A DNA stretch of 64,000 nucleotides, from the NCBI GenBank assembly GCA_002433075.1, contig DJHM01000042.1, positions 2,804 through 66,803 of the forward strand, in the 5' to 3' direction. Below, piece by piece: positions 1 through 64,000 of this stretch. Made by a program: the position numbers and the translations under genes. How positions within the stretch are numbered: position 1 is the first letter of the stretch; each line of letters begins with the position of its first letter. The notes under the pieces were generated by a model. That model ran no database searches, was not told the origin of the DNA, and saw nothing but the letters and a program-made list of their open reading frames with translations. The stretch is from Latescibacteria bacterium UBA6620 (GTDB lineage: Bacteria > Latescibacterota > UBA2968).

Positions 1-5
1 CAGGG

Positions 6-1874
6 ATGATTCTGGGATCGGCTTCGCTCGTGAAGTCCCAGCTTCCGATCGCGATGCTGATGCCTTTCGTCGCGTGGGTCGTCATCAACACAACCATCAA
101 ATTCGTTCGTCCTTCACTCGCCCTCCGTTCGCACGAAATGCTCGTGATCTACAGCTGTTCGTGGATCGTAGGAACCGTGCCCGCGAGCGGCTGGACCACC
201 TATTGGGGTGGGATCGTCAGCGCACCCGTCTACCACGCGTCCCCTGAAAACGCTTGGAAGGAACACCTTTTCGACATCCTGCCGTGGTGGAATCTGCCTC
301 ATCGGTCAGACGCCATCATCAGGACCTACTACGAAGGTATTCCCGCAGGACAGGCGATTCCGTGGAGCGGCTGGTTCGGGTCGTTGTTCTGGTGGACGGC
401 CGTATCCGTCGCGCTGGTCATCGTCGGCCTCTGCATCGCCACCATCTTCCAGAAGCAGTGGGAGCACGCCGAACGTCTGACTTTTCCGCTGGCCGAGTTT
501 CCGCTCGAACTGACACGCGGCTTCGACAGCGACGATCGGATCCCGGCGCTGTTCCGGAATCGGGTCTTTTGGACCGGCTTCTTCAGCGTCTTCGCTGTCT
601 TTGTCTACAACATCACAGGCTATTTCTATCCCGACCTCCCCCGTCTGGCGATCTACGATGACGTCAACACGAAGGTCGTGACGCTTGCGCGAGGGTTCCC
701 ACAGGCCTACCTGCGGATCCTTCCACCCGTCATCGGGTTCACGTTCCTGTGCAACCTGGAGATCCTGCTCAGCCTCTGGGTCTTCCGAGTTTTCGCCATC
801 CTGCAGGAAGGGCTGATGACCCGCGTCGGGTTCGCCGTCGGACTCCAGGGACAACAGGCGGAAGCGGCCGAGATAATGACCCTCGAGTCGCACGGCGCGC
901 TCGTCTTCCTGGCCATCTATGCCGTATGGGTCGCTCGGCATCATCTCGCCGGGGTCTGGAGGTGCGTGAAGGAAGGCCCGCGCTCGCAGAACGACGACGG
1001 ATGGATCCCCTATCGCTACGCCCTCCTCGGTCTGATCGCCGGATGCGTTTTCATCATCGGGTGGTTCCGCGGGCTCGGGCTCTCTCTCGGCCTTTGCGTG
1101 TGCCACCTTGCCCTGATGCTGGTGGGCTACTTCACGGTCAGCAAGTTCATCGCCCTCACCGGTTTCCCCTATCTGTTTCCGGTAGGAAGAAAAGGTGGGG
1201 AGATCCTTCAGATGTTCACCGGTACGGCCAACCTCAGCAATAGTGACTTCATTGGACTCGGTTTCATCAACTCGAACGCGTTCTTCGGGAATATTCGGAT
1301 TCCAGCCTGGCCAGCGCTTCCTCACCACCTTCGAATGTTCGGAAGAGCAACGCACCAGCGACTGCTCGTATTCTGGTCGGCTCCGGCCGCGTTCGCCGTA
1401 GGGATGGTCGCCTCCTGCGTCTTCATCGTCTACCTGGGGTATGCCTACGCCGGCCAGAACCTCGGCCTTACCGGCTTCAGCACGGGACACATCCGGACTT
1501 ACGATGGGATGGTCACCGCGATGATCAATGACGACAAGACCCTGCCCGACCCAGGCAAGGCCACCGTCTGGGCCCTGGGGTTCGGGTTCGCCTATCTTCT
1601 GACGATGTTGGGTAATCGACTCTCTTGGTGGCCGTTGCACCCTCTGGGTTTCGCGTTCCAGACGATGGGCGGGTCCCGGTTCTACGCATTCAGCATCTTC
1701 CTCGTCTGGCTCACCAAGCTGGCCATCCTCCGGATTGGCGGGATCGCTCTCTACAACCGTTCGAAGCCGTATTTCATTGGCCTCGTGGTCGGTTACGTCG
1801 TTTCCGTAGCGACTTCGGCCGCCGTCGACTTCATCTGGTTTCCCGACGATGGGCACGGCGTTCATAACTGGTAG
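6..1874 (+). CDS. Polytopic membrane protein of unknown function. It may be 5'-partial, because the ORF opens at the window edge.
   Basis: Long ORF with many hydrophobic segments and Trp-rich loops. No recognisable catalytic motif. The 536-aa antisense ORF at 306..1916 is judged a high-GC artefact. Confidence 0.45.
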   Translation: MILGSASLVKSQLPIAMLMPFVAWVVINTTIKFVRPSLALRSHEMLVIYSCSWIVGTVPASGWTTYWGGIVSAPVYHASPENAWKEHLFDILPWWNLPHRSDAIIRTYYEGIPAGQAIPWSGWFGSLFWWTAVSVALVIVGLCIATIFQKQWEHAERLTFPLAEFPLELTRGFDSDDRIPALFRNRVFWTGFFSVFAVFVYNITGYFYPDLPRLAIYDDVNTKVVTLARGFPQAYLRILPPVIGFTFLCNLEILLSLWVFRVFAILQEGLMTRVGFAVGLQGQQAEAAEIMTLESHGALVFLAIYAVWVARHHLAGVWRCVKEGPRSQNDDGWIPYRYALLGLIAGCVFIIGWFRGLGLSLGLCVCHLALMLVGYFTVSKFIALTGFPYLFPVGRKGGEILQMFTGTANLSNSDFIGLGFINSNAFFGNIRIPAWPALPHHLRMFGRATHQRLLVFWSAPAAFAVGMVASCVFIVYLGYAYAGQNLGLTGFSTGHIRTYDGMVTAMINDDKTLPDPGKATVWALGFGFAYLLTMLGNRLSWWPLHPLGFAFQTMGGSRFYAFSIFLVWLTKLAILRIGGIALYNRSKPYFIGLVVGYVVSVATSAAVDFIWFPDDGHGVHNW

Positions 1875-1898
1875 GCAAGTCGAGAAGGAGAAAAGCAA

Positions 1899-1929
1899 AA
1901 GGAGGGCGATTTTCATTTCGCCCTCCTTC
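1899..1929. terminator. Bidirectional hairpin terminator between two convergent genes.
   Basis: Perfect 9-bp stem aggagggcg/cgccctcct with a loop attttcattt. It is flanked by T- or pyrimidine-rich tracts on both strands. Confidence 0.45.
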
Positions 1930-1960
1930 TCTACTTCTATCCTTCTCTACTTTTCCCTCT

Positions 1961-3466
1961 TCACATCAAGGCAAGGATATCATCATACACGGCCCTTGCT
2001 CCGAACAACGTGAACACCAGCCCGCAGATCACATTCATCCACACCAGAAACGGTCCCATCCTGAACGGCTTGGGCAACCACTTCCGATCGATCCACACCA
2101 TCGCGAAACACCAGGGGCCAGCTAGAAACACGCCGGTGACGTGCAGGGGAATCGTCATCATCGAAATCGGGTTCCATCCAATCCCTGCGGGATCGTTCAG
2201 CGCCGTCCACCAGGCCACGCAGACCAAAGCACCTCCTGCGATGGCCGTGTAGGTCAGCGTCCACACCCTTGTTCTCTCCAGGCTAAGCTCAGACCACTCG
2301 GGACGAGCGGATCGAACACACTCGTGAGCGGTCCGCACGTAGAGTTCGAACGCGCCGTAGACCGTACCGAAAATCGCGAAGAACACACCCGCCTTGTAGA
2401 GCCCCCCGAGAAACCGCTGCACCCAGGAGCTCTCGTGCAGACCCGTCAGGAAGACCACCTGGTGATTGTAGAGGTCCATCCCGGAAGGCACGATCTCGTT
2501 GGGGTGAAGCAGGGTCGCCCCCAGGATCAGGAACGCGGCCGTAAACAGAAGCACGCTGATGAATGAAACCACCGAATCGATCAACGGGGCCTTCAGCCAC
2601 GCCAGTCCGAGCGCCACGTTTTCATCGTCTGTCGCAAGCGGTACCGGTGCATCGGTGTCGACGTCTTTTCGCCGCCCGATCATCCCCCAACCCTTCTCCC
2701 GTAACATTCCCACGTAGCCCACGTAGTCCTGGACGCCTCCGCCCATCACTCCCATATAGGCCACCATTTCGACAATCAACGTCCGATCCGCGAACAACGG
2801 GTTTCGGGCTACCCAATCGGGGTAGGCTGGCAGGGAGGGCACGACAGCACCCATCAGGGCCGCAGACCAGTCCGGGGATGCCGCGACTGTGGCCACCAGC
2901 ATCACGACAAGCATCGAGCTGACCAGGATCGTCTGCGCCTTTTCCAGGAGCCCATAGCTCTGCAACAGCGTCAGCGCGATCAGCAGAACGATGAACAGCA
3001 ACGCAATCACGTGCGGGTAGGCCGCCGGGTTCTCGAACAGTACCCATGAGGTGATCGTGCCCAGCATAATCGGCAGACTCGACAGGTAAAACGGGAACGA
3101 GACGACCATCACCAGCCCGACAAACCACGGGAAGAGCCCACGCGGTCCAGGCAGCACGGCCCACCGGTCCATCGGATGTTCCCCGGTCAGGGTCATATAC
3201 CTGGCGGCTGAGTAGACCTGCACGATTTTGGTAATCGTGAACAGGCTAAACGCCCAGAACATCCCGTACCCGAAAATGGCGCCGCTGCGCGACGCCCACA
3301 CCGTCTCCCCACTTCCGATCGTCACCGAGGCAATGATTGCCCCGGGACCAAAGAAGGCAAGGAAATCCCGGACCTTCTTCGAAGTCAGCTGCGGAGCGAG
3401 TGCCGGGAAGGTGAGGGATGAATTGTCTGCCAAATCTGCCTCCTTCGACGCAATCAGAGCGGGCAA
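1961..3466 (-). CDS. Nramp/APC-superfamily-like membrane transporter (putative divalent-metal transporter).
   Basis: About 500 aa with 11-12 predicted transmembrane helices. The N-terminal FGPGAIIASVTIGSGE motif resembles the Nramp TM1 GPG region, but the canonical DPGN and MPH motifs are not evident. It ends the suc operon on the minus strand. Confidence 0.35.
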   Translation of the reverse strand: MPALIASKEADLADNSSLTFPALAPQLTSKKVRDFLAFFGPGAIIASVTIGSGETVWASRSGAIFGYGMFWAFSLFTITKIVQVYSAARYMTLTGEHPMDRWAVLPGPRGLFPWFVGLVMVVSFPFYLSSLPIMLGTITSWVLFENPAAYPHVIALLFIVLLIALTLLQSYGLLEKAQTILVSSMLVVMLVATVAASPDWSAALMGAVVPSLPAYPDWVARNPLFADRTLIVEMVAYMGVMGGGVQDYVGYVGMLREKGWGMIGRRKDVDTDAPVPLATDDENVALGLAWLKAPLIDSVVSFISVLLFTAAFLILGATLLHPNEIVPSGMDLYNHQVVFLTGLHESSWVQRFLGGLYKAGVFFAIFGTVYGAFELYVRTAHECVRSARPEWSELSLERTRVWTLTYTAIAGGALVCVAWWTALNDPAGIGWNPISMMTIPLHVTGVFLAGPWCFAMVWIDRKWLPKPFRMGPFLVWMNVICGLVFTLFGARAVYDDILALM

Positions 3467-3499
3467 ACCGAACGGGCGAGCCCAACGAACTCAAACGGA

Positions 3500-4921
3500 C
3501 TATATATGGATCGCTGCTTTGTCTACGGCCAGGGCCGCTTCCTTCATCGCCTCGGGGAGAGTCGGGTGTGCGTGCATCGTCCGTGCGATGTCTTCCGCGC
3601 TGCTCGAGAATTCCATCGCAAGAACGGCTTCTGACAGCATCTCCGACGCGCGCGCCCCAAGGATGTGCACACCTAGGACCCGATCGGTCCGGGCATCGGC
3701 GATCATCTTGACCATCCCCTCGGTGTCTTCGAGACTGTGGGCCCGGCCGTTCGCCATAAACGGAAACTTGCCAACCTTCACGTCGCCGACTTTCTCGCGA
3801 GCGAGCTCCTCCGTCAAGCCCACCGAGGCCAGCTCCGGATGTGTGTAGACAACCCCGGGCACGGTATCGTAGTTCACGTGGCCGGCCTTGCCCGCGATCA
3901 GCTCCACCGCCGCGATCCCCTCCTCCTCAGCCTTGTGCGCCAGCATCGGCCCGGTGATGACATCTCCGATGGCGTAGACGCCTTCGACCGAAGTCCGGTA
4001 CGCGTAGTCCACGACGATGCGCCCACGGTCATCGAACTCCACACCGGCTTCCGCGGCACCCAGCCCCTCGGCGTTCGCTCGTCGGCCGACGGCCACGAGC
4101 AATCGGTCGCATACCTCCGAGTGACGTTCTCCGCCTTTCTCAGACAGCGTCACATGTACCCGTCCATCTTTCACTTCGCCGGTGTCGGCCTTGCTTTCCA
4201 AACAGAATGAAATGCCCTGCTGCTCCAACGCCTTCTGCAGCTGAACGGCCATTTCTATATCCATCCCCGGTACGATCTGCGGCATCAGTTCCAGCACGGA
4301 TACCTCGGACCCCAATCGGTTCCAGACCGACCCTAATTCCAGACCAATCGCCCCGCCCCCGATCACGATCAGCTTCTCAGGCACCTCTTCGAACCCAAGC
4401 GCTTCGGTCGAAGACACGATGTGCTGCCCGTCGAAAGGCAGGTTCGGAAGCTCCACTGCGACAGACCCCGTCGCGAGGATGATGTGTTTTGCAGAGTACT
4501 GCCCCTCCCCCTTCCCGTTACTCACTTCGACGACACCGCCACCGGCAAGCCGTCCCAGCCCTTGCAGGTGTGTCACCTTGTTTTTCCGAAACAGCCCACG
4601 GATGCCACCGGTCATTCTCTTCACGATGCCGGACTTGCGTTTCATCATCGTCGCCAGATCCAGAGACACGTCTTTTGCCACAACGCCGTGACGATCCAGT
4701 GTCGATGCGGCCTGATGGTAGAGTTGACTCGATTCGAGCAACACTTTGCTCGGGATGCATCCGATGTTCAGACACGTCCCCCCCAACTGGGACATCTCAA
4801 CGCAGGCCGTGTTCATCGCGAGCTGAGCCGCCCGGATCGCGGCCACGTACCCGCCCGGGCCGGCGCCGATCACGATCACATCGTAGGTCTCGTCAGCCAA
4901 TGAAGTCCTCGGTGCGGCCAT
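3500..4921 (-). CDS. lpdA: Dihydrolipoyl dehydrogenase (E3 component).
   Basis: FAD-binding GAGPGGY motif and redox-active disulfide GGTCLNIGCIPSK, plus a C-terminal dimerisation domain. It lies downstream of sucAB. Confidence 0.92.
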   Translation of the reverse strand: MAAPRTSLADETYDVIVIGAGPGGYVAAIRAAQLAMNTACVEMSQLGGTCLNIGCIPSKVLLESSQLYHQAASTLDRHGVVAKDVSLDLATMMKRKSGIVKRMTGGIRGLFRKNKVTHLQGLGRLAGGGVVEVSNGKGEGQYSAKHIILATGSVAVELPNLPFDGQHIVSSTEALGFEEVPEKLIVIGGGAIGLELGSVWNRLGSEVSVLELMPQIVPGMDIEMAVQLQKALEQQGISFCLESKADTGEVKDGRVHVTLSEKGGERHSEVCDRLLVAVGRRANAEGLGAAEAGVEFDDRGRIVVDYAYRTSVEGVYAIGDVITGPMLAHKAEEEGIAAVELIAGKAGHVNYDTVPGVVYTHPELASVGLTEELAREKVGDVKVGKFPFMANGRAHSLEDTEGMVKMIADARTDRVLGVHILGARASEMLSEAVLAMEFSSSAEDIARTMHAHPTLPEAMKEAALAVDKAAIHI

Positions 4922-4965
4922 CAGCCGCAGGTGTTCGGTGTCCAGTAATCAGGAGAGTTTTTCGA

Positions 4966-6174
4966 TCAAACTTCCAGCATCATTCGAGCAGGATCTTCGA
5001 GCAGTTCTTTGACCCGCACGAGCCAGGTCACTGAATCCCGACCGTCGACCAGCCGGTGATCGTAGGTCAGTGCCAGATACATCACTGGGCGCACTTCTAC
5101 CTGGTCCCCGACGGCGACCGGGCGGTTCTGGATCGAGTGCATACCCAGAATGCCCGTCTGGGGTGGGTTCAGGATCGGGGTCGAAAGCATCGAACCGAAG
5201 ACCCCCCCATTCGTAATCGTGAAGGTGCCCCCGCTCAGGTCAGGAATACTCAGCTTCCCTTCTCGACCGGCCAGGGCCACTCGCTTGATCTCCGACTCGA
5301 TCGTCGCGAACGACATCTGGTCCGCATTCTTCAGAACCGGAACCACGAGACCCTTCGGTGTGCTGACCGCGATCCCCATATTGACGTAATCGTGATAGAC
5401 GATGTCGACATCTTCGATGCTTGCGTTGACGTTCTCGAATTCCTGTAGCGCCAGTACGCTCGCACGGACGAAGAACGACATCAGACCCAGGGAGATCCCG
5501 TGTTTCTCCGCAAAGGCCCCCTTGTAGTTCCCTCGCAGCTCGAAGATGGCCGACATATCAACTTCGTTGAACGTCGTCAACATCGCGGCCGTGTGCTGTG
5601 CGGTCACCAGATTCGTCGCCAGCCGCTTCCGCAACCGGCTCATCGGCTCTCTTCGCTCTCCTCCGACCGCAGGAACTGCAGATGCAGGCGGAGCAACTGG
5701 AGCCTCTTCCGCTTTCGCGCCTCCGTCTGCCGACGACAGGTGGTTCTCAACATCTTCCTTCGTCAGGCGACCGTCTTTACCCGAACCCTGAATCTCTTCA
5801 GGATTCAGTCCGTGTTCGGTCACGAGCCTGCGCACGGCCGGACTCAGCCCATCCTCCTGCGGCGGCGATGCGGTCGCCCCGGCATCCGGTTCGGCCGCCG
5901 CCTCAGCTGACGGCTCCTCAGCCGCAGGGCTACCGGCCCCTGACTCGTCGATCGTGGCCACCGTGTCTCCGACCTGCACGGTATCGCCTTCCGCCTTGAC
6001 GCGAGTCACTACACCCGCGGCCGTTGCCGGTAGTTCTGCGTCCGCCTTGTCCGTTTCAATCACACAGACCGACTCGTCCACTTCCACACGATCCCCGTCC
6101 TGCTTGAGCCATTCGACCAGGATGGCTTCTGTCACAGATTCGCCCAGCTCTGGAATCTCCACGTTCACAGCCAT
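4966..6174 (-). CDS. sucB: 2-oxoglutarate dehydrogenase E2 (dihydrolipoamide succinyltransferase).
   Basis: N-terminal lipoyl domain (ETDKA), an Ala/Pro/Glu-rich linker, and a C-terminal catalytic domain ending in DHRLVDG. It is adjacent to sucA. Confidence 0.9.
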   Translation of the reverse strand: MAVNVEIPELGESVTEAILVEWLKQDGDRVEVDESVCVIETDKADAELPATAAGVVTRVKAEGDTVQVGDTVATIDESGAGSPAAEEPSAEAAAEPDAGATASPPQEDGLSPAVRRLVTEHGLNPEEIQGSGKDGRLTKEDVENHLSSADGGAKAEEAPVAPPASAVPAVGGERREPMSRLRKRLATNLVTAQHTAAMLTTFNEVDMSAIFELRGNYKGAFAEKHGISLGLMSFFVRASVLALQEFENVNASIEDVDIVYHDYVNMGIAVSTPKGLVVPVLKNADQMSFATIESEIKRVALAGREGKLSIPDLSGGTFTITNGGVFGSMLSTPILNPPQTGILGMHSIQNRPVAVGDQVEVRPVMYLALTYDHRLVDGRDSVTWLVRVKELLEDPARMMLEV

Positions 6175-6177
6175 CGC

Positions 6178-8949
6178 TTACGCTTCCTTTCCCGTTCTGT
6201 TGAGCGCATCGTCCACGAGGTCGGCCTGTTCTTTGAGGTGCCGCCCCATCAACCCGGTCGCCGGACTCGCCGACGGCTTCCGGCCGGCATAGCCGACGGG
6301 AAGTCGGTTCTCCAGCGCTTTCCGCAGTTTGGGTTCGGCGAAATCCCAGCTGCCCATATTCTGAGGTTCTTCCTGGGCCCAAACCACTTCCTCCGTCTTG
6401 CTGTAGCGCGCCAGGATTTCGGCCACCTCTTTCCACGGGAAGGGGTGCAGCTGCTCCACGCGGATGACGGCCACGTCCTTCACGTTCCTCTCGTTTTGCG
6501 CGGCGAGAAGGTCAAAGTAGACTTTCCCCGTGCAGAAGACCAGTCGCCGGATGTTCCCCGGTCGCTTGACCAGCGGGTCGTCGAGGATCGGATAGAATAC
6601 GTGATCGGTCAGGTCTTCGAGGGAGGAGGTCGAATCCTTGTGCCGCAAGAGGCTCTTCGGCATAAACAGAATGAGTGGCTTTCTGAAGTCGCGTCTGATC
6701 TGGCGTCGGAGAAGATGGAAATACTGACCCGGCAGCGTGGGGATAGCAACCTGCATATTGTCCTGGGAGCAGAGCGCCAGATATCTCTCGATACGCGCGC
6801 TCGAATGTTCGGGCCCCTGCCCCTCGAACCCATGAGGCAGGAGCATCACGAGTCCGCTCATCCGCTGCCATTTCTGCTCCGCGCAAGAAATAAACTGGTC
6901 GATCATCGGTTGGGCCATATTCGAGAAATCGCCGAACTGGGCCTCCCAGATCGACAGCCGACGCGGGTCAGCCAGACTGATCCCGTACTCGAAACCCACG
7001 ACCGCAAGCTCGCTCAACATCGAGTTCAACAGCGTAAACTCACCCTGATCTTCCGACAGGTGGGCGAGCGGCCAGTATTGCCGGCCGTTCTCGTGATCAT
7101 GCCAGACGCCGTGTCGGTGGCTAAAGGTGCCCCGTTGGCAGTCCTGCCCGGACAACCGCACCATCGTGCCCTCCAGTAACAGACTCCCGAAGGCCAGCAT
7201 TTCGGCGCAGCCCCAGTCCATCGGGGTGTCCCCAAAAACCATATCCCTCCGGGTCTTCACGAGCCGATCGAGCTTTCGGTAGATGTTGAACCCATCGGGC
7301 GTCGTCGTCGCCCGATCGGCGATCGTCTTCAACATCTCCGCTTCGACTCGCGTATCCGCCGTCCAGTCGTCCCCGGCTCGGCTCAACCCCTTCCAAGCGC
7401 CTCCGAACGAACTCATGCTTTCAGCCGGAACCTTTTCGTGCGCACGATCCAGCGCCTGGTCCAACTTCTGGCGCAATGCCTCGCGGATTTCCGTGACCCT
7501 TTCCTTCGTCAGCACGTTGTGTTCGACCAGGTCGGCTTCGTAGATCTTGTCGATCGTCGGGTGCTTGGCAATCGCCTTGTATCGCGTCGGCTGCGTGAAA
7601 ACTGGATCATCTCCCTCGTTGTGACCGTGACGGCGGTAACACCAGAGGTCGATGATCACGTCCGCCTTGAACGCCTGCCGATACCGCATCGCCATCATCG
7701 CCGTGTGAACCACGGCTTCGGGGTCATCGCCGTTCACGTGGAAAACCGGGGCCTGTACGATCTTGGCCACATCCGACGGGTAAGAGGTAAACCGGCTCTG
7801 TCGGGGTGTCGCCGTAAACCCGATCTGGTTGTTCACGATAATGTGAATGGTACCGCCGTTGTCGTAGCCGTTCAGCTGGGCCAGGCAGAGCGTCTCCGAA
7901 ATGATCCCCTGCCCCGTGAACGACGCATCTCCGTGAACCAGAACGGGAACAATCTGGCCCTTCTGGACGTCGCCTCGAATCTCCTGCTTGGCGAACACGA
8001 GCCCCTCGACGACCGGGTCGATCAATTCGAGGTGGGACGGATTCGGGCTCAGGGACATGTGTACGGTCTGACCGCTCTGCGTGACATAGTCATTCGAGTA
8101 GCCCATATGGTATTTCACGTCGCCCGAGCCATCGACGCCCTGATCCGGCACGGTCCCTTCAAACTCGCTGAAAAGCTGCTCGTAGGGCTTTTCCAGAACG
8201 TGGGCGAGCACGTTCAGTCGACCGCGGTGGGCCATACCGAGGACCATCTCATCGACTTCAAGTGCGGCCCCCGTTTCCGCAAGGGTCGTGAGGAGAGGCA
8301 CGAGCGTTTCTCCCCCTTCGAGGCTGAACCTCTTGTGGCCGATGAACTTCGTATGGAGGTAGTTTTCAAAGCCCTGGGCGGCAACCACCTGGCGGAAGAT
8401 CTGTTCTCGATCCTCGTTCGTAAACTTGGGTCGGTTGGAAGTCGGCTCCATCTGGCGCTGAAGCCACTCCTGCTGGCTCTTGTAGGGAATCTCCAGGTAC
8501 TCCACCCCGATCGACCGGCAATACGTCGCCTGGAGCTTATCGATCAGATCCCGTAACGTACCATCGGTGTTCCCCCCGAACCCGCAGGAACCGACCTGCG
8601 TGTCCAGGTCGGCTTCGGTGAGCCCGTACTCGCCGATGTCGAGCAGGGGGTGGGGCGGCCGGTCGTAAGAGACCGGGGCGAGGTGGGCAACGAGGTGCCC
8701 CATTCTCCGGTAGGCCGTGACGAGCGAGTCCGCACCCCGCAGGATGCGTCTGGCTGGACCCGCTTCATCTCCCTCTCCGTCCACGGAGAGGCCTGTAGAC
8801 CCATCGGCCCCATCGGCGAGTTCGAACCCCGCGAAAAAGGCTCGCCAATCCGTGCTGACGACCTCTGGATTCTGACGATACTTCGCCCACATCTCCTCGA
8901 CGTAAGCGACATTCTCGATGTGAGCGAAGTCAAATTCGGACATACGCAT
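6178..8949 (-). CDS. sucA: 2-oxoglutarate dehydrogenase E1 component.
   Basis: 923-aa ThDP-dependent E1 with an N-terminus typical of SucA (MSEFDFAHIENVAYVEEMWAKYRQNP). Confidence 0.93.
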   Translation of the reverse strand: MRMSEFDFAHIENVAYVEEMWAKYRQNPEVVSTDWRAFFAGFELADGADGSTGLSVDGEGDEAGPARRILRGADSLVTAYRRMGHLVAHLAPVSYDRPPHPLLDIGEYGLTEADLDTQVGSCGFGGNTDGTLRDLIDKLQATYCRSIGVEYLEIPYKSQQEWLQRQMEPTSNRPKFTNEDREQIFRQVVAAQGFENYLHTKFIGHKRFSLEGGETLVPLLTTLAETGAALEVDEMVLGMAHRGRLNVLAHVLEKPYEQLFSEFEGTVPDQGVDGSGDVKYHMGYSNDYVTQSGQTVHMSLSPNPSHLELIDPVVEGLVFAKQEIRGDVQKGQIVPVLVHGDASFTGQGIISETLCLAQLNGYDNGGTIHIIVNNQIGFTATPRQSRFTSYPSDVAKIVQAPVFHVNGDDPEAVVHTAMMAMRYRQAFKADVIIDLWCYRRHGHNEGDDPVFTQPTRYKAIAKHPTIDKIYEADLVEHNVLTKERVTEIREALRQKLDQALDRAHEKVPAESMSSFGGAWKGLSRAGDDWTADTRVEAEMLKTIADRATTTPDGFNIYRKLDRLVKTRRDMVFGDTPMDWGCAEMLAFGSLLLEGTMVRLSGQDCQRGTFSHRHGVWHDHENGRQYWPLAHLSEDQGEFTLLNSMLSELAVVGFEYGISLADPRRLSIWEAQFGDFSNMAQPMIDQFISCAEQKWQRMSGLVMLLPHGFEGQGPEHSSARIERYLALCSQDNMQVAIPTLPGQYFHLLRRQIRRDFRKPLILFMPKSLLRHKDSTSSLEDLTDHVFYPILDDPLVKRPGNIRRLVFCTGKVYFDLLAAQNERNVKDVAVIRVEQLHPFPWKEVAEILARYSKTEEVVWAQEEPQNMGSWDFAEPKLRKALENRLPVGYAGRKPSASPATGLMGRHLKEQADLVDDALNRTGKEA

Positions 8950-9170
8950 ATCTCCGGATCGAGATTCGACTGAAAGGCCGGCTAAGGTAGCAAGACGCTG
9001 ACGCTAATGTCAAGGTAAACAACAAAATATGACTGATTCAGAGCTCCGGGAAGGGCACCGATCTGCCGGTGGCGCGTAAGATCTTTTTCATTGACACCCT
9101 CTAATCTATAAGTTATCTTTTAAGTTCTAAGCAGGACAGGACCTTACACTCGTCTCGACACCTGAAAATC

Positions 9171-9338
9171 ATGAACGGTTATGCCAAAACAGCCGATTTG
9201 ACGGCCTCCCCGGCCCGACTTTCTTCGTCCCCACCTGCCGGTCGCTCGATCCTGCCCCGGGCGACCGCTGGCCGTTCGCTTATTCTACTCGTAGTCATCA
9301 TTGTTAAGAGCCTTCCTGCAGCTCTTCTTGCAGCTTAG
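9171..9338 (+). CDS. Candidate 55-aa leader peptide for the branched-chain amino-acid operon.
   Basis: The ATG at 9171 opens MNGYAKTADLTASPARLSSSPPAGRSILPRATAGRSLILLVVIIVKSLPAALLAA. Nine consecutive Leu/Ile/Val codons occur about 40 nt before the stop. No obvious Shine-Dalgarno sequence. Confidence 0.4.
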   Translation: MNGYAKTADLTASPARLSSSPPAGRSILPRATAGRSLILLVVIIVKSLPAALLAA

Positions 9339-9340
9339 CG

Positions 9341-9410
9341 GCTCAATTCCACTCACACCCACATTCGAGATTGTGAATTGAGCCTCTGAAGCGATTCAAA
9401 GGCTTTTTTT
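9341..9410 (+). promoter_or_regulatory. Putative transcription attenuator. It has an upstream hairpin that overlaps an intrinsic terminator.
   Basis: Perfect 9-bp inverted repeat gctcaattc(9341-9349)/gaattgagc(9375-9383). Its 3' arm overlaps a second hairpin gcctctgaagcgattcaaaggc, which is followed by T8 (9403-9410). This lies about 22 nt before the ilvH start. Confidence 0.45.
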
Positions 9411-9432
9411 TGTGCCCAACAGGACCTGAACG

Positions 9433-9930
9433 ATGCCGAAAAAACATACAATATGCGCACTTGTCGAGAATCACTTCGGTGTCCTCGGCCGGGTCGCCGG
9501 ACTCTTCTCCAGTCGTGGATACAATATCGACAGCCTCTCCGTCGGTGAGACCGAAGATCCCAAAATTTCCCGGATGACGATCGTGGTACGTGGAAACGAT
9601 CGCGTACTCGAGCAGGTCGTAAAGCAGTTGAACCGGCTAATCGACGTCATCCGTGTCATCGATATCACGCAGGGCGCCTTCATCGAACGTGAGTTGGCCC
9701 TCGTGAAGGTCAAGGCAACCCCGGCCACCCGATCCGAGATCATTCAGATCGCTGAGGTCTTTCGGGCCAACATCGTCGATGTCAGCACCTCTTCCATGAC
9801 GATCGAAGCCACCGGCAAAGAAGACAAAATCAACGCGATGACCACGATGCTCGCTCAATACGGCATCAACGAAATGGCCAGAACAGGCAACGTAGCCCTG
9901 CTGCGAGATTCGCAACCTGGACAGGCCTGA
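9433..9930 (+). CDS. ilvH: Acetolactate synthase small (regulatory) subunit.
   Basis: ACT-domain N-terminus MPKKHTICALVENHFGVLGRVAGLFSSRGYNIDSLSV. About 165 aa. No large subunit lies upstream. Confidence 0.9.
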   Translation: MPKKHTICALVENHFGVLGRVAGLFSSRGYNIDSLSVGETEDPKISRMTIVVRGNDRVLEQVVKQLNRLIDVIRVIDITQGAFIERELALVKVKATPATRSEIIQIAEVFRANIVDVSTSSMTIEATGKEDKINAMTTMLAQYGINEMARTGNVALLRDSQPGQA

Positions 9931-9954
9931 GGCCATTACAGGGAGGAACGCAGG

Positions 9955-10950
9955 ATGGAGATGTATTATGAAAAAGACGCCGATCTCGGGCTCCTGAGCG
10001 ACAAGACCGTGGCCGTCCTCGGCTTCGGGAGCCAAGGACACGCCCACGCGCTCAACCTGCACGACAGCGGTGTCAAGGTCGTCGTCGGCCTGCGCGAAGG
10101 CAGCGCGTCGCGTAAACACGCCTCCGACGAGGGTCTCGAAGTCGTCTCCCCCGCAGACGCGGCGGCCGCAGGCGATATCATCATGGTCCTCGTGCCCGAC
10201 GAGCATCAGCGAACCGTTTTTCAGACCGACATCAAGCCGGGCCTCAAGGCAGGCAATGCCCTTGCATTCGCCCACGGGTTCAACATCCACTACGGTCAGG
10301 TCGTGCCTCCCCCCGACGTCGACGTTTTCATGATCGCCCCCAAGGGCCCGGGACACCTGGTTCGTCGCGTATTCTCCCAGGGCGGAGGTGTCCCCTGCCT
10401 GATCGCCGTCGAGCAGGATGCGACCGGCAAGGCCAAGGAAATCGGGCTCGCCTACGGGAAGGGCATCGGAGGCGCACGCGCGGGGATTATCGAGACCACG
10501 TTCCGCGAAGAGACCGAGACCGACCTGTTCGGAGAACAATCCGTTCTATGCGGCGGCCTGACCGAGCTGATTCGAGCAGGATTCGACACACTCGTCGAAG
10601 CCGGCTACCAACCCGAAATCGCCTACTTCGAGTGCTTGCACGAGGTCAAACTCATCGTAGACCTCATCTACGAGGGCGGCATCGCAAACATGCGGTCTTC
10701 CATCTCAGACACGGCCGAATACGGCGACCTGACCCGAGGACAGCGCATCATCACCGATGAGACCCGCACGGAAATGAAGCGCATTCTGAACGACATCCAA
10801 TCCGGCCAGTTCCCACGGGAGTGGCTCGTTGAGAACCAAGTTGGGCGCCCGCTCTACAACGCCCGCAAGCGCCAGGACCAGGAGCACCTGATCGAGGAAG
10901 TCGGTACGAAACTGAGGGGCATGATGTCCTGGCTGGAACAGGACGGCTAA
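9955..10950 (+). CDS. ilvC: Ketol-acid reductoisomerase.
   Basis: N-terminus [31 protein letters not shown] (NADPH Rossmann fold). Class I length, about 330 aa. Confidence 0.93.
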
Positions 10951-11130
10951 CAGTCCATTAAGACCCGACACAGGCGACGCACTTGAAGGAGGTGAGGCAG
11001 ATGGAATCCGACCTTTCAGACCTTACGGGCACACAGAACAGATTCAACCTCGTACGGCGGGTTGATCGATGTGTGGCAAGGTTCCACCTGCCTGCCCCAT
11101 TCAGCTCCCGAAATCAGGAGTAGCAGACCC

Positions 11131-12681
11131 ATGGATCAGAACACCAAAGACCAGGTCGTCATTTTCGACACCACGTTGAGGGACGCCGAACAAACGCCCG
11201 GATGCTCGCTGACGACGCGTGAAAAACTCGAAATTGCCCATCAGCTGGCGCGTCTGAACGTCGACGTCATTGAGGCCGGTTTCCCCGTTTCGTCGAACGA
11301 AGACTTCGAGGCGGTTAAACGCATCGCGAACGAGGTCGAAGGCCCCCGGATCTGCGGTCTGGCCCGCGCGGTCAGGCTCGACATCGAACGTGCCGGAGAA
11401 GCTCTGGCCGGCGCCCCGAAGACGCGGCTGCATACGTTCATCGGCAGTTCGCCCCAGCATCGTGCCATGATGAGAAAATCGCCTGAGGAAGTCCTCAAAA
11501 TGGCCGTCGATGCCGTCGAGCTTGCCCGGGCTCAATGCGAGAACGTCGAGTTCTCCCCGATGGATGCGGTCCGTACCGAGCCGGATTATCTGTACGAGAT
11601 GGTTGAAGCCACCATCGCCACCGGCGCTACGACGATCAACATTCCGGACACCGTCGGATACGCCGTCCCGGACCAGTTCGGACAGCTCATCGCGGATATC
11701 ATCTCCCACGTGGGGAACGTCGATGACGCGATCATCAGCGTGCACTGTCACGACGACTTGGGGATGGCCGTCTCCAATTCCCTGACCGCCCTGAAGCGCG
11801 GAGCCCGTCAGGCGGAGTGCACGATCAACGGTCTGGGCGAACGCGCGGGCAATGCGTCGCTCGAAGAGATCGTGATGGCCGTCCTCACCCGGGGCGACTA
11901 TTTCGGCATCGCCTGTGATGTCAACCCAAAAGAGATCATCAACACGAGCCGCCTCGTTTCCCGGCTGATGAACGTCAGCGTCCCCCCCAACAAAGCCATC
12001 GTCGGGGCGAACGCGTTCGCGCACAGTTCGGGCATCCACCAGGACGGCGTCCTCAAAAGCCGCGACAACTTCGAAATTATGGCTCCCCAGGATGTCGGTC
12101 TGGAGCAGACACAGATCGTCCTGACGGCGCGTTCGGGTCGCCACGCCCTGCGCCATCGCCTGGAGGAACTGGGCTACGAGCTCTCTCCCGAAGACATCGA
12201 AAAAGCCTACGAGCGGTTCATCGTCGTCGCCGACAAGAAGAAGGAAGTGTTCGACGAGGATCTCATCGCCATCGTCAGCGACGAGCTTACCGACATCCCG
12301 GAAAAATATCACCTCGAGTATATGCACACCGTCAGCGGCACCGGAATGGTCCCCTCCGCCACCATCCGGCTCACCATCGACGGAAACAGCGAGGTGCAGG
12401 AATCCGCCTGGGGTGACGGCCCTGTCGACGCCGCGTACAAGGCGGTCAAGACTGCTGCGGGCACGGAGGCTCGGGTCGAGCAATACGCCATCCAGGCCAT
12501 CACGAGCGGGGCCGAGGCCCTCGGTGAGGTCACAGTGCGACTGAGCGAAGGAGGACGCGCGGCAACCGGCCGGGCCGTGTCGACCGACGTCATCGAGGCG
12601 AGCGTCAAAGCCTACATAGACGGCCTCAACCGGCTGGAGATTCAAGCCGGTATTCAACGCCAGCGCGCCGAGGCCGTGTAG
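11131..12681 (+). CDS. leuA: 2-isopropylmalate synthase.
   Basis: [12 protein letters not shown] and HxH motifs with a C-terminal LeuA regulatory domain. The start is reassigned to the ATG at 11131, which is preceded by caggag. The 537-aa ORF on the opposite strand is rejected. Confidence 0.88.
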
Positions 12682-12691
12682 GGGAACGTCG

Positions 12692-14092
12692 ATGGGAAAA
12701 CCACTGTTCAACAAAGTCTGGGATGCGCACGCAGTCCGTAGGTTGCCTTCGGGAAAAACACAGCTGTTCGTTGGACTCCACCTGGTTCACGAAGTCACCA
12801 GTCCTCAGGCCTTCGACATGATGCGCGAGAGCGGTCTCGAAGTCGCCTACCCGGACCGCACCTTCGCAACCGTCGACCACATCGTGCCCACAGATGTTCG
12901 GACACGCCCGTTCGCCGACGAAATGGCTGAGCAAATGATGGTCGCGATCGAGAAAAACGCTGATGAGTTCGAGATCCCTCTGTTCGACATGAACGACGAC
13001 CGTCAAGGCATCGTTCACGTCATCGGTCCCGAGTTGGGACTGAGCCAGCCCGGAATGACGATCGCCTGCGGGGACAGCCATACGTCAACCCACGGGGCCT
13101 TCGGAGCCATCGCCTTCGGCATCGGCACTTCACAGGTAAGGGATGTGCTTGCCACACAATGCCTTGCGATGGATCCCCTGAAGGTTCGCCTCATAAAGGT
13201 CGACGGGGACCTCGCCGACGGCGTCTACGCCAAAGACGTCGTACTCAACGTCATCCGCCAGTTGGGCGTCAAGGGCGGCGTGGGGTATGCCTACGAGTTC
13301 GGGGGCGACACCCTGGCTCGGATGTCGATGGAAGGCAGAATGTCGATCTGCAATATGTCGATCGAAGGCGGGGCGCGAGCCGGATACGTCAACCCCGACC
13401 AGACGACCTTCGACTATCTGGAGGGACGCCCTCACAGTCCAGCCGGAGATGCATTCGAACGAGCGGTCGACTGGTGGACGTCTATCGCATCTGACGAGGA
13501 TGCCGACTACGACGACGTCTACGATCTCGACGCCGCATCGATAGAACCGACCGTCACCTGGGGCATTACCCCCGGACAGGCCATTGGCGTAAGTGAAAAG
13601 GTCCCCGCCCTTACCGACCTGCAGGACGACGATCGGGATGTCGCGTGCGAAGCCTACGATTACATGGATTTCCAGCCCGGCCATCCCATCGCGGGAACCA
13701 GAATTGACGTCGCCTTCATCGGGTCGTGCACGAACAGCCGGATCTCCGACCTTCGTGAAGCGGCCCGAGTCGCCAAGGGCCGCAAGGTCGCCAGCCACGT
13801 CAAGCCGCTTGTCGTTCCCGGTTCAAAGAACGTGCTCGAAGCGGCCGAGGCAGAGGGCCTGCACGAAATTTTCATTGAGGCCGGGTTCGAATGGCGAAGC
13901 GCCGGATGTTCGATGTGTCTTGCCATGAACCCCGACAAACTTCAAGGCCGTCAGATTTCGGCCTCGTCCAGCAATCGAAATTTCAAGGGTCGTCAGGGAA
14001 GCCCAACGGGGCGCACGCTCCTGATGAGCCCCGCAATGGTCGCGGCCGCCGCGATCGCGGGTGAGATCACCGACGTTCGGCAAATGCTGTAA
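12692..14092 (+). CDS. leuC: 3-isopropylmalate dehydratase large subunit.
   Basis: Aconitase-family protein with an N-terminus typical of LeuC ([11 protein letters not shown]...[13 protein letters not shown]) and a Cys cluster (GSCTNS). Confidence 0.92.
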
Positions 14093-14106
14093 ACACCGAG
14101 GAAAAC

Positions 14107-14709
14107 ATGCCTGCTTCTTCCATCAGCCAGGTCGCAGGTCCCGGAATCGCTCTCCGCGGGAGCGACATCGACACGGATCGCATTATCCCGGCGCGTTTCC
14201 TGCGAATGATTACGTTCGACGGACTTGGCGATCACGCCTTTGAAGACGACAGAAAGTCCAACCCAGAACACCCATTCAACGACGGCCGGTTTCGAGACGC
14301 TGCAGTGCTCGTAGCGAACGGCAACTTCGGGTGCGGATCATCCCGCGAACACGCGCCCCAAGCTCTTCAGCGTTGGGGAATCCAGGCGATCGTGGGCGAG
14401 TCGTTCGCGGAGATCTTCCAGGGCAATTGCACGGTAATGGGCATCCCCTGCGTAACCGCATCTTCCGCAGATGTGGCGAAACTCCAGGATGCCGTCGAAG
14501 CCGACCCCTCGCAGCCTCTGGATGTGGACCTAGCGAAGAAGACCGTCACCTGCGGGAACCTGGTCACGCAAGTCGACCTGCCGGAGGGAAACCGCGTGTC
14601 CCTGCTCGAAGGAGCGTGGGATGCGACAGGTATGCTTCTGGAGGGCGCCGACGCTGTCAGGGAGGTGGCGAACAGCCTCCCCTACGCACGCGGATTCGAG
14701 CGGGACTGA
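14107..14709 (+). CDS. leuD: 3-isopropylmalate dehydratase small subunit.
   Basis: About 200-aa aconitase swivel domain with the GDNIDTDRIIPARFL-like motif. Confidence 0.9.
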   Translation: MPASSISQVAGPGIALRGSDIDTDRIIPARFLRMITFDGLGDHAFEDDRKSNPEHPFNDGRFRDAAVLVANGNFGCGSSREHAPQALQRWGIQAIVGESFAEIFQGNCTVMGIPCVTASSADVAKLQDAVEADPSQPLDVDLAKKTVTCGNLVTQVDLPEGNRVSLLEGAWDATGMLLEGADAVREVANSLPYARGFERD

Positions 14710-14798
14710 AACCAGCGATTCATGTGGGACGGAATCCCGCGAATCTTGCGGACTGAATCATCACGAAATCTGTACTAACAGCTTGATCGGAGGAATAC

Positions 14799-15860
14799 GT
14801 GGCGCATCAGATCGGAGTCATTCCCGGGGACGGAACCGGGCCTGAGGTGACCGTCGAAGCCCTCAAGTGCCTGGAGGCGGCTTCGGCGAAGTTCGGGTTC
14901 AAGTACGAGACGACAGAATTCGACTTTGGGGGCGATCGCTACAAACGTACGGGCGAAACCTTGCCCGACGAGGCGCTCGACGACCTCCGTGGGTTCAGGG
15001 CCATTCTGCTCGGAGCCATCGGCCACCCGGACGTCAAGCCAGGCATCCTAGAAAAAGGCATCCTCCTCAAGGCCCGCTTTGCTCTCGATCAGTACATCAA
15101 CCTTCGACCGGTCAAGCTCTACCCCAACGTCGATTGCCCCCTCAAGGACAAGACTCCGGACGATATCGACTTTGTCGTCGTCCGCGAGAATACGGAAGGT
15201 CTTTACGCGGGTGCGGGCGGCTATCTGAAACAGGGAACGCCCGACGAAATCGCCGTCCAGGAATCGATCAACACCCGCAAGGGCGTCGAACGGTGCCTGC
15301 GCTATGCGTTTGAATTGACCCGCAAGCGCGACAAGGAAAAGACCCTCACGCTTTGCGGAAAAACCAATGTCCTCACCTTCGCGTTCGATATGTGGGAACG
15401 GGCCTTCCACGAAATTGGCGACGCCGAATTCCCGGACATCAAGCGGGATTACGCGCACGTCGACGCGACGGTGATGTGGATGGTCAAGAATCCCGAGTGG
15501 TTCGACGTCATTGTGACCGATAATATGTTTGGCGACATCATCACCGACCTGGGGGCGATGGTTCAGGGCGGCATGGGGGTCGCGGCAGGCGGCAACATTA
15601 ACCCCGAAGGCGTATCGATGTTCGAACCCATCGGAGGTTCCGCGCCCAAGTACACGGGCCAGAACGTCATCAACCCCATCGCCTGCATTTCCGCCTGCCA
15701 GATGATGCTTGATACGCTGGGCGAGGCTGAAGCCGCCGCAGCTGTCGAGAAAGCCATTATCGATGTGGTCGGCACCAAGCTGAAAAGCATGTCCGCAGGA
15801 AGAATGGGGTACAGCACGACAGAAGTTGGAGATCTCGTCGCGGAAGCCATCGCATCATAG
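14799..15860 (+). CDS. leuB: 3-isopropylmalate dehydrogenase.
   Basis: Isocitrate/isopropylmalate dehydrogenase family with a GDGTGPEV N-terminus, sited inside the leu operon. GTG start preceded by ggagga. Confidence 0.85.
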
Positions 15861-15915
15861 ACTTGCCGCGAGATCCTACCTGTACATTGAGAGCGAACCA
15901 ATTGGGGGAAAGAAA

Positions 15916-16266
15916 ATGGCCGAAGTGACTGTCTACCACAACGAGCGCTGAAGCAAATCACGCGGCGCGCTGGACATCCTGCGCGAGCGAGGCGTCGAGT
16001 TCGACGTCATCGAATACATCGAGAACCCCGTCGCTGAATCCGACCTGCGCAGGTTTCTCGATTTGCTGTCCGTGGAACCCAAGGAAATGCTGCATTCGGG
16101 CGCTTTCAATGACCTGGGCCGAAACATCGAGGACTACAACACCCCCGACGCACTCGTCGGACTTCTCCTCGAACATCCCGAGGTCATGAACCGCCCCATC
16201 TGTGTGCGCGGCGACTGGGCCGTCATCGCCCGCCCGGCGGAAAGGGTGAACGAAATCCTGGACTGA
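15916..16266 (+). CDS. ArsC/Spx-family thiol reductase with an in-frame TGA at the catalytic-Cys codon. Candidate selenoprotein (Sec12).
   Basis: MAEVTVYHNER-TGA-SKSRGALDILRERGVEFDVIEYIENP... aligns with E. coli ArsC MSNITIYHNPACGTSRNTLEMI. The TGA at 15949-15951 replaces Cys12, and the frame is conserved for a further 104 codons up to the stop at 16266. A GC-rich hairpin begins about 16 nt after the TGA. Confidence 0.6.
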
Positions 16267-16468
16267 TTTGGCCGCGTCTTCATTCATCGCTCCATGGTTG
16301 GCCCGAAGAGAGATCGTCGTATGCATCAGTATTGGACTCGCGGTCATTGCCGTCCTGGGGGTCCTGATCAAAGAAGAGGCAACGTAGACTCTTGCAACGC
16401 GTAATCGACACGAAAACGAGGTGGGATCATCCGGGCGGGGTTTCCTGCCCGGACGCCATTGGACGCGC

Positions 16469-18145
16469 ATGGATCCTTTCGTGCGCTCACTTCTCACTCG
16501 ATCTCAGGAGTATCTGACCGTGTCCGATTACGTACAAATCTACGACTCGACCCTGCGGGATGGCTCGCAGGCCGAAGACATTGCCTTCTCACTCGATGAC
16601 AAGCTCCTCATCACGCAGCGACTCGACGACCTCAGCGTGGACTACGTCGAAGGGGGCTGGCCGAATCCTACCAATCCCAAAGACCTGGAGTATTTCGTCC
16701 GAGCATCCAAGCTCGATCTGTCACACACGCGCATCGCCGCGTTTGGTAGCACGCGAAGGGCCGGGAACTCACCCGAGGAGGACGACACCCTCAACACGCT
16801 TCTGGGCGCCGAGACTGAAGTCGTCACCATCTTCGGGAAGACCTGGGACCTTCACGTCAGGGACGTCCTTCGTGTCGACCTCGACCAGAACGTAGCCCTC
16901 ATCGAAGACTCCGTCGCTTACCTCAAGTCGCATGGTCGCGAAGTCATCTATGACGCCGAGCACTTCTTCGACGGTTACAAGGCCGACCCCGATTACGCGC
17001 TTCGAACGCTCAAAGTAGCGGAGAACGGAGGGGCGGACCGGCTCGTCCTCTGTGACACGAACGGGGGCACAATGCCGGGCGAGCTTCGCGAAATCATTCT
17101 CGCCATCCGGGAAAGCCTGACCGTAGCCTTCGGCGTGCACGCGCACAACGATGCAGGTATGGGGGTCGCCAACAGCGTCATCGCGGTCGAACTCGGGGCC
17201 GGGCACGTCCAGGGCACGTTCAACGGGTACGGAGAACGGTGCGGCAACGCGAACCTTTGCGGCGTGATCCCGAACCTTCAGATCAAGTTGAACAAGCATT
17301 GGAAGGGTGCCGACCGGCTGGGCGATCTCATGGAATTTTCACGCTTCCTGAGCGAGATCGCCAACGTCTACCACGACCACCGTCAGCCCTACGTCGGTGA
17401 GAGTGCGTTCGCCCACAAGGGCGGGGTTCACATCGACGCGATGTACAAGGAGCCCTCTTCTTACGAGCATTGCGAGCCGGAGGTCGTAGGCAATCAACGC
17501 CGCTTTCTTCTGTCCGAGCAGTCCGGCGGAGCCACGGTCGCCGCCAAGCTCGAGGAAGCCAAACTCGACCACCTCATTCCCGGACTCGACAAGCGACACC
17601 CCTCCGTCGTCGAGCTCCTCCAACGAGTCAAGCAGCTCGAAAATGAAGGCTACATGTTCGAGGGTGCCGAGGCTTCCTTCGAGATCCTCGCACGCAAGGC
17701 ACTCGGCTCCTTTACCGACCCGTTCAGGCTGATCGGATTCCGCACCATCAATCGTAAGTCGGACTCCGGCACGGAAGTCGAGGCCATCGTCAAACTCGAA
17801 ATCGACGGACGGCTCTACCACACCGTCGCCGACGGGGACGGACCCGTCAACGCCCTCGACGCCGCCTTGAGACAAGCTCTGGAGAAGGAGTATCCCATCC
17901 TCCACGACGTCCATCTCGAGGACTACAAAGTACGCGTCCTCAGCGGAAGGGACGGAACCGCGGCCAAGGTGCGCGTCCTCATCGAATCGTCGGACGGAAA
18001 ACGGGTGTGGAGTACGATTGGCGTTTCGGAGAACATCATCGACGCCAGCTGGCTGGCCCTCGTCGACAGCCTCAGCTACAAGCTGATGATCGAGGGGAAG
18101 CTGAGGGGAGAAAGCGTCCTGCCGAAGGGCGAAGCCGCGGACTGA
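16469..18145 (+). CDS. cimA: (R)-citramalate synthase (LeuA-related, TIGR00977-like).
   Basis: YDSTLRDGSQAE...VEGGWPNPTNPKDLEYF matches the Geobacter-type CimA/LeuA type 2. It is the second IPMS-family gene in the operon. The start is set at MDPFV. Confidence 0.7.
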   Translation: MDPFVRSLLTRSQEYLTVSDYVQIYDSTLRDGSQAEDIAFSLDDKLLITQRLDDLSVDYVEGGWPNPTNPKDLEYFVRASKLDLSHTRIAAFGSTRRAGNSPEEDDTLNTLLGAETEVVTIFGKTWDLHVRDVLRVDLDQNVALIEDSVAYLKSHGREVIYDAEHFFDGYKADPDYALRTLKVAENGGADRLVLCDTNGGTMPGELREIILAIRESLTVAFGVHAHNDAGMGVANSVIAVELGAGHVQGTFNGYGERCGNANLCGVIPNLQIKLNKHWKGADRLGDLMEFSRFLSEIANVYHDHRQPYVGESAFAHKGGVHIDAMYKEPSSYEHCEPEVVGNQRRFLLSEQSGGATVAAKLEEAKLDHLIPGLDKRHPSVVELLQRVKQLENEGYMFEGAEASFEILARKALGSFTDPFRLIGFRTINRKSDSGTEVEAIVKLEIDGRLYHTVADGDGPVNALDAALRQALEKEYPILHDVHLEDYKVRVLSGRDGTAAKVRVLIESSDGKRVWSTIGVSENIIDASWLALVDSLSYKLMIEGKLRGESVLPKGEAAD

Positions 18146-18152
18146 GTCGACC

Positions 18153-19325
18153 ATGCAAATCCACTCACGACGAATCGAGCGCCTGCCGCCCTACGTGTTC
18201 AGCCAGATCAATGCCAGAAAGATGGAGCTGCGCAGGCAGGGCACCGACATCATCGACCTCGGCATGGGAGACCCCGATCAGCCCACGCCTCAGCACATCA
18301 TCGACAAGCTCAACGAGGTCTCGAAGGACCCAAAGACACACGGGTATTCCCCTTCGACCGGTTTGCCCGCACTACGTCGGGCGATCTGCCGACACTATGA
18401 GCGAAGATTCGGTGTCGACCTCGACCCTGAATCCGAAGCGATCGTCACGATCGGATCCAAGGAAGGCCTTGCCCACATCTGCCTGGCTCTCCTCGATCCC
18501 GGCGATCTGGCCATCGTCCCCAACCCCGCCTATCCTCTACATCTCTACGGGGTCGCCATCGCGAACGGCAACGTCCTGAGCCTCCCCCTCCGACCGGAAA
18601 AAGAGTTCGTCCCCGAGATCCAGATGATCGCACGCGAACTCTGGCCGAAGCCCAAAGTGATGATCTTCAATTTCCCGAACAACCCGACGACGGCCACTGT
18701 CGACATCGGTTTCTTCGAGGAAATCGTCGATTTCGCCCGCCGCCAGAACATCATCGTCATTCACGATATGGCCTACTCCGACATCACGTTCGACGGTTTC
18801 GAGGTGCCCAGCCTCCTCCAGGTCAAGGGCGCCAAGGAAATCGGCGTCGAATTCTACACGATGTCGAAATCTTACAACATGGCGGGGTGGCGCGTCGGTT
18901 TCTGTCTCGGGAACCCCGACGTCATCAAGGCCTTGTCGGTCATCAAGCAGTACTACGATTACGGGGTCTTCACCCCCATCCAGGTGGCCGCCATCGCCGC
19001 TCTCGAAGGGCCACAGACCTGCGTCCGAGATGCGCGCGAGCTCTACCAGAGCCGTCGTGACACCCTCGTCGACGGGCTCTGCCGTATAGGGTGGCCCGTA
19101 CCCACGCCCAGGGCGTCGATGTTCCTTTGGGCGCCCATCCCCGAACGCTACAAGCATATGGGGTCGATGAATTTCTCACTCAAGCTGATGGAAGAAGCGG
19201 AAGTCGCCGTGTCGCCCGGGGTAGGCTTCGGTGACATGGGCGAAGGCTACGTTCGAGTCGGTCTGGTCGAAAACGAGCACCGGATTCGACAGGCGATTCG
19301 AAACATCAAGCGAGTACTGTTCTGA
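18153..19325 (+). CDS. PLP-dependent class I aminotransferase (LL-diaminopimelate or alanine aminotransferase-like).
   Basis: IERLPPYVFSQINARKMELRRQGTDIIDLGMGDPDQPTP N-terminus. The SKSYNMAGWRVG motif carries the PLP lysine. Confidence 0.7.
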   Translation: MQIHSRRIERLPPYVFSQINARKMELRRQGTDIIDLGMGDPDQPTPQHIIDKLNEVSKDPKTHGYSPSTGLPALRRAICRHYERRFGVDLDPESEAIVTIGSKEGLAHICLALLDPGDLAIVPNPAYPLHLYGVAIANGNVLSLPLRPEKEFVPEIQMIARELWPKPKVMIFNFPNNPTTATVDIGFFEEIVDFARRQNIIVIHDMAYSDITFDGFEVPSLLQVKGAKEIGVEFYTMSKSYNMAGWRVGFCLGNPDVIKALSVIKQYYDYGVFTPIQVAAIAALEGPQTCVRDARELYQSRRDTLVDGLCRIGWPVPTPRASMFLWAPIPERYKHMGSMNFSLKLMEEAEVAVSPGVGFGDMGEGYVRVGLVENEHRIRQAIRNIKRVLF

Positions 19326-20524
19326 TGGCCATTCATTTCGAAGAGAACGTCTTTACAGCCCCGACGGGATTTCGTGCGGTCGGTCTTGCGGTTGGCATCA
19401 AAGAGAGTGGGGCAAAGGACCTGGCCTTGATCGTATCAGACCGGGATACGTCGGCCGCGGGTGTGTTCACCACGAACCGCGTCCAGGCAGCCCCTGTTCA
19501 CCTCAACCGCACACACCTTCAGTCCGGAACGGCCCGAGCCATCATAGTCAACAGCGGCAACGCCAATGCTTGTACCGGCAAACCCGGCGATCAGGACGCA
19601 GCCCGCACCGCCCAGGAGTTGGCCAATGCGCTCTCCCTCTCGGCTGAGGATGTCCTCGTCAACTCCACGGGCGTCATCGGCGTCCCTCTGCCGATGGACG
19701 TTCTCCTTAAAGGCGCCCAGGAAGCCGTCAGGGGCCTCGGTGAGGGGGGGTGGGGAGATGCGGCGGAAGCCATCATGACGACGGATACGCGCCCCAAGAC
19801 CGCCTCAGCGACGTTCGTGGTGGAAGAGGCGACGATCACCGTCAGTGGAATGGCCAAAGGGGCGGGCATGATCGCGCCGAACATGGCGACGATGCTTGGA
19901 TTCATCGTCACCGACGCGGACCTTGACCCGGCGGAGCTGCAGAGCCAGCTTTCGAGATCGGTTCAAACTTCGTTCAACTGCATCACCGTCGACGGCGACA
20001 TGAGCACGAATGACACCGTGCTCGCGCTTGCCAATGGTGCCTCCGGATCGTCGCTCTCTGGCGACGATCTCGACGCCTTTGCCGCCGCCCTCGACTGTGT
20101 CTGCACGAGTCTCGCTCGGCAGATCGCCAGAGACGGTGAGGGGGCGACCAAGCTCATCACGATCGAGGTCACAGGCGCACCCGACGCCGACTCCGCCCGG
20201 ACCGTCGGTCTGTCCGTCGCCAACTCCAACCTCGTAAAGACGGCCGTGTTCGGTCGCGATCCAAACTGGGGCCGTATCCTCTGTGCGGCGGGCTACGCCG
20301 GAGTCGATTTCGACGCCGATCGCACCACCGTTTCGATCGTCGGCATCCCCATCTACGCATCGGGGGGCGGTGTCCCCTTCGATCACGAGGCCGCCGTCGA
20401 GGCGCTGGGCGCCGATGAAATCACCATCGATATCGATCTGGGCGCCGGGGATGCCGTGGCCACTCTCTACACCTGCGACCTCACCTACGATTACGTCCGC
20501 ATCAACGCGGAATACACGACCTGA
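19325..20524 (+). CDS. argJ: Bifunctional glutamate N-acetyltransferase / amino-acid acetyltransferase.
   Basis: GFRAVGLAVGIKESGAKDLALIV...TTNRVQAAPV matches ArgJ, and the internal ATMLGFI self-cleavage region is present. About 399 aa. Confidence 0.9.
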   Translation: MAIHFEENVFTAPTGFRAVGLAVGIKESGAKDLALIVSDRDTSAAGVFTTNRVQAAPVHLNRTHLQSGTARAIIVNSGNANACTGKPGDQDAARTAQELANALSLSAEDVLVNSTGVIGVPLPMDVLLKGAQEAVRGLGEGGWGDAAEAIMTTDTRPKTASATFVVEEATITVSGMAKGAGMIAPNMATMLGFIVTDADLDPAELQSQLSRSVQTSFNCITVDGDMSTNDTVLALANGASGSSLSGDDLDAFAAALDCVCTSLARQIARDGEGATKLITIEVTGAPDADSARTVGLSVANSNLVKTAVFGRDPNWGRILCAAGYAGVDFDADRTTVSIVGIPIYASGGGVPFDHEAAVEALGADEITIDIDLGAGDAVATLYTCDLTYDYVRINAEYTT

Positions 20525-20526
20525 CC

Positions 20527-21723
20527 GTGTCGGACACCCATCGCTATGCCTCACGCGTCCGATCGATGGCGCCCTCGGCGACCGTCGCCACGACGGCCCT
20601 CGCCGCAGACCTCGTACGACAGGGACGTGATGTCATCCCGATGAGTGCCGGGGAGCCCGACTTCGACACACCTGATCACATCAAGCAAGCCGGAATCCGG
20701 GCGATCCAGGACGGTCAGACCAAGTACACCGCCCCCGCCTCCGGTCTGATCGAACTCAAGGAAGCCATCGCCCGGAAACTCGATCGCGAGAACGGGCTCC
20801 ACTACGATCCGTCACAGATCGTGATCACGTGCGGCGCCAAGCAGGTTATTTTCGCCGCCATCGTTGCTCTCGTCGACCCGGGTGACGAAGTCCTCCTCCC
20901 CGCCCCCCTCTACGTCAGCTACGCAGATCAGGTGAAACTGATGGGGGGCGTGCCCGTCATCATCCCGACCGAACCGGACGCGTTCTGTCTCTCGCCCGAC
21001 CAGTTCCGATCGGCGCTCACCCCTAGATCGAAGCTCATCATCTTCAACAGTCCCTCCAACCCGACCGGCGGCATCTACAGTCGGGCGCAGTTTCAGGCGC
21101 TTGCCGAACTGATTGCCGAGGCGGGACTGTTCACGATCACCGATGAGATCTACGAACATTTCATCTACGGCGATGAAGAGCACGTCTCGCTTGCCGCCTT
21201 GCACCCCGGCGTAGCCGATCGATGCCTCACCGTAAACGGCTTCTCCAAGACCTTCGCCATGACGGGATGGCGAGTGGGCTACGGTGCTGGCCCGGAAGAA
21301 TGGATGAGCCATATCGCCAAGGTTCAGAGTCAGGAAACGACCAACACCTGCACCCTTTCCCAGCACGCCGCCATTGCCGCCCTCGAAGGTCCTCAGGACT
21401 CTGTAGGCACAATGAGGGCCGCGTTCAAGCTGCGACGAAATGCGATCGCCGACGGTCTAAATGAACTCGACAGAGTGACCTGCCCACGACCCAAAGGGGC
21501 GTTTTACGTTTTCCCGAACGTGTCCGGACTGTTCGGAAACACCATCGCCGACGACGTGGAGTTCTGTCGCTACCTGCTGGAGGCAGCTGGCGTGGCCGCC
21601 GTTCCCGGTACCGGATTCAGCGCTCCTGGTTACGTCAGATTCTCCTACACCCTTCCCGACGATCGGCTATCTGACGCGATCGACCGGATACAGACGGCTG
21701 TCACCGCCATTCAGGGATCGTAA
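20527..21723 (+). CDS. Aspartate/aromatic aminotransferase (class I, Thermus-type).
   Basis: [37 protein letters not shown]-terminus. The [13 protein letters not shown] motif carries the PLP lysine. Confidence 0.8.
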
Positions 21724-21725
21724 CG

Positions 21726-22688
21726 ATGCCAAACGGCAAACCTTATCTGGACTTCGAAAAGCCCCTCGAGGAGATCGAGCTGAAGATCGAGGAAATGACG
21801 GCCCACGCAGAATCGGAACACCTCGACATGTCCGCGGAGATCGCCGTCCTCAACCAGCGGCTCGAAAAGGTACGACAGGAGATATACACCGACCTGAGCG
21901 CTTGGCAGAAAGTGCAGATCGCCCGGCATCCGCAGCGACCCTACACGATGGACTATATCGACCTGATCGTCTCAGATTTCATAGAACTACACGGCGATAG
22001 ACTCTACAGGGACGATCCAGCCATTATTGCAGGGTTGGGTCGCATCGACGGGCGACCCGTCGTGGTGATCGGCCAACAAAAGGGGCGGAATACCAAAGAG
22101 AACCTGCATCGCAACTTCGGCATGGCCCATCCTGAGGGGTACCGAAAAGCCCTTCGACTCATGAAAATGGCGGAGAAATTCAGACGGCCTGTCGTTTGCC
22201 TCGTCGATACACCTGGCGCCTATCCCGGAATCGGATCCGAGGAGCGCAGTGTTGCCGAGGCCATCGCACGGAACTTGTTCGATATGGCGCAACTTCGCGT
22301 CCCCATCGTCATCGCCATCATCGGGGAGGGCGCCAGCGGGGGAGCGCTCGGCATCGGAGTCGGCGATACGATTCTGATGATGGAACACGCCTGGTATTCC
22401 GTCATCAATCCGGATTCCTGTTCCCTGATTCTCTGGAGAGACCGTGAGAAAAAGGAAGTCGCTGCCGAAAACATGAAGATCTCAGCCAGCGACCTCGTCG
22501 AGCTCGGCGTGGTCGACCGCATCGTCCCAGAACCCCTCGGGGGAGCCCACAAGGATCCCAACCTCGCCGCCACCAACCTCAAGCAGGCCATCGTCTCGGC
22601 CATCGAAGATCTGAACCGTCGGTCAATCGACGAACTCGTCCCCAGTCGGATCGACAAGTTCGCCCGCATGGGCAAATGGGAAGAGTGA
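21726..22688 (+). CDS. accA: Acetyl-CoA carboxylase carboxyltransferase alpha subunit.
   Basis: [16 protein letters not shown]...[12 protein letters not shown]...[17 protein letters not shown] are AccA signatures. Confidence 0.9.
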
Positions 22689-22947
22689 ACCGCGCCGAGC
22701 AAAACGTGAGCCACGCTCCGCCGATTTTGACAGCCGCTTGTCCCCCGTAGTCGTCCATCGTCAGTAAACTCTTGTCAAATATCACCCTTGCGATCCAAGG
22801 TATTTTGCCCGGTCGATCGGGGTGCGCCACACATCGATTTGTGCCTGAAATCGCACAACAAAAAAAGTGACGATAACGATGCTTTTGTGTTACAAGACCT
22901 TATCGCAAAACCCAGCCCTGAGGCCCCTAAAATGCGGAAATAAGTGC

Positions 22948-22976
22948 TTGACGCTCCCTGATCACCCGCTTATATT
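22948..22976 (+). promoter_or_regulatory. Near-consensus sigma70-type promoter (TTGACG, 17-nt spacer, TATATT).
   Basis: -35 ttgacg at 22948-22953, an exactly 17-nt spacer, and -10 tatatt at 22971-22976. It sits inside an AT-rich non-coding island. Confidence 0.5.
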
Positions 22977-22982
22977 CCTACG

Positions 22983-23042
22983 CAACTCGAAGATAGGAAG
23001 TGGCGTATCTCCTTAATATACAAGGAGATAATACGATTTTTT
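22983..23042 (+). ncRNA. Candidate small RNA of about 60 nt, running from a predicted start site to an intrinsic terminator.
   Basis: It lies downstream of the consensus promoter. The hairpin cgtat-ctcctt/aaggag-(at)-atacg (23004-23035) is immediately followed by attttttg. No conserved ORF is present. Confidence 0.3.
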
Positions 23043-23442
23043 GCACCCCAGACCAGCTCAGATGGGTCGGGTGGTATCCAGGAGGATTTTCAGACAAAAT
23101 GGCATTTTCATCCCCCAATAAATTGCGCCAAATTGTCACCCCCCCTGTTTCGGACCCAACCCCCTCTCAGCAGTCGAAGTTCTTCCTGACGTCCTCCCCC
23201 ACGTGGATGTCGTTTCATTTACGGAACCCGATCGATCCTGAAATAACCCGAGCGCCATGCTCGGACCCCTTTGGGCGGAGTTGAGGTAGTTCGCTTCGTG
23301 CGTGCGGTGGAGTCCTATCTCTGTTCGGACAGGACTTGGCGATATTGGGGGAGATAGCGCCAGGTTAACGTCCGTCTAAAACCAGAGTGCCCGATTCCTT
23401 AGATGCATCCCGCACATTTCGAAACGGGTTGCTTCCTCCGCC

Positions 23443-23493
23443 CTCTAAAACAGCGGCGGATGCGCTGAGTCACGCGCATCCGCCGTTTGTGTT
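23443..23493 (-). terminator. Intrinsic terminator for the minus-strand comEC locus. It may act bidirectionally.
   Basis: Perfect 11-bp stem ggcggatgcgc/gcgcatccgcc with loop tgagtcac. On the minus strand it is followed by gctgtttta. Confidence 0.5.
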
Positions 23494-23591
23494 CGTGCAA
23501 GGAAAGGCGTGATCCGGTAATTCCCGTCCCAGACGTCTATCCGGATTGCCCCCGCGAGGTCCGTTCGCTCCACGCGAATCTGCTGCGCTTC

Positions 23592-25830
23592 TTACCGCAG
23601 AACGACTTCCGGCGAGGGGTGCTTGAACTTGTTGTCGGTCCCGCACGAAATCAGGGCCACCTCAGGCCGAACCGCGCTCAGAAACTTGGCCGATGACGAA
23701 GTTCGGGACCCGTGGTGGGTCACCTTAAGGATTTCGGATTGCGCCCTGGCTACCCAGGCCGCGACGACAGAATCTGTTTCGTGTTCGGTGTCTCCCGTCA
23801 GCAGGATGCTCTGATTACCTCTCTGTAGACCCAATACCACAAATCCGTTGTTCCTACCAACCGGCGCCGGCCCCTCGAGGTTTACGAAGGAAGATGTCGG
23901 TAACAGGACCACACCCTCCCAAACCCGAAAGCGAGTCCCCTGCAGCCACCGCAACGTGTTCGACCCCCCGCTCTTCGATCACATCCCATATCCGCTGGGC
24001 CATCCAGGAATCGTACGGCTGCCCGGGATCGATGAAGGTCCCGACCTCCGTGTGTTCGAGGACCGTGATCAGCCCTCCGATATGATCGCTGTGTGGGTGG
24101 GAGGCCACCATAACATCCAGCCGACTCACCCCTGCCTGACGTAGAAACGGAAACACGACACGCTCGCCCGCGTCCTGCCAGTTTGTTCGTGGCCCACAGT
24201 CCACGAGCATCGTCTTTCCGTTCTGAAACCTCAGAAAGATCGCGTCGCCCTGTCCCACATCCAGAACGTGCATCTCCAGTCGGTCTTCACGCCCGAGAAT
24301 ACCGCCCCACGTCTGAGCATTCAGGGCGATCAGTCCCCCGCAGAGGGGAAGCCACCCATATCGGCGACGGACTTCATCGGAAATCAGCAAGCAGACATAG
24401 GCCATCGTCAGCCACGAACTCAATGCGGGGAGGTCAACGTTGCCCAGGTGGGAGAAGCAGCCAGCTTCGTCAGCCACAGCCCCGAGGACAAAAACACCCA
24501 ACTCGCTCCGTTCAGAACCGTGCCCAGCCCAGCCGAGAAGGTCCCACCAACCACGGCCATCAGACCGAGTCCGGTCGCAGCACCGAAAAGCGGCACCACA
24601 ACGAGGTTAGCCGCCAAGTCAACGATGGAAACCGCGCCGAATACGCTTCATAAGGATCGGCATCGTCCCGACCTGAGACGCGACCGACACGACGAGGGGA
24701 TCCAGGAGCACTCGACCGACCGTTCAGTCCTTCGTGGGAAAGACATTTCGTATCGGCTTGTAGAACAGCAGGATGACCCCCGTCGCACCGAACGAGAGTT
24801 GGAAACCCACGTCGAAAAGATGGCCCGGGCGCCAGGCAAGAAGTACGAAAGCCGCGAACCCCAGCCCGTTCAGTGCGTTACCCTCCCGATCGATCAGTCC
24901 ACCGCCAAGGACTGTCGTGGCCATGGTCGCCGCGCGTACCACCGATGCGAATCCACCCGTCACCACCGCATAGGCCCACACCAGACCGAGAGTCAGACAA
25001 CCCGTGAGTCGACGGCCACACCCGACCACCCGAAGTAGGAAAAAGGCGCCCGCCCCGATCAATCCCACGTGCAGCCCTCAGACCGCCAGTACGTGGGCGA
25101 CACCCGCTCGCGTGAACGCCGACCTGACCTCTTCGGCCAGGTCGCTGCGGTCCCCCAGCAACACCCCCTGCAACACGGCTGCGGGATCCTCACTCAGGTG
25201 CCGTCAGATACAGGCCCGAATGTGACGACGCATTGCTCCGATCGACCGTGCTGAATAGGCTCCGCCCTGGCTACTCTCGAGGACAGCGATCTGGCTGGGC
25301 CGCCGCACACCTGCGATGCGATCTATACCGCGAGGTCGGAGGTATCTGGCGTAATCGAACGCTCCAGCGTTCCGTGGAGGACTCGGGTTCTCGAGGGAGG
25401 TGTCAACCCGGACCCGATCTCCAGGGCGCAGGTCGGGAACGAAATCCCGGAACTGCACGAGGACCGTCCCTCTCGCGGGGATCCCGGCTGCAGATCGCAA
25501 GGCGGTGCCCACCCTCGAACCTTTCGGCCGGCGCTCCGGCGCCGTCTGTACGATGCCACTGAAGACGGTCACATCGCGATTCGTCACGTCCGGCGCAGGG
25601 TCCAGGGTGCTCTGGTGACCGCGCAGGATCCCGCAGAGAACGATGAGCACCGTCACGCACGTGGACCAGAGCCCACGCCGACCGTACCGAACCCCTGCGA
25701 CGACCAGGCACCAACACCCGGCCACCCAGCAGAACAGCGCGAACGGAGCGGGATCGATTCACTGGCCGATGAACACACCCGTTCCCAGAAACAGGGCGGC
25801 AGTCAAAGCGGGACACCTCATCGCACATAC
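23592..25830 (-). pseudogene. comEC: ComEC/Rec2 DNA-internalisation competence protein, disrupted by an in-frame stop and several frameshifts.
   Basis: The full ComEC protein is split across at least five ORF fragments. The N-terminal piece is interrupted by an in-frame TGA (MRCPALTAALFLGTGVFIGQ*IDPAPF...). Then come the DUF4131 region (25204..25725), the competence domain (24724..25068 and 24420..24617) and the MBL domain (23854..24501, HPHSDH; and 23592..23954). The fragments lie in different frames. Confidence 0.6.
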
Positions 25831-25964
25831 GGCCGTGCCAACATCGGGCCTCCAGAACAGGCCCTTCTCAAGCGACCGACCGGCCGGTTTCGTGGAAAGA
25901 ATCTTTCAATTGGAGAAGAGACTTAACCGTTTGTTTCACACATGGTTGTGTCTCCAATAAGTCG

Positions 25965-25993
25965 TTGACTGGCCCTCCGGGGCTTGGTATATT
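25965..25993 (+). promoter_or_regulatory. Near-consensus sigma70-type promoter (TTGACT, 17-nt spacer, TATATT) upstream of ecfT.
   Basis: ttgact at 25965-25970, a 17-nt spacer, and tatatt at 25988-25993. It lies about 26 nt before the ecfT ATG. Confidence 0.45.
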
Positions 25994-26018
25994 TTCTGGC
26001 CTTCCCCGCAGCTAATTC

Positions 26019-26864
26019 GTGGATTTATACTCACTTACAGACCCCACCGTCGCGAATAATCTGGTGAGTCTACCCCTTTCCAAAGCCATTACATTCGGCC
26101 GATTCGTGCCGGGGAATTCGCCCCTGCACCGCCTGGACCCACGAGCCAAGATCCTGACACTCAGCCTCTGGATCATCGCGCTCACTTTGACCGCTCGGAG
26201 CCCGATGCTGGTTGGCGCATTGCTCGTGTTTATCGTGGCCGCCAGGTTGGGCGAGCTCCCGATCAGGCTGCTGCTCGGCAACTTCAAGCCCTTGATGCCC
26301 GTGCTGCTTCTGACCCTCGCGTTCAACGCCTGGCTCATCGAAGGGCAGGCCATCGTCCTCGCCGGCAAGCCCACCGTCCTGACTATAGAAGGTCTGGAGC
26401 GAGGTCTCTTTCTCTGTCTAAGGCTCTCCGTGATCGTCGTGGGGACATCGCTCCTGACCCTGACAACCTCGCCCCTGTCTCTGGCCGACGGGCTTGAGGA
26501 GCTCCTTAAACCACTGGAGCGCCTGAAACTACCCGTCCACGAACTTGCCCTGACCGGAACGATCGCCCTGCGTTTCATTCCCTACCTGACAGATGAAGCA
26601 GGCAGGATCTACAACGCGCAACGGGCCAGAGGCGCAGACTTCAGCGGGTCTCTGATCAACCGTGCACGCAGGTTGGTTCCATTGCTCGTTCCGCTTTTCG
26701 TTGCCGCCTACGCCCGTGCAGACCGGCTGGCGGTTGCAATGGAAGCAAGGGGCTATGCAGGAGGCCGGGGACGAACCCGGTACCGTATGCTGAAGATGAG
26801 CGGTCTCGATCTCACCGTAACGATGGCCGGCCTGCTCGGCGGAACGCTCGTCTTACTCCAATGA
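26019..26864 (+). CDS. ecfT: Energy-coupling factor transporter transmembrane component (CbiQ family).
   Basis: FGRFVPGNSPLHRLDPRAKIL N-terminal signature, 5-6 transmembrane helices and the conserved ARG region (NAQRARGADF). Confidence 0.75.
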   Translation: MDLYSLTDPTVANNLVSLPLSKAITFGRFVPGNSPLHRLDPRAKILTLSLWIIALTLTARSPMLVGALLVFIVAARLGELPIRLLLGNFKPLMPVLLLTLAFNAWLIEGQAIVLAGKPTVLTIEGLERGLFLCLRLSVIVVGTSLLTLTTSPLSLADGLEELLKPLERLKLPVHELALTGTIALRFIPYLTDEAGRIYNAQRARGADFSGSLINRARRLVPLLVPLFVAAYARADRLAVAMEARGYAGGRGRTRYRMLKMSGLDLTVTMAGLLGGTLVLLQ

Positions 26865-27595
26865 CCGTGCACAACTTCCGACTCAGACTCGAATATGACG
26901 GGACAGAGTTCAGAGGGTGGCAGATCCAACCGGAAGGGCGAACGGTACAGGGTGTGCTCGAAGCCGCGATCGCACAGGTTACGGGCGAAACCGTACGGGT
27001 CCAGGCTGCCGGGCGTACGGACACGGGAGTTCACGCACTCGATCAGGTCGTCAACTTTGATTATGCCGGCGACCGTTCGCCGGAGGAGCTGTCACGCTCG
27101 CTCAACGGTGTCTTGCCTTCTGACGTTACCGTACGGGCTGCCGACATCGCACCTCCCGGGTTCCACGCCCGCTTCGACGCCAGGCTGCGAGCTTACGAGT
27201 ATCGGCTCTCTTCCCGACGGAGAGCCGTGGGTCGCCCCTACACCTGGTGGGTGCGCGCCGATCTCGACCTGGAGGAGATGAACCAGGCCGCCGGTGTTCT
27301 CCTTGGCCGGCACGACTTTACCTCGTTCTGTGTGTCCGCAGAAGAACGTGAATCCCGTGTATGTGAGGTCACACTCTGCAGGTGGCACGCCCCCGACGAT
27401 GACACGCTCGTGTTCGACATCGAAGCCAATCGGTTCGTACGGGCAATGGTCCGAAGCATCGTCGGCACACTCGTCGACGTAGGGCGTGGCAAGAACGAGC
27501 CTTCTATAGCATCGATCCTGGCAGCTCGGGATCGAAGCCAGGCGAGTCCGACCGCACCACCGACCGGTCTCTTTCTCAAGCGTGTGGACTATTGA
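26861..27595 (+). CDS. truA: tRNA pseudouridine(38-40) synthase.
   Basis: YDGTEFRGWQIQ...GRTDTGVHA catalytic Asp motif. 4-nt overlap with ecfT. Confidence 0.9.
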   Translation: MTVHNFRLRLEYDGTEFRGWQIQPEGRTVQGVLEAAIAQVTGETVRVQAAGRTDTGVHALDQVVNFDYAGDRSPEELSRSLNGVLPSDVTVRAADIAPPGFHARFDARLRAYEYRLSSRRRAVGRPYTWWVRADLDLEEMNQAAGVLLGRHDFTSFCVSAEERESRVCEVTLCRWHAPDDDTLVFDIEANRFVRAMVRSIVGTLVDVGRGKNEPSIASILAARDRSQASPTAPPTGLFLKRVDY

Positions 27596-28715
27596 GGCGA
27601 ACGTGCTGCGACGCTCCATCACCGTTATGATCCTCACCCTATCCGGGGCGGTCTGGCCTTCTGCCTCCCCAGCGCAGGTTTTCCTGCGGGATGAGATCGC
27701 CACCACGCGACGCAATGCGATCGTCCGGGCCGTCGAGAAAGCCTCCGGTGCTGTCGTCAGCATCAACACACACCGTTACAAGGAGTACCCGCGCTACCGC
27801 GACCCGTTCTGGGGCGATGCGTTCTTCGGCAGTCCGGCCATCATCCGGGAACGAATTCCGAGTGTGGGGTCGGGATTCATCATTCGTGAGGACGGATACA
27901 TCCTCACGAACAGCCACGTCGTCGAAAATGCTCTTGAGATATCCGTCACTTTTCCCGATGGGCGAAAATTCGAGGTGACGGACACGGCCAACAATGTTCT
28001 GATGGATCGTCAGCACGACCTGGCGATCGTTCGTGTCGATGCAGACGGGCTCGAAGTACCCCCACTGGGCAGTTCTGAAGAAGCCATTATCGGGGAGTGG
28101 GTCATCGCCATCGGGAACCCTTTCGGCTTGACGATCCGGGACCCCAAGCCTACCGTCACCGTGGGTGTTGTCAGCGCTGTGGACCGTAATTTTCGACCTG
28201 AAGAGGACGGCCGAATCTACCAGGGAATGATCCAGACCGACGCTTCGATCAATCCCGGGAACAGCGGCGGACCGCTCGTCAACAGCCTGGGCCAGGTCAT
28301 CGGCGTCAACACTTTCATCTTCTCGCAGACCGGGGGTTCGCTCGGGATCGGGTTCGCCATTCCTATCGAGCGGGCACTCGAGGTCGCCAACCGCCTGATC
28401 GAAGGCGGCAGTCCCGATTTCTGGACCGGCCTCGTCATTCACAACAACAACCGGAGGATTGCCCGAGCCATGCGTCTGGCCACGGCCTCCGGAGCCCTGA
28501 TCACGTCGGTCGAGGAAACCAGCCCCGCCCAGAAGGCGGGACTCATCCCCGGTGACGTCATTGTCATGGTCAACGAAGAACTCGTAGACAGTGCGGACAA
28601 GGTCGTGGAGATCTTTCGCGAGGGAAGGGTGGGTGCGGTCTACGGCCTGAGGGTATTGCGAGGTCGGGTCGTGTTCAACGCGAGGCTCGTGCTCGAGCGC
28701 GATCCGAACAGCTGA
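27582..28715 (+). CDS. HtrA/DegP-family periplasmic serine protease with one PDZ domain.
   Basis: Trypsin-like catalytic triad (TNSHVV, D, GNSGGPL) and a C-terminal PDZ domain. The true start may be the internal MILTLSGAVW signal peptide (about 27627). Confidence 0.8.
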   Translation: MWTIEANVLRRSITVMILTLSGAVWPSASPAQVFLRDEIATTRRNAIVRAVEKASGAVVSINTHRYKEYPRYRDPFWGDAFFGSPAIIRERIPSVGSGFIIREDGYILTNSHVVENALEISVTFPDGRKFEVTDTANNVLMDRQHDLAIVRVDADGLEVPPLGSSEEAIIGEWVIAIGNPFGLTIRDPKPTVTVGVVSAVDRNFRPEEDGRIYQGMIQTDASINPGNSGGPLVNSLGQVIGVNTFIFSQTGGSLGIGFAIPIERALEVANRLIEGGSPDFWTGLVIHNNNRRIARAMRLATASGALITSVEETSPAQKAGLIPGDVIVMVNEELVDSADKVVEIFREGRVGAVYGLRVLRGRVVFNARLVLERDPNS

Positions 28716-28716
28716 T

Positions 28717-29361
28717 ATGCGAATTGCCCGTGAAGCACGGCCATTTCTGCTCGTGACTGGATTACCCGCCCTGGTTGCCGTCTATTGGGCCGTCCAGACG
28801 GCAGGACTGGCGGCCAACCTGCTGACGATACTACTGCTTGTCTTGACGGGATTTATCGCTTTCTTTTTCAGGGATCCCGAAAGGGTCTCCCCGCCCGAAC
28901 CGAACGCGATTCTGGCCTCGGGGGACGGGCGGATCGTAGCCGTCGAGCCGATCGAAGACCCTTGGGTCGGTGACGCGGTCAAGGTCAGCGTTTTCCTGTC
29001 GATTTTTAACGTGCACGTCAACCGGATGCCGTGTGCGGGCAGAGTGGAGCGAGTAGAACACGTCCCCGGACAATTCAAGCTCGCCTTCGTGGACAAGGCC
29101 TCAGAAGACAACGAGCGCACCGAGATCGCCGTCGAAGGGGCGGCGGGACGAGTCATCGTCAAACAAATCGCGGGCTTGATCGCCCGGCGCATTGTTTGTC
29201 GTCTTGTGCCAGAGCAACGTGTCGAAGCCGGGGAACGTTTCGGGTTGATTCGTTTCGGATCCAGAATCGATCACATCCTGCCCGCATCAGCAGAAATTCG
29301 AGTCGCCATAAAAGATCGTGTTCTTGGCGGCGAAACTGTCATCGGAGTCCTTACAACATGA
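28717..29361 (+). CDS. psd: Phosphatidylserine decarboxylase proenzyme (short form).
   Basis: About 214 aa. FNVHVNRMP motif and an FGSR self-cleavage site. It precedes pssA. Confidence 0.75.
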   Translation: MRIAREARPFLLVTGLPALVAVYWAVQTAGLAANLLTILLLVLTGFIAFFFRDPERVSPPEPNAILASGDGRIVAVEPIEDPWVGDAVKVSVFLSIFNVHVNRMPCAGRVERVEHVPGQFKLAFVDKASEDNERTEIAVEGAAGRVIVKQIAGLIARRIVCRLVPEQRVEAGERFGLIRFGSRIDHILPASAEIRVAIKDRVLGGETVIGVLTT

Positions 29362-30098
29362 CCAAACGAGCGGCGGTTCCGAGTCTCTTCACGATCTGTA
29401 ACCTGTTCTGCGGATTTTTGTCGATCTACTACGCCTCCCGGGGACATCTGGTTCCCGCTTCCTGGCTCATCGTCATCGCGGGATTCCTCGATGCTTTCGA
29501 CGGGAAGATCGCCCGGCTCTTCGACGACGGATCCGACGACGGGCAGTTCGGTCTCCAGTTCGATTCCCTCGCCGACGTCTGCTCCTTCGGGTTTGCCCCT
29601 GCCGTCCTGATGCTCCACTACTTCGAACCCTTGCTGCACATCCGATGGCTCCCCTTCCTCGTGGCGTTCGTCTACCTTCTGTGCGGCGCGTTGCGTCTAG
29701 CTCGATTCAATGTGCATCACGACGTGGACGACGAGGACGCGGTGAAACCCGACTTCATCGGACTCCCGATCCCGGTCGCGGCAGCCACGCTGGCCAGCTA
29801 TATCATCTTCAGTCAGCTGGTCTGGGAAAGCACGCGGGAGCCTCACGTGGCGCTGTCACTCTGCGCTTTCGTCGCGTTCCTGATGATGAGTCCCTTCGAC
29901 TATCCATCGTTTCCGCGGTTTACGTTCGAAACGGCCCGCGACCGCTTTCGTCTGGCCCTGTCTTTCGGAGCACTCGTGATTGTCGTCGTGGCAACCGAGG
30001 AGGCATTCTTCCCCGTAGCCCTGACCTTCTGCCTGTCGGGCGCAATCAGATGGTTGGTCCACATCGTCACGGACCGCGAAGTCGCCGACATCCACTGA
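29357..30098 (+). CDS. pssA: CDP-diacylglycerol--serine O-phosphatidyltransferase.
   Basis: CDP-alcohol phosphatidyltransferase motif DG(x2)AR...G(x3)D(x3)D: DAFDGKIARLFDDGSDDGQFGLQFDSLAD. The start at MTKRAAV overlaps the psd stop. Confidence 0.8.
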
Positions 30099-30134
30099 CA
30101 TACCTATCAAGCCGGAGCGCATATCTTACAAGAC

Positions 30135-30416
30135 ATGGGTAGACGCAACGTTGGCTTCCTGATTGTCGCCATTTCCGTCGGAATCCTCGCCGGGAACATC
30201 GTTGGCGAAGTGCTCGGTGTTCTGTTCGAGAACCTGGGCCTGCAGAACAACGTCGTCCAGAAGGTGCTCGTCGATCCGCTTGTCCAGTATGAGTTTTATC
30301 CGATCCGGCTGAATCTGATCGTCATGACAATCACGTTGGGATTCTCACTGAACTTCAATGTGTTGAGCCTGCTCGGAATCGGAACCGCTTGGTACTACGT
30401 CAAGTATTCCTATTAG
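30135..30416 (+). CDS. Small two-helix membrane protein, hypothetical (DUF4321-like).
   Basis: 93 aa with two hydrophobic helices. GC content is slightly lower than that of its neighbours. Confidence 0.4.
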   Translation: MGRRNVGFLIVAISVGILAGNIVGEVLGVLFENLGLQNNVVQKVLVDPLVQYEFYPIRLNLIVMTITLGFSLNFNVLSLLGIGTAWYYVKYSY

Positions 30417-30478
30417 TTAAGTGGTGCGTCTCCCCGCAGGAGGCCGGCGGCATAGCCGCCCCTTGAAAGGAACGACCA

Positions 30479-30715
30479 ATGTTACAGGGCATCGGAACCT
30501 GGGAAATACTCCTCATCTTTCTGGTCGTGTTGCTGGTCTTCGGCGCCAAACGCATCCCGGAAATTGCCAGAGGTATGGGAAAAGGTATTACGGAGTTCAA
30601 GAGGGCCGTCCGGGATGTGAAAGACGAGATCGAAACCGGTACGGAAGCCCCCCCACCATCCAGCTCGGCATCCGCCGATCAGCCGGAGGCGGAGGAAAAG
30701 AAGGTGGAGTCCTGA
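30479..30715 (+). CDS. tatA: Twin-arginine translocase subunit TatA/E.
   Basis: ILLIFLVVLLVFGAKRIPEIARGMGKGITEFKRA is the TatA signature (TM helix followed by an amphipathic helix). Acidic C-terminus. Confidence 0.85.
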   Translation: MLQGIGTWEILLIFLVVLLVFGAKRIPEIARGMGKGITEFKRAVRDVKDEIETGTEAPPPSSSASADQPEAEEKKVES

Positions 30716-30724
30716 TTCAGGCTG

Positions 30725-32200
30725 GTGGGAAGAAGAGTGGGAGAATCGAACGAGCTTAACGCCAGATCGGCACACGAGTTGCTTCCCCTGATCCTGAAGG
30801 GCGAAATTACGGCACTCGTGGTATGCGAAGCCGTCCTTTCCGCGATCGACGCGCAAGACGCCGAAGTCAACGCCTACATCACGGTCGACAAGGAAGGCGC
30901 CCTCGCACAGGCCGATTCCGTCGACAAACGCCTCGCTAACGGCGAGGACGTCGGCCCCCTCGCTGGAATCCCCGTTGCACTCAAAGACCTCATCTGCACC
31001 CAGGGTCTACTGACCACCTGCGGCTCCAACATCCTGCCTGATTTCGTTCCACCTTACGACGCCACGGTCACTCAACGACTGCGACATGCTGGAGCCGTGA
31101 TTCCCGGCAAGCTCAACATGGACGAGTTCGCAATGGGATCCTCCAACGAGAATTCCGCCCGCGGACCGGTCCGGAATCCACACGCCACCGACCGGGTTGC
31201 CGGAGGATCCAGTGGAGGATCGGCAGCAGCCGTGGCCGCGAACGAAACGGTCCTCGCTCTCGGCTCGGACACAGGAGGATCGATTCGACAGCCCGCCTCT
31301 TTCTGCGGCGTCGTAGGCCTAAAACCCACTTACGGCCGCGTGTCTCGTTACGGCCTCGTCGCCTACGCCTCCTCGCTCGACCAGATCGGCCCTCTCGGCC
31401 GGAACGTCACCGACACCGCCCTCCTCTACGATGTCATTGCCGGACACGATAAAAGCGATGCGACGTCGGCCGACCTCGCATTCGAGCCCACGCTCCCTTC
31501 GATCAACAAGGGCGTAGAAGATTTCGTCGTCGGCGTGCCCACAGAGTATTTCGCTGAAGGGCTGGACGCCGAGGTCCGTGCGCGTGTCGAGCAGGGAATC
31601 GCCGCACTCGAGGCGGCCGGGGCAACGACCCGTGAAGTGTCCCTCCCCGTCGCCGGACATCCCGACTATGTCATCGCCAGCTACTACGTCGTTGCGACAG
31701 GCGAGGCCTCGTCGAACCTCTCCCGGTTCGACGGAGTCAAATACGGTCTGCGGGTCGAGGGTGAAGACCTTGGCGATACCTACTGTTGCACGCGCAGCGC
31801 GGGCTTCGGGGACGAAGTCAAGCGCAGGATCATGCTGGGCACCTATGCGCTCAGCGCCGGTTACTACGACGCCTACTACCTCAAGGCACAGCGCGTCAGA
31901 ACGCTGATCAAGCAGGACTTCGAGCGCGTGTTCGAAGACTGTGACGTGCTCGCTGCCCCGGTTGCACCCACACCCGCCTTCCGGATCGGCGAAAAAGTGG
32001 ACGACCCGCTGCAGATGTACCTGTCGGACATCTATACGGTAGCCGTGAACCTGGCTGGCATCCCCGGAATCTCCGTGCCGTGCGGCGCGTCGTCAGAAGG
32101 TCTGCCCATCGGTCTCCAGTTACTTGCACCTCCGTTCGAGGAATCGCGGCTCTTTCGTGCCGCCCGAGTCGTTGAATCCGAAGGAGGCTCCACCACGTGA
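30725..32200 (+). CDS. gatA: Glutamyl-tRNA(Gln) amidotransferase subunit A.
   Basis: Amidase signature [12 protein letters not shown] and catalytic Ser-cisSer-Lys residues. About 490 aa. Confidence 0.9.
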
Positions 32201-33651
32201 GCGACTTCGAAACGGTCATCGGCCTGGAAGTTCACGCCCAGCTTGCCACTCGAACCAAGATCTTCAGTGGGGCACTCGTGTCGTTTGGCGACGAACCCAA
32301 CACCAACGTCACCCCCCTCTGTCTGGGCCTCCCGGGTACTCTGCCCGTCCTCAACCGGCAGGTCGTCGAACTCTCGATGCGAATGGGATTGGCCGTTGGA
32401 TGTACGATCCAGACACGCAGTCGATTCCTTCGGAAGAATTACTTTTATCCCGATCTGCCCAAGGGGTATCAGATCTCCCAGTATCAGAGTAACAATGAGA
32501 TGCCGCTGGCAACGGGAGGCGGCATTGAAGTCGTCACAGCCGACGGGGGCACGCGCTTCATCCGGCTCGTACGAATCCATATGGAGGAGGACGCCGGCAA
32601 GAGCATCCACGACGAACCGTTCGTTCCCCCTGGCGAATCCATGGTCGACTACAACCGGACCGGCGTTCCCTTGATCGAGATCGTCTCCGAGCCGGACATA
32701 CGAACCCCGGAAGAGGCTTCCCAGTTCGTCAACCGCCTTCGCGAAATCCTCGTCTACACAGGCGTCAGCGAGGGTGACATGGAGAAAGGCCACGTGCGCA
32801 TCGACGCGAACGTGTCCATCCGCCCTGTCGGGAGCGAGGAACTCGGCGTCAAGGTCGAAGTGAAGAACATGAACTCCGTTCGTAACTGCCAGCGCGCCCT
32901 TGAAGTCGAGATCGACAGACAGATCGATGTCGTCAATTCAGGCAGAGAGATCATCCAGCAGACCATGTTGTTCGACCCCGTTCGCGAGGATGTCCGCCCG
33001 ATGCGAACCAAGGAAGCGTCCGATGACTATCGGTACTTCCCCGACCCCGACCTCGTCCCCATCGTCGTCGATCAGCCGTGGATCGATCGCGTCCAGTCGC
33101 AGATCCCGGAGCTTCCAGCCGCCAAACGGGAACGGTTCGAGTCGGATCTGAACCTGTCGCAAGATCAGGCTGATGTTCTGACCGCAGACCGTCAGACCGC
33201 CGACTACTTCGAGGCCGTCATCGCGGTTGGAGTTGAGCCTGCCACTGCCGCGAATTGGGTCCAGGGCGACGTTCTCCGAACCCTCAACGAAGCGAAAATC
33301 GAAATCGACCAGCTTCGTGCGACCCCGGCGCAGCTCGCCGCCCTGATTCATTTGATCGATAACGGCACAATCAGCGCAAACGTCGCCCGCAAAGTCTTCG
33401 CCGAAATGGCCAGCACGGGCGACGATCCGTCCGACATCGTCGAGCGACAGGGTCTCGTACAAATTAGTGATGAGAGTGCACTCGAAACGACCGTCGACGA
33501 ACTGATCGCCGCACACCCGGACGAATTCGCCCGTCTCAAGGAAGGCGACAAGAAGCTACAGGGCTTCTTCATGGGGCAGATCATGAAAGCCACGAAAGGG
33601 CAGGCCAACCCGAAGATCGCCAGCCAGCTTCTGGCTCAGAAGGCGCAGTGA
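32197..33651 (+). CDS. gatB: Aspartyl/glutamyl-tRNA amidotransferase subunit B.
   Basis: [17 protein letters not shown]-terminus and a GatB/YqeY C-terminal domain. 4-nt overlap with gatA. Confidence 0.92.
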
Positions 33652-35870
33652 CATCTTCACCAGCCGACGAGGGCTTCGGGAGCGCGAGACTCGACCCTCC
33701 GGACGACGTGATCGCCGGGAGCCGCAGAACCTGGCGATTGACCTATACGGCTGGCAACCACGCGATCCGCCCCGGCGGCAGGATCCGCATCTATTGCGAC
33801 AGCGACACCGACCGTGCCCTGCCCCAGTTCGGGGATCCATCCGGTCCCGACTACACGACCGTCACCACACCCGACGGAGTGTTCGCCGACGCGCTGGCTC
33901 CGAACTACAAGGTCCTGATCCTCACCCTGCACGGCCGAGATCTGCGGCCCGGCGAACAGCTCGTCGTTACCTATGGCGACACCTCGAGCGGCAGTCCCGG
34001 ATTCCGATCCCAGACGTTCCTCGAAAATCGCCACACGTTCGACATCTCTGTTGCCCGATCAACTGAAGACCCGCTCCATCCCCTTCCCGAATCGCCCGCC
34101 CAACGCATCGTGGGCGGGGACATTGATCGACTCGTGGTCGTCGCTCCATCGACAGCCGTCGTTGGTCGCCCCTTCCGTCTCCTCGTTCGGGCGGAGGACC
34201 CGTGGGGGAATCCAGCATCGTTGTTCAGGTCGCGGGTCACCCTGACCAGCGATGCCGTCAAGCTGCCTCAGTCCGAAATCGAATTCACGGAAGCCGAGGG
34301 TGGGGTTCGGTGGCTTGACGAATGTCGCCCGAGTAAAACCGGGCGGGCCACCATCGAAGCCGAAACGGATGGCGGTTGCGTCGGGCGGAGCAACCCCTTG
34401 AGAATCGAGGACGAATCTCCGGACCACGAACTGTTCTGGGGCGACTATCACGGCGGCCAGGTCGAGAACGCCGAAAAGATCGACGACTTCTTCCGCTACG
34501 CACGGGATGTTGCAGGCATTCAGTTCGCAAGCTATCAGCGGAACGATACGGTCCACTCGGACGCGGAGTATGCCGTCCAGCAGGAGGTCGAACGCGCCTA
34601 TCACGATCCCGGCCATTTCGTCGCCATCCCCGGATACGAGTGGTCCCCCGCAACACGCGTCGGAGGTCACCACAACGTCTACTTCAGGCGATTCGACCAG
34701 CCCATCCGCAGATGGACGAGCGCCCGTCTGCCTGGCCACGACACGCGCTACGACCTCCCCCACGTACGTGACCTCTACCGTGCCTTTCGCAACACGGACA
34801 CCGTCATCACACCCCACGTGGGCGGAAATCATTCCAACCTGCATTGGCACGATCCCACGGTCGAACCCGCGGTTGAAATCACCTCGGACCACGGCAGCTT
34901 CGAATGGATGCTGAAGGAAATTCTCGCCTACGACTATCGTATGGGCTTCTTCGGTGGAAGCGACAGCCACACGGGCCGCCCCGGCCGTGACAGTCCCGGT
35001 CACCAGCACCGGCGATACGCAAACTCCGGACTGGCCGGCGTCTATGCCGAGGACGTCACGATCGACGCGCTGCTCGACGCCCTCAAGGCTCGGCGCATCT
35101 ACGCCACGACCGGTCCCCGCATCCAGGTAAAGACCGAGGCCGACGGCCATCCGATGGGAGCCGAATATGCGACCTCTTCATCTCCTGAGATCAAGGCCTC
35201 TGTCACCGGTACGGCTCCGCTCGAGTCCGTAGAACTCTACCGGGGTCACGAACCCGTCTACGCCTACCCCATCGACACGCCGACGACACCCACTCGTGTC
35301 CGAATCCTGTGGGAGGGCGCCAGCCGTGAGACGAGCTACTCAGGCGTCGTGTGGGAAGGCTCGCTCAGCATCCTGGACGGGGAGCTGTCGAACGTCCACA
35401 AATTGCGTTTCGACAGCCCTCGCTCGTATCTGTCAGATACGCCCCCGGGGGGGATCTCGTGGTACTCAGTCACGTGTGGTTATCGAAGTGGATTTACCTT
35501 CGATGTCGACTCACAGGAAGCCCGTCTCGACCTCGCGTTTACGACGAGTGTGATGACCGGCCCGAAGTACGAGAACCGTGGAGAGAGTGGTGCGCTGCGC
35601 ATCGCACACGCACCTGCTGACCGAGTCGCTTCGACAATCCAGGTCGCCGAGCTTTCCGACGGACCTCGAGTCATCGATCTGGGTCATCTGAACCGCCGCA
35701 TCACCATCGCCCTTGCCCCCGAACCCACCACCGAGCACGTCGAACTTTCCTTCGAAGATCCTGCACCTCAACCCGGGGTCAATCCCTACTGGCTTCGGAT
35801 TGTCCAGGTCGATCAGGAAATGGCCTGGTCCAGCCCGATCTACGTCGACTTCGCGGCGCCTTCAGGTTAG
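33648..35870 (+). CDS. DUF3604-like putative metal-dependent phosphoesterase/hydrolase, with an N-terminal extension of about 260 aa.
   Basis: The C-terminal region matches the DUF3604 pattern (LFWGDYHGG...GYEWS...TPHVGGNHS...SDSHTG...GLAGVYAEDVTIDALLDALKARRIYATTGPRI). ATGA start/stop overlap with gatB. Confidence 0.5.
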   Translation: MTSSPADEGFGSARLDPPDDVIAGSRRTWRLTYTAGNHAIRPGGRIRIYCDSDTDRALPQFGDPSGPDYTTVTTPDGVFADALAPNYKVLILTLHGRDLRPGEQLVVTYGDTSSGSPGFRSQTFLENRHTFDISVARSTEDPLHPLPESPAQRIVGGDIDRLVVVAPSTAVVGRPFRLLVRAEDPWGNPASLFRSRVTLTSDAVKLPQSEIEFTEAEGGVRWLDECRPSKTGRATIEAETDGGCVGRSNPLRIEDESPDHELFWGDYHGGQVENAEKIDDFFRYARDVAGIQFASYQRNDTVHSDAEYAVQQEVERAYHDPGHFVAIPGYEWSPATRVGGHHNVYFRRFDQPIRRWTSARLPGHDTRYDLPHVRDLYRAFRNTDTVITPHVGGNHSNLHWHDPTVEPAVEITSDHGSFEWMLKEILAYDYRMGFFGGSDSHTGRPGRDSPGHQHRRYANSGLAGVYAEDVTIDALLDALKARRIYATTGPRIQVKTEADGHPMGAEYATSSSPEIKASVTGTAPLESVELYRGHEPVYAYPIDTPTTPTRVRILWEGASRETSYSGVVWEGSLSILDGELSNVHKLRFDSPRSYLSDTPPGGISWYSVTCGYRSGFTFDVDSQEARLDLAFTTSVMTGPKYENRGESGALRIAHAPADRVASTIQVAELSDGPRVIDLGHLNRRITIALAPEPTTEHVELSFEDPAPQPGVNPYWLRIVQVDQEMAWSSPIYVDFAAPSG

Positions 35871-35872
35871 CG

Positions 35873-36616
35873 ATGTCCACGGACCAACCCTGGTACGATC
35901 GTTTTTTCCAGCAGGAATACCTCACCTTCGACGACCATCCGACGACCGATCGTGAGATCGAATTCGTCGTGCGCACCCTCGACCTGAAACCCGAAACAAC
36001 CCTCCTGGACTTCGCGTGCGGCTACGGACGACACGCCCTTCCCTTGGCCAATCACTGCAGAGTCATCGGGCTCGACCGGTCCCCCAAGATGCTCTCTGCG
36101 GCTGTAGCGCGTAAGGCCCAAACCGGCTACGCCTCTTCGCCCCATATCGTCCGCGGCGACGTGCGCCAGCCTCCCTTCATCGAGGGTGCCTTCGACGCCG
36201 TCATCAGCCTCTTCTCGTCCATCGGCTACTTCGAAGAAGACGATGTGAACTTCCGAGTTCTGGCCAACATTGCTGATGCGCTCCGTCCGGATGGAGATTT
36301 CCTGCTCGAAACCGTCAATCGTGAGTTCATCGTGCGTCACTCCGCGCCCCAGCAGGTCTACCATCCTGAGGGAATGACCGTTATCGAAGAGCGAACGTTC
36401 GATCCCGTCTCTGGACGGTCCCACGTGGACGTCACTGTCATCCAGGACGGCAAAGAGACCCACCTCTGGCACACGATCCGTGTCTACGCATTCACCGAGA
36501 TCGAGATGCTGCTACAAGCCGTCGGCCTCCGACCCCTCGACGTATGGGGCGACTTCGAGGGAGGTCCCTACACGTGCGATAGCGAGCACATGATCCTTCA
36601 GGCGCGAAAGGCATGA
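35873..36616 (+). CDS. Class I SAM-dependent methyltransferase.
   Basis: Motif I LLDFACGYGRHALPLA and motif II DAVISLFSS. About 247 aa. 4-nt overlap with the downstream gene. Confidence 0.7.
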   Translation: MSTDQPWYDRFFQQEYLTFDDHPTTDREIEFVVRTLDLKPETTLLDFACGYGRHALPLANHCRVIGLDRSPKMLSAAVARKAQTGYASSPHIVRGDVRQPPFIEGAFDAVISLFSSIGYFEEDDVNFRVLANIADALRPDGDFLLETVNREFIVRHSAPQQVYHPEGMTVIEERTFDPVSGRSHVDVTVIQDGKETHLWHTIRVYAFTEIEMLLQAVGLRPLDVWGDFEGGPYTCDSEHMILQARKA

Positions 36617-37281
36617 GCGATCATCTCATCGTTTTCGCCAAGGACCCTAAACCCGGCAAGGTGAAGACGCGCCTCTTCTCCCGGTTCAGCCCCGAAGATG
36701 CGGCCGGCCTCTATCGGGCTTTTATTCTCGACACGTTAAAGAAAGCGCTCTCCGTTTCCGCGGATTGCCACCTGCTCTGCTACGCACCAGCCGACGCCGA
36801 AGTGTCGATGCGGGGGATCGCAGGCCAAGGATGGATCCTCACCCCCCAGAGTGAGGCGGACCTCGGTGTCAGGATGGCCACCTCGCTTCGCCACAGCCTG
36901 AACTCCGGCGCGGAGCGCGTGATTCTCATCGGAACGGACATACCCTCCCTCCCCTCCAACCACCTTACTCAGGCCTTTGATGCACTCAAAGACAACGACG
37001 TCGTCCTCGGCCCAAGTACAGACGGAGGCTACTACCTCATCGGTGTCAAAGCGGACCATCTGGGGCTATTCGAGGGCATCGAATGGAGTACCCCGACGGT
37101 TTTCGCCTCCACAACACGCCGAATCCAGTGGGCGGGCCTTCGTCTTGCCCTTGTCCCGCCCTGGTATGACGTGGACACGCCAGAGGAGGTCGCTTTCCTG
37201 GCCGCACACGCAAAAGCGGCGGGCGATGCGGAATGGGTACCCGAAGAGACACTCGCTTTTCTGTCCCGGCTGAAGGGATAG
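36613..37281 (+). CDS. DUF2064 (TIGR04282-like) nucleotide-diphospho-sugar-transferase-fold protein.
   Basis: N-terminus LIVFAKDPKPGKVKTRL is the hallmark of DUF2064 / 'rSAM/selenodomain-associated transferase 1'. The GPSTDGGYYLIG motif is present. Confidence 0.6.
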   Translation: MSDHLIVFAKDPKPGKVKTRLFSRFSPEDAAGLYRAFILDTLKKALSVSADCHLLCYAPADAEVSMRGIAGQGWILTPQSEADLGVRMATSLRHSLNSGAERVILIGTDIPSLPSNHLTQAFDALKDNDVVLGPSTDGGYYLIGVKADHLGLFEGIEWSTPTVFASTTRRIQWAGLRLALVPPWYDVDTPEEVAFLAAHAKAAGDAEWVPEETLAFLSRLKG

Positions 37282-37299
37282 AACCTCGTTGCCTTCTGT

Positions 37300-37840
37300 G
37301 ACGCACTCGTAATTTCAGGGCCAAAGGCCCGCCATTCTACAACCCAGCCCACCTGTCCCACCGAAGCCTTGGCGAAGGCGGACCGGGCTGGGTACCGTAA
37401 CCCAAATTCCCAAAAGCGAGGTCGCAGTCCTACAGACCGCACGGCGTTGTTGCGCACAATGACCCCGGGAGCGATGCCCTGGGCTGCAGAATGACGCGCC
37501 TTCAGCGCTGGCTACCGATAAAGCAGTCATCCCAGACGCAGGGCCAAAGACCCGCCCACCCTGCAATCTGCGAACAAGAACATTGTCACCCCGGTACGCC
37601 GTTTGGCCGGGGCCCATTTTGACTTTCGCGAAGATCAAAATGGGCCCCGGCCAGAAAACCGCCGGGATGACAATACTCGCGACGATCCTACCACGCGAGA
37701 CGCCACACCGGCGCGCCCTGTCGCGCCGATCAACGCTCCCCGGTACGATCACGGCCCGCTTCCCCGACTTCCCTCATCGGTTTCCATTCGATATCTTGAA
37801 CGCGCCTGCAAACGACACCACTCCGGTCCGACGAACGAAC
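37300..37840. repeat. Intergenic cluster of palindromic and direct repeats (REP/MITE-like).
   Basis: 48-nt near-perfect palindrome at 37605-37652 (ggccggggcccatttt / gactttcgcgaagatc / aaaatgggccccggcc). Direct repeats cagggccaaag[g/a]cccgcc at 37316-37333 and 37539-37556. The ORFs on both strands here encode mirror-like peptides (WPGPIL.FAK.KMGPGQ) and are artefacts of the palindrome. Confidence 0.5.
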
Positions 37841-37846
37841 TAACCG

Positions 37847-38818
37847 ATGGGGATCCCCGTGAACCGCAATCGCCTGCTCCTGCTATCCCTCATCATTGCC
37901 CTCAGTACAACCGCCGACGCCCAACCTTATCGATTCTCATTCGTCACGCACGGAGGGCCAGGCAATCCGTTCTGGAACGTCGTCATCAAGGGCATAGAAG
38001 ATGCCGGCGAGCGATACGGAATCGAGGTGCAATGGCTCAGCAATCCTTCCTTCTCGATCGAGGATATGCCCGAATTCCTGGACGACGCCCTCGCTCGCCA
38101 GGTGGATGGCATCGGCATCACGTGCCCCGACCCCGAGGCCATCCGCGAAAGCGTGGAGCGAGCCCAGGAAGCCGGTGTTCCCGTCATCGTACTCAACACG
38201 GCCGACCCGAACGCAGCGGGCCCGGATGCCTTGCCCACGATGTTCTACATCGGCGCCAGCGAGTTCCTTGGGGGGCAAAGCAATGCCAGGGCAATCCTCG
38301 CCGAGGCCGCACGCCGAAACGTCGAGCTCCAGCGCGCCGTATGTCCCATCCAGGAAATCGGGCACAGCGGGCTGGAAGCGAGGCTCGCTGGCTTCAAGAG
38401 CATCCTCGAACCCGCCGGTGTTACGGTTGACGGACTGACGATTTCCAATGACATCGAGCAATCGTCGGGTCTGCTGAGCGACTACTTCCTCAGCCATCCG
38501 CAGTCGACCGCAATCGCCACCCTCGGCCCGCTTCCCGCCGACGCATTCTACCTCTTTGTCGACGACAGCGGCCGGGACGACATCCTGCACGCGACCCACG
38601 ACACAAGCCCGGCCATCTTCGAGCGCATACGCCGCGGTACCACGATTCAGGCCATCGATCAGCAACCCTACCTGCAGGGGTACCTGGCCGTCGTTTTCCT
38701 CTACCTCAACCTCGAGTACGGGTTGAGCCTCGCGCAGGATGTTTTGACCGGGCCCTTCGCGATCGACCGGCACAACGTGGATCGCGTATCCAAACTCGTC
38801 GATCAGGGTGTCCGTTGA
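37847..38818 (+). CDS. Sugar ABC transporter periplasmic substrate-binding protein (RbsB/LacI-type fold).
   Basis: Signal peptide followed by a periplasmic-binding-protein type I fold. It sits upstream of a cognate permease and ATPase. Confidence 0.75.
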   Translation: MGIPVNRNRLLLLSLIIALSTTADAQPYRFSFVTHGGPGNPFWNVVIKGIEDAGERYGIEVQWLSNPSFSIEDMPEFLDDALARQVDGIGITCPDPEAIRESVERAQEAGVPVIVLNTADPNAAGPDALPTMFYIGASEFLGGQSNARAILAEAARRNVELQRAVCPIQEIGHSGLEARLAGFKSILEPAGVTVDGLTISNDIEQSSGLLSDYFLSHPQSTAIATLGPLPADAFYLFVDDSGRDDILHATHDTSPAIFERIRRGTTIQAIDQQPYLQGYLAVVFLYLNLEYGLSLAQDVLTGPFAIDRHNVDRVSKLVDQGVR

Positions 38819-40017
38819 TCCTGGGGACGCGCACCCGGCATATCCTCGCCCGCGAGCCGGCGGCCGGAGCAGGGGTCGGCTTCCTGTTCGTCTTCGCTTT
38901 CTTCACCCTCGCCGCCCCAGACACCTTCCTGACGCACGCATCTCTTTCTTCCATTCTGAGCAGTCAGGCCGTTCCAGGCATCGCAGCAATCAGCATCACC
39001 TTGCTCATGATCTCGGGGGAGTTCGACCTCTCCGTGGGTTCAATTCTGGCCGTTTCCTCCCTCGTTTTTCTCAGCTCCACTGTCGGCGGCACACCGATTC
39101 TACTCGCTGCGCTGCTCGGTATTGTCACCGGATGCGGACTGGGCCTGATCAATGGGCTCTTACTCGTCTGGACCCGCATCCCCTCGTTCATCGTCACCCT
39201 CGGCACGATGCTGGTCTTTCGTGCGATCCCATTGACCGCCGTGTCTGGTGGCCGCATCGTCCGCTACGCCGACTTCTCACGCGAGGACCCTACGATTGCC
39301 GTGCCTGGTCTCGTCGTGCTTCTGGGCGTGTCTGCCCTGACAGTCATTGTCCTCTGGATCGCCTTGCCCGTCCTTCGCCACCGGGAAGGCGCGACCCGTG
39401 TTTCTGCGGGACTCGCAGCGCTCGCGAGCCTCGTCGTCGTTTACATCCTGCTGCGCTCGCTCGACACGCACGGCCTCTCCCCCTTTGCGCGTGTCGAATT
39501 CAACGTGTTTCACATCCTCAATGGACGAGCCGACCTCGGGCTGCCCGGTACGAACTATCGAACTTCTATTGTCTGGTGGCTGGGGCTGACAGGGGTCTTC
39601 GCCTTCATCCTGCTTCACACTCGCTACGGCAACGCCGTCTTCGCCACCGGAGGGAATTCGGAAGCCGCCCGAGTACAGGGCATCGACGTCGACCGCGTGC
39701 GAATTAAGAGCTTTGTGTTATCCGGCGGGCTGGCGGCCCTCGCGGGCATCATCCAGGTGGCACGACTGAAGAGCGTCGATCCGCTCCGGGGACAGGGGTT
39801 GGAGCTCGAAATTATCGCCTCCGTTGTCATCGGCGGCACACTTCTATCCGGAGGCTTCGGGAGTGTGGCAGGATCGGCGATTGGCACAGCACTCACCGGG
39901 ATGCTCAGAACGGGGCTCGTCCTGATCAGCGTTCCCTCGAACATTTTCCGCGGGGCGATCGGCGCCATCATGATCGGCGCGGTGGTCATCAACACCTACG
40001 TCAGGAAAGATCGATGA
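38815..40017 (+). CDS. Sugar ABC transporter permease (RbsC/branched-chain-type).
   Basis: Ten predicted transmembrane helices. ISGEFDLSVGSILAVSS motif typical of ribose/xylose-family permeases. 4-nt overlap with the binding protein. Confidence 0.75.
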   Translation: MILGTRTRHILAREPAAGAGVGFLFVFAFFTLAAPDTFLTHASLSSILSSQAVPGIAAISITLLMISGEFDLSVGSILAVSSLVFLSSTVGGTPILLAALLGIVTGCGLGLINGLLLVWTRIPSFIVTLGTMLVFRAIPLTAVSGGRIVRYADFSREDPTIAVPGLVVLLGVSALTVIVLWIALPVLRHREGATRVSAGLAALASLVVVYILLRSLDTHGLSPFARVEFNVFHILNGRADLGLPGTNYRTSIVWWLGLTGVFAFILLHTRYGNAVFATGGNSEAARVQGIDVDRVRIKSFVLSGGLAALAGIIQVARLKSVDPLRGQGLELEIIASVVIGGTLLSGGFGSVAGSAIGTALTGMLRTGLVLISVPSNIFRGAIGAIMIGAVVINTYVRKDR

Positions 40018-40838
40018 CGCCGCTGATCGAACTGGAGGGCATCGGCCAGAGGTTCGGGCATATCACTGCCCTCTCCGACATCGATCTGCAGCTGCACGCC
40101 GGCGAGGTCGTCGCACTGTTGGGAGACAACGGGGCGGGTAAATCCACGCTCGTCAAGATCCTCTCTGGCGCCCACCGGCCCACGTCGGGCCGAATCCTGT
40201 TCGAGGGCCGCCCAGTCAGGCTCGATACCCCACAAGATGCGCGCGCACTCGGTATCGAAACCCTGTATCAGGATCTCGCGCTCATCCCCAGAATGAGCAT
40301 TGCCCGAAACTTTCACCTCGGGCGAGAACTGACCCGGCTCGTGGGTCCCGTCCGCGTGCTCGACCACGCGAGGATGAGCGCGCAGGCCTCGCAGGCGCTC
40401 GCGGACATCGGCATCCACGTTCGGAACACGGACGAGCCGGTCGTCTCTTTGTCGGGGGGCGAACGGCAATCGATCGCCATCGGCCGAGCCGTCCACTTCG
40501 GCAGCAAGGTCCTGATTCTGGATGAACCCACGTCCGCTCTTTCTATCGGCGAGACACGAAAGGTGCTCGGCTACATTCGCTCCGCGAGAGAGAATCGGAT
40601 GTGCGTCATCTTCATCACCCACAATCTGCATCACGTCTTCCAGGTGGCCGACCGGCTCGTGGTCCTGTCCCAGGGAAGGAAGGTGGCCGAACACCACAAG
40701 GATGAGGTGACCGAAGAACAGGTTGCCGATCTGATCATGAGCGAGCATCAAGAACTTGACGGTGAAGGACGACACCGTCACACTGAGCAGAGTCGAAGTG
40801 CCGGTTCCCCGAACAAGGGGCGCCAGCCTACTGGCTGA
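40014..40838 (+). CDS. ABC transporter ATP-binding protein with a single ABC domain.
   Basis: Walker A GDNGAGKST, signature LSGGERQ, and Walker B LILDEPTSAL. Confidence 0.85.
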   Translation: MTPLIELEGIGQRFGHITALSDIDLQLHAGEVVALLGDNGAGKSTLVKILSGAHRPTSGRILFEGRPVRLDTPQDARALGIETLYQDLALIPRMSIARNFHLGRELTRLVGPVRVLDHARMSAQASQALADIGIHVRNTDEPVVSLSGGERQSIAIGRAVHFGSKVLILDEPTSALSIGETRKVLGYIRSARENRMCVIFITHNLHHVFQVADRLVVLSQGRKVAEHHKDEVTEEQVADLIMSEHQELDGEGRHRHTEQSRSAGSPNKGRQPTG

Positions 40839-40843
40839 TTTCA

Positions 40844-42190
40844 ATGTCCCGGTTCGACTTCTCGATCACCCGTCCATATCTCGGTCTAACCTTACCGCTC
40901 GCCCTCTCCACCCAAGTGGAGAACCTCGTCGGCTTCGCCGAAATTTTCATGGTTCGATCGCTCGGTTCGGAGGCAATCTCGGCGGTCGGAATTGCAAGGA
41001 CGATCCTGTTCGTCCTTGGCATCACGATGATCGCGGTCGCGACCGGAACGATGGCGATGGTGGCTCAATCGGTCGGGGCCAAAGATTTGACCGACGCGAG
41101 CAAGACAGCGAAGCAATCGGTTACCCTCGTGATCCTCATCAGCTCTGTGATCAGCGCCTTGGGCATCCTTACGACGGACATCGCGCTCCGATTACTCAGC
41201 ATCCCTGAACCCGTGGCGATCATCGCAAGCCCCTATCTGCAGGTCGTTTACCTCAGCCTGCCGCTGATGGCACTAGATCGGACACTTGACTCGTGTCTGC
41301 ACGCCGCAGGAGACACGCGAACATCCTTCTACATCGCCCTCGTCTCAAACATCGTGCATCTCATCGGGGCCTACGCTTTTATCTTCGGGGCTTGGGGATT
41401 CCCCGAAATGGGCGTCACGGGTGCGGCGGTCGGGAACCTTGCCCGCACGGTCTTCAGCAATGCCATCCGGTTCGCCGTACTCTACTCGGGGCGGTTCGGC
41501 TTCACATTCCTACCGGGCACATCCTACACGCCAGAGTGGGACCGATCGAAAAGAATCCTCTGCATCGGAATTCCATCCGCGCTTCAGGGGCTCTTCAGAA
41601 ACGGTTCGAACGTGCTTTACATGAAGCTCGTAGCGATGACGGCCAATCCGACCGTCGCTCTCACCGCCTATTCCATCGGTCGTCAGATGGGCATCACGCT
41701 CCGACGAACCTCGCTCTCCTTCGGCACGGCGACTACGTCCATCGTCGGCCGAAGCCTCGGGGCCCGTGAACCCGATCGCGCAAACGCACGTGCCTATACC
41801 GCCCTCGTGCTTTCCGTCGGGATCCTGGGCCTCCTCGGAGGTCCCTTCTACCTGTTCGCCGAAGAACTAATGGGCATCTTCACGCAGGATGTCTCCGTCA
41901 TCCTCGTCGGGATTCCCTACCTCTACTCGCTTGCTGCCGCCGAACCCTTCATGTGTTCTGCGATCACGAGTCAGGGGACCCTGCGCGCTGCCGGAGACAC
42001 AGTATCCCCCCTGATCTATACAATCATCTCGCAGTGGCTGGTCCAGTTGCCGGTCGCCTACCTGCTCGCCTTCACGATCGGCTGGGACACCGACGGAATC
42101 TGGCTCGCCCTCGTAATCTTCAGCGCGATGCAAGGCTTCCTCACCGTGCGAAAGTTCACCCAGGGTCACTGGTTGCATCGAACGCTCTAG
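40844..42190 (+). CDS. MATE-family multidrug/solute efflux transporter.
   Basis: About 448 aa with 12 predicted transmembrane helices and the typical MATE two-lobe repeat. NorM-like. Confidence 0.7.
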   Translation: MSRFDFSITRPYLGLTLPLALSTQVENLVGFAEIFMVRSLGSEAISAVGIARTILFVLGITMIAVATGTMAMVAQSVGAKDLTDASKTAKQSVTLVILISSVISALGILTTDIALRLLSIPEPVAIIASPYLQVVYLSLPLMALDRTLDSCLHAAGDTRTSFYIALVSNIVHLIGAYAFIFGAWGFPEMGVTGAAVGNLARTVFSNAIRFAVLYSGRFGFTFLPGTSYTPEWDRSKRILCIGIPSALQGLFRNGSNVLYMKLVAMTANPTVALTAYSIGRQMGITLRRTSLSFGTATTSIVGRSLGAREPDRANARAYTALVLSVGILGLLGGPFYLFAEELMGIFTQDVSVILVGIPYLYSLAAAEPFMCSAITSQGTLRAAGDTVSPLIYTIISQWLVQLPVAYLLAFTIGWDTDGIWLALVIFSAMQGFLTVRKFTQGHWLHRTL

Positions 42191-42215
42191 CGAGGTCGGA
42201 TTCTCACCAAATCGA

Positions 42216-42256
42216 AAGGCCAGCCATCTTCTGCAATGGCTGGCCTTCTTCAACTC
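42216..42256. terminator. Bidirectional intrinsic terminator between the MATE gene (+) and the porin gene (-).
   Basis: Perfect 10-bp stem ggccagccat(42218-42227)/atggctggcc(42236-42245) with T-rich tracts on both sides. Confidence 0.55.
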
Positions 42257-42286
42257 TCCGAGGAGTCTATCGTCCTTCGGCAACGT

Positions 42287-43233
42287 TCAGAAGTCGAAAC
42301 GAACCCCCACCACCAGGGCCACTTCGTCCGATGGCTGTGCAACGTCGGATGATTTTCTGAAAAATTCGACGAACACCAGGTAGTGATCCCAAAAGGCGTG
42401 ATCGACTCCTACGATGGAATAGATCTCGTTACGATCCACGTCGATCTCATCCTCCCGAACGGTAGCCGCACCCCGCAGGTTGTTCCTGGGTGTGAGGGCC
42501 ACATCGATGGCGCCGCTGTAAAGTCTCTGTCCCCGTTGCAGATCCCGTTTGAGATCCTGGAAAACGCCCGTCAGGCGAACCTTGTTCAGTAAGAGTGATG
42601 CAGCCAGACCGAACAACCCCTCGTGGTCGGGGTCGTCGACATACCCGGCATGAATCTTGACCGCCCCCTGCGACTACGTCCCCGCCACCTCAATCCGCTC
42701 GTCGATCGCATTCCCGGCCCCGTCCGAATCATTCAGTTCGACGAGGGCACCGAAAACAAAGGGTCCCATCGCATTCGAATCGAACCGCGTTCGAAACGAA
42801 CAAATCACCGAACACAACCGCGTCGGCATAGTGACTCCGATGGCGGTCGAGCTCGTCGTCGATGAAATCGTAGTAGAGACCATAGTGACGTCCGATGGCC
42901 ACGGAGCCGAACTTCCCACGCATCCCTACGTGCACCTGACGGAGCTCGTTGTTGTCGGCCCGAACGGCCCCATCATCCTGCCTATCGTTTGCCGAGACAC
43001 GACGCTCGTACTTGTAAAACCCGACCAGCTCGTCTCGAAGCTCGGTCGCGCCCTTCACGCCCACTCGCGAGTAGCCGTCATCCATTCGGCGTAGCGTTTC
43101 CCTCCTTCGGGCGTGCGAACGATCAGCTCAGGTCTGAGGCTCCCATAGATGTCGACCAGGTCTGGGTCTTCCCCCAGGGCATCGACCGTGAAAACCATCA
43201 CCAACAGAATCCCCAACCCCACTTTCATCGGCC
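42287..43233 (-). pseudogene. Outer-membrane porin (phosphate-selective porin O/P-like), frameshifted.
   Basis: A signal peptide (MKVGLGILLVMVFTVDALGE..) at 43233 sits in a different frame from the body (42729..43085). The C-terminal beta-barrel part (42287..42616) ends in ...VGVRFDF. At least two frame changes. Confidence 0.45.
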
Positions 43234-43385
43234 CTCCCTTACATTCAAGTGCTTACATCACGCTGAGCAGGACCTATTGCGAGATCCTACCAATTCGACT
43301 CAGACAGCGAGGATTCTAATGCCAGATGGCTGGGACTATAGACAAGGGCGGAGGGAACCAGTCCAACAAATCGTTCCTCGGGTAT

Positions 43386-44840
43386 CTAATGGCTCATTTC
43401 CCGATCCACCACCGCGTCAAGACCTCCTATAGGCATGGACCCGATGTAGTGGCCATTCACGAAGAACGTTGGAGTCGATCCCACACCCAGCGAGTCTCCC
43501 TCGTCGATATCCGCCTGAACGATCCTTCCTCCGTCGCCTGACTTGACACAAGCATCGACCGCCAACGCATCCAGCCCTAGCGCTTCGACGTGATTCCAAA
43601 TCGCACGCTTACTCAGATCGTTCTGATTCGCGAATAGCCGGTCTACGACTTTCCAGAATCCATTCTGTTGCTGTGCGCACGCAGCAACTTCCGCGGCATA
43701 CCTCGCGTGTGGATGCATATTCAGCGGGTAGTGCCTGAAGATGACACGGACGTCCTTCGGCCGCCGCTTAACCAGGTCGTCAATAGCGTGATGTGCCCGT
43801 GCGCAATAGCCGCATTCAAGGTCGGAGAACTCTACAATTGTAACGGGTGCATCAGACGAGCCCTTCTCCGGTCCCCCACGTGGATTCGGGTCGATAACGA
43901 AGCGTTCGGACGCAGGAGGACGATAATCCGTCCCGAATCGCTTCTTCAGGCTCGCCACAAAGACATCCAGCGCTGGTTTACTCTTCCGTCGCCCAATTTC
44001 GCTCCGAATGCGCGACTCGACGTCTTCCCTCGTGGTCCCCGGTTTCAGTCGCCCTTTGATTTGCTCCCATCGATGAGTCACTTCTCCAGCTGTCACGTCG
44101 ATCTTTGAGTACACCTCCTGCTGCACCAGACTCCGGATCGACATCCCCCTATTCTTCGCCTCTGCTCCTAACACCTGCCTGTCCAACCACTCCGACCGAT
44201 ACTGGTCTTTCGTTTCTTGAAGCTTCATTCGAATGCCCGCATCAACTTCCGAACGCGTGATCTCCCGGTCCCCAATCCTGGCAACAACCTCTCGTCCCTG
44301 CGATCTGGAACCCACGATCAGCCCACCAATACCTGCTTCAACAACCGAATAGATCCCGATGGGTAATGCAATCGCCAGCATAACGGGAGCTACAACAAGA
44401 TGAAGTGGCGGCCCGAATACGGATTGCCCGGGATCTCTTCGATCCGCCGCCCGCCACGCAACGATAAGCAGGGCAAGCATCAGCATCGCCGACCCGAGGC
44501 AGAAAGGGCACCAGGCCTCGATCACAAAAGCTTGAAGATAAAGAAGGAACAGACTTGGCAGGTTGCCCACCACGGCAAGGAGGGAAACGATCCGAATGGC
44601 GTCCCCACGTTCGTCCTCCCGCAGCCCACGCCACGCGGTCATCCAGATGGCGAGGTACAGACCCAGGCCGTAAACCGAAAGCGGGATCCCGAGTAATTTG
44701 GAATAGGGGCTCGCCAGAATTTCCCCACACCCGGATCCGTCCCCGCACGCGGCCGACCCGAATAAATGCGAGTAGGTTAGATACGCGGAATCAAGTACCC
44801 CGAAGGTGGCAAGAAAAATCAGAATGAGCGTGGTAGTCAT
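43386..44840 (-). CDS. VKOR (vitamin K epoxide reductase) membrane domain fused to a DsbA-like thioredoxin-fold domain.
   Basis: The N-terminal 130 aa carry the VKOR loop Cys pair (CGDGSGC) and the TM CXXC (CPFC). The C-terminal domain carries CXXC (ECGYCARAH) in a DsbA-like fold. A SurA-N-like linker of about 150 aa lies between them. Confidence 0.7.
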   Translation of the reverse strand: MTTTLILIFLATFGVLDSAYLTYSHLFGSAACGDGSGCGEILASPYSKLLGIPLSVYGLGLYLAIWMTAWRGLREDERGDAIRIVSLLAVVGNLPSLFLLYLQAFVIEAWCPFCLGSAMLMLALLIVAWRAADRRDPGQSVFGPPLHLVVAPVMLAIALPIGIYSVVEAGIGGLIVGSRSQGREVVARIGDREITRSEVDAGIRMKLQETKDQYRSEWLDRQVLGAEAKNRGMSIRSLVQQEVYSKIDVTAGEVTHRWEQIKGRLKPGTTREDVESRIRSEIGRRKSKPALDVFVASLKKRFGTDYRPPASERFVIDPNPRGGPEKGSSDAPVTIVEFSDLECGYCARAHHAIDDLVKRRPKDVRVIFRHYPLNMHPHARYAAEVAACAQQQNGFWKVVDRLFANQNDLSKRAIWNHVEALGLDALAVDACVKSGDGGRIVQADIDEGDSLGVGSTPTFFVNGHYIGSMPIGGLDAVVDREMSH

Positions 44841-44945
44841 TGGAAAGTCTTGACGTTCCCAAGCTTGTTTCGCTCCGCGGCCACAGGAACACTAAGCACC
44901 CGTGGTGGACTGTGCACTCTACACTTCGCATTCTTAACCCGAACA

Positions 44946-45807
44946 CTAAGGCTTGGCATACTCACCAATCAGCTCCTCAAGCCTCCCCGAACTCTCCATC
45001 TCTTCCAAACGTCGATCGAAGGCTTGCTTGAGGCGCCATCCCAGTTCGCTCCGTGAAAACATCAGATGCATCGTCGTCTTTTCGAGGCCTGGAATCACAG
45101 GATAGCCGAGATCCGGATCGTCAATAAAGGGCTTGTCGATTTCTCTGAACCCGCCAAACACCTCTGACCATTCGATGAACAGGTCGATTCTGCCACGATG
45201 CAGCTTGCAAATCAAAATCTCGTGTCCATCAACCCGACCTTCGAGGTCATCCTCCGTAAGTCCATAGTCGACATAGTTGTAACCGTGAATACCATTGATC
45301 CGATAGTTCTTGAGGTCCTCGGCACGCTCGATGGGCAGCCCATCTGGATAGTGCCGCTTGGAATAAAAGTAGGACGGCGTCATCTGATAGATCGGGCGTG
45401 AAACGTGGTAGATACCTTACCGCTCAGAGTTCACAGTCGCATCCAGCAGGATCTGGTAATGCGTTCCCTTCGCCACTTCCCGAAGACAGCGACGCCAAAT
45501 CGACAACGACTGCCGACTTCTCCAGAGCAAGCACCTCACGCACCAAGGCAGGCGTGTACCCCCCAACCTTCTCCGTCTCTCCAGAGTTTCCCCGGACCAT
45601 AAACAGATAGGGTGGCCACTCCGCCGCATCCCCGCACGCCCGGACCGTCTTCACGGTGACCTCGGTCCCATCCACGCACAGTGGTGTGATGACTCCCCAC
45701 ACCATCAAGACCAGATAGCCGAATGATCTGAGAGAATACACTTCCCGAACCGTATTCTGAGAGATGATACAGTCAGCGCTGCGAACTGAGTGAATCAGCA
45801 GATCCAC
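44946..45807 (-). pseudogene. Family-3 solute-binding protein (amino-acid ABC transporter type), frameshifted.
   Basis: The N-terminal lobe (45424..45807, AEWPPYLFMVRGNSGE...GYTPALVREV) and the C-terminal lobe (44946..45383) lie in different frames. Confidence 0.5.
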
Positions 45808-45950
45808 CCCTGACTCGGAGATTCCAAGCGAGTTACAGGAAGCTCGGAAAAGATTGTTTTGTCAAGACTTGAAGCAAGGTCCGGGGCAGGAGTTCTGAAC
45901 CACCTCACCCAGGAGCACAACGAGAAGAACGTCCCAGGTGGGCCATACCT

Positions 45951-47195
45951 CTACCGCCAGAACCGTTCGACGCGTCCGCCCGCCTCCGCAACGGGCCAGT
46001 AACTCTCAGGCGCATCTTCCCACTTCGGCACCGTATGGCCGTCGCGCTCGAATTCGACCTTCCCTTTCCGCACCGTCATCACGCAGGACAGTTTCTCGGC
46101 TGAGTCCATCCGCGTAAAACCACAGTCCTGGAAGGAGAAGGATCCTTCCTCCACCTCGATCACGGCAACATCCGCCTCGGCGCCCTCGCTCAGCGTTCCC
46201 AGATCCGTCCGCCGAATCGCCTGTGCCGGCGTCACCGTCGACCGGTAGATGACATCGGTCAGCGACATCCCCATCGCCAAACACTTCGACATCGTATCGA
46301 GCATACTGATGACGGGGCCCCGGATATTTCCCATATGCAGATCCGTGCTGATCGAATCGGGTACGAACCCGTCTGCGATGGCTCGTGCACCGTTTCGGAA
46401 CCAGAAGCTGCCAGCCCCGTGCCCAAGGTCGAACCAAGTCCCACGCTCACGCGCCTCGTGCATATAGGGCTCCACCCTCTCGTTTTCGTCGATGACGGGA
46501 AATTGCCTCGCGAATACGTGCGTGTGAATATCACCGGGCCGCATCTTTTCCAGAATGAGATCCGGATAGGGACGATCCGGGGGTCGCGGCCAGAAATCGA
46601 CCATCACCGGCATTTCGCACGCCCTGCCGGCGTCGACCGCCTTCTCCACCGACTCCCACGGAGGATGCAGGTCGTCGAACGGCTCTCTCGTCCAGTAGTG
46701 GGCAGTCTTGATGCCGACCACGACGTCGCTGTGCCTGACCGCCGCCGCAGCCGCAGCATCCACGTCGAAGTTCGAAATCGTCTGTTCGGGGGCGCCCATC
46801 CCGGGTTTGGAGATGTTCATGTAGGCCAGGATGCGCGTGGTCGCTTTCTCGATTACGCTTTCCCGGAAGTGGTCCATCTCATTTGCTCCCGCCGTGCCCG
46901 TGTCCACGCACGTCGTCACACCCGAATTCAGGAAGTGGGCATCCGCATTCAGACTCGCCACGAACAGCCCGGGCCCGTCGTTCAGACGCCCCGTATAGGC
47001 GTGCACGTGGATGTCGATCAGCCCCGGCGTCACCAGCAGACCGCTGACATCCACGACGGCCAGCGCACCATCCGCAGGAAGCGAAGTCCCGACCTTCGCG
47101 ATCTTTCCATCCGCGATTGCCACATCAGCGATGCCGTCGACCCCGTTCGCGGGATCGATCACGCGTCCACCCTGAAAAATCAGGTCGTAGCTCAA
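45951..47195 (-). CDS. Amidohydrolase-family metallohydrolase (D-aminoacylase / dihydroorotase-like).
   Basis: DIHVHAY metal-binding motif and a TIM-barrel amidohydrolase fold. A Shine-Dalgarno aaggag precedes the ATG. Confidence 0.65.
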   Translation of the reverse strand: MSYDLIFQGGRVIDPANGVDGIADVAIADGKIAKVGTSLPADGALAVVDVSGLLVTPGLIDIHVHAYTGRLNDGPGLFVASLNADAHFLNSGVTTCVDTGTAGANEMDHFRESVIEKATTRILAYMNISKPGMGAPEQTISNFDVDAAAAAAVRHSDVVVGIKTAHYWTREPFDDLHPPWESVEKAVDAGRACEMPVMVDFWPRPPDRPYPDLILEKMRPGDIHTHVFARQFPVIDENERVEPYMHEARERGTWFDLGHGAGSFWFRNGARAIADGFVPDSISTDLHMGNIRGPVISMLDTMSKCLAMGMSLTDVIYRSTVTPAQAIRRTDLGTLSEGAEADVAVIEVEEGSFSFQDCGFTRMDSAEKLSCVMTVRKGKVEFERDGHTVPKWEDAPESYWPVAEAGGRVERFWR

Positions 47196-47214
47196 TTCGA
47201 ACTCCTTGTCATAT

Positions 47215-47244
47215 TATGGATGTTCAACTTATGGATGTTCAACG
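47215..47244. repeat. Perfect tandem duplication of a 15-mer (ttatggatgttcaac x2).
   Basis: It is directly upstream of the amidohydrolase start on the minus strand, about 25 nt before the Shine-Dalgarno sequence. Confidence 0.6.
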
Positions 47245-47469
47245 GTTCAGCACACCGACCGTCTTGTTGGCTGACCTGCCCCCGCCTTGAATCATCACGG
47301 TGTAGATCCCGTCACTCACGATACGTTCGTTCCGGTCTCTGCCGTCCCACTGCACCACGTTGATGCCCGCGTTCAGGCGGCGGCCCGTCACAACCTCTCG
47401 AATCAGGTTGCCGCCAACGCTGAACACGGCTCCAATTCCCCCAAAAAATGGGATTGCGACTTGCATCAC
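47239..47469 (-). pseudogene. Orphan T9SS C-terminal sorting domain, a remnant of a secreted protein.
   Basis: The 76-aa ORF ends ...NVVQWDGRDRNERIVSDGIYTVMIQGGGRSANKTVGVLNR, matching the T9SS type-A CTD pattern. No upstream catalytic domain remains. Confidence 0.4.
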
Positions 47470-47578
47470 GCAACCCGCGGGACCGCCGATCAGGGCCTGC
47501 CTCCATCCAGGTTGCTCTCGACCGCCGGGTAGGTTTTCCTATAGACCCGCTATTCGACCTCAACCTGGAGAACGCAGA

Positions 47579-48547
47579 ATGTCCAAAGCTGTCTTCATCA
47601 CGGGCCTCGAACCCGATCTCGCCGCCGATTTCGTCGGTCAAGCCCCACCACACATCAAAACCACCCTCCTGCACCATACCGCGTCAGTGGAAGAAAAATT
47701 GGCGCACGTCGCCGACGCGGATGCGCTCATCATCTTCCGTCCCAACCGCATTGAAAACGACCTGCTCGGTGCGGGGCAGAATCTCAAGCTCCTTCAGCTT
47801 GTCAGCGCGGGTTTCGAGCACATCGACCTCGACCTTTGCGCTTCACTGAAGCTGCCTGTTGCAAACAATGGCGGAACGAATTCTATCGATGTTGCCGAGC
47901 AAACCCTGGCACTGATCCTGGGTATCTACCGGCGGCTGACTGATCTGAACGCGGAGGTCCAGGAGGGTGCGTGGGGCAGAATGCCGACCGGGCAGTGCAC
48001 CCATACAATCCACGGGAAAACGGTCGGCATCATCGGGCTGGGTCACATTGGCCGGCAGGTGGCAGAGCGCTTGAAACCTTTCGGGCCGCGGATGCTCTAC
48101 AGCGATGCGATTCGTGCAGGCGAGGATGTGGAAAAAACACTGGGTGTGGAGTATGCAGAACGCGAGGCGTTGCTGGAGCGGGCCGACATCGTCACGCTGC
48201 ACGTCCCCATCAACGATGCGACACGCAATATGATCGACGCCGCAGCCCTGGCCCGGATGAAGTCGACTGCCATTCTCGTCAACACCTGCCGGGGGGGCGT
48301 AATCGACGAACCCGCTCTCACCAAAGCTCTAAGCGAAGGCAGCATCGCATTTGCCGGTCTGGACGTGTTGGCCCAGGAACCGCCCGAGCGGGACAACCCC
48401 TTGCTCTCATTGCCCAATGTGCTGCTCACCCCGCACGCGGCGGGCATCACACGTGATACGTGGACGCGACGAGGCAAGTTCGTCTACGAGAACATCGAGC
48501 GTGTCCTGAATGGTAAAGCCCCTCTCTCTCGCATAGACGGTCGATGA
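47579..48547 (+). CDS. D-isomer-specific 2-hydroxyacid dehydrogenase (NAD-binding).
   Basis: GKTVGIIGLGHIGRQVA Rossmann motif and catalytic R/E/H residues. The start is reassigned to MSKAVFITG at 47579. Confidence 0.8.
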   Translation: MSKAVFITGLEPDLAADFVGQAPPHIKTTLLHHTASVEEKLAHVADADALIIFRPNRIENDLLGAGQNLKLLQLVSAGFEHIDLDLCASLKLPVANNGGTNSIDVAEQTLALILGIYRRLTDLNAEVQEGAWGRMPTGQCTHTIHGKTVGIIGLGHIGRQVAERLKPFGPRMLYSDAIRAGEDVEKTLGVEYAEREALLERADIVTLHVPINDATRNMIDAAALARMKSTAILVNTCRGGVIDEPALTKALSEGSIAFAGLDVLAQEPPERDNPLLSLPNVLLTPHAAGITRDTWTRRGKFVYENIERVLNGKAPLSRIDGR

Positions 48548-48613
48548 CGGACTTTATGGTGACGAGAGACAGCAGCCTCTTCGCTTCACCACCTTGCATC
48601 AAGGAAGGATTCA

Positions 48614-49580
48614 GTGACCCTGAGATTCTGGTGCTTCACACTGCTTGCCTTACTCCTGTGCCCGTTTGCCTCTCACAGCGAGCCCGTCGGAAATAGGATC
48701 ACAAACCTGTACGATGCCTTCGGGAAGGACATTCCGGGGTTGACCCAGGACTTCGGGTTTTCTGCATTAATCGAATGGGAAGGGAAGAAAATCCTGTTCG
48801 ACGCAGGGCCGGACGCTGAGATCCAGAAACAGAACGCAAAGACCCTCGGGGTCGATCTCAGCGATGTCGACCTTGCAGTCGCTTCACACAGTCACTTCGA
48901 CCACATCAACGGGTTCGACTATCTATTGACCGTCAACCCGGACGTGAAAATCTACTTTCCCAGCGACCCCTTCTTCGAAGCCCCTTTCGTCTTCGATGTA
49001 ACCGGGACTGATTCGGCGGCATCGAACGCGCTGTCGGTCGATCAACGATACTTTCGTGGGGGGAACACACGGTTCACGTTCGAACAGAGCGGACGCTTCT
49101 GCGAAATCGAACATCGAATTCGTTTCGGAGAGCAGAGAGATCTTGCCCGGCCTGAATCTCGTGACAACACGATCTCCGTTTCTAGGATATTTCAGTCGGT
49201 ACCCGAATCTTACCGGTTTCGGAGAGGCGACTACGAACGACGAGATCAACACCACCGGCCTTCCCGAACTCTCACTCACTTTAGAGACTGAAAAGGGTAC
49301 GACCCTGATCGTGGGTTGCTCGCACAGTCTCGTCAAGACGATTACCCGTGAAGCCCGGTCCTATCTGGGTCGAGACATCGGCTTTGTAGAGGGTGGCTTC
49401 CATCTCCTCCCTTACAAAGGCGACGAAATCGGCGAAATGGCCCAGCGGATGCGAGACGAACTCGGGGTGAGCCGGGTGGCCCCCGCTCACTGTACCGGCC
49501 ACCTCGGGTTCAAGGTCTTCAGCGAAATCTTCGGACCCTCCTACGTTCAGGCCGGTCTCGGGGCCATTACAGACTTCTGA
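48614..49580 (+). pseudogene. MBL-fold metallo-hydrolase with a frame change (or a sequencing indel).
   Basis: The N-terminal part carries HSHFDH (48614..). The C-terminal part (49056..49580, ...IVGCSHS...APAHCTGH) is in another frame. The two overlap around the G6 homopolymer at 49068-49073. Confidence 0.45.
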
Positions 49581-50363
49581 TCCTGCTTCACAAATCCAGC
49601 CGGGCAAGTGCGCGGCTCATCCAATCCAGTCGAGGATCGTGGTCAGATGGACTGGACGTCCCGTCAATCCTTCTGACGTACCGCCGACGGTCGACCAGCA
49701 ACGGAACCGGGGCGTTTGGCCAGCGATCTCTTCGCAATCGGATTCTGTGTCTCGGCTCTGCGGTATGGGGTGTCACGGGGTTACCCCTCCTTTCCTCGGG
49801 TTGCTCGATGAAAAAGCAACCTCCGTGCCCGGAAATGGATACCCCTCCCCACGTATTAAAGCCGATGAGCAGGCCCGAGACCCCAAAAATTCGAGACATC
49901 ATCGCCCCGGTCGAGACATTCGTGTCCCACCACGTTTGGAGCCCCACACAATGTCCGGGTACGAAGCCAGCGGCAGACACTCCGACTGAACGCAGGCAGG
50001 CAATTCAACGTCGTGGTATAAACGAAAAGGCCCGAACTAGAAAATTAGGAGAGCTTTTCCTCGATCATCTTCGGATGATCCCCGGACTGAATGCTCATTA
50101 CCCCTTCAACCGCTTTTCAAAGTTTGAGCTCCGTTTCCCGAGCGAGCGACTCCGACAGCTCTCCCAAGATCGCCTGCAAGAGGGCAGGCCCCACCCCAAG
50201 CTGTGCGCTCTCTATGGTTGGTCTTCGGAATCGACGGGTGTTCTGAACCCTCATAGCGCTTGAATTCGCGTCTGAGTAACCCGATATTCTCCACACGGTT
50301 GTCCGCAAGAGCACACGCCCCAGCAGTCCTTTTGCTGCAGATTTCAGGTGAGGAGATCTTTCG

Positions 50364-51497
50364 ATGTCCGTAGCCACGTATCGCCGCCCGGTAGAGCGGG
50401 TCGAGGTCGACGTACCCGTCAAGACCAAGTCCGTTCCAGAGATCATCGACTGCGACGTCCACCACAACCCTGGAAAGCCCGAGGCGCTGTTTCCTTTCCT
50501 GCCCCGACAGTATGTGGAGCAGATCAAGGACTTCGGGACCATGATGCCGGGATTGGGCTACACCAATATGCCGGGCAAAGGGTCGCGTCACGATCTCTGG
50601 GCCGAAATTGACGGCGAGGAAAACCCGGCCGCCCTGGTCGAAGTCTGTGTCGAAAAGCATTTGGATCGATACGAAATCGACCTCGGTGTTCTGACCGGCG
50701 GGCCATACCCCGCCGCCGTCCACCACAACCCGGATTATGCCTCCGCCTATTGCCGCGCTTTCAACGACTGGACGGGAGAAGCGTGGCTCGCGGTGGACGA
50801 TCGACTACGTGGATCGATCCATATCTCACCCGCCGATCCGCAGCTCGCCGTCGAAGAGATCGATCGGCTCGGCCCCGATCCCCGCTACGTCCAGGTGATG
50901 ATGCCGGCCGGGGCACGAATGCCCTTTGGCAACCGACACTATCATCCCATCTACAAGGCGTGCGAGCGTCATGGTCTTCCTGTTTCCTGTCACTTCGGCG
51001 CTGAAGGCGCCGGGACCTCCTCGCCTCCGACGGCGGCAGGTTACCCCACCTATTATCTCGAGATGCGGATGGCCCGGCCGCAGATCGCGATGGCCCACGT
51101 TACGAGCCTGATCTGCGAGGGCGTGTTCGAGAAATTCCCCGAATTTATGTTCCTCTTCGTCGAGGTGGACACGTTCTGGCTGCCCGGGCTCCTCTGGCAT
51201 ATGGATAAGGACTGGAGATCACTCCGCGACTACACGCCCTGGGTCAAGAAGCTTCCCAGCGAATATGTTCGCTCCAACATCCGTCTCGGCACTCAGCCAA
51301 TGCCCGACCTGACCGATCGCGGAGATATGGAGACCTATCTCAGGTGGTGCCGGGCAGACGAGGTCTTCGTATTCGCGAGCGACTACCCCCACTGGGACTG
51401 GGACGAGCCATCCAGTCTGCTCAAAGGCTTCGACGACGACCTTCGTGCGAAGATCTTCGGGACCAACGCGCGCAAGATGTATGGCATCTGCGACTAA
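50364..51497 (+). CDS. Amidohydrolase_2 (ACMSD-like metal-dependent hydrolase/decarboxylase) family protein.
   Basis: IDCDVHH metal-binding motif, followed by later His/Asp ligands (SCHFG... DYPHWD). Confidence 0.65.
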   Translation: MSVATYRRPVERVEVDVPVKTKSVPEIIDCDVHHNPGKPEALFPFLPRQYVEQIKDFGTMMPGLGYTNMPGKGSRHDLWAEIDGEENPAALVEVCVEKHLDRYEIDLGVLTGGPYPAAVHHNPDYASAYCRAFNDWTGEAWLAVDDRLRGSIHISPADPQLAVEEIDRLGPDPRYVQVMMPAGARMPFGNRHYHPIYKACERHGLPVSCHFGAEGAGTSSPPTAAGYPTYYLEMRMARPQIAMAHVTSLICEGVFEKFPEFMFLFVEVDTFWLPGLLWHMDKDWRSLRDYTPWVKKLPSEYVRSNIRLGTQPMPDLTDRGDMETYLRWCRADEVFVFASDYPHWDWDEPSSLLKGFDDDLRAKIFGTNARKMYGICD

Positions 51498-51840
51498 ACG
51501 CCACATCGTCGCAAAGACCGAGGAACTGGAACCGGGACATCGGAAGATCATTCGGCTCGGAAACCGTGAAATTGGCGTGTTCAACATCGACGGAGACCTC
51601 TACGGCCTTCGAAATATCTGTCCGCACCGAACCGGCCCCTTGTGCCTGGGCCGCTTGCGTCCCCTTGTAGTACCGATGGAATTCGGTTACGGCCACGAGC
51701 GGGAGAACGAAATCCTGAAGTGCCCCTGGCACCAGTGGGAGTTCGACATCAAAACGGGCATAAGCATCACCGATCCGGACATCCGCGTACGGTCCTACCG
51801 GGTCGAACGTGAAGGAGACAACATCGTCCTCTATGAGTAG
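51481..51840 (+). CDS. Rieske [2Fe-2S] domain protein.
   Basis: CPHRTGPL...CPWHQWEF (CXH...CXXH). 17-nt overlap with the upstream amidohydrolase_2 gene. Confidence 0.75.
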   Translation: MASATKRHIVAKTEELEPGHRKIIRLGNREIGVFNIDGDLYGLRNICPHRTGPLCLGRLRPLVVPMEFGYGHERENEILKCPWHQWEFDIKTGISITDPDIRVRSYRVEREGDNIVLYE

Positions 51841-52636
51841 AAGTCCGTTGAAAGTCGTCCGTGGTCTCCTGTCAGAAATCGGCTTCTCCAGCCTGCTCTT
51901 CGCCTCTCTTCTTCTTCCCTCTGAAGCTCTCGCGCAGTCCCCTGATCGGAACGAGTACGGAAACCCTCCTCCTCAGGTCTTCGAATCCGAAGACCGCGAC
52001 CGTTGGCAGAAACCCGAATGGGTTGTGGAACAACTCGCCATCGTCCCTGGAACGACTGTGGCCGACCTGGGAGCCGGGTCGGGATACTTTACCCGCCAGT
52101 TTTCCCGTGCCGTCGGCCCTTCGGGCAAGGTTCTCGCACTCGACGTCGACCCGACGATGCTGGCGCATATCGCCGAGGACCTGAACGCACTCGAACTGGC
52201 CAACGTCGATACCGTCCTCGTCCCCTTTGACAGCCCGGGACTGCCAGACCGTTCGGTCGATCTGTTGTTCCTGAGCAATACCCTGCATCACATCGAAAAT
52301 CGCACCGCCTATTACCCCCGAATGATCGACGTCCTGCATGAGGGAGGACGCGTTGCCGTCGTCGATTTCTACAAGAAGCCCCTGCCTCTCGGACCGCGAT
52401 CACTGTCCCACAAGCTGGCCAGGTCAGATGTCATTCGAGAGTTCACCTGGGCAGGCCTCCACATCACGGCCGACCTCGAAGACCTGCCGCATCAATACTT
52501 CCTGATCGCCAGTCCCATTCCCCAGTTCCTCAACGCTCGGCTTGTCTCTCAGAATCTGGCCACAGGCGGGCATCGCTCACTTGCAGACCTTCCGCAACCT
52601 GAGCTATCGAACAATTTTGAACCTCAGGCGTCCTGA
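51809..52636 (+). CDS. SAM-dependent methyltransferase with an N-terminal signal peptide. The 3' end is uncertain.
   Basis: VADLGAGSGYFT motif I. The C-terminal 30 aa overlap the next gene by 95 nt and look like read-through. Confidence 0.5.
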   Translation: MKETTSSSMSRSPLKVVRGLLSEIGFSSLLFASLLLPSEALAQSPDRNEYGNPPPQVFESEDRDRWQKPEWVVEQLAIVPGTTVADLGAGSGYFTRQFSRAVGPSGKVLALDVDPTMLAHIAEDLNALELANVDTVLVPFDSPGLPDRSVDLLFLSNTLHHIENRTAYYPRMIDVLHEGGRVAVVDFYKKPLPLGPRSLSHKLARSDVIREFTWAGLHITADLEDLPHQYFLIASPIPQFLNARLVSQNLATGGHRSLADLPQPELSNNFEPQAS

Positions 52637-52946
52637 TGAGGGCAGCGATGAGGAAGGTGTGCAGGTTCGTGCGTTGGGAATGAACTACGTCAACATTCCT
52701 ATCAGAGGCGCCACCATCGCTCCCGATCAACTCGGAGAATTCACGGCGGCATTGACCGATTCTGCCAATTACCCGATGTTGGTGCACTGCGCCAGCGCGA
52801 ATCGGGTGGGCGCGATGTTCTACCTTCATCGTGTGATACACGAGAAGGCTGATAATGCTACCGCGCTGTCGGAAGGGCGGGCAATCGGCCTGAAGCCGAC
52901 GTTGGAACCCGCGTTAACGAAATACCTGAAGGACCATCAACCGTAA
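52542..52946 (+). CDS. DUF442/TIGR01244-like phosphatase-fold protein.
   Basis: ILNLRRPDE...YVNIPI...VHCASANRVG resembles the DUF442 Cys-loop family. Confidence 0.5.
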   Translation: MSLRIWPQAGIAHLQTFRNLSYRTILNLRRPDEGSDEEGVQVRALGMNYVNIPIRGATIAPDQLGEFTAALTDSANYPMLVHCASANRVGAMFYLHRVIHEKADNATALSEGRAIGLKPTLEPALTKYLKDHQP

Positions 52947-52958
52947 CAGGAGGCAAGG

Positions 52959-53885
52959 GTGGAAAACGTAGTTGTTGTGGGGACAGGCTGCGCGGGCTAC
53001 ACCGCCGCGCTCTACACGTCGCGAGCTGGCCTCGAGCCCCTCGTTTTCGAAGGCGATTTACCGAACGGCCAACTTGGCACGACCACCCTGGTCGAGAACT
53101 ATCCGGGGTTCCAGGAAGGGATCGACGGGCCTGTATTGATGATGGATATGCGGGCACAGGCCGAAAGGTTCGGAACACGCTACGAGTACGGGCTGGTCAC
53201 GGACATCGACACGTCAGGTCCTCCCTTCAAGCTCACCATCGACGGCGACCGCTTCGTGGAGACCAAGACCGTCATCATCGCGACCGGGGCGAGTCCACGG
53301 TATCTCGGTCTCGAATCGGAAACCAAGCTCCTGGGCCACGGTCTCAGTTCCTGCGCGACCTGCGACGGCGCCTTCTTCCGCGACCAGGAGCTCGTCGTCG
53401 TAGGTGGAGGCGATACAGCGATGGAGGACTCGCTCTTCCTCACACGTTTCGCCTCGAAGGTGAATGTCGTACACCGTCGCGATGAACTCCGGGCATCCAA
53501 AGTGATGCAGGAGCGCGCGTTCGAGCACGACAAAATCGATTTCATCTGGGACACGGTTGTCACCGATGTCTACGACCCCGATCAGCAGACGGTCACCGGG
53601 GTGCAACTGGAGAACGTCAAGACGGGCGATAAAAGCGACTTCGATTGCCAGGGCGTGTTTATCGCCATCGGTCACGTGCCCAACACGAAATGGCTCGGCG
53701 GCAAGCTCGATCTCGACGAGAACGGCTACATCAAGGTCCAGTCGCCCACGACCTACACGAGTGTCGACGGTATTTTTGCCTGCGGTGACTGTGTCGATCA
53801 CATTTACCGCCAGGCCGTCACCGCCGCCGGCACCGGCTGCGGTGCCGCGATCGACGCAGAGCGCTGGTTGGCAGAGCGCGAGTAG
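52959..53885 (+). CDS. trxB: Thioredoxin-disulfide reductase.
   Basis: Redox-active CATCDG, FAD and NADPH Rossmann motifs. About 308 aa. Confidence 0.9.
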   Translation: MENVVVVGTGCAGYTAALYTSRAGLEPLVFEGDLPNGQLGTTTLVENYPGFQEGIDGPVLMMDMRAQAERFGTRYEYGLVTDIDTSGPPFKLTIDGDRFVETKTVIIATGASPRYLGLESETKLLGHGLSSCATCDGAFFRDQELVVVGGGDTAMEDSLFLTRFASKVNVVHRRDELRASKVMQERAFEHDKIDFIWDTVVTDVYDPDQQTVTGVQLENVKTGDKSDFDCQGVFIAIGHVPNTKWLGGKLDLDENGYIKVQSPTTYTSVDGIFACGDCVDHIYRQAVTAAGTGCGAAIDAERWLAERE

Positions 53886-53887
53886 AA

Positions 53888-54628
53888 ATGTCACTGGACG
53901 CTGAACAGAAGACATTCTTCAAGGAGAACGGCTACGTCGTCCTCCACGACACCCTGACAGAGGATCAGATTCAGGCGGGCGTCGAAGCGATTTGGCCGCA
54001 CCTGGACGCAGACCGTGATGATCCTTCGACGTGGATTGGCGCGGGTCCGATTTCACCCAACTGCGGAGACGACCCGGCCCTGCTCGCCACGCTCTATGAC
54101 TCCTCCGTCTACGAAGCCGCCGAGTCACTCGTTGGCAAAGGCAAACTGACTCGGCCAACCTCTTTCGGCCCGAAGCTCAACTTCCCCACGGGCGATTCGG
54201 AATGGGCGGCGCCCGGTGTCCACCTTGACGGCTACTACACACCGACAAACGGTGTTGCTGAAGGGACCGTCGGCCGGTTCTTCGTCGGCGTGACGATGTA
54301 TCTCAGCCATCAGCATCCGACCGGGGGCGGTTTTACGGTCTGGCCGGGAACGCACCTCCAGTCGGCGGAATACTTCAAGACGAACGCGATGTTGAGTGTC
54401 AAGGGCGGCAACGTCCGCGATGTGTATGAATTGCCCGAACCTGTCGAAGTAACAGGCCCCCCGGGCACGGTCTGTCTATGGCACGGCGGGACCGTGCATT
54501 CAGCTTCGAAGAACTGCCGACCGGACATTCGTTTTTGTATGATCACCCGCCTGAATCACATCCAAAACAGCGACATCCTGTTTGAGTTTCCCGACGACCC
54601 CTGGGCCTACTGGGACGGCATCGACTGA
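53888..54628 (+). CDS. Phytanoyl-CoA dioxygenase (PhyH) family Fe(II)/2-oxoglutarate oxygenase.
   Basis: FKENGYVVL N-terminus and a H-x-D...H facial triad (HLDGY...TVHSAS). Confidence 0.65.
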   Translation: MSLDAEQKTFFKENGYVVLHDTLTEDQIQAGVEAIWPHLDADRDDPSTWIGAGPISPNCGDDPALLATLYDSSVYEAAESLVGKGKLTRPTSFGPKLNFPTGDSEWAAPGVHLDGYYTPTNGVAEGTVGRFFVGVTMYLSHQHPTGGGFTVWPGTHLQSAEYFKTNAMLSVKGGNVRDVYELPEPVEVTGPPGTVCLWHGGTVHSASKNCRPDIRFCMITRLNHIQNSDILFEFPDDPWAYWDGID

Positions 54629-54748
54629 GCAGGAACACCGGATACCGGGGTCACCCTGGCGTCAGTCTCCCTGCCCCCCAAGTCTTTTCGTGCATTCCGC
54701 CTGCCTTGTCGTAGCAGTTGACAGGTGTGTTTCGCGGTAGAGTTTTCA

Positions 54749-55516
54749 ATGAACCTGGTATTCAGCCCCACACACTGCCCGAACGCCCAACTCCCCGAGG
54801 CCACCGACCTCGCCAGGCGCGCTGGTTTCGACCGAATCGAGCTCTTCCGTACCTGGACGCAGAGCAGCCCTGTCCATCCGAACTGGTCCGTTCGGATGGT
54901 CAGAGATCAGTTGGATGATGCGGCCTTACAGCTGACCAGCCTCAATATCCGAAACGTTACCGGCCGCAAAGCAGACAGCGACGAGCGAAATCTTCCCTAC
55001 AACCTTCGCCAGATCGAATGGGACATTCATCTCGCCCGAGCCCTCCGAATCAAAACGGCCAACATTAAGGGGGGGCAGCGCACCGATGAGGCGTTGAACG
55101 ATCTGATCGAAGGCGTCAACACACTCCTCGAGCGCGTTCCAGACTTCACTCTCAACCTAGGGAACCATCACGGAAACCGGCTGGAAGGCATCGAGGACTA
55201 CAAGGCCGTGATGCCGAACGTCGACGAACGCGCGCGCGTCCTCGTCGACACCGGCCACCTCCTGAGCGCAGGCCTCGACGTCCTGACCTTTGTCGAAACC
55301 TTCGCCGAGCGCATTGGCCTGGTTCATCTACGCGATCAGAAGGGGGAAACTCCGGTCCCGTTCGGGCAGGGCGACCTGCCGTTTGAGGACGTCCTTCGTG
55401 TTCTGGTCGACGTTGGCTACGACGGCCATCTTGTCGTCGAACTCGAACACGCGACCTGGGATCTCCCTGTGCGGGCGGCCGTGGACGCTCGTGACTTCGT
55501 GCAGTCACTTATCTGA
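54749..55516 (+). CDS. Sugar phosphate isomerase/epimerase (xylose-isomerase-like TIM barrel).
   Basis: AGFDRIEL...HLRDQ...VVELE motifs typical of AP-endonuclease-2/TIM-barrel proteins. The start is set at MNLVFSP. Confidence 0.65.
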   Translation: MNLVFSPTHCPNAQLPEATDLARRAGFDRIELFRTWTQSSPVHPNWSVRMVRDQLDDAALQLTSLNIRNVTGRKADSDERNLPYNLRQIEWDIHLARALRIKTANIKGGQRTDEALNDLIEGVNTLLERVPDFTLNLGNHHGNRLEGIEDYKAVMPNVDERARVLVDTGHLLSAGLDVLTFVETFAERIGLVHLRDQKGETPVPFGQGDLPFEDVLRVLVDVGYDGHLVVELEHATWDLPVRAAVDARDFVQSLI

Positions 55517-55523
55517 GCATCGG

Positions 55524-55880
55524 TTGAACACCCTCGGCAACCATCTCCTCGTCGAACTTTACGACTGCCCTCAGGACCGCCTGAACGACGCACCTTTTCT
55601 GGAGCGTACTCTCGAAGACAGTGCCAGGGACGCCGGAGCCACCATCGTCATCTCATCCTTCTACCCGTTCTCACCTCACGGCGTGTCAGGCGTGGTCGTC
55701 ATTACCGAAAGCCACCTCGCCATCCACACGTGGCCCGAGCGCGGCTACGCTGCTGTCGACGTCTTCACCTGCGGCGACGCCGTCGACCCTCGCTCGATTG
55801 CCGAAGCCATCGTCATTGCTCTGGGTGCTAAACGCCACGAAATCATATCCCAACCAAGGGGCGAGTTCGGCAAGCTCTGA
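55524..55880 (+). CDS. speH: S-adenosylmethionine decarboxylase proenzyme (class 1b).
   Basis: LGNHLLVELYDC...GVSGVVVITESHLAIHTWPERGYAAVDVFTCGD aligns with Bacillus SpeH, including the ESH self-cleavage site. Putative TTG start. Confidence 0.8.
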   Translation: MNTLGNHLLVELYDCPQDRLNDAPFLERTLEDSARDAGATIVISSFYPFSPHGVSGVVVITESHLAIHTWPERGYAAVDVFTCGDAVDPRSIAEAIVIALGAKRHEIISQPRGEFGKL

Positions 55881-55985
55881 TACACGGACGGTATTCAGCT
55901 GGCGACCAGCTGGAAGGTTGGCCGCGTGTGCCGCTGGCCTAGCAGCGGGGATGTAGCGCCTGCCCTGAGTAGGAGCGCAGCTCCG

Positions 55986-56034
55986 TATCGAAGGGAGGGC
56001 CGCGTGCTGTGGCAGTGAAGCGCACCCCTCAATA
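55986..56034. repeat. Intact copy of a roughly 50-nt sequence. A second copy is split by the GIY-YIG gene.
   Basis: gtatcgaagggagggccgcgtgctgtggcagtgaagcgcacccctcaata. Its left half recurs at about 56128-56153 and its right half at 56479-56501. Confidence 0.55.
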
Positions 56035-56167
56035 GCTTTCCCATCGGTTTTCTGCGAACGGTACTGTGTCCGACAATGACCTTGCTCAAAGGGTGACCGT
56101 GTGCACGAGTGTCCTCGTTGCGAAATGGCGGAGATGTATCGAGGGCCGCGCACTGTGGCGAAGATCT

Positions 56168-56464
56168 ATGGCCTTCTATGTCTATATGCTCCTCTGCTCT
56201 GACGGTTCCTACTATACGGGCCACACGGACGCGATAGACACCAGGTGGGGACAACACAGGGCGGGCGAAGGAAGTCAGTACACGAAGAGTCGCCTGCCTG
56301 TGAAGTTGGTATGGGTGGGAAATTTCCCCACGCGGGAACAAGCCAAAGACTTCAAACTCAAGCTGAAGAAGTGGAACAGCGCAAGAAAGCGGTCCTGGCT
56401 GCCGGCGATGATGACGCGTTGTTGGAAGCAGCTAAAAAGTACGGGTGGGAAACTTACAGGATGA
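56168..56464 (+). CDS. GIY-YIG nuclease-superfamily protein (YhbQ-like).
   Basis: FYVYMLLCSDGSYYTGHTDAIDTRWGQHRAGEG...KSRLPVKLVW. About 98 aa. It is flanked by halves of a duplicated sequence. Confidence 0.65.
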   Translation: MAFYVYMLLCSDGSYYTGHTDAIDTRWGQHRAGEGSQYTKSRLPVKLVWVGNFPTREQAKDFKLKLKKWNSARKRSWLPAMMTRCWKQLKSTGGKLTG

Positions 56465-56588
56465 GAAAGCGAATCAAGCAGTGAAGCGCACCCCTCGATA
56501 CACCCCGGTCTTCGACCGGCATACTCGGGGACGAGGATGACCGCGTGCGCGGCAGATCGCCTCAAATAACCTCCCTTGGAGACCCGCG

Positions 56589-57611
56589 ATGCGTATCGGT
56601 GTAATCGGTACTGTCGGCCATCTTAACTACGTGCTCAATGGAATCCCCGTTCTCGACGGTGTCGAACTGGTCGCCGCGGCCGCGGGCACGCCTAACGAAG
56701 ACCTTGGTCGAATTCGAGCGCATAACGCGTTCTCAGACGAAACCATCTTCTACGACGACTGGATGACGATGTTGGACAAGGCCGATCTCGAGATTGTGGC
56801 GGTCTGCCGGCCGTACCCGATGAACGCCGAGGCCACCATCGCCGCGCTCGAACGAAACATTCACGTCGTCACCGAAAAGCCTGTCGCCACGACGTTCGAC
56901 ACCCTGAACAAAGTGGAGGAAGCACGAGCCGGAAGTAGCGCCAGGCTCACCACGATGTTTGGAATGCGGTTCGAACCCGCGTTCCGTGCGGCCAGGAAGG
57001 CTGTCGAAGACGGACGGATCGGTGAACCCGTACTCGCTGCGGGGCAAAAGTCTTACAAGTTCGGCAACCGACCCGAGTTCTTCAGGAATCGTGACACGTA
57101 CGGCGGATCGATCCTTTGGGTGGGCATTCACGCCGTGGACTTCGTGCGGTGGGTTTCCGGACTGGACTACACTCTGGTTACCGCACTGCACGGAAACGCT
57201 GCACATCCGGACTACCCGGGCTGCGAAGATCACGGAGGAATCCTCTACCGCTTCGCGAACGGCGGTACTGCCGTCATCAATCTCGACTACCTCCGCCCGG
57301 AAGGGGCCCCGACCCACGGTGACGACCGCCTGCGGATTGCCGGTACCGAGGGTATCGTTGAAGTCATCGATGCGGGTAGCCGTGCGGTTCTACTTCGCGG
57401 TGGGGCCACCGAGGATCTCCCGCTCGCGGAGTCCGTTAATCTACTCGTGGATTTCGTCGGCGACCTCCGGGGCGGCCCCTCCCACCTGATCGAACCCTAC
57501 GAAGCCACTTATGTGACCCGCCTTGCCCTGATGGCGCGTGAAGCCGCAGACCGGGGTAAGATCCTTTCTCTTCCGACACCGCCCGGTCAATCGAAAGTTT
57601 TCGGCCAGTAA
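56589..57611 (+). CDS. Gfo/Idh/MocA-family NAD(P)-dependent oxidoreductase.
   Basis: N-terminal Rossmann fold (MRIGVIGTVGH) and a C-terminal alpha/beta domain. Confidence 0.75.
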   Translation: MRIGVIGTVGHLNYVLNGIPVLDGVELVAAAAGTPNEDLGRIRAHNAFSDETIFYDDWMTMLDKADLEIVAVCRPYPMNAEATIAALERNIHVVTEKPVATTFDTLNKVEEARAGSSARLTTMFGMRFEPAFRAARKAVEDGRIGEPVLAAGQKSYKFGNRPEFFRNRDTYGGSILWVGIHAVDFVRWVSGLDYTLVTALHGNAAHPDYPGCEDHGGILYRFANGGTAVINLDYLRPEGAPTHGDDRLRIAGTEGIVEVIDAGSRAVLLRGGATEDLPLAESVNLLVDFVGDLRGGPSHLIEPYEATYVTRLALMAREAADRGKILSLPTPPGQSKVFGQ

Positions 57612-57648
57612 CATCTGATTGGGCCCACCGTGCAGAAGCAGGCAAAGA

Positions 57649-57682
57649 GAAGCGAGGCCCGGTATGTCCATGGCCTCGCTTC
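57649..57682. terminator. Bidirectional intrinsic terminator between two convergent genes.
   Basis: Perfect 11-bp stem gaagcgaggcc/ggcctcgcttc with a 12-nt loop. It is T-rich on the minus-strand side. Confidence 0.55.
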
Positions 57683-57708
57683 AGTATCCAAATGCGTTCG
57701 CGTAATCC

Positions 57709-58845
57709 TTACTTCCTCGGCACGATCTCGATAGGATACTCCGAGAGATTCTCGATGCCGTCTTCGCCGATGTAGAATGTGTTCTCGAGCCGTATTCCGA
57801 AGTTGAGCTCCTCGTTGTAGGCCCCAGGCTCACAGGAGAAGACATTCCCGACCTCGAAGATTCCCTCCCGATCTCTGTTCAGGTCCGGCATTTCGTGGGG
57901 CCGGATCCCGACAGCGTGCCCGGCGTGATGGATCAGTCCTACATCGACGAACTCGGGGATCTCCCGAATGCGGGCGTCGATCGTCCGAAACAACTCGGTC
58001 CCCCTCCCACCCGGTTTCACCAAATCCGGAACGTCCTCCAGGATGCCCTTGATGTGGTCGAAGACGCGTGCCTGAAAATCGGTCGGGTTTCCGTCCACCG
58101 CCCACGTGCGGCATAGATCCGACCAGTAACCGCGGTAGCACGTGTGGGCATCGATAGGGTAGAGTTCGCCCGCCTGGATCTCGTGGTCGCGGGCCCAGCC
58201 TCCCATCTCTGCGGCCTGGTAGTCGCCCCCGTGGAAAATGTTCTCGCCTACGGCCTCACGTGCGGCCAATTGACCTGCCGACAGAACCTCGAGCTCATTC
58301 ACACCCGGAGCCATCACCTTCTGTGCCGCAGTGTAAGCGGCGAGCCCGGCCTGCGCCGCCTTGCGCAGAAGGGCCAGCTCATCCGGGTCCTTCTTCTTTT
58401 GCAGATCCCGGATCATTCCGTCCACCGCGATCCACGTAGAGGGCCCAACGGCGTTGGCCACGGTATCGGCGAGGAGCTTCGGCGTGGCTTCTTCCTGGTA
58501 GCCAACCGTTCCCACCGCGGACTCTTCTGCGATTCGACCACGGACTGCCTCGTTAAGACACACCGTCAGGTCGGGATTCATCGTATACAGTTCGTTCCAG
58601 CCGTAAGTGACACGTTCGTCGACGAGTGCGGGGCCGTCTTCGACGTGAGACGCGAGCCAGCTCCCCCCTTCCGTCTTGAAGTAGAGCAGCGAGGGAAACG
58701 GAAACGACGGATAGTTACACAGAAGCTCGCCCGTCAGATAGTAAATCTCCCTTTGGTCCGTGATCACTGCGACGTCGATCCCATCCGCAGCCAGGGCAGC
58801 CCTGAGCCGGGCCTGACGATCTTCGCTCCCTTCTCGCGTCAACAT
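57709..58845 (-). CDS. M24-family metallopeptidase (Xaa-Pro aminopeptidase/prolidase-like).
   Basis: Pita-bread fold with metal ligands HHAGHAVG...FSCEPG..., and a creatinase-like N-terminal domain. Confidence 0.8.
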   Translation of the reverse strand: MLTREGSEDRQARLRAALAADGIDVAVITDQREIYYLTGELLCNYPSFPFPSLLYFKTEGGSWLASHVEDGPALVDERVTYGWNELYTMNPDLTVCLNEAVRGRIAEESAVGTVGYQEEATPKLLADTVANAVGPSTWIAVDGMIRDLQKKKDPDELALLRKAAQAGLAAYTAAQKVMAPGVNELEVLSAGQLAAREAVGENIFHGGDYQAAEMGGWARDHEIQAGELYPIDAHTCYRGYWSDLCRTWAVDGNPTDFQARVFDHIKGILEDVPDLVKPGGRGTELFRTIDARIREIPEFVDVGLIHHAGHAVGIRPHEMPDLNRDREGIFEVGNVFSCEPGAYNEELNFGIRLENTFYIGEDGIENLSEYPIEIVPRK

Positions 58846-58992
58846 TCTCTGCCTCCTGTAGCCGGCCGTTTAGGCCGGTGAATTGACTCGGTCTGCAAAT
58901 GTCCTTACCTATTGCCCGATCCCGCTGAATGATAGACGACAACCCGCGACACTCAAAACGTTTTGCCGTCCGACAACCCTGTAGGAGCACAT

Positions 58993-60051
58993 ATGCCAGG
59001 TGGAAAGAAAGTTCGTATCGCCATCGTTGGAATGGGTATCGGCAAACCGAATGGCCGAGCCCTTTCGGGTCATTCAAAAGGTGAGGTCGTCGCCCTGTGC
59101 GACCTGGATTCAGACCGGATGACCGAGTTCGCGAAAGAACTGCCCGGCGACCTGAAGTTCTACACGGACTATAAAGCGATGTGCAGGGATCCCGAGATCG
59201 ACGCAGTGTTTGTCGGTACACCCAACCAATGGCACGTCCCGGTCGCCCTCGAGGCGATCAAGCGGGATAAACACGTCCTGGTCACGAAGCCTCTGGCCGA
59301 TTCCGAGCGGGCGGCGAAGCGACTCGTCAAGGCTGCGGAGGCGTCGGGCGTAGTGAATATGATGTCGCTCTCGACACGATTCGGTCCGGCCTGCAGTTAT
59401 CTGAGCAAGCTGTCACGGGAGGAGTATTTCGGCGAACTTTACTACGCGCGCGCCCGGAGTGTTCGAAGAAGCGGGATCCCGGCCTGGAACCTCGGCTTCA
59501 TACGAGAAGGCGGAGGTGCGTTCCGGGATATGGGGGTCCACGTGCTCGACGCGGCCTGGGCGATCCTCGGATTCCCGACTCCCGAGACCGTAACCGGTGT
59601 CGCCGGTGCGAAATTCGGGCCTCGAGGGATTCACTATCTGAGAACCGGGTCCGTCCCTCGATCCGTGGCCCGCCAATTCAAGGCCGACGACTACGCCGGA
59701 GGGTTCATTCGGTTCGAAAACGGGATCGGGTTGCAGATCGAAAGCTTTTGGGCATCTCATCAACCGGGAGAGTTCCAGATCGAGCTGTTCGGAACAGACG
59801 CCGGCGCCACGCTTTCGCCTCTGACACTCTTTCGGAGTGACGGACAGACTCCCTTGAACACAAGCGTCGACCTGCCGCGAGGAGGCGAGGCCAGTTGGAA
59901 CGCCATCGCCGACCACTTCATCACATCTGTCCTCGAGGGAAAGCAAGCCAGCGCGCCCCTGCGTCACGGGTTGATCGTCCAGCAGATGATGGAAGGGCTC
60001 CTGAAGAGCGCCAACGACGGGAAGGAACTCAGGCTGAAGATCGATCCTTGA
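58993..60051 (+). CDS. Gfo/Idh/MocA-family oxidoreductase.
   Basis: KVRIAIVGMGIGK Rossmann fold. EVVALCD...VFVGTPNQWH typical of this family. The start is set at MPGGKK. Confidence 0.75.
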   Translation: MPGGKKVRIAIVGMGIGKPNGRALSGHSKGEVVALCDLDSDRMTEFAKELPGDLKFYTDYKAMCRDPEIDAVFVGTPNQWHVPVALEAIKRDKHVLVTKPLADSERAAKRLVKAAEASGVVNMMSLSTRFGPACSYLSKLSREEYFGELYYARARSVRRSGIPAWNLGFIREGGGAFRDMGVHVLDAAWAILGFPTPETVTGVAGAKFGPRGIHYLRTGSVPRSVARQFKADDYAGGFIRFENGIGLQIESFWASHQPGEFQIELFGTDAGATLSPLTLFRSDGQTPLNTSVDLPRGGEASWNAIADHFITSVLEGKQASAPLRHGLIVQQMMEGLLKSANDGKELRLKIDP

Positions 60052-60127
60052 GCCTGGACAGCACCCCCTTCAATATCCTCCGAACATCGGCCAGGCTTGC
60101 CTGGATCTCATCCTTAAAGGGACTGCA

Positions 60128-61315
60128 ATGACGGATCGTAGACCACTCCTTGTCACCGTGGGGCACGCCGATGCCGACATCGTCGGATCGAATCATCGCG
60201 CACTCCAGTCGGCCGTCGACTACGTTGCCGGCCTCGGCGGCGGCGTTGTTCGCGTCGAGGCTGGACGCTACGAGATGCGGGATTCGCTTCATCTCCGGTC
60301 GAACGTCGTTCTCGAGAGTCGCGGAGCCGTCCTGGCCAAAGCCGACGCGGCCTCCAGCCCGCTGGTAATCGACGGGGACTACGGCGAAGAGCAGATTACG
60401 CTGGCCGACCCCACCGGTTTCCACGTAGGCGACGGCGTGAGTGTGGGAGACGACGCATCGGGAGGCTTCCATCACGTCGTAGCCACCCTGCTGTGGCAGG
60501 ACGGATCGACGTTCGGAGTTAGCAAGCCGATGAACGGTGATTACCTCGTGTCCAGGAACGCTCGCGCGGCCACGACGTTTCCCGTCATCAGTGGTTACCA
60601 CGTCGAGGGTGTGTCCATCTCAGGCTTCGAGATTCAGGGGAACAGGGGAAACAACGAGTACCTCACGGGTTGCCGGGGAGCGGGCATCTTCCTCTATCGC
60701 AGTCACGGCACGAGGATCCGGGATTGCCGTGTGCTCGACTACGCCGGGGATGGCATCAGCTTTCAGCAGAGTCACGGCGTTACAGTCGAAGACTGCCTGT
60801 CGGAAGGCAATACGCATCTCGGCCTCCATCCTGGCAGCGGCAGCGGCTCACCCGAAATCCGTCGGTGCCGATCTCAGAAGAACGGCCAGACCGGGCTGTT
60901 CCTCTGTTGGCGCGTCAAGCACGGCGTCTTCGAAGACAACCAACTCCTAGACAACGGGCGAACGGGGATTTCGATCGGTCACAAAGACACGGACAACCTG
61001 TTCACCCGGAACACGATCCGGGGTAACGGCCGCGAGGGGATTCTTTTCAGAGACGAATCGGAGCCGATGGCAGGACATCGGAATCGATTCATCGGCAACG
61101 ACGTCGTCGGGAATGGATCCGCCGAAGATGGATGCGGGGTCCGCATCCTCGGACACACACACGACCTCGTGTTCGAGCAGAATCGCATCACAGACGACGA
61201 ATCGGGGGTTCAGACAATCGCCCTCTACGTCGGCAGCCACGCCGAGACACCTCGACTCGATGAGAACGAAGTCGCCGGCGCAATCGTCGACGAAACCGAA
61301 CAGGTCGACGCATGA
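60128..61315 (+). CDS. Right-handed parallel beta-helix repeat protein (pectin-lyase fold; probable glycan hydrolase or lyase).
   Basis: Repeated G-x-G/NxxxGI motifs (GISFQQSHG, GLFLCWR, GISIGHKD, GILFRDES) typical of PbH1 repeats. Confidence 0.65.
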   Translation: MTDRRPLLVTVGHADADIVGSNHRALQSAVDYVAGLGGGVVRVEAGRYEMRDSLHLRSNVVLESRGAVLAKADAASSPLVIDGDYGEEQITLADPTGFHVGDGVSVGDDASGGFHHVVATLLWQDGSTFGVSKPMNGDYLVSRNARAATTFPVISGYHVEGVSISGFEIQGNRGNNEYLTGCRGAGIFLYRSHGTRIRDCRVLDYAGDGISFQQSHGVTVEDCLSEGNTHLGLHPGSGSGSPEIRRCRSQKNGQTGLFLCWRVKHGVFEDNQLLDNGRTGISIGHKDTDNLFTRNTIRGNGREGILFRDESEPMAGHRNRFIGNDVVGNGSAEDGCGVRILGHTHDLVFEQNRITDDESGVQTIALYVGSHAETPRLDENEVAGAIVDETEQVDA

Positions 61316-62862
61316 CCTTCGTTGTCGCCCTCTGCCTTCTGTTTGTCCCTTCCGCGCAAGCCGATAGCGAGCTGGCCGAGAGGAACGCCACCCTTGCTCA
61401 CGCTGCGCTGGGACAGGCGCACGATCTGCTCGTTGTCTGGACCGGTCGCAAGGATTCAGAGTCCAGTCTGCTGCGATCCGGTGAGGGCGGAAACCGCTGG
61501 ACCGTCGCCACCACCGCCGCTGAACTGTATACATCCCTCGTTGTCGCCGCCTGGCTCACCGACACCCCCCTCTACGAGGGTCTTCTCAGGGAAACGCTAC
61601 GCGACGAAATCAGGCTGACTTCGCGTCTTGCCGCGTTGCCCGACGACTACGACCTGAACCGCAGGCGGTTCAGAAGATCCACAACCGACTCGGAACGAAT
61701 TGTGGACGGTGCCGCGCGATATGCAGAGGGCCTTTCGCAGACCTCCGCGCTGACCGGCCCCGGCCCCTGGTCGGAGCGAATGCGTTCGATTGTCGACGCT
61801 GTCTTTCTCCGTGCCGATGTGGTCAGCGGCTACGCAGAAGGCCCACTCCCCTCCGATCGGGCAGCCGTCAACGGTCGATACCTCAAGTTGCTCCCCCTTC
61901 TGGCCATGGCAACAGGCGATGAGGGATATCTCTATTACGCCCGGCGAATCGGTGACGCCTACTGCGTCGGAATCTTCCCCGGGAACGAGGGGCTTCCTGC
62001 GGACCGGTGGGATTTCGTCGCCGACAAACCCCGGGACCGCGAATGGACGCTTGACGGCGGCGGTGCAGCGTTGGTGGAAGGCCTTATCGATCTCTACGAG
62101 ACCGAAATTAGGGACGGATCGCCTCGCGCAGAGATCTACCGACCCGCCATCGCCAGGGTCTTTGACATCCTCTTTCGCCAGGGACAGACCACCGGGAATC
62201 GCCTGTCCTATCGGATCGAAACCGACGGAAGGGGAGGGTTCAACATCGACCGACGGCGGGCAAGTTCCCACGAATCGCGTTTTCTCGCTGCGGCAGCCCG
62301 GTTCAGTACTCTTAGCGGCAACCCGACATACTTCAGGCTGGCGACGGAGGCAGCCTCCAGTCTCGCATCCGAAGATGAAATTTCGCTCCAAGACCTTGAC
62401 CTGCTTGCCGTTGAGATCGGCACGGAAAAACTTCTCGCACGCACGAGGGCGGACGTGGAACGGGCCGCACAGATCGCCCCGTCTTCACACATCGATGAAA
62501 GAGCCGACGCAAGACGCCTTCGCAGATTGACCACGCTGGCTACGGACGCCCAGGCAGGTGTCAGACTGACTCCCTGGCGTACCGACCTTCGGTGGGGTGC
62601 ATCGATCCAGGGCCACACACTTCACGTTTCACTAGCGTCGGATGAACCCTGGGAGGGGCAGATCCTCTTCGCTGAACCCCACGCGCTTTCCCAAGCCGGT
62701 TACCCTCGCCACTATCCGATCGATGCCGACACCAGATACGCCGTGCGATTCCCCAGCACGAACACATCCGCCGTCTGGCAGGGCAGCTACCTTGCCCGAG
62801 GCCTGTCCGTCGAGTTGGAAGGACAGCAGCCCCTCACCTTTTCGATCGTACGCCAACCGTAG
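61312..62862 (+). CDS. Secreted hypothetical protein, possibly an alpha/alpha-toroid glycoside-hydrolase-like fold.
   Basis: Signal peptide MTFVVALCLLFVPSAQA. 516 aa. ATGA overlap with the beta-helix gene. Confidence 0.4.
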   Translation: MTFVVALCLLFVPSAQADSELAERNATLAHAALGQAHDLLVVWTGRKDSESSLLRSGEGGNRWTVATTAAELYTSLVVAAWLTDTPLYEGLLRETLRDEIRLTSRLAALPDDYDLNRRRFRRSTTDSERIVDGAARYAEGLSQTSALTGPGPWSERMRSIVDAVFLRADVVSGYAEGPLPSDRAAVNGRYLKLLPLLAMATGDEGYLYYARRIGDAYCVGIFPGNEGLPADRWDFVADKPRDREWTLDGGGAALVEGLIDLYETEIRDGSPRAEIYRPAIARVFDILFRQGQTTGNRLSYRIETDGRGGFNIDRRRASSHESRFLAAAARFSTLSGNPTYFRLATEAASSLASEDEISLQDLDLLAVEIGTEKLLARTRADVERAAQIAPSSHIDERADARRLRRLTTLATDAQAGVRLTPWRTDLRWGASIQGHTLHVSLASDEPWEGQILFAEPHALSQAGYPRHYPIDADTRYAVRFPSTNTSAVWQGSYLARGLSVELEGQQPLTFSIVRQP

Positions 62863-62975
62863 CCGCTCTTCAGGAACCCCACCCCTCTATCCGAGTTTAA
62901 GAAGGGTTGTCGCAGGAAGAGGCCGAACGAGCCGCTACCAGGATTCTGGTGCTGCGCCACCCATTCGGGGCTGCT

Positions 62976-63116
62976 GTGAACCGATTTTTTTCACTCACCG
63001 CTTCGCTTCTGCTTATGGCGTGTGGGTCGACGGACGAGGGGCCGTTCGTCTCGAAGCCCGACGAAAACACGCCGGACGAGCCCGGTCAACCATCACTGAG
63101 GCGGGGCGTTGGCTGA
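62976..63116 (+). CDS. Possible small lipoprotein (GTG start).
   Basis: Lipobox-like LLLMAC followed by Pro/Glu/Asp-rich residues. Short and not independently supported. Confidence 0.2.
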   Translation: MNRFFSLTASLLLMACGSTDEGPFVSKPDENTPDEPGQPSLRRGVG

Positions 63117-63120
63117 CCGT

Positions 63121-64000
63121 TTACTGCGGGACGAACAGAAGACACACGCATTCGGGAATGTCAGTCACAGCCCCTGTAGGGGAGAGCGCTCCGGTATCTC
63201 TGTCGATCGCGAAGGTCGTCGTCTTGTTCGAGTTGGATCCTGCCGACAACAGGAAGGACCCACTCGGGTCGATCGCGAAATTCCTCGGCACAGGTTCGAC
63301 ATCCGTACGGGCAACGAACTCGATCGCGCCCGTGGCCTCATCGATGCTGTAGCACGCGATCGTGTTGTGCCCTCTGTTGGACCCGTAGACGAACTTCCCG
63401 TTCGGATGAACGTGAACGTCCGCGGTCGAGAAACCCTGCTCGACCTCTCCGGGCAACGTAGACAGAGTGTTGATCTCCTCGAGCGACCCGAATTTAGGGT
63501 CGTAACTCAGTGCGCTCATCGTGCATCCGATCTCGTTAATGAGATACGCATTCTTTCCATTTGGATGGAAATCGAAGTGTCGGGGACCGGCGCCAGGCGC
63601 CGTATCCAGATATCCGGCCGGGCGCAGCTTCCCACGGTTAATTTCGATCTCGTAAATCACCACCTGGTCCATCCCCAGATCTGCCAGATAGGCAAACCGG
63701 TTCTGCGCATCGATGTTGACCGAGTGCGCGTACGGGCCCTGCTGCCTTTCTAGAATGCTCGATCCCGAATGCTGAATCTTCTCGGTCGCCTCACCCAATC
63801 GGCCGTCGCTCCCCGTGGGGTAGACGGATACCGTTCCGGATGTGTAGTTGGCCACGATCAGGAAAGCGCCGGTCGCATCACACATCAGGTGACAAGGCGC
63901 CGCACCGTGGGATGGCTGCTCGTTCAAATGGGTCAGCCCGCCTCCACTCCCGATCTCGTAGGCAGTGACCGCGCCCACGTCGTCCTCGTTTGCCGCGTAG
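63121..64000 (-). CDS. 6-phosphogluconolactonase-like 7-bladed beta-propeller lactonase. 5'-partial: the true start lies beyond the window end.
   Basis: Repeated blades with the pattern 'HP.GKF.Y..N..', as in YbhE/Pgl-type lactonases. The ORF runs off the window. Confidence 0.6.
   Translation of the reverse strand, partial: YAANEDDVGAVTAYEIGSGGGLTHLNEQPSHGAAPCHLMCDATGAFLIVANYTSGTVSVYPTGSDGRLGEATEKIQHSGSSILERQQGPYAHSVNIDAQNRFAYLADLGMDQVVIYEIEINRGKLRPAGYLDTAPGAGPRHFDFHPNGKNAYLINEIGCTMSALSYDPKFGSLEEINTLSTLPGEVEQGFSTADVHVHPNGKFVYGSNRGHNTIACYSIDEATGAIEFVARTDVEPVPRNFAIDPSGSFLLSAGSNSNKTTTFAIDRDTGALSPTGAVTDIPECVCLLFVPQ

What the first reader, a model, noticed from the sequence alone, without database searches (positions are those of the whole stretch)
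9171..9410. Candidate leader-peptide transcription attenuator upstream of ilvH
A 55-codon ORF (9171-9338) ends with LILLVVIIV, nine consecutive branched-chain residues, followed by KSLPAALLAA.
- Its stop codon is followed immediately by a perfect 9-bp inverted repeat (9341-9383).
- The 3' arm of that repeat overlaps the 5' arm of a second hairpin, which ends in a run of eight T residues (9403-9410), 22 nt before ilvH.
This is the classic arrangement of ribosome-mediated attenuation (regulatory codons, alternative hairpins, intrinsic terminator) and would place ilvH-ilvC-leuABCD(-cimA) under joint Ile/Leu/Val control. The peptide is longer than typical enterobacterial leaders and has no clear Shine-Dalgarno sequence.
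Basis: seen in the sequence. Interest (0 to 1): 0.65.

Follow-up and report, generated by a model that had tools for sequence, protein, structure and literature searches.

The report
Leader-peptide attenuator before ilvH-leu operon
The stretch in front of the branched-chain amino-acid genes of this uncultured marine bacterium looks like a textbook sensor, in which a ribosome reading a short Leu/Ile/Val-rich message decides whether transcription stops or continues; the mechanism is ordinary, but this version is undescribed, unusually long and conserved across its phylum.

Summary
The ORF at 9171-9338 encodes 55 aa containing LILLVVIIV. Its stop codon lies 1 nt before a perfect 10-bp inverted repeat (9340-9349/9375-9384). 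The 3' arm of that repeat overlaps a terminator hairpin (9380-9405) followed by T8 (9404-9411), 21 nt before ilvH.

The ILV run and the T8 run are each unique in the 64-kb window. All 25 related Latescibacterota loci, plus 3 metagenome contigs, carry the same layout:
- a sigma-70-type promoter (recognisable in 24 of 26);
- a 36-71-codon ORF with an ILV-rich tail;
- four mutually complementary segments, with the stop codon at most 12 nt before segment 2.

The terminator hairpin covaries. The antiterminator is conserved but barely covaries. Folding with a ribosome footprint imposed gives the terminator only when the ribosome sits on the last codons or the stop codon.

The best reading is ribosome-mediated transcription attenuation of ilvH-ilvC-leuACDB. 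It matches no Rfam family, and gene callers did not call the ORF. It is a new member of a known kind.

Unusual points:
- the leader peptide is long;
- the predicted default without translation is read-through;
- most relatives lack a clean U-tract;
- similar long leader ORFs occur in Ignavibacteria/Bacteroidetes-labelled MAGs.

There are no transcript data.

The parts
9091..9119 (+). Sigma-70-type promoter: -35 TTGACA 9091-9096, 17-nt spacer, -10 TATCTT 9114-9119. The inferred transcription start is near 9126-9128.
   Evidence: 10 of 12 matches. The same TTGACA-17/18-TAnnnT lies 45-60 nt upstream of the leader ATG in 24 of 26 related loci.
9171..9338 (+). Leader ORF, 55 codons plus TAG. The N-terminal 36 codons act as a poorly conserved spacer. 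The C-terminal 19 codons carry the regulatory codons.
   Evidence: The start M-N-G-Y is shared with L013/L014 and resembles the M(N/T/I)PY of 13 further loci. Population variants show L>R, S>C, S>A and A>T in the N-part, and V>I in the ILV run. The ORF was not called as a gene on any of 10 contigs, and the peptide is absent from the protein collection.
9279..9305 (+). Regulatory codons CTT ATT CTA CTC GTA GTC ATC ATT GTT (L I L L V V I I V). Further Leu codons lie at 9312-9314 and 9324-9329.
   Evidence: the only ILV run of 8 or more in six frames of 64 kb; six of the nine are minor codons (CTT 12%, ATT 19%, CTA 2%, GTA 8%, GTT 12% of their families in 14 genes of the window). The common CTG and GTG are not used.
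9306..9314 (+). Segment 1: AAGAGCCTT, core GAGCC at 9308-9312. It can pair with segment 2 (GGCTC 9340-9344) and has the same sequence as segment 3.
   Evidence: duplex -10.0 kcal/mol. The motif (A)GCCU(C/U)(U/C) inside the ORF tail is nearly invariant across 26 loci. The 1:2 duplex is -8 to -16 kcal/mol in all of them.
9336..9338 (+). Leader stop codon TAG, 1 nt before segment 2.
   Evidence: The distance from the stop to the GGCUC core is -1 to 12 nt in all 26 loci. Where it is 10-12 nt, the helix begins with AGAG 4 nt before the core.
9340..9349 (+). Segment 2: 5' arm of the antiterminator (GGCTCAATTC).
9375..9384 (+). Segment 3: 3' arm of the antiterminator (GAATTGAGCC). Its last 5 nt are also the first 5 nt of the terminator stem.
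   Evidence: The 2:3 helix is paired in 88.7% of cells across 26 sequences, but its GGCUC/GAGCC core never varies.
9380..9405 (+). Terminator hairpin (segments 3:4): GAGCCTCTGAA, loop GCGA, TTCAAAGGCTT.
   Evidence: -11.3 kcal/mol. Across relatives it is 87.5% paired. Four pairs have changes on both sides (18 cells), and 0 of 500 shuffles reach the observed covariation score.
9404..9411 (+). Run of eight T: the U-tract of the intrinsic terminator.
   Evidence: the only T/A run of 8 or more in the window. It is T8 or T9 in all 11 population variants.
9421..9424 (+). Shine-Dalgarno AGGA of ilvH, 8 nt before the ATG.
   Evidence: An AGGA/GAGG motif sits at the same place in all relatives.
9433..15860 (+). 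Regulated genes: ilvH 9433-9930, ilvC 9955-10950, leuA 11131-12681, leuC 12692-14092, leuD 14107-14709, leuB 14799-15860.
   Evidence: NCBIfam equivalog hits above the curated cut-offs. Co-transcription is inferred from orientation and short gaps.

Best explanation
This is a ribosome-mediated (leader-peptide) transcription attenuator controlling ilvH-ilvC-leuACDB.

Transcription starts about 44 nt upstream of a 55-codon leader ORF. The outcome depends on where the ribosome sits when RNA polymerase transcribes 9375-9411.
- Charged Leu/Ile/Val-tRNAs plentiful: the ribosome runs to the last codons or the stop codon (9330-9338). Its footprint covers segment 2 (9340-9349). Segment 3 is then free to pair with segment 4, and the hairpin plus U8 terminates transcription 21 nt before ilvH.
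- Any of these tRNAs scarce: the ribosome stalls on the nine consecutive, mostly rare, Leu/Ile/Val codons (9279-9305) or on the later Leu codons. Segment 2 stays exposed and forms the more stable 10-bp antiterminator with segment 3. The terminator cannot form, and the operon is transcribed.

Shown here: the sequence elements, their exclusivity, their energetics, and their conservation and position in relatives. Inferred: that the ORF is translated, that termination occurs at the T-run, and that termination responds to BCAA supply.
For: 1. Anatomy. The elements run in order: promoter, ORF, ILV run, stop codon 1 nt before the antiterminator arm, overlapping terminator, U8, ilvH SD.

2. Non-chance. 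The ILV run and the T8 are each unique in the window. The antiterminator has z = -6.1.

3. Ribosome-footprint folding of 9127-9411.
- A site on any codon up to 9327: P(antiterminator) = 0.99 and P(terminator) <= 0.03.
- A site on 9333 or the stop codon: P(terminator) = 0.98 and P(antiterminator) <= 0.02.

4. Comparative support. All 25 Latescibacterota-type loci (IlvH 77-85% identical) and 3 metagenome contigs have a 36-71-codon ORF ending -1 to 12 nt before the conserved (AGA)GGCUC arm.
- The last 20 codons hold 10.3 ILV codons on average in the ORF frame, against 2.8 and 1.9 in the other frames, and 16% ILV in the N-part.
- In 12 close relatives the ORF is exactly 52 codons, and one has an in-frame 3-codon deletion.
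- N-part codon differences are mostly non-synonymous (781 against 371). Differences in the ILV tail are mostly synonymous (166 against 116), and substitutions seen within the run, such as I/V, stay within ILV.

5. Four-segment logic is present in every locus: 1:2 at -8 to -16, 2:3 at -14 to -22, and 3:4 at -5 to -11 kcal/mol.

6. Structure conservation. The 3:4 hairpin covaries. The covariance model finds exactly one copy per locus, always upstream of ilvH, and none in 55 loci of other phyla at E < 0.01.

7. Promoter. It is conserved upstream of the ORF in 24 of 26 loci.

8. Codons. Rare codons are enriched in the run.

9. Precedent. BCAA-rich uORFs with terminator and antiterminator regulate ilv/leu genes in E. 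coli, Corynebacterium and S. aureus (PMC10272879, PMC5794164, PMC1262725). PMC1262725 also notes that motifs taking part in several pairings within attenuators stay conserved over long distances. That would account for the invariant GGCUC/GAGCC core.
Against: - There are no transcript or ribosome data. The organism is known only from metagenome assemblies.
- The leader start in this window has no Shine-Dalgarno sequence.
- At 55 codons the ORF is about twice the length of classical leaders, and the regulatory codons begin only at codon 37.
- The antiterminator core shows almost no covariation: 1 double change, and 464 of 500 shuffles do as well on that measure. Its support is conservation, not compensation.
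- The 1:2 pairing in this window is only 5 bp and is not populated at equilibrium. The classical 'no translation gives termination' state is therefore not predicted.
- Only the window, L030, L015, L035 and L093 have a clear U-run after the 3:4 hairpin. Most relatives have an offset or weak U-rich tail, or none. Intrinsic termination may not be the output everywhere.
- In Streptomyces coelicolor, mutating the candidate regulatory codons of a similar-looking ilvB leader had no effect on regulation (cited in PMC1262725).
Confidence: 0.85

Rival explanations
1. The same uORF and alternative helices act through an output other than intrinsic termination. Candidates are control of ilvH translation, Rho-dependent termination, or RNA processing. 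On this reading the T8 in this window is a lineage-specific addition.
For: Most relatives lack a U-run directly after the 3:4 hairpin. In some group-B loci the ilvH SD becomes less accessible when segment 2 is masked: L019 goes from 0.64 to 0.21, L021 from 0.85 to 0.44, and L022 from 0.93 to 0.45.
Against: In the window the hairpin is followed immediately by U8, which is kept as T8/T9 in all 11 population variants. SD accessibility does not change in the window (0.51 against 0.58) or in most relatives. L013/L014 can extend the stem so that UUUUGU/UUUUAU follows it directly.
Confidence: 0.07
2. The conserved RNA is a riboswitch-like, protein-binding or tRNA-binding element, for example a T-box-like or ppGpp-type regulator of ilv genes. 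On this reading the ORF is incidental.
For: The GGCUC/GAGCC core and the CUGAAGCGAUUCAAAGG hairpin are conserved in sequence beyond what pairing alone needs.
Against: No Rfam family matches, even at E <= 10. The start codon, the frame, the frame-specific ILV enrichment and the position of the stop relative to segment 2 are all conserved. A translation-independent element would not require any of these. The sequence conservation is explained by each segment having two pairing partners.
Confidence: 0.04
3. The ORF encodes a genuine small hydrophobic (membrane) peptide with its own terminator, and ilvH is expressed independently.
For: The C-terminal 20 residues are hydrophobic enough for a membrane helix. 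The motif ILxLPxLLSLLLSxIL recurs in relatives. An analogous ORF in Ignavibacteriaceae is annotated as a hypothetical protein.
Against: Only 21 nt separate the T-run from the ilvH ATG, which leaves no room for a promoter. The N-terminal two-thirds evolve mostly by non-synonymous change, and length varies from 36 to 71 codons. Part of the conserved peptide motif (S-L-L = AGC CUC UUx) coincides with RNA segment 1. The ORF is always tied to the switchable helices and to ilvH.
Confidence: 0.03

Closest known systems
Enterobacterial ilvGMEDA, ilvBN and leu operon leaders (ilvL, ivbL, leuL): classical ribosome-mediated attenuation
   Same: All have a promoter-proximal ORF with a cluster of Leu/Ile/Val codons, four segments forming 1:2, 2:3 (antiterminator) and 3:4 (terminator plus U-tract), a stop codon placed so that a terminating ribosome masks segment 2, and minor codons among the regulatory codons. 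This comparison rests on my own knowledge of the E. coli systems. The general mechanism is described in PMC1183508 and PMC10272879.
   Different: There is no sequence or Rfam-model similarity. The leader is 55 codons (36-71 in relatives) against about 28-32. At equilibrium, untranslated RNA is predicted to read through rather than to super-attenuate. The first regulated gene is the AHAS small subunit alone. No ilvB is adjacent, and none was found among the window ORFs tested.
ilvB-II motif / ilvBNC leader of Corynebacterium (Narunsky et al. 2023, PMC10272879; PMC11857589)
   Same: Both are conserved uORFs enriched in BCAA codons that overlap a stem, followed by a terminator stem with a U-tract. 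Both occur once per genome, always upstream of the AHAS genes. In both, the evidence is a start codon kept in frame with a stop and lengths divisible by three.
   Different: The Corynebacterium uORF is 15-17 aa. The sequences are unrelated, the phylum is different, and the gene downstream there is ilvB.
Staphylococcus aureus ilvD leucine-rich attenuator peptide (Kaiser et al. 2018, PMC5794164)
   Same: Both have a Leu/Ile-rich leader peptide upstream of an ilv-leu operon, with a conserved terminator and an alternative antiterminator. The Leu-dominated codon content matches that of most Latescibacterota relatives.
   Different: The S. aureus peptide is 26 aa, and its terminator lies 52 nt after the stop. 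Its antiterminator sequesters the poly-U tail rather than the 5' arm of the terminator. It is also supported by suppressor mutations and reporter data, which are lacking here.
ilvB-OMG and ilvB RNA motifs (candidate uORF attenuators from several phyla, discussed in PMC10272879)
   Same: These are also conserved RNA motifs upstream of AHAS genes that carry BCAA-rich uORFs of variable length.
   Different: Rfam release 15 gives no match at gathering score for the window or for seven related loci, nor at E <= 10 for 8900-9500. This element is therefore not a member of any curated Rfam family.

Membership tests
Ribosome-mediated (leader-peptide) transcription attenuator | Short ORF with a start codon inside the 5' leader, downstream of the promoter and upstream of the first structural gene | tested here: met
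   The ORF is 9171-9338 and the promoter 9091-9119. ORF and promoter are conserved in relatives. At 55 codons it is long for the class.
Ribosome-mediated (leader-peptide) transcription attenuator | Cluster of codons for the amino acids made by the regulated operon | tested here: met
   Nine consecutive L/I/V codons plus 3 further Leu codons. The run is unique in the window. The enrichment is frame-specific in 26 loci.
Ribosome-mediated (leader-peptide) transcription attenuator | Intrinsic terminator (G+C-rich hairpin followed by a U-tract) between the leader ORF and the first gene | tested here: met
   Hairpin 9380-9405 at -11.3 kcal/mol, then U8. The hairpin covaries. In most relatives the U-tract is weak or offset.
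Ribosome-mediated (leader-peptide) transcription attenuator | Antiterminator that is mutually exclusive with the terminator | tested here: met
   The 10-bp helix 9340-9349/9375-9384 shares 9380-9384 with the terminator stem. It folds at -17.6 against -11.3 kcal/mol and is present in all 26 loci.
Ribosome-mediated (leader-peptide) transcription attenuator | Geometry in which a ribosome at the stop codon masks the antiterminator 5' arm and a ribosome stalled on the regulatory codons leaves it free | tested here: met
   The stop is 1 nt before segment 2, and -1 to 12 nt in all relatives. The footprint simulation switches at A site 9330-9336.
Ribosome-mediated (leader-peptide) transcription attenuator | Segment 1:2 pairing that favours termination when the leader is not translated | tested here: inconclusive
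   A complementary segment 1 exists in every locus. In the window it is 5 bp and is not populated at equilibrium. Co-transcriptional kinetics could not be modelled.
Ribosome-mediated (leader-peptide) transcription attenuator | Premature termination that is relieved by starvation for the cognate amino acids and depends on leader translation | not testable with these tools
   This needs transcript mapping or reporter assays.
Curated Rfam leader, riboswitch and T-box families (Leu_leader, ilvB-OMG, T-box, ppGpp/ykkC and others) | Covariance-model score at or above the family's gathering threshold | tested here: not met
   No match at gathering score in the window or in 7 related loci. At E <= 10 on 8900-9500 there were only three unrelated weak hits.

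The most novel reading that the evidence does not exclude
The element belongs to an undescribed, possibly ancient family of long-leader attenuators (leader ORFs of 36-70 codons with an ILV-rich hydrophobic tail). The family would be shared by FCB-group phyla (Latescibacterota, and Ignavibacteria/Bacteroidetes-labelled MAGs) and would differ from the enterobacterial paradigm in two ways. First, termination would strictly need a ribosome parked at the leader stop, so that untranslated RNA reads through. Second, in most members the output would not be a canonical hairpin-plus-U-tract terminator.
Probability: 0.2. Interest if true: 0.55.

Novelty: new member of a known kind. Interest (0 to 1): 0.4.

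Why it matters
- It provides a well-supported cis-regulatory element for a candidate phylum with no cultured representatives. No literature on attenuators in this phylum was found in the papers searched.
- It shows that textbook translation-coupled attenuation very probably operates there, and so that transcription and translation are coupled.
- The element is unannotated. It matches no Rfam family, and the ORF is not called as a gene. With 29 sequences and a working covariance model it could be curated as a family.
- In marine metatranscriptomes, the ratio of reads upstream and downstream of 9411 would report in situ whether these bacteria are short of branched-chain amino acids.
- The long leader and the variable output region make it a useful natural series for asking which parts of an attenuator are essential.

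Tried and rejected
- Rfam. The whole window at gathering score, 8900-9500 at E <= 10, and seven related loci at gathering score gave nothing relevant.
- Consensus terminator scan. It missed the 9380-9411 terminator, presumably because of the C/A mismatch in the stem. I established the terminator by folding instead.
- Ungapped MAFFT alignment of the full leader. It misaligned segment 2 of L011/L012/L017. I replaced it with motif-anchored segments.
- SD sequestration as the conserved output. Forcing the antiterminator, or masking segment 2, produced no consistent change in accessibility of the ilvH SD. Rejected as a general mechanism, but kept as a minor rival.
- A second copy of the element upstream of other BCAA genes. 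The covariance model found a single site in the window and one per related locus.
- Metagenome scan for the terminator core. It gave only 4 contigs, all upstream of ilvH, and no new operon context.
- The upstream hairpin 9238-9271 inside the ORF as a conserved pause hairpin. It is broken by mismatches in population variants L003/L009/L010.
- The 9-mer ACAGGACCT shared by the 5' UTR and the ilvH RBS. It is not conserved in relatives.
- An arrest-peptide reading, with a conserved C-terminal residue pattern at the stop. Rejected because the last residues differ widely among loci.

Full report
WHAT IS THERE

The window carries sucB and sucA on the minus strand, ending at 8949. A 483-nt intergenic region follows, and then on the plus strand come ilvH (9433-9930), ilvC, leuA, leuC, leuD and leuB. 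All six are identified by NCBIfam equivalog models above their cut-offs.

In the intergenic region the promoter scan finds one sigma-70-type site, TTGACA-17-TATCTT at 9091-9119. The ORF 9171-9338 encodes 55 residues ending ...SLILLVVIIVKSLPAALLAA. One nucleotide after its TAG begins a perfect 10-bp inverted repeat, 9340-9349 with 9375-9384. It folds at -17.6 kcal/mol, z = -6.1.

The last five bases of the 3' arm of that repeat are also the first five of a second hairpin, 9380-9405, at -11.3 kcal/mol with a GCGA loop. The second hairpin runs into T8 at 9404-9411, which lies 21 nt before the ilvH ATG. Everything else is as described.

IS IT MORE THAN CHANCE?

The run of nine Leu/Ile/Val codons is the only run of eight or more in any of the six frames of the 64-kb window. 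Shuffled sequence gives 0.005 runs of nine. The T8 is the only T- or A-run of eight or more. Two features that are each unique in the window lie 100 nt apart, in the right order, directly in front of a branched-chain amino-acid operon.

Six of the nine codons are minor ones in this genome (CTA 2%, GTA 8%, CTT 12%, GTT 12%, ATT 19% twice). The common CTG and GTG are absent.

ORIGIN

The exact IlvH protein occurs on TARA Oceans and other marine metagenome contigs and in two MAG assemblies. The nearest relatives in a species-level genome collection, at 77-85% IlvH identity, are almost all labelled Candidatus Latescibacterota; a few are labelled Gemmatimonadota. Latescibacterota is a phylum of the FCB group. 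Assigning the window to that phylum is an inference from these neighbours.

COMPARATIVE EVIDENCE

Ten contigs of the same population are 99% identical over the leader. The few differences are telling.
- There are four amino-acid replacements in the N-terminal part of the ORF.
- There is a V>I change inside the ILV run.
- Nothing changes in the hairpins.
- The T-run is T8 or T9.

All 25 related genomes carry the same arrangement upstream of ilvH.
- Promoter: TTGACA-17/18-TAnnnT lies 45-60 nt before the ORF start in 24 of 26 loci.
- ORF: it has an ATG start and 36-71 codons. The start is often M-(N/T/I)-x-Y. In thirteen loci GGAG or GGGAG lies 8-9 nt upstream.
- Tail: the C-terminal block is rich in Leu/Ile/Val, with motifs such as ILPLLLSLLLSILL and ILVLPASSSLLLSAIL.
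- Stop: the stop codon lies -1 to 12 nt before a conserved (AGA)GGCUC arm.

The last 20 codons hold on average 10.3 ILV codons in the ORF frame, against 2.8 and 1.9 in the other two frames. The N-terminal part is only 16% ILV.

Among twelve close relatives the ORF is exactly 52 codons, and a thirteenth has an in-frame loss of three codons.
- In the N-terminal 33 codons, variable sites are spread over all three codon positions (17/20/26), and non-synonymous codon differences outnumber synonymous ones (781 against 371).
- In the tail, variation is concentrated at positions 1 and 3 (6/2/8), and synonymous differences predominate (166 against 116). Replacements seen in the run, such as I/V, stay within Leu/Ile/Val.

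This is the pattern expected if translation of the frame and the identity of the tail codons matter, while the peptide as such does not.

RNA ARCHITECTURE

Every locus has four segments built from one short motif and its complement.
- Segment 1, (G)AGCCU(C/U)(U/C), lies inside the ILV tail. It accounts for the recurrent Ser-Leu-Leu.
- Segment 2 is (AGA)GGCUC.
- Segment 3 is GAGCCUCU.
- Segment 4 is AGG(C/U).

Duplex energies are -8 to -16 kcal/mol for 1:2, -14 to -22 for 2:3, and -5 to -11 for the 3:4 hairpin.

On an anchored alignment of 26 sequences the 3:4 hairpin is paired in 87.5% of cells. Four pairs have changes on both sides, for example G-C to C-G in 11 sequences and G-C to A-U in 5. 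None of 500 shuffles reaches the observed covariation score.

The 2:3 helix is paired in 88.7% of cells, but its five core pairs never vary and only one double change is seen. It is supported by conservation rather than by compensation. The likely reason is that each core segment has two pairing partners, so a change would need three or four simultaneous compensations. The same effect has been noted for attenuators in Proteobacteria and Actinobacteria (PMC1262725).

A covariance model built from this alignment finds exactly one site in the window (9336-9414, 53 bits, E about 1e-10) and one per related locus, always upstream of ilvH. It finds nothing below E = 0.01 in 55 loci from other phyla. 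A metagenome scan for the terminator core added three further contigs with the same layout.

MECHANISM

I folded the inferred leader transcript 9127-9411 while masking a 28-nt ribosome footprint at successive A-site positions.
- With the A site anywhere up to codon 9327, which includes all nine ILV codons and the three later Leu codons, the antiterminator has probability 0.99 and the terminator at most 0.03.
- With the A site on 9333 or on the stop codon, the terminator has probability 0.98 and the antiterminator at most 0.02.

This is the behaviour of a classical attenuator. A ribosome that reaches the end of the leader in time hides segment 2, and the terminator forms. A ribosome starved of charged Leu-, Ile- or Val-tRNA stalls upstream, and the operon is read through.

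One difference from the E. coli trp paradigm is that untranslated RNA is also predicted to adopt the antiterminator (P = 0.99). In this window 1:2 is only 5 bp. Termination should therefore require active translation of the leader. This is an equilibrium calculation, and co-transcriptional folding could differ.

WHAT REMAINS OPEN

- No transcript data exist.
- The leader start in this window lacks a Shine-Dalgarno sequence. The region is A-rich, and relatives do have one.
- The ORF is long for a leader.
- Only the window, L030, L015, L035 and L093 have a clear U-run after the 3:4 hairpin. Others have an offset CGUUUUGU-type tail or none.
- I tested whether those relatives might instead sequester the ilvH ribosome-binding site and found no consistent effect. 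Their output is unresolved.
- A similar-looking ilvB leader in Streptomyces coelicolor did not behave as a classical attenuator when its codons were mutated (cited in PMC1262725). Sequence-based assignment therefore carries some risk.

COMPARISON WITH WHAT IS KNOWN

Leader-peptide attenuation of ilv and leu genes is textbook in enterobacteria. It is documented or predicted in Corynebacterium, Mycobacterium, Streptomyces, Staphylococcus, Lactococcus and others (PMC10272879, PMC11857589, PMC5794164, PMC1262725). Several ilvB-associated RNA motifs are now read as uORF attenuators (PMC10272879).

The present element works like these and meets every sequence-testable defining feature. It matches no curated Rfam family. 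Its ORF was not called on any of 10 contigs, and the peptide is absent from a 15-billion-protein collection. A full-text search found nothing on attenuators in Latescibacterota. I therefore class it as a new member of a known kind.

Its distinctive traits are the following.
- The leader is 36-71 codons, against 15-32 in the known examples.
- The first regulated gene is ilvH alone. No ilvB is adjacent, and none was found among the window ORFs tested.
- The default without translation is predicted to be read-through.
- Ignavibacteria/Bacteroidetes-labelled MAGs have analogous 50-60-codon ILV-tailed ORFs upstream of their ilv genes, with weak covariance-model similarity (E 0.05-1). This hints at a wider FCB-group family, but I did not establish homology.

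VERDICT

This is an ordinary mechanism in a new lineage, with good comparative evidence. Interest is 0.4.

Noticed in passing
window 10975-11130 (gap between ilvC and leuA); also L011-L017, L024, L028: There is a second conserved element here. A strong SD (AAGGAGGTGA) and an ATG open a 35-45-codon uORF (MESDL(G/S)DL...) that ends 0-10 nt before the leuA start; in L011 the stop and start overlap as TGATG. The uORF start region GCAGATGGAATCC is complementary to GGTTCCA(T/C)CTGCC about 75 nt downstream. The element is absent from the relatives whose operon lacks ilvC, except L028. It has no Rfam match. It may be a separate leuA-specific control.
   Followed up: partly
window 15916-16266 (+): An ArsC-family ORF between leuB and cimA has an in-frame TGA at 15949-15951, exactly where the family has its catalytic Cys (VYHNER-TGA-SKSR). 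With Cys substituted it matches TIGR00014 arsC at E = 1.3e-26. It is a candidate selenocysteine codon.
   Followed up: partly
L061 1653-1811, L062, L063, L064, L067, L070, L076, L080, L081, L083, L084, L086, L087, L090: MAGs labelled Ignavibacteria or Bacteroidetes carry a 50-60-codon ORF (for example MNNTKKNI...SLDIILGISIIISVLGIIILG) downstream of a TTGACA promoter (seen in the six loci read) and upstream of a 560-590-aa ORF of the ilv cluster. Where inspected it is followed by a GTCAATCCC...GGGATTGAC hairpin. These look like analogous long BCAA leader peptides. One of them is annotated as 'hypothetical protein'.
   Followed up: partly
L018-L023, L025-L027, L029, L031-L033 (upstream of ilvH, about 3700-4000): In this subgroup the operon is ilvH-leuA-leuCD without ilvC, the leader tail is Leu-dominated, and no U-tract follows the 3:4 hairpin. 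Instead a GGGCA...TGCCC hairpin and the sequence TGTCATAT follow. How the switch is read out there is unknown.
   Followed up: partly
window 1-64000: ilvH, the regulatory subunit of acetolactate synthase, heads the operon without the catalytic subunit gene. No ilvB/ilvI was found among the large ORFs of the window that were tested.
   Followed up: partly
window 9135-9143 and 9419-9427: The 9-mer ACAGGACCT, which contains the ilvH Shine-Dalgarno sequence, also occurs in the 5' UTR of the leader, 28 nt before the leader ATG. It is not conserved in relatives, so it is probably chance.
   Followed up: yes
window 9238-9271: A G+C-rich hairpin lies inside the leader ORF (CCGGTCGCTCG...CGGGCGACCG). 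It gave a spurious weak miRNA hit in Rfam (E = 0.32). Mismatches break it in population variants L003/L009/L010, so it is not a conserved pause hairpin.
   Followed up: yes
window 43386-44840 (-): This ORF matches the Rcas_1661 family of thioredoxin-like (seleno)lipoproteins over its C-terminal part (E = 3e-24, below the curated cut-off). It is a second hint that this organism uses selenocysteine.
   Followed up: no
window 23006-23042 (+): A 9-bp hairpin (TATCTCCTT...AAGGAGATA) is followed after 6 nt by T6. The site lies downstream of a promoter-like site at 22948-22976. It may be another leader or terminator.
   Followed up: no

Follow-up and report, generated by a model that had tools for sequence, protein, structure and literature searches.

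The locus described here raises the question of whether a reading frame that carries TGA exactly where its protein family is expected to carry the catalytic cysteine encodes a selenoprotein, or whether translation, and with it the function of the gene, ends at this codon. The frame lies in a 64-kb window (the whole stretch of DNA that was analysed) and is delimited by the following elements:

15904..15909, + strand: Shine-Dalgarno-like GGGGGA, read from the sequence, 6 nt upstream of the ATG at 15916
15916..16266, + strand: predicted coding sequence of a Sec-containing ArsC-family reductase of the ArsC/YfgD type, 116 codons, with Sec at codon 12
15949..15951, + strand: in-frame UGA, the candidate Sec codon, which aligns with Cys12 of R773 ArsC and opens the motif U-S-K-S (UxxS)

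Translation of 15916-16266 yields MAEVTVYHNER*SKSRGALDILRERGVEFDVIEYIENP...VNEILD*, in which TGA 15949-15951 at codon 12 is the single internal stop and TGA 16264-16266 the terminal one. With Sec written in, the N-terminus reads M-A-E-V-T-V-Y-H-N-E-R-U-S-K-S-R, and the 104 codons which an earlier, sequence-only reading of this DNA had counted downstream of the TGA are indeed open. The GGGGGA at 15904-15909 constitutes a putative ribosome-binding signal for ATG 15916. The 351-nt gene, including the TGA, is identical in a TARA Oceans scaffold and in the MAG assemblies GCA_002720695.1 and GCA_002346595.1, although the latter assembly diverges from the window by 1.4% over the surrounding 13.5 kb. 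Since three public assemblies agree on the gene, the TGA is not a sequencing error. Judging from the comparisons set out below, the locus very probably encodes a 116-residue reductase of the ArsC-family thioredoxin fold, belonging to the glutaredoxin-coupled ArsC/YfgD branch, in which Cys12 is replaced by Sec.

Profile and structure searches were performed with the protein carrying Cys at codon 12. Pfam ArsC (PF03960) matched with E=1.2e-8 and 35.6 bits, above the gathering score of 24. The best NCBIfam match was TIGR00014 (arsC), which aligned end to end with 93.4 bits, i.e., below its cutoff of 106.05, while NF007456 scored 64 against a cutoff of 242. Moreover, residues 1-115 were matched to the solved structure of R773 ArsC, 1I9D (E=2e-16), with codon 12 at the position of Cys12. 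Hence, the end-to-end alignment with the ArsC family and the coincidence of the TGA with the nucleophilic Cys12, both proposed from the letters alone, are borne out, and the predicted ArsC-family thioredoxin fold is fixed by the match to solved ArsC structures. The catalytic loop reads Y-H-N-x-x-U-x-x-S-R, as in glutaredoxin-coupled ArsC, and the motif U12-S13-K14-S15 corresponds to UxxS, which takes the form U-[SG]-[KQN]-S in all Sec homologues. In the 1I9D alignment, R93 and R106 correspond to Arg94 and Arg107 of R773 ArsC and Ser15 is kept, while H60 occupies the position of Arg60. This His is invariant in the clade of the window gene, which in addition features an extra invariant Cys96, whereas Sec forms of the Binatia type retain Arg60.

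The genomic surroundings of the gene belong to branched-chain amino acid biosynthesis, and its immediate neighbours are the following:

14799..15860, + strand: leuB, 3-isopropylmalate dehydrogenase (Iso_dh), ending 55 nt before the Sec gene; NF002898, 527 bits against a cutoff of 393
16421..18145, + strand: cimA, citramalate synthase, downstream of the Sec gene; TIGR00977, 698 bits against a cutoff of 450

These two profile matches uphold the placement of the gene between leuB and cimA that had been noted before; public gene calls start cimA at window position 16469 or 16520. The wider locus comprises leuA, leuC, leuD and leuB upstream and the citramalate synthase, an aminotransferase and argJ downstream. 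The position between leuB and cimA is kept in four species. An ORF at 16268-16390 between the Sec gene and cimA, which would encode 40 hydrophobic residues, is without a conserved counterpart in the syntenic loci and was rejected as a chance ORF. A scan of 14700-16700 for promoters and terminators found none, which is compatible with co-transcription with the leu genes without being evidence for it. Among the homologues, Sec forms occur in three kinds of neighbourhood, namely the leu/ilv operon (in the window and in the loci L001, L009 and L012), a Binatia context of a MiaB-like radical SAM enzyme, an M20 peptidase and UvrD, and a context of sulfatases in other Latescibacterota. Cys forms of Gammaproteobacteria have Hda, DUF2069 and FMN_red as neighbours, a context of the YfgD type. 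No ars genes (arsR, arsB, ACR3) were found beside Sec forms in the examined loci of any clade.

The substrate of the putative selenoenzyme can be approached by comparison with two relatives. The ArsC proteins of R773 and E. coli (1I9D, 1J9B) share full-length homology (E=2e-16, about 34% identity), the loop Y-H-N-x-x-C/U-x-x-S-R as well as Arg94 and Arg107 with the window protein. On the other hand, they carry Cys12 where the latter has Sec and Arg60 where it has His; the window protein lacks about 25 C-terminal residues, scores under the trusted cutoff of TIGR00014 and is encoded outside any ars operon. E. coli YfgD, an uncharacterised 'putative oxidoreductase', resembles the window protein in length (119 versus 116 aa), in its C-S-K-S-R site and in a housekeeping context unrelated to arsenic. 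It differs in having Cys at the active site and Arg at the Arg60 position, and its neighbourhood (hda, DUF2069, FMN_red) is found among the present loci beside Cys forms only. The selenolate of the U-x-x-S site would presumably reduce arsenate, a similar oxyanion or a disulfide, with glutathione and glutaredoxin as reductant. Arsenate is thus a plausible substrate, yet this assignment is weakened by the His at position 60, the extra Cys96, the TIGR00014 score below cutoff and the lack of adjoining ars genes.

The best-surviving rival explanation departs from exactly these features. It accepts the protein as a selenoprotein but not as an arsenate reductase: the gene product would instead be a housekeeping YfgD-like selenol/thiol oxidoreductase with a different substrate, for example a disulfide, mixed disulfide or other oxyanion. 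As this rival concerns the substrate only, it overlaps with the explanation favoured here. The gene product is slightly closer to E. coli YfgD (38% identity) than to E. coli ArsC (34%), and no Sec form adjoins arsB, ACR3 or arsR, the contexts being leu/ilv genes, the MiaB-like radical SAM enzyme with the M20 peptidase, or sulfatases; the subthreshold profile score, the change of Arg60 to an invariant His and the additional Cys96 of the clade point in the same direction. Nevertheless, Cys12 (as Sec), Ser15, Arg94 and Arg107 are all kept, Arg60 persists in the Binatia-type Sec forms, and arsenate reductases are the best structural and profile matches. A housekeeping redox role of the YfgD kind is consequently regarded as a serious alternative to arsenate reduction, quite possible if somewhat short of probable.

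Whichever substrate is reduced, the reading of the gene as an ArsC-family selenoprotein depends on the fate of codon 12 among its relatives, which was surveyed in two sets: species-representative genomes with a readable motif (n=80) and, by an independent scan, JGI metagenome contigs (n=78). TGA was found at this codon in 32 of the 80 genomes and TGC or TGT in the remaining 48, while 42 of the 78 metagenome contigs carried TGA and 36 a Cys codon. Altogether, this amounts to 74 TGA forms and 84 Cys forms (TGC or TGT, more distant homologues), though both sets are phylogenetically structured and the counts hence do not represent independent events. The genomes with TGA include Latescibacterota, Gemmatimonadota, Binatia, Gammaproteobacteria, Thermodesulfobacteriota and MAGs labelled as Acidobacteriaceae. 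For instance, codon 12 is TGA in L001 (8.4-Mb contig, 83% identity, leu-operon synteny shared with the window) as well as in L002 (4.7-Mb contig), where the context is unrelated. The 74 homologues share 45-83% protein identity, are distributed over several phyla and at least three gene neighbourhoods, and have intact frames. A search of 5.8 billion proteins revealed that the closest relatives (60-83% identity) are mostly 98-aa N-terminal truncations starting just past the TGA, while full-length relatives at 50-59% identity feature Cys at codon 12; a single database translation under another code table, P0001, has W there. Some Cys forms near Sec clades look like recent Sec-to-Cys switches: in L089, TGC is accompanied by an intact copy of the second of the two hairpins described below, and in L112, L117, L118 and L127 the loops or stems of this hairpin are altered.

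The segment preceding the TGA is under protein-level constraint. The amino acids of the upstream Y-H-N are invariant while their codons vary (TAT 18 / TAC 14; AAC 21 / AAT 11), and the 11 codons before the TGA differ between the window and L001 by four synonymous and two non-synonymous changes. Protein conservation accompanied by synonymous variation is found on both sides of the TGA. This combination implies that ribosomes translate the upstream segment and continue past the TGA. It also bears on the notion that the UGA merely ends a short upstream peptide and that the real product is a truncation started downstream, lacking the catalytic residue. Most homologues are indeed annotated as 98-aa proteins starting from M or L in (M/L)(D/E)IL, but the window has CTG at the corresponding position, an unusual start codon, and initiation at the next in-frame start would yield only 67 aa. 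Furthermore, the 11 codons before the TGA are constrained at the amino-acid level while varying synonymously, the SD-like GGGGGA precedes ATG 15916, and the truncated product would lose strand 1 together with the whole active-site loop of the fold. A truncated product is therefore considered very unlikely.

Sec insertion in bacteria is guided by an mRNA structure, and two adjacent stem-loops follow the UGA:

15961..15989, + strand: hairpin 1, a predicted fold with loop 15974-15977 that covers nt 13-41, numbering from the U of the UGA
15991..16008, + strand: hairpin 2, GGCGUCG-AGUU-CGACGUC, 7 bp, overlapping the codons for G-V-E-F-D-V

Hairpin 2 extends from 43 to 60 nt after the U of the UGA and exposes the tetraloop AGUU at 15998-16001, i.e., nt 50-53. 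Its core, ACGUCG-AGUU-CGACGU, corresponds to window positions 15992-16007, comprises 6 bp and overlaps the codons for V-E-F-D-V. From an alignment of 26 distinct Sec forms spanning 12 nt before the UGA to 75 nt past its first base, RNAalifold kept one helix only, formed by columns 56-61 with 66-71, which equal nt 44-49 with 54-59. No pair of this helix is broken in any of the 26 sequences. All 15 changes preserve pairing by wobble; they are one-sided, and compensatory double changes were not observed. At codons +14 to +17 (xxC GTC GAG TTC), the third position has an entropy of 0, as opposed to 0.9-1.8 bits at equally conserved codons in the neighbourhood (Y, I, E, P, S, A). Owing to this lack of synonymous variation, the peptide V-E-F-D-V appears to be largely a by-product of the RNA element.

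The association of hairpin 2 with the TGA is tight. All six pairs are formed in each of the 74 Sec forms (32 from genomes, 42 from metagenomes) versus 6 of the 84 Cys forms, and the exact core CGTCGAGTTCG is present in 72 of the 74 Sec forms and in none of the 84 Cys forms. In the two exceptions among the Sec forms, L119 and L121, the stem is intact and the loop AGUU is replaced by CGUG, so that GU is retained at loop positions 2-3. An 11-nt core, CGUCGAGUUCG, is common to lineages labelled as at least five phyla. By virtue of this conservation, hairpin 2 is the foremost candidate for the portion of the SECIS element to which SelB would bind.

Hairpin 1 displays a different behaviour. It is built from the pairs C15966-G15985 through C15970-G15981 and the inner pairs G15972-C15979 and G15973-C15978, with an outer stem formed by 15961-15963 and 15987-15989. 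The 62-nt segment folds with -27 kcal/mol (z=-1.95), a stability reached by 9 of 200 shuffles, so that the hairpin 1 segment alone rises weakly above chance. Both the sequence and the register vary between clades: 67-68% of alignment cells are paired in either of two registers, and models with a single register were discarded because neither holds across clades. In terms of stability, nt 10-43 average -13.7 kcal/mol (z=-1.9) in 55 distinct Sec forms versus -7.75 kcal/mol (z=0.0) in 82 Cys forms. With GC content adjusted for, a difference in stability of about 5 kcal/mol remains in favour of the Sec forms (Mann-Whitney p=2e-13, with relatedness ignored). This is the GC-rich hairpin to which the sequence-only reading had drawn attention as a possible SECIS element. 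Its existence, its stability enriched in TGA forms and its SECIS-like position are upheld, whereas the conserved element turns out to be hairpin 2. Hairpin 1 is thus, in a loose sense, a predicted part of the recoding signal and the less conserved half thereof.

In light of these data, the two remaining rival explanations can be dealt with briefly. That the gene is a pseudogene, in which a recent nonsense TGA struck a Cys-type arsC and left no functional protein, might be suggested by public annotations of the same contig, which omit the gene, call a 59-aa fragment or place an antisense ORF instead, but it is effectively refuted by comparative data and of negligible probability, given the intact frames of the 74 TGA homologues across phyla and neighbourhoods, the identity of the gene in assemblies that diverge by 1.4% elsewhere in the locus, and the conservation of a hairpin specific to TGA forms. 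Equally negligible is an alternative code or general read-through, by which a normal or suppressor tRNA would decode UGA as Trp, Gly or Cys: the P0001 translation does have W at codon 12 and passes the normal stop, but this reflects the other code table of the gene caller, while TGA is the commonest stop in the window, closing 32 of the 60 long ORFs, including leuD, cimA and argJ, and also the Sec gene itself, homologues stop at TGA or TAA directly after ...EILD, and a generic reassignment needs no conserved downstream hairpin. Both outcomes agree with the earlier expectations that TGA acts as an ordinary stop elsewhere in the window and that Sec is to be favoured over a recent nonsense mutation; the proposed check of whether homologues carry TGA or TGC went against a pseudogene, as TGA is widely kept. 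Together with the constraint on both sides of the TGA, the existence of Cys homologues and the RNA structure linked to TGA, standard comparative criteria support reading UGA 15949-15951 as Sec with high confidence.

The machinery for Sec insertion was sought in the window and in the fetched loci. ARAGORN detected no tRNA-Sec in the 64-kb window or in the 32 Sec-form loci, and no selA, selB or selD was found in the window or in about 170 fetched loci; tblastn with SelA, SelB and SelD of E. coli (NC_000913) gave a weak match of 25% identity to SelB in L014 as its sole result. As these searches were confined to the window and the fetched loci, Sec insertion is deduced from the comparative criteria. 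Rfam yielded no match at gathering thresholds over the whole window, and at permissive E-values the locus gave two lncRNA fragments of chance level only. In addition, a GC3-based screen of the window for further TGA-interrupted ORFs returned mostly off-frame ORFs and, at the thresholds used, did not recover the Sec gene itself.

The selenoprotein reading entails the following course of expression. Translation would start at ATG 15916. At UGA 15949-15951, SelB-GTP-Sec-tRNA(Sec), tethered to the mRNA structure just past this codon, would prevail over release factor 2, leading to the insertion of Sec, and elongation would subsequently continue as far as the regular stop, TGA 16264-16266. Two adjacent hairpins would make up the recoding signal, i.e., the variable hairpin 1 at the canonical distance and the nearly invariant hairpin 2 with its NGUN loop.

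The SECIS of E. coli fdhF, where the UGA is codon 140 and the GGUC tetraloop resides at nt 22-25 from the UGA, offers a reference for this signal. In both cases, a stem-loop lies within the coding region 3' of the UGA, and hairpin 2 shares with fdhF a short stem, here of 6-7 bp, and an NGUN tetraloop (AGUU versus GGUC). Unlike in fdhF, the loop of hairpin 2 is found at nt 50-53, the intervening space is taken up by a separate hairpin of 29 nt, and hairpin 2 is devoid of a bulged U. Hairpin 1 accordingly occupies the canonical SECIS distance with a loop that is not conserved, while the conserved NGUN loop belongs to hairpin 2. In general, the stem of a SECIS hairpin measures 6-8 bp, and a conserved G in its loop follows the UGA at a distance of about 20 nt (PMC4605307). 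With its loop G at nt 51, hairpin 2 would represent an atypical geometry if it is the SelB site. According to reviews, a fraction of the known bacterial selenoprotein genes possess SECIS elements outside the bSECISearch model. If hairpin 1 (nt 13-41) is looped out as a side arm, about 10 unpaired nt would remain between the UGA and hairpin 2, which is near the 11-nt spacing of the minimal SECIS element of E. coli. A bipartite, atypical SECIS, in which SelB binds hairpin 2 about 28 nt beyond the fdhF position and hairpin 1 serves as a folded spacer, can thus be put forward tentatively as a possible, albeit rather doubtful, model that may in part have been published already.

The kind of gene as such is already catalogued. 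A 2005 survey of the Sargasso Sea reports 'Arsenate reductase' as a new selenoprotein family with 14 sequences (Zhang, Fomenko and Gladyshev, PMC1088965). An ArsC selenoprotein family with the motif UxxS is also treated in the GOS analysis (PMC2398784), and reviews of 2022 and 2026 retain it under COG1393, pfam03960, TIGR00014 and the motif UxxS (PMC9312934, PMC13188914), with MBT3519430.1 as exemplar of 'Arsenate reductase (ArsC) 1'. None of its members has been characterised experimentally (PMC13188914). The window gene resembles this family in its assignment to PF03960, COG1393 and TIGR00014, in Sec at the position of the catalytic Cys, in U-S-K-S fitting UxxS, in its marine metagenomic origin and in Cys homologues being far commoner; nothing essential sets it apart, apart from the lack of such a public annotation for the window locus. 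On account of the shared domain, motif and marine origin, it is regarded as an unannotated member of a known bioinformatic family, and since the ArsC UxxS family has been known since 2005, novelty is low. The one element that may possibly be new is the invariant and unusually distal NGUN hairpin across phyla.

With respect to annotation, none of the examined public annotations of the contig shows the Sec gene in full, as it is left out, shortened or supplanted by an antisense ORF, illustrating that gene callers miss this type of gene and that the nearest database entries are mostly N-terminal truncations devoid of the catalytic residue. The Sec-specific RNA signature found in all 74 Sec forms is usable as a search model, and the ArsC-family Sec genes provide a possible test case for the maximum distance between SECIS and UGA in bacteria. 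Should the bipartite model be true, either very different SelB proteins would read one and the same hairpin, or gene and signal would have moved horizontally together; hairpin 2 would then also fix the peptide V-E-F-D-V in the Sec forms. Independent of this model, the gene contributes a further, well-supported example of selenium being used by uncultured marine lineages close to Latescibacterota and Gemmatimonadota.

The Sec gene, an ArsC-family reductase gene with an in-frame UGA at the codon of the catalytic Cys12, lies within a branched-chain amino-acid operon, where the genes between positions 9433 and 22688 follow the order ilvN-ilvC-leuA-leuC-leuD-leuB-[Sec arsC]-cimA-aminotransferase-argJ. 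The block that starts at leuC/leuD, continues with leuB, Sec arsC and cimA, and takes in the genes immediately 3' of cimA is common to four species-level genomes (the window and the loci L001, L009 and L012), at an ArsC identity of 67-83%. Neither promoter-like nor terminator-like sites were found flanking the Sec gene. In the closest complete relative, L001, the cimA homologue is split into ORFs of 345 and 70 aa (L001:10774-12133), probably because of a frameshift or an error in the long-read assembly.

Additional reading frames at and downstream of the Sec gene (window coordinates)
15958-16497 (15958-16347 as called in the loci L085 and L087), minus strand: antisense ORF of the public gene calls
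16268-16390, plus strand: small hydrophobic ORF (LAASSFIAPWLARREIVVCISIGLAVIAVLGVLIKEEAT) between the Sec gene and cimA
23425-24720, minus strand: disrupted ComEC-like homologue, from alignment to a 443-aa protein of L001

On this contig, the public gene calls annotate a 129-aa ORF antisense to the selenoprotein gene, which has no Pfam matches, while in the annotation of GCA_002720695.1 the sole call in its place is an ArsC fragment of 59 aa. Missed UGA recoding has most likely given rise to the antisense ORF as an artefact. For the small hydrophobic ORF, no conserved counterpart was found in the syntenic loci, and it is probably a chance ORF. Further downstream, the ComEC-like protein of L001 carries Competence and Lactamase_B domains; its homologue in the window is regarded as disrupted because the alignment breaks into five segments with small gaps or overlaps between them, and because the ORF list contains short ORFs only over this interval. 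This disruption reflects either a pseudogene or errors in the assembly consensus. The adjoining 22689-23424 (~740 nt) yielded no notable ORF and no Rfam match, and the wider ORF-poor gap (22689-23591) has a G+C content of 0.54, lower than the 0.60 of the window.

Within the Sec gene, the His codon of the Y-H-N motif (15937-15939), four codons 5' of the UGA, is CAC in all 32 of 32 homologues with TGA at the catalytic codon (Sec forms), compared with 35 CAC and 12 CAT in the same column of those with a cysteine codon (Cys forms). This uniformity may mean that sequence context 5' of the UGA influences recoding, or it may have arisen by chance together with shared ancestry.

Second cysteine of the Sec gene product
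16201-16203, plus strand: Cys96, within R-P-[IV]-C, two residues past the conserved Arg-Pro

Cys96 is invariant throughout the window clade and also present in P0013 and P0023, Cys-form relatives of this clade. Unlike the window clade, the glutaredoxin-coupled arsenate reductase R773 ArsC is devoid of Cys96, which is likewise missing from the Binatia-type Sec forms. Cys96 might serve as a resolving cysteine.

Cys forms very near the Sec clades
L089:1501-1857: TGC codon, hairpin 2 intact
L112, L117, L118 and L127 (metagenome loci): loop or stem of hairpin 2 altered

In the latter four, hairpin 2, the near-invariant candidate SelB-binding part of the SECIS (15991-16008 in the window, loop AGUU), shows a changed loop (AGCA or CCUG) or a stem that contains a G-U pair. 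All five loci, with TGC or TGT at the catalytic codon, look like recent Sec-to-Cys conversions in which the SECIS is decaying.

Follow-up and report, generated by a model that had tools for sequence, protein, structure and literature searches.

The gene order downstream of gatB in the stretch of DNA analysed here (64,000 nucleotides, hereafter the window) is ordinary lineage-specific synteny. One modest lead emerges from it, i.e., the pair formed by an NmbA-like methyltransferase gene (MT) and a DUF2064 gene. The explanation preferred as a whole, which we regard as moderately probable, is that a conserved MT/DUF2064 pair and an accessory DUF3604 gene stand next to gatAB in an inherited order, and that no dedicated pathway is encoded.

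Gene string and junctions

The order gatA-gatB-DUF3604-MT-DUF2064 is confirmed, with 5 of 5 genes on the same strand and tightly packed. The features of the locus are the following:

30737..32200, + strand: gatA, Asp/Glu-tRNA amidotransferase subunit A (TIGR00132, 607 bits vs. cutoff 481; Pfam Amidase match)
32197..33651, + strand: gatB (GTG start; NF004014, 642 bits vs. cutoff 414)
33648..35870, + strand: DUF3604-family gene (740 aa; GTG start; PF12228)
33648..34412, + strand: DUF3604 residues 1-255, N-terminal all-beta (Ig-like sandwich) domains (model secondary structure; Foldseek)
34419..35117, + strand: DUF3604 residues 258-490, PHP-like beta/alpha barrel (best PDB fold match 3E38)
35118..35867, + strand: DUF3604 residues 491-740, C-terminal beta-sandwich domains (model)
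35868..35875, + strand: DUF3604/MT junction, TAG-CG-ATG, 2-nt spacer
35873..36616, + strand: MT gene (247 aa; putative NmbA-like class I SAM-dependent N-methyltransferase)
36613..37281, + strand: DUF2064/TIGR04282 GT-A-fold transferase gene (222 aa; ATG start)
37582..37674, no strand: nested inverted repeat (long hairpin) of 93 nt, within the 565-nt gene-free gap 3' of DUF2064
37847..42190, + strand: sugar-type ABC transporter and MATE, the conserved downstream neighbours of DUF2064 in the lineage
37847-38818, + strand: sugar ABC substrate-binding protein (SBP)
38815-40017, + strand: sugar ABC permease
40014-40838, + strand: sugar ABC single-NBD ATPase
40844-42190, + strand: MATE transporter

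The ORF of gatA opens with a GTG at 30725; the start given in the public gene call is 30737. As read from the sequence, three junctions are 4-nt overlaps: (i) GTGA at 32197-32200 for gatA/gatB; (ii) GTGA at 33648-33651 for gatB/DUF3604, with a GTG start; (iii) ATGA at 36613-36616 for MT/DUF2064. At the DUF3604/MT junction TAG (35868-35870) is followed by CG and by ATG (35873), i.e., the genes do not overlap. The earlier note on this DNA had counted four start/stop overlaps; three of them exist and the fourth, DUF3604/MT, is a near-abutment. It had also read ATGA at 33648, where the sequence is GTGA (the 4-nt overlap itself stands), and at 35870-35873, where no such motif is present; its ATGA at 36613-36616 is borne out.

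Overlaps of 4 nt account for 7 of the 15 same-strand junctions in the string from cbiQ to MATE, and cbiQ and truA, a functionally unrelated pair, also overlap by 4 nt. Overlap is thus the local norm, even between unrelated genes, and is no mark of shared function. The upstream string consists mostly of housekeeping genes (cbiQ, truA, HtrA-like protease, psd, pssA, DUF4321, tatA, gatA, gatB). The source contig was assembled from marine metagenomic DNA; its closest named relatives are Latescibacterota, and the host is thus a marine bacterium related to that group. The hairpin at 37582..37674 (MFE -67 kcal/mol, z = -9.5) occurs once in the window and is not shared by relatives; a transcription unit may end there.

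Conservation of the locus in relatives

The backbone gatA-gatB-(MT)-DUF2064-(sugar ABC)-MATE is found in the related loci L002, L003/4, L005, L086, L087/88, L090, L097, L102, L171 and L172, with identities to the window of 65-87% for GatB and 45-70% for DUF2064. The slot after gatB holds a DUF3604 gene in two sublineages only, represented by the window, L002, L003/4 and L005. The slot is empty in L171 and L102. In L003 it holds, besides DUF3604, a DegT gene, an esterase gene and a second DUF3604 paralogue. Genes on the opposite strand (sulfatase and HEAT-repeat) lie between gatB and DUF2064 in L087 and L172; L087 has also a toxin-antitoxin pair on the same strand, and L172 has two sulfatases plus HEAT.

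The earlier note had described DUF3604, MT and DUF2064 as a three-gene module. On the contrary, the distribution of each gene is independent of that of the other two: L086, L090 and L097 have gatB-MT-DUF2064 without DUF3604, L005 has DUF3604-DUF2064 without MT, L171 has gatB-DUF2064 alone, and L171, L102, L087 and L172 lack both DUF3604 and MT. It must be added that L086 is a sister of the window: the GatB tree and the DUF2064 tree both place it with the window and L002. The MT/DUF2064 overlap (ATGA or GTGA) is kept in five loci (window, L002, L003, L086, L090), and in L097 and L091 no more than short gaps separate the two genes.

The neighbourhood and co-occurrence check leads in the same direction. 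DUF3604 is found in 0 of the 85 loci retrieved via DUF2064, and DUF2064 in only 3 distinct loci of the 80 retrieved via DUF3604. The 76 other DUF3604 loci have lineage-specific, catabolic-looking neighbours unrelated to those of the window (enolase-superfamily, PhyH, SDR, metallo-beta-lactamase, GHL6, xylose-isomerase-like TIM barrel, aminotransferase). Distances of 1.7-3.9 Mb separate the DUF3604 orthologue from DUF2064 in three complete Latescibacterota genomes, the positions being 5.68 vs. 1.76 Mb in OZ244960, 3.58 vs. 1.22 Mb in OZ244028 and 4.43 vs. 2.76 Mb in OZ242320.

Nevertheless, the adjacency is not a peculiarity of the window, a case that the earlier note had named as refuting its view: it is kept at 74% DUF3604 identity (L002) and at 55-56% (L003/L004, L005), the full DUF3604-MT-DUF2064 order being kept down to 56%. 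The 4-nt gatB/DUF3604 overlap is also present in L002. Taken together, these two points make some selection for co-expression possible. The DUF3604 gene has no GC or codon-usage anomaly and is thus not a recent foreign insertion. Since the DUF3604 copies at the gatB slot are each other's best matches, ancestral presence followed by several losses fits equally well as repeated gain. The coupling to gatAB, described earlier as tight and unusual, comes down to conserved DUF2064 synteny within one lineage and not to a special coupling of three genes.

Properties of the three proteins

The earlier note identified the three genes correctly, the first as a DUF3604/PHP-like hydrolase, the second as a class I methyltransferase and the third as a DUF2064/TIGR04282 protein that has CofC/MobA-like features. 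The DUF3604 protein belongs to PF12228 (62.2 bits vs. cutoff 20.4), although the 591-position profile is matched only in parts; its isolated central domain gives 69 bits. It falls below the CehA/McbA model NF038032 (51.5 bits vs. cutoff 80). GTG 33648 is the sole start that preserves the family-invariant Gly11. Full-length homologues have 48-74% identity and no signal peptide is found in the protein. The AlphaFold model (pLDDT 93, pTM 0.92) gives the three parts listed above: residues 1-255 match Ig-like and GH2 accessory domains in Foldseek and no Pfam family, and the barrel has as best PDB fold match 3E38, a PHP-like metal-dependent phosphoesterase (E 1.6e-9, probability 1.00).

The candidate metal ligands of the barrel (D266, H268, E331, H341/H342, H390, H415, D439, H441) sit at, or just past, beta-strand ends in the model. 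Among 136 DUF3604 sequences, H268, E331 and H390 are invariant, and conservation of D266 and D439 is 90% or higher. Within the subfamily of the window H341, H342 and H415 are conserved, and H441 is His in 53 of 72 sequences. The barrel also carries a set of subfamily-invariant arginines. Structure prediction and active-site mapping, both suggested earlier, thus give a PHP-type barrel with a candidate ligand set. A distorted beta/alpha barrel with candidate ligands at strand ends corresponds, as modelled, to the PHP superfamily of metallohydrolases, and the protein is, judging from the model, a cytoplasmic PHP-type metallohydrolase. Like 3E38/BVU_3505 and the CehA/McbA carbaryl-hydrolase family, it has a conserved ligand pattern, here D-x-H, E, H, H, H, D-x-H. 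It differs from PHP hydrolases and CehA/McbA by its first motif, which is D-x-H and not H-x-H, and by its large N- and C-terminal beta-sandwich domains. Neither a solved structure nor a known substrate exists for any member of its subfamily.

MT matches class I SAM methyltransferase models in the profile search. Its best solved relative is PDB 9RI2 (98.7 bits; 49 bits for the second PDB match), i.e., CtNmbA or CT1040, the N-methyl-bacillithiol synthase of Chlorobaculum tepidum (PMC12719100, PMC6282198). The match is full-length and collinear, with 34% identity by BLASTP over residues 7-245 of 247 (E 2e-33). The sequence criteria published for NmbA are BLAST E < 1e-20, coverage > 80% and identity > 25% to CT1040, with a similar length (PMC12719100). 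MT agrees with all of them, its E value being that of a pairwise comparison and the paper's that of a database search. The NmbA similarity network of the same paper used a 35% identity floor, and the 34% of MT is just below it (PMC12719100). An alignment with CtNmbA and six orthologues gives as common features: (i) motif I (xLDxAxGxG); (ii) the Y-F pair after the FSSxG motif; (iii) the N-terminal W-x-x-x-F...YL cap strands; (iv) the IEER and GD(F/Y)xG blocks. The host lineage is in the FCB group, where NmbA is common, and bacillithiol biosynthesis genes are reported from Latescibacteria single-cell genomes (PMC4454575); no Bsh-type domain is found among the Pfam-annotated gene calls of the window. 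For nmbA, the literature searched describes no overlap with a DUF2064 gene like that of MT. Most likely, MT would methylate the free amine of bacillithiol or of a similar amino compound. The earlier statement that none of the three genes has an established function is therefore to be qualified for MT, since among characterised enzymes its nearest relative is NmbA, a bacillithiol N-methyltransferase.

The DUF2064 protein belongs to PF09837 (120 bits) and to TIGR04282 (203 bits vs. cutoff 134). The current NCBIfam name of TIGR04282, « arsenosugar biosynthesis glycosyltransferase », rests on genomic association with the radical-SAM protein ArsS (TIGR04167) and the GT2 transferase TIGR04283. These usual partners, noted earlier as absent, are indeed found neither among the Pfam-annotated gene calls of the whole 64 kb window nor among the annotated families that recur around DUF2064 in the 85 related loci. 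Unlike the typical TIGR04282 setting, the conserved neighbours here are gatB, the NmbA-like MT, a sugar ABC transporter and a MATE pump. The protein matches PDB 3CGX, a « putative nucleotide-diphospho-sugar transferase » of Desulfovibrio (E 2e-36 over 189 residues), and, like it, bears the invariant motifs of the family, i.e., G15-x-V-K-T-R-L and G-x-D-x-P. There is also a match to FbiD 6BWG (E 3e-4) and a weak one to Pfam CofC (33.5 bits vs. cutoff 22), and the score for the CofC/FbiD guanylyltransferase model TIGR03552 is below its cutoff (49.9 bits vs. 105). CofC/FbiD and MobA-type nucleotidyl transferases share with it the GT-A fold family and the K-T-R-L nucleotide-binding loop; unlike in the CofC/MobA cases, no F420 or molybdopterin genes are near DUF2064. 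The likeness is one of likely chemistry and not of family membership.

Alternative readings and proposed explanation

DUF3604, MT and DUF2064 might jointly make or modify one small molecule or cofactor and be expressed with gatAB, which we consider unlikely. The tight spacing and the order retained in L002 and L003/4 argue for it. In L003 and L005 the slot after gatB also carries genes for a DegT-type sugar aminotransferase and an esterase, and DegT plus an N-methyltransferase plus a nucleotidyl-transferase-like enzyme could be read as an N-methyl-amino-sugar route. However, a joint pathway is already weakened by the presence/absence pattern (independent losses of DUF3604, of MT or of both), by the co-occurrence counts and the megabase distances in complete genomes, and by the frequency of overlaps here, unrelated genes included. 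It is very unlikely that the pair serves arsenosugar biosynthesis, with DUF2064 as the glycosyltransferase of the ArsM/ArsS pathway and MT as arsenite methylase. The family name and score of DUF2064 point that way, and in L084, L087 and L172 a permease gene of the ArsP_1 family follows DUF2064 at a distance of a few genes; but ArsS and GT2 genes are missing from the window and from the recurrent neighbours, and MT gives 20.4 bits with the ArsM model (PRK11873, arsenite methyltransferase; cutoff 263), vs. 99 bits with NmbA. Moreover, the literature searched ties no tested function to TIGR04282.

A functional tie to GatCAB, with aminoacyl-tRNA used or modified by the downstream enzymes or the amidotransferase pathway as their target, is extremely improbable. 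It is true that MT and/or DUF2064 come after gatB throughout a divergent lineage (GatB identity ~65-87%), sometimes with gaps of only 6-11 nt. Yet unrelated genes split gatB from DUF2064 in L087 and L172 (opposite-strand sulfatase/HEAT, plus toxin-antitoxin in L087), L084 is without gatB within 8 kb of DUF2064, and more distant DUF2064 genes keep quite different neighbours. The upstream string (cbiQ, truA, psd, pssA, tatA) is itself a mixture of unrelated housekeeping genes.

In the explanation that we prefer, the stretch would be the tail of a long co-directional, mostly housekeeping string, holding two parts of different age. The older part would be the lineage-conserved, and presumably ancestral, MT/DUF2064 pair with its 4-nt overlap. 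Its DUF2064 enzyme, with G-x-x-K-T-R-L and D-x-P signatures of CofC/MobA type, would most likely perform nucleotidyl or glycosyl transfer to some acceptor, as far as the sequence indicates. The accessory part would be the DUF3604 gene, patchy in its distribution and wedged between gatB and the pair. This three-domain cytoplasmic enzyme would most likely act by hydrolysis on an anionic small molecule, at an ester or amide bond; its orthologues in other phyla lie in catabolic, sugar-related gene clusters. Co-transcription of the three genes with gatAB is probable, and translational re-initiation would be permitted by the overlaps. They would nevertheless form no dedicated pathway, and their tie to gatAB would reflect inherited gene order and not shared function.

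Gene order and junctions around gatA-gatB

The seven genes from DUF4321 to DUF2064 form a co-directional run on the + strand, as read from the ORF table and the junction sequences. MT denotes the class I SAM methyltransferase.

Features of the region (window coordinates; genes with a strand are from the ORF table)
30135-30416, +, DUF4321
30479-30715, +, tatA
30725/30737-32200, +, gatA
32197-33651, +, gatB
33648-35870, +, 740-aa ORF (DUF3604)
35873-36616, +, 247-aa ORF (MT)
36613-37281, +, 222-aa ORF (DUF2064)
37282-37846, gene-free gap of 565 nt, directly 3' of DUF2064
37847-40838, sugar-type ABC transporter, after the gap
40844-42190, MATE pump, after the transporter

DUF4321 and tatA (30135-30715) precede gatA, where gatC does not, and the order pssA-DUF4321-tatA-gatA-gatB is kept in all related loci examined.

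The earlier note described a chain of ATGA overlaps from gatB to DUF2064. ATGA is present at 36613-36616 (MT/DUF2064); gatB/DUF3604 and gatA/gatB both read GTGA, and DUF3604 starts at GTG 33648. The gatB/DUF3604 overlap is real, since no start codon other than GTG 33648 precedes the Gly11 that is invariant in the family. The overlap proposed between DUF3604 and MT does not exist: the sequence is TAG-CG-ATG, i.e., a 2-nt spacer. Of the 15 same-strand junctions between cbiQ and MATE (window 28000-42200), 7 are 4-nt overlaps, unrelated pairs such as cbiQ/truA and psd/pssA included. They are a general trait of this genome region and not special to gatB-DUF2064. As a new three-gene pathway tied to tRNA amidation, the finding does not stand.

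DUF3604, MT and DUF2064 are probably co-transcribed with gatAB, and the 4-nt overlaps would permit ribosome re-initiation. The gap contains a 93-nt nested inverted repeat (37582-37674), predicted to form a very stable hairpin (-67 kcal/mol, z = -9.5), and an 18-nt direct repeat, CAGGGCCAAAGGCCCGCC, at 37316 and 37539. The hairpin has no copies elsewhere in the window or in related loci. It may be a terminator-like element, possibly ending the gatAB-to-DUF2064 transcription unit, or the remnant of a small mobile element. The promoter scan found no sigma-70-like site, the terminator scan gave terminator-like sites at chance rate only, and an Rfam search of the whole window at gathering thresholds gave 0 matches.

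Distribution of the three genes among related loci

Profile scores bear out the family assignments: PF12228 (62 bits) for DUF3604, generic class I methyltransferase models for MT, PF09837 (120 bits) and TIGR04282 (203 bits vs. a cutoff of 134) for DUF2064. The grouping of the three genes into one module was approached from both sides. Homologue look-ups and a metagenome scan yielded the DUF2064 loci, 85 of which enter the carriage count. Scanning with the DUF3604 alignment (one genome per species) gave 80 loci, each 48-56% identical along the full length. One belongs to Opitutales and the others to Latescibacterota, Poribacteria and Chloroflexota/Dehalococcoidia/SAR202; all were compared with the window's proteins by tblastn.

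Gene order at related loci (L-numbers are locus handles)
L086: gatB-MT-DUF2064-...-ABC-MATE, without DUF3604
L090, L097: gatB-MT-DUF2064-MT2-MATE
L091: MT-DUF2064
L102, L171: gatB-DUF2064
L087: gatB-[opposite-strand sulfatase + HEAT; toxin-antitoxin pair]-DUF2064-ABC-MATE-ArsP_1
L172: gatB-[opposite-strand sulfatases + HEAT]-DUF2064-ABC-MATE-ArsP_1
L084: sulfatase-DUF2064-MATE
L002: 7.4 Mb assembly, DUF3604 74% identity, syntenic with the window
L003 (= L004): Latescibacterota OZ252228.1, DUF3604 56% identity, syntenic
L005: Latescibacterota JAAXHW01, DUF3604 55% identity, syntenic, without MT

These loci speak against the three-gene module. DUF3604 occurs in 0 of the 85 DUF2064 loci, and in three complete Latescibacterota genomes its orthologue lies 1.7-3.9 Mb from DUF2064. 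GatB and DUF2064 trees are concordant, L086 branching in each as the sister of the group formed by the window and L002; since L086 has no DUF3604, the presence of this gene varies even among close relatives. Conversely, gatA, gatB, MT and DUF2064 genes adjoin DUF3604 only in L002, L003 and L005. The other 76 DUF3604 loci have lineage-specific neighbours (enolase-superfamily, PhyH dioxygenase, SDR, metallo-beta-lactamase, GHL6, xylose-isomerase-like TIM barrel, DUF6785, aminotransferase) of a catabolic, sugar-related flavour. There is no universal DUF3604 partner gene: the best neighbour family, itself lineage-specific, reaches 25 of 81 loci.

The conserved backbone is gatA-gatB-(MT)-DUF2064-(ABC)-MATE, and the slot after gatB holds variable cargo, of which DUF3604 is one. 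gatB and DUF3604 are separated in L003 by DegT, a further DUF3604 paralogue (27% identity) and an esterase; L005 carries DegT plus a fragmentary esterase. These additional genes, a DegT-type aminotransferase and an acetyl-esterase-like hydrolase in both loci and the paralogue in L003, lie at 5458-9974 in L003 and 7996-9965 in L005. Each gene of the window's trio belongs to a known family, and their arrangement is one of synteny specific to the lineage. A foreign origin of DUF3604 was considered and rejected: neither GC and GC3 nor codon usage is anomalous, and the gene is therefore a long-standing resident or was transferred long ago. The locus would comprise two functionally independent parts: (i) an accessory cytoplasmic PHP-type hydrolase; (ii) a pair made of an N-methyltransferase and a nucleotidyl/glycosyl-transferase. 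The three-gene tRNA-amidation pathway is not worth following as such.

Other differences concern the surroundings. A second, different class I methyltransferase lies between DUF2064 and MATE in L003 (15404-16180), L090 (10777-11559) and L097 (10672-11418), a position occupied in the window by the sugar ABC transporter. The ATPase of the latter (40014-40838) is single-domain (274 aa), and its match to the ~500-aa two-domain sugar-import models is limited to their first half; that of the relatives is equally short (248-260 aa). An ArsP_1-family permease (PF03773) is found 1-4 genes downstream of MATE in L084, L087 and L172, followed in L087 and L172 by a Zip metal transporter; the window has neither. 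Amidohydro_2, Rieske, methyltransferase, FAD-oxidoreductase, PhyH, xylose-isomerase-like TIM barrel and GFO/IDH/MocA genes are clustered at ~46300-58900 of the window. Two of these families, PhyH and the TIM barrel, recur beside DUF3604 orthologues of Poribacteria and other Latescibacterota.

The DUF3604 protein

The protein has no signal peptide. With a 20-sequence alignment, AlphaFold gave a catalytic domain of pLDDT < 50; the model used, from 136 sequences of two subfamilies, has pLDDT 93 and pTM 0.92. It predicts N-terminal beta-sandwiches (1-255), a beta/alpha barrel (~258-490) and C-terminal beta-sandwiches. The PHP-like fold anticipated by the earlier note agrees with this prediction, the best PDB fold match being 3E38, a PHP-like metal-dependent phosphoesterase; apart from it, the matches are to generic Ig-like domains. 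Conserved candidate ligands are D266, H268, E331, H341/H342, H390, H415, D439 and H441. The window's subfamily has eight invariant arginines, which would indicate an anionic substrate. By profile search the protein falls below the CehA/McbA cutoff, and the PDB profile search gave no solved sequence relative, only chance eL33 matches. The literature search returned a single passing mention of DUF3604. The subfamily is spread widely across Poribacteria, Latescibacterota and Chloroflexota, and many members come from marine and sponge-type samples. The confident model, with its defined candidate ligand set and predicted arginine-rich pocket, can steer substrate screening.

The methyltransferase/DUF2064 pair

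The window, L002, L003, L086 and L090 all join MT to DUF2064 by ATGA or GTGA, and in L097 and L091 the two genes lie only a few bases apart, DUF2064 identity among the pair loci going down to ~48-51%. The pair, not the trio, is the unit kept by selection.

The best solved relative of MT is 9RI2 (98.7 bits; next PDB match, 49 bits), i.e., the Chlorobaculum tepidum N-methyl-bacillithiol synthase CtNmbA, which methylates the cysteine amine of bacillithiol (PMC12719100; nmbA genetics, PMC6282198). Pairwise BLASTP gives 34% identity over residues 7-245 (E 2e-33); by these values MT qualifies as an NmbA orthologue under the sequence criteria of PMC12719100, with an identity just below the 35% floor of its similarity network. 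The alignment also brings motif I, the Y-F pair and the blocks of the cap domain into register. The next-closest characterised relatives (CypM, MitM, DesVI, a daptide methyltransferase, glycine/sarcosine N-methyltransferase) are also amine-directed, therefore N-methylation of a small-molecule amine is a sound inference. An ArsM reading was ruled out by profile scores. Bacillithiol is the best specific guess for the substrate. Its biosynthesis genes are reported from Latescibacteria single-cell genomes (PMC4454575); no Bsh-type gene is found among the Pfam-annotated gene calls spanning the window. The window itself is part of a Tara Oceans marine-metagenome contig (174 kb), and flanking window genes are also on a 233 kb Tara scaffold.

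DUF2064 matches the JCSG structure 3CGX (E 2e-36) and, weakly, FbiD 6BWG. Its invariant residues include G15-x-V-K-T-R-L and G107-x-D109-x-P111, motifs typical of CofC/MobA/sugar-nucleotidyl transferases. TIGR04282 is presently named «arsenosugar biosynthesis glycosyltransferase» by NCBIfam because of its association with ArsS. Neither the window nor the set of recurrent neighbours of related DUF2064 loci contains ArsS, and the name calls for caution in such cases. The usual DUF2064 partners are missing as noted earlier, neither radical-SAM nor GT2 appearing among the Pfam-annotated calls of the entire window. The literature search gave nothing on DUF2064 and nothing functional for TIGR04282/04283/04167.

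It is conceivable, though improbable, that the translationally coupled NmbA-like MT and DUF2064, with the always-downstream MATE, act as one unit in making or modifying a low-molecular-weight, bacillithiol-type thiol or another N-methylated amino-sugar conjugate. If true, this would be the first functional context for DUF2064, independent of the arsenosugar name. The conserved NmbA-like/DUF2064 coupling is the only new lead of the locus. The NmbA-like MT widens the probable distribution of N-methyl-bacillithiol to include marine bacteria of the Latescibacterota type, and its 4-nt overlap with DUF2064 offers a testable lead for a family with a crystal structure (3CGX) lacking an assigned function.

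Follow-up and report, generated by a model that had tools for sequence, protein, structure and literature searches.

Layout of the locus and state of the GIY-YIG gene

The window, by which we mean the whole 64-kb stretch of DNA that was analysed, contains a lineage-specific block of 708 nt (55881..56588) that consists of repeat units and a GIY-YIG gene. An AdoMet decarboxylase gene (55524-55880) borders the block on the left and a Gfo/Idh/MocA oxidoreductase gene (56589-57611) on the right. Within the block, the annotated ORF (56168-56464, plus strand; 98 aa, MBK36056.1, 'hypothetical protein') has PF01541 as its sole Pfam match, over residues 3-74 (E 8e-16). This bears out the GIY-YIG assignment that had been made from the sequence alone and describes a single-domain protein; NCBIfam held no matching family.

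Judged by its reading frames and by an alignment with 21 homologues, the gene itself spans 56168..56484 on the plus strand and is inactivated. A 1-nt deletion at about 56380/56381 causes a frameshift at codon 71/72, so that the frame is lost after codon 71. The ancestral frame, as read from the homologues, continues in +2 to a TGA at 56482-56484, and the reconstructed ancestral protein has 105 aa. Codon 63 (AAA, 56354-56356) encodes Lys, where 21 of the 23 aligned rows (about 90% of homologues) have Glu; with this metal-binding Glu63 changed to Lys and the frame lost, the catalytic core of the window copy is not intact. The same protein is present in independent assemblies. Strain L013 shares the frameshift and keeps Glu63, and a second frameshift there removes the GIY strand. 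The gene is dead, and the locus is now a relic.

The sequence-only reading had described an intact sequence of about 50 nt next to a second copy split around this ORF, and both are present, with small corrections of position. The intact 50-mer runs from 55985, rather than 55986, to 56034 on the plus strand. The halves of the split copy, also on the plus strand, lie at 56136..56159 (GTATCGAGGGCCGCGCACTGTGGC; formerly placed at about 56128-56153) and, again after correction, at 56478..56500 (GCAGTGAAGCGCACCCCTCGATA). The right half matches the intact 50-mer at 22 of 23 positions, the left half differs from it by a 5-nt indel and a change of GTGC to GCAC, and the two halves are inverted repeats of each other. 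A 19-mer, GCAGTGAAGCGCACCCCTC, occurs exactly twice in the 64 kb (0.01 expected), as does the left-half 24-mer when up to three mismatches are allowed (0 expected). One clean indel of 319 nt distinguishes the intact from the split copy, with a junction ambiguity of only 2 nt (GC). The statement that the ORF fills the gap exactly proved to be an approximation: the ATG (56168) lies 8 nt past the left half, the annotated end (56464) falls 13 nt short of the right half, the ORF is frameshifted and the ancestral stop lies inside the right half.

The 50-mer is not a target site: it marks the point at which two structured repeat units meet in inverted orientation. Its intact copy is made up of the 3' end of a forward unit, F1, a spacer of about 25 nt (CCGCGTGCTGTGGC followed by AGTGAAGCG) and, from an inverted unit, the initial ~13 nt (CACCCCTCAATAG), here called remnant R1; the remainder of that unit went undetected by the covariance model described below. 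The spacer holds CAG TGA AGCG, with which the ancestral ORF ended: its last codon, its stop codon and its 3' spacer. In the split copy, the left half comprises the 3' end of a second forward unit, F2, and CCGCGCACTGTGGC, while in the right half the final codon of the ancestral ORF and its stop are followed, after 4 nt, by the start of an inverted unit, R2. Two further stretches on the plus strand may be degenerate copies: one of the unit-proximal spacer at 55916..55940 (GGTTGGCCGCGTGTGCCGCTGGC), a weak, model-negative likeness noticed by eye and in a 10-mer search, and a third one of the dimer junction at 56535..56568 (GGATGACCGCGTGCGCGGCAGATCGCCTCAAATA), a weak likeness from repeat comparison and inspection by eye. 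Several ggccgcgtgc-like repeats had also been reported in this region. They occur at 55920, 55998 and 56539, and at 56145 with two mismatches, but the 10-mer is not clearly enriched across the window (17 occurrences versus 10.4 expected).

The hairpin repeat unit and its occurrence in other genomes

The unit has the consensus CCGYTCR-CCCCGAGTR-[covarying stem-loop]-GTAWCGAGGGG, in which a 5' tag (CCGYTCR) precedes two helices: CCCC/GGGG pairs as the outer one, and the inner one is a stem-loop that covaries freely, with a conserved internal loop (GAGTR ... GTAWCGA) between the two. We used a locus-derived pattern, CCCCGAGTR-N10-28-GTAWCGAGGGG, to find units in other genomes, and it matches in at least 120 genome stretches from many phyla. 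In such genomes the unit can be dispersed; in Gordonia asplenii, for example, it occurs on many contigs. The unconstrained middle has a stem of 4 bp or more in 100 of the 117 distinct units. Covariation is seen in all five inner pairs, the outer helix shows C-G to U-A compensations, F1 included, and the observed covariation score was reached by none of 500 shuffles. This strong covariation spans more than 10 phyla.

A covariance model (model R1, as distinct from remnant R1) was built from 78 units of GTDB genomes only, with the window excluded. Applied to the 64-kb window, it detects three units and no more; all of them belong to the GIY-YIG locus. Unit F1 (55956..55997, plus strand; 33.5 bits, E ~1e-5) reads GCGCCTG-CCCTGAGTAG-GAGC-GCA-GCTC-CGTATCGAAGGG-AG; its outer helix, CCCT/AGGG, is a compensated variant of CCCC/GGGG, and the C-G to U-A compensation at this variant pair is present in 13 sequences. 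Unit F2 (56097..56147, plus strand; 19.3 bits, E ~0.02) is degenerate and lies directly upstream of the GIY-YIG gene. Unit R2 (56489..56537, minus strand; 33.0 bits, E ~1.3e-5) is inverted, reads TCCTCGT-CCCCGAGTAT-GCCGGTC-GAA-GACCGGG-GTGTATCGAGGGG-TG on the minus strand and starts 4 nt beyond the ancestral stop codon. F2 and R2 bracket the gene as inverted flanking hairpin repeats whose tags face away from it, on both strands. Matches resembling CCCGAGTA at 34327, 39667, 41483 and 44687 occur without the rest of the unit, are negative with the model and are attributed to chance. The many-copy repeat population typical of Ssn and REP systems shows no sign within the 64 kb.

Taken by itself, the inverted repeat in the window is weak, at 17 nt with 88% complementarity (z ~2.4). 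Neither the 50-mer nor its flanks nor the complete intergenic region had a folding energy better than that of shuffled sequence (z +0.2 to -0.9), so single-sequence folding neither supports nor refutes structure here. A larger repeat family or a structured RNA had been suggested as the possible home of the 50-mer: a family with covarying structure does exist, in the at least 120 stretches noted above, but Rfam returned nothing meaningful at the locus in E-value mode and no gathering-score matches in 36 related loci. A literature search with the motif strings of the unit gave only unrelated primer matches. A group I intron, or an RNA with the ORF in a hairpin loop, was also considered and rejected, as the arms are two separate oriented units that occur as dispersed dimers as well.

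Origin of the block and competing explanations

In syntenic relatives the block is missing. The two border genes are 13 nt apart in L021 and 2 nt apart in L209/L210 and in a JGI contig, and in L020 they are separated by 295 nt of unrelated sequence. None of these gene-less loci contains the 50-mer or a unit, and the covariance model likewise found no unit in L020 or L021. Because four syntenic relatives lack the whole 708 nt, the block was gained in the window's lineage, between two genes that are adjacent in relatives.

The arrangement of unit, gene and inverted unit recurs around homologues of 45-61% identity on unrelated contigs, namely L163 and L123 (Binatia), L009 and L023, although the layout in L009 and L023 is F-gene-F-R and not simply F-gene-R. 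In all four, the upstream unit sits at an F2-like position relative to the ATG, and the stop codon and the inverted unit are 1-4 nt apart in the window, L163 and L123. L014 has a downstream unit found by the model and a degenerate upstream unit recognised by eye, and L091 has units upstream only. Among close homologues (44% identity or more), 12 of 17 have significant flanking inverted repeats, as do all 13 homologues flanked by repeats like those of the Ssn systems (NTS-like; see below); AT-rich distant homologues, which are UPF0213-like, showed no flanking inverted repeats. Elsewhere in those loci, blastn-short found ORF-less inverted dimers of the flanking repeat, which carry unrelated spacers.

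The recurrence of the unit around homologous genes on contigs that are unrelated shows that repeat and GIY-YIG gene are truly linked and not together by coincidence. The sequence-only reading had foreseen that the link would be coincidental if the 50-mer were simply a common REP-like element flanking many unrelated genes. The unit is indeed REP-like and dispersed in other genomes. However, in the genome stretches, GIY-YIG genes are the sole cargo between inverted unit pairs 150-2500 nt apart, and ORF clustering, RAYT/Y1 included, found no other protein family recurring beside units in 120 stretches.

We consider it probable that the locus is a decayed module of a hairpin repeat, a small GIY-YIG nuclease gene and an inverted hairpin repeat, similar to the NTS-ssnA-NTS arrangement of Ssn systems. 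The intact product would have been a single-domain GIY-YIG enzyme that, by analogy with SsnA, may have recognised its cognate hairpin in ssDNA in one orientation and nicked a few nt 5' of the hairpin. The cognate element would be the two-helix unit, with F2 placed upstream of the gene and the inverted R2 after the stop. The intact 50-mer would be the junction of a second inverted pair, F1 and the truncated R1. Because it shares gene-proximal sequences, including the last codon and stop of the ORF, this pair is most simply a duplicated module that lost its ORF through an internal deletion of 319 nt, leaving a MITE-like derivative. On the sequence, such an ORF-deleted derivative seems more likely than an empty site, a preference also favoured by the 1-4 nt between stop and inverted unit in homologues. 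The nuclease gene would have died afterwards, by the frameshift shared with L013, the change of Glu63 to Lys here and the second frameshift in L013.

The sequence-only reading had favoured homing, in which a free-standing GIY-YIG selfish gene cut and invaded an existing 50-nt sequence and the neighbouring copy is its uninvaded target. Parts of this picture stand: the repeat and the gene are linked, a block did enter a site at which relatives have none, the two copies differ by a single clean indel with 2 nt (GC) of ambiguity, and GIY-YIG enzymes include homing endonucleases. The supposed target is the difficulty, as the 50-mer is not a split homing target but the ends of inverted units that co-occur with the gene clade down to 45% identity; the units travel with the gene. 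The 50-mer is missing from the syntenic empty sites, and no target sequence is conserved, given that ORF-less dimers elsewhere carry unrelated spacers. The 'empty' copy already has the CAG-TGA end of the ORF and keeps its 3' spacer, and an inserted fragment would be without its own stop. These features, together with a single-domain protein that has no DNA-binding module, do not describe a selfish homing element, and we regard homing as unlikely. As the gene is inactivated by its frameshift and by E63K, no current homing is possible.

A RAYT (Y1) transposase encoded elsewhere could instead own the units as ordinary GTAG-tagged REPs, among which the GIY-YIG gene landed or which it parasitises. 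With GAGTAG just 5' of the inner stem, the units do resemble GTAG-tagged REPs, which a repeat survey reports from Planctomycetes and other phyla (PMC3733652), and in 116 of the 120 stretches the units are far from any GIY-YIG gene. Yet no Y1 transposase or other recurrent protein was found beside them in the 120 stretches, their conserved flanks (the CCGYTCR tag and GTAWCGAGGGG) extend well past GTAG, the same tag is common to repeats flanking other GIY-YIG clades, and the gene-to-unit distances are conserved; we find ownership by a RAYT improbable. Marginally less probable still is a role of the units as RNA, whether as a terminator, an mRNA-stabilising element or another structured motif between two metabolic genes, with an incidental nuclease gene. 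It would account for the strong covariation in the two helices, and on inspection the internal loop could form tandem G.A pairs as in known RNA motifs. REPs act as RNA elements in some bacteria according to the same survey (PMC3733652), but SsnA does not bind RNA (PMC11893778), no Rfam family matches and a promoter and terminator scan of the block found nothing. The occurrence of both orientations as tight inverted dimers in the genome stretches (10 '+-' and 10 '-+') fits a DNA-level element better. Chance, in the sense of a local repeat duplication that is functionally unrelated to the ORF, would agree with the low z-score of the window's own inverted repeat and its unremarkable folding. It is refuted by recurrence, since an external model detects the same unit here and nowhere else in the window, and again around homologous genes on other contigs, and we give it next to no weight.

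Significance and comparison with known systems

One clade of tiny GIY-YIG proteins is known to cut ssDNA beside cognate hairpin repeats (PMC11893778); that work did not settle the breadth of the principle or the mobility of the module, and our locus and its relatives bear on both. It is tempting to speculate that the unit described here represents an undescribed, phylum-spanning family of structured REP-like repeats, and that a clade of small GIY-YIG proteins (CSDGSYYTGHT...KGWSRAKK) supplies its dedicated enzyme, a clade that is closer to UPF0213/SLX1-like proteins and separate from the published Ssn clade (cd10448). We put this forward tentatively, as a possibility rather than an expectation. 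If it is true, at least two GIY-YIG branches gave rise to, or still hold, ssDNA nucleases that are guided by hairpins and co-evolve with their repeats, and the unit-gene-unit module is genuinely mobile, inserting between genes and leaving behind MITE-like dimers without an ORF. A more elaborate hairpin class with an apparent sister protein clade would also widen the enzyme/hairpin specificity pairs of interest for ssDNA tools. For the window itself the practical message is modest, as it holds a pseudogene in a relic locus. It offers a clean comparative case in which a module was gained between otherwise adjacent genes and then decayed, which is the life-cycle to be expected of a selfish element and not of a housekeeping repair enzyme.

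The closest parallel is the Ssn nucleases, first published in 2025, in which hairpin repeats lie on both sides of ssnA (NTS-ssnA-NTS; Chenal et al., Nat Commun 2025, PMC11893778). SsnA cuts specifically ssDNA, 5' of the hairpin, and cleavage is abolished by mutating conserved tyrosines and the cofactor-binding site (PMC11893778). Both systems have a single-domain GIY-YIG protein of ~95-105 aa, encoded between hairpin repeats that are oriented, inverted relative to each other and marked by a conserved 5' tag of the CCGYTCR/CGTC type, and both have repeats dispersed in other genomes, often as inverted dimers. They differ in that the window hairpin has two helices and a conserved internal loop, the window copy is inactivated and no dispersed unit copies lie within its 64 kb. 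The published SRM string, HGTCWYN(0-2)YYVSBRHN(0-5)WNVSBRGN(0-2)RNCYNB, has no match at the locus and one elsewhere in the 64 kb (0.8 expected). The repeats of L046-L088, which are clearly NTS-like, escape it too; we therefore take it to be narrow and do not treat it as decisive. Nonetheless, the repeat class of the window looks new: the SRM string does not match it and Rfam does not contain it, although it is present in at least 120 genome stretches.

The closest solved relatives of the window protein are small GIY-YIG proteins of the UPF0213 / YhbQ / SLX1-like kind, the UPF0213 proteins 1zg2 and 1ywl (best E 3.5e-16, ~43% identity over 75 aa). The window protein scores 68 bits against UPF0213 (1zg2), 74-107 bits against group I homologues and 35-49 bits over ~70 residues against near-canonical NTS-flanked proteins (L043-L058, L088), the last being a proxy for a comparison with cd10448/SsnA. 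Because it scores higher with UPF0213 than with the NTS-flanked proteins, it probably belongs to a sister clade outside cd10448, and this greater closeness to UPF0213 also looks new. We know of no repeat association for UPF0213 proteins, and literature searches on YhbQ and COG2827/UPF0213 proteins returned nothing on such an association.

GIY-YIG homing endonucleases such as I-TevI and the Seg proteins have the catalytic fold in common with the window protein, and with them, too, a small nuclease gene can be present or absent between neighbours that are conserved. The catalytic domain of a homing enzyme is accompanied by a separate DNA-binding domain, and its substrate is dsDNA of the allele that lacks the gene, whereas the window protein, at ~100 aa, has no such domain and the gene-less syntenic alleles have no target sequence. 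In IS200/IS605 elements, the enzyme (TnpA) likewise recognises ssDNA hairpins, which are subterminal, and cleaves beside them, but these hairpins are in direct orientation on one strand while those of the window are inverted, and the enzyme class differs.

The RAYT/REP-REPIN systems, or REPtrons, reportedly described by Nunvar in 2010, Bertels and Rainey in 2011 and Ton-Hoang in 2012, resemble the window module in having one enzyme gene between inverted palindromic repeats that recur in a genome, in forming ORF-less inverted doublets (REPIN-like) and in the GTAG-like motif beside the stem of the unit. Here, however, the enzyme is of the GIY-YIG type and not an HUH/Y1 transposase, and no RAYT was found near the units in the 120 stretches. 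CGTC-tagged REPs, which are stem-loops with an orientation and a short 5' tag, occur for the most part as head-to-head dimers and are reported to 'lack a dedicated transposase' (Di Nocera et al. 2013, PMC3733652). This CGTC type includes the NTS-like repeats around group-II genes in the examined loci; the window unit is a longer, interrupted hairpin and falls outside the four CGTC families described. Small GIY-YIG nucleases are candidate 'owners' for repeat families that earlier surveys found without a dedicated transposase.

Structure and distribution of the repeat unit

The sequence-only reading had described a 50-nt sequence, present once intact and once split around a GIY-YIG ORF. We find this arrangement, with small shifts in coordinates: the intact 50-mer lies at 55985–56034, its left part recurs at 56136–56159 with a 5-nt indel and a GTGC to GCAC change, and its right part recurs at 56478–56500 (22/23 identical). 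Recurrence of both parts far exceeds chance (left-part 24-mer, 2 occurrences in 64 kb vs 0 expected; right-part 19-mer, 2 vs 0.01). The ORF between the split halves is GIY-YIG (PF01541, E 8e-16), and the halves are inverted repeats of one another. In the two left halves (55995–56013 and 56141–56159), GTGC and GCAC are mutual reverse complements; the difference is a 4-nt flip in the spacer, not two independent substitutions. When L013, a contig from a 98%-identical strain, is compared with the window (L013:1789–2371, window 55956–56537), both of its right-half copies, 466 nt apart, carry the same A to G change (GCGCACCCC to GCGCGCCCC), which suggests either gene conversion between the two or selection acting in parallel on both for a C-G pair.

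The conserved element is larger than the 50-mer. L009 is the contig of P0002, the nearest intact homologue (61% identity). There the element takes the form of an oriented unit, CCCCGAGTAG-[stem-loop]-GTAACGAGGGG, with three forward copies and one inverted copy surrounding the gene; the same unit flanks the gene of P0003 (51% identity) on L014. In the window, the forward unit's end falls within the left end of the 50-mer and the inverted unit starts at the split copy's right half.

A pattern scan (CCCCGAGTR-N10-28-GTAWCGAGGGG; one genome per species) matched at least 120 stretches from many phyla, including Actinomycetota (Gordonia asplenii, many contigs), Chloroflexota, Binatia, Pseudomonadota, Planctomycetota, Armatimonadota and Bacteroidota. 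Among the matches listed, the 5' context is CCGYTCR, and the unconstrained middle pairs into a stem of ≥4 bp in 100 of 117 distinct units. A covariance model trained on 78 pattern-derived units, excluding the window and its close relatives, finds exactly three units in the 64 kb, all at the GIY-YIG locus: F1 (55956–55997, + strand, 33.5 bits), F2 (56097–56147, + strand, 19.3 bits) and R2 (56489–56537, − strand, 33.0 bits). The next-best match reaches 15 bits (E 0.2). Across 148 model-aligned units, 5/5 pairs of the inner helix covary, and in the outer CCCC/GGGG helix some C-G pairs are replaced by compensating U-A pairs; F1 is one such case, its 'extra A' in GTATCGAAGGG pairing with CCCT. The observed covariation score was reached by 0/500 shuffles, for an alignment that is biased toward pairing by having been fitted to the model; the perfect stems in the raw pattern matches are independent of that fit. 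The units are oriented and covarying.

At L186:2433–3131 and L096:6130–6785, Gordonia asplenii carries units in tandem arrays (period 122 nt, 5.6 copies) and in alternating-orientation clusters, with many more copies on other contigs. No GIY-YIG gene lies inside the 8-kb stretches examined.

A conserved layout of unit, gene and inverted unit

The covariance model recovers forward unit, gene and inverted unit at L163 and L123 (both Binatia) and at L009–L012 and L023, and the downstream unit at L014. In 42 kb of gene-less syntenic relatives it detects no unit. The proposed link between repeat and gene thus holds. The forward unit ends 15–35 nt upstream of the start codon. In the window, L163 and L123, the inverted unit follows the stop codon after 1–4 nt; the proteins of these three are only about 45% identical. 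The layout is conserved across divergent homologues.

Among the matches listed, only 4 of the 120 stretches contain a GIY-YIG gene, and units adjoin it in each: on both sides in L163 and L123, only upstream in L091, and downstream of a truncated gene in L107. No other recurrent protein family was found beside units in these 120 stretches, where the only cargo between inverted units 150–2500 nt apart is GIY-YIG. Remaining units among these matches are single or form tight inverted dimers (<100 nt; 10 '+-' and 10 '-+').

We also examined a wider sample of 67 metagenomic loci encoding relatives and 5 further loci. Significant inverted repeats across the gene occur in 12/17 close relatives (≥44% identity) and in 13/13 members of a second protein group; AT-rich distant relatives in this sample have no significant flanking inverted repeats. 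The repeat families vary (CCGCTCATCCTGAGCTTGTCGAAGG..., CCGTTCGTCCCCGCGAAAGCGGGGACCCAG and others), those of the second group being almost the consensus of NTS, the Neisseria hairpin repeat (e.g., GTTCATTCCCGCGAAAGCGGGAATCCAG in L088). ORF-less inverted dimers of flanking repeats lie elsewhere in the relatives' loci, with unrelated spacers.

The gene of another GIY-YIG homologue (L029:1701–3007) has a 62-nt long-hairpin repeat at 225-nt intervals on either side, a regular array and not a simple flanking pair (downstream array by TRF: period 225, 2.8 copies, 91% matches). Many homologues (P0007, P0017, P0025, P0043, P0059) share odd C-terminal tails (GSTSSP, LRQAQDER, VRLAHHER), which are translated flanking hairpin repeat because ORF calls extend into the downstream unit; L015, L016 and L009 show this directly. 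Repeat-flanked GIY-YIG genes could be spotted quickly in protein databases by these tails.

Gain of the block, the ORF-less copy and decay of the gene

Gene order around the locus is kept in relatives (Amidohydro_2, Rieske, Pyr_redox_2, PhyH, AP_endonuc_2, AdoMet_dc, GFO, Peptidase_M24 and others). The distance from AdoMet_dc stop to GFO start is about 13 nt in L021 (GFO 77% identical) and 2 nt in two more distant relatives (66% and 64%), and L020 (79%) has 295 nt of unrelated sequence there. The 708-nt block at 55881–56588 is therefore derived in the window lineage and was gained at this site.

The AdoMet decarboxylase gene (55524–55880), immediately upstream of the insertion site, stands alone (118 aa) in the window, L020 and L021, and is fused to a spermidine/spermine synthase domain (397–402 aa) in more distant syntenic relatives (e.g., L209:1805–2998), a case of fission or domain loss. 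In L021, from an 8.4-Mb relative, synteny is interrupted by inserted transposase genes of the ISL3 and Mutator families (L021:3242–4483 and 13422–14669), and the GFO gene is called as a shortened 263-aa product because of an in-frame TAG at about L021:9960.

In the 50-mer, the 3' end of F1 is followed by a 25-nt spacer and then by the opening ~13 nt of an inverted unit; the covariance model does not detect the remainder of that unit. Its spacer joins two gene-proximal sequences of the filled copy: CCGCGYRCTGTGGC, immediately 5' of the ATG, and AGTGAAGCG, which covers the AG of the final codon, the TGA stop and the 4 nt of spacer after it. Because the homologues' stop has the same position relative to the inverted unit, AGTGAAGCG is best read as ORF-derived, and the 50-mer as a putative copy of the module minus 319 nt, including nearly the whole ORF. 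Conversely, a stop-less ORF could have inserted into a pre-existing dimer; we consider this unlikely, as it is less parsimonious for the dimer to have supplied CAG-TGA by chance. The sequence-only reading had seen homing or insertion, with the 50-mer as the empty site; the homing part of it holds only in part. Gain of the block and the gene-unit link agree with insertion; the putative remnant of the ORF end makes an empty site the less parsimonious view of the 50-mer.

Exact look-up places the 98-aa protein (MBK36056.1, annotated 'hypothetical protein') and its locus in a marine MAG labelled Gemmatimonadota, of which several independent assemblies carry them. Aligned with 21 homologues, which continue C-terminally as '...KGWSRAKKEALI.GDW..L..LA', the window ORF is out of the family frame after codon 71. 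One nucleotide is missing at about 56380/56381, and the expected tail (RKKAVLAAGDDDALLEAAKKYGWETYRMRKRIKQ) is encoded in the +2 frame, ending at a TGA (56482–56484) inside the repeat's right half. Codon 63 (56354–56356) is Lys, with Glu in about 90% of aligned homologues; in GIY-YIG enzymes, Glu at the equivalent position binds the metal and is catalytic. SsnA, a published GIY-YIG nuclease, no longer cuts when its predicted cofactor-binding site is mutated (PMC11893778). L013 has the same frameshift but keeps Glu63, and a second frameshift at codon 6 costs it the GIY strand. Because inactivating changes are both shared and private, the window gene is a pseudogene, not a sequencing error; it has been inactivated, and this copy of the system is a relic.

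Comparison with Ssn and related systems

Ssn is a single-domain GIY-YIG family of about 94 aa, equated with CDD cd10448, whose genes lie between inverted hairpin repeats: NTS (CGTCATTCCCGCGMAVGCGGGAATCYRG) in Neisseria, 'SRM' more generally (PMC11893778). SsnA binds its hairpin only as ssDNA and in one orientation, cuts upstream of it, and does not act on dsDNA or RNA. Chenal et al. noted the IS-like NTS-ssnA-NTS layout and the RAYT/REP analogy, with mobility only hypothesised (PMC11893778). CGTC-tagged REPs were catalogued by Di Nocera et al. 2013, who found no transposase dedicated to them (PMC3733652).

The CCGYTCR tag is common to repeats of both protein groups, which argues for a common recognition mode, and the window protein's clade may likewise nick ssDNA. 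By analogy with SsnA (PMC11893778), the intact enzyme would bind its unit as ssDNA and nick on the 5' side of the tag. Since the tags face outward, this would place a nick at the module's outer edge on each strand. It is tempting to speculate that through such nicks the module and the ORF-less dimers could be copied or moved.

The window system belongs to the kind published in 2025, with differences in both parts. The published SRM string misses the window units, which is of limited weight because it also misses NTS-like loci of the wider sample. The window hairpin is more elaborate than a simple stem-loop: it has two helices and a conserved internal loop. The window protein scores 74–107 bits against 'group I' homologues (CSDGSYYTGHT...GYT..R.PV.LV...KGWSRAKK), 68 bits against the structure 1zg2 of UPF0213, another set of small GIY-YIG proteins, and only 35–49 bits against the NTS-flanked 'group II' (NGTLYIG...GFT...KKWNRAWK..NP.W). 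On these scores, a sister clade seems more likely than strict Ssn membership. Relative to the published Ssn type, the repeat class looks new, and the protein clade is probably new as well.
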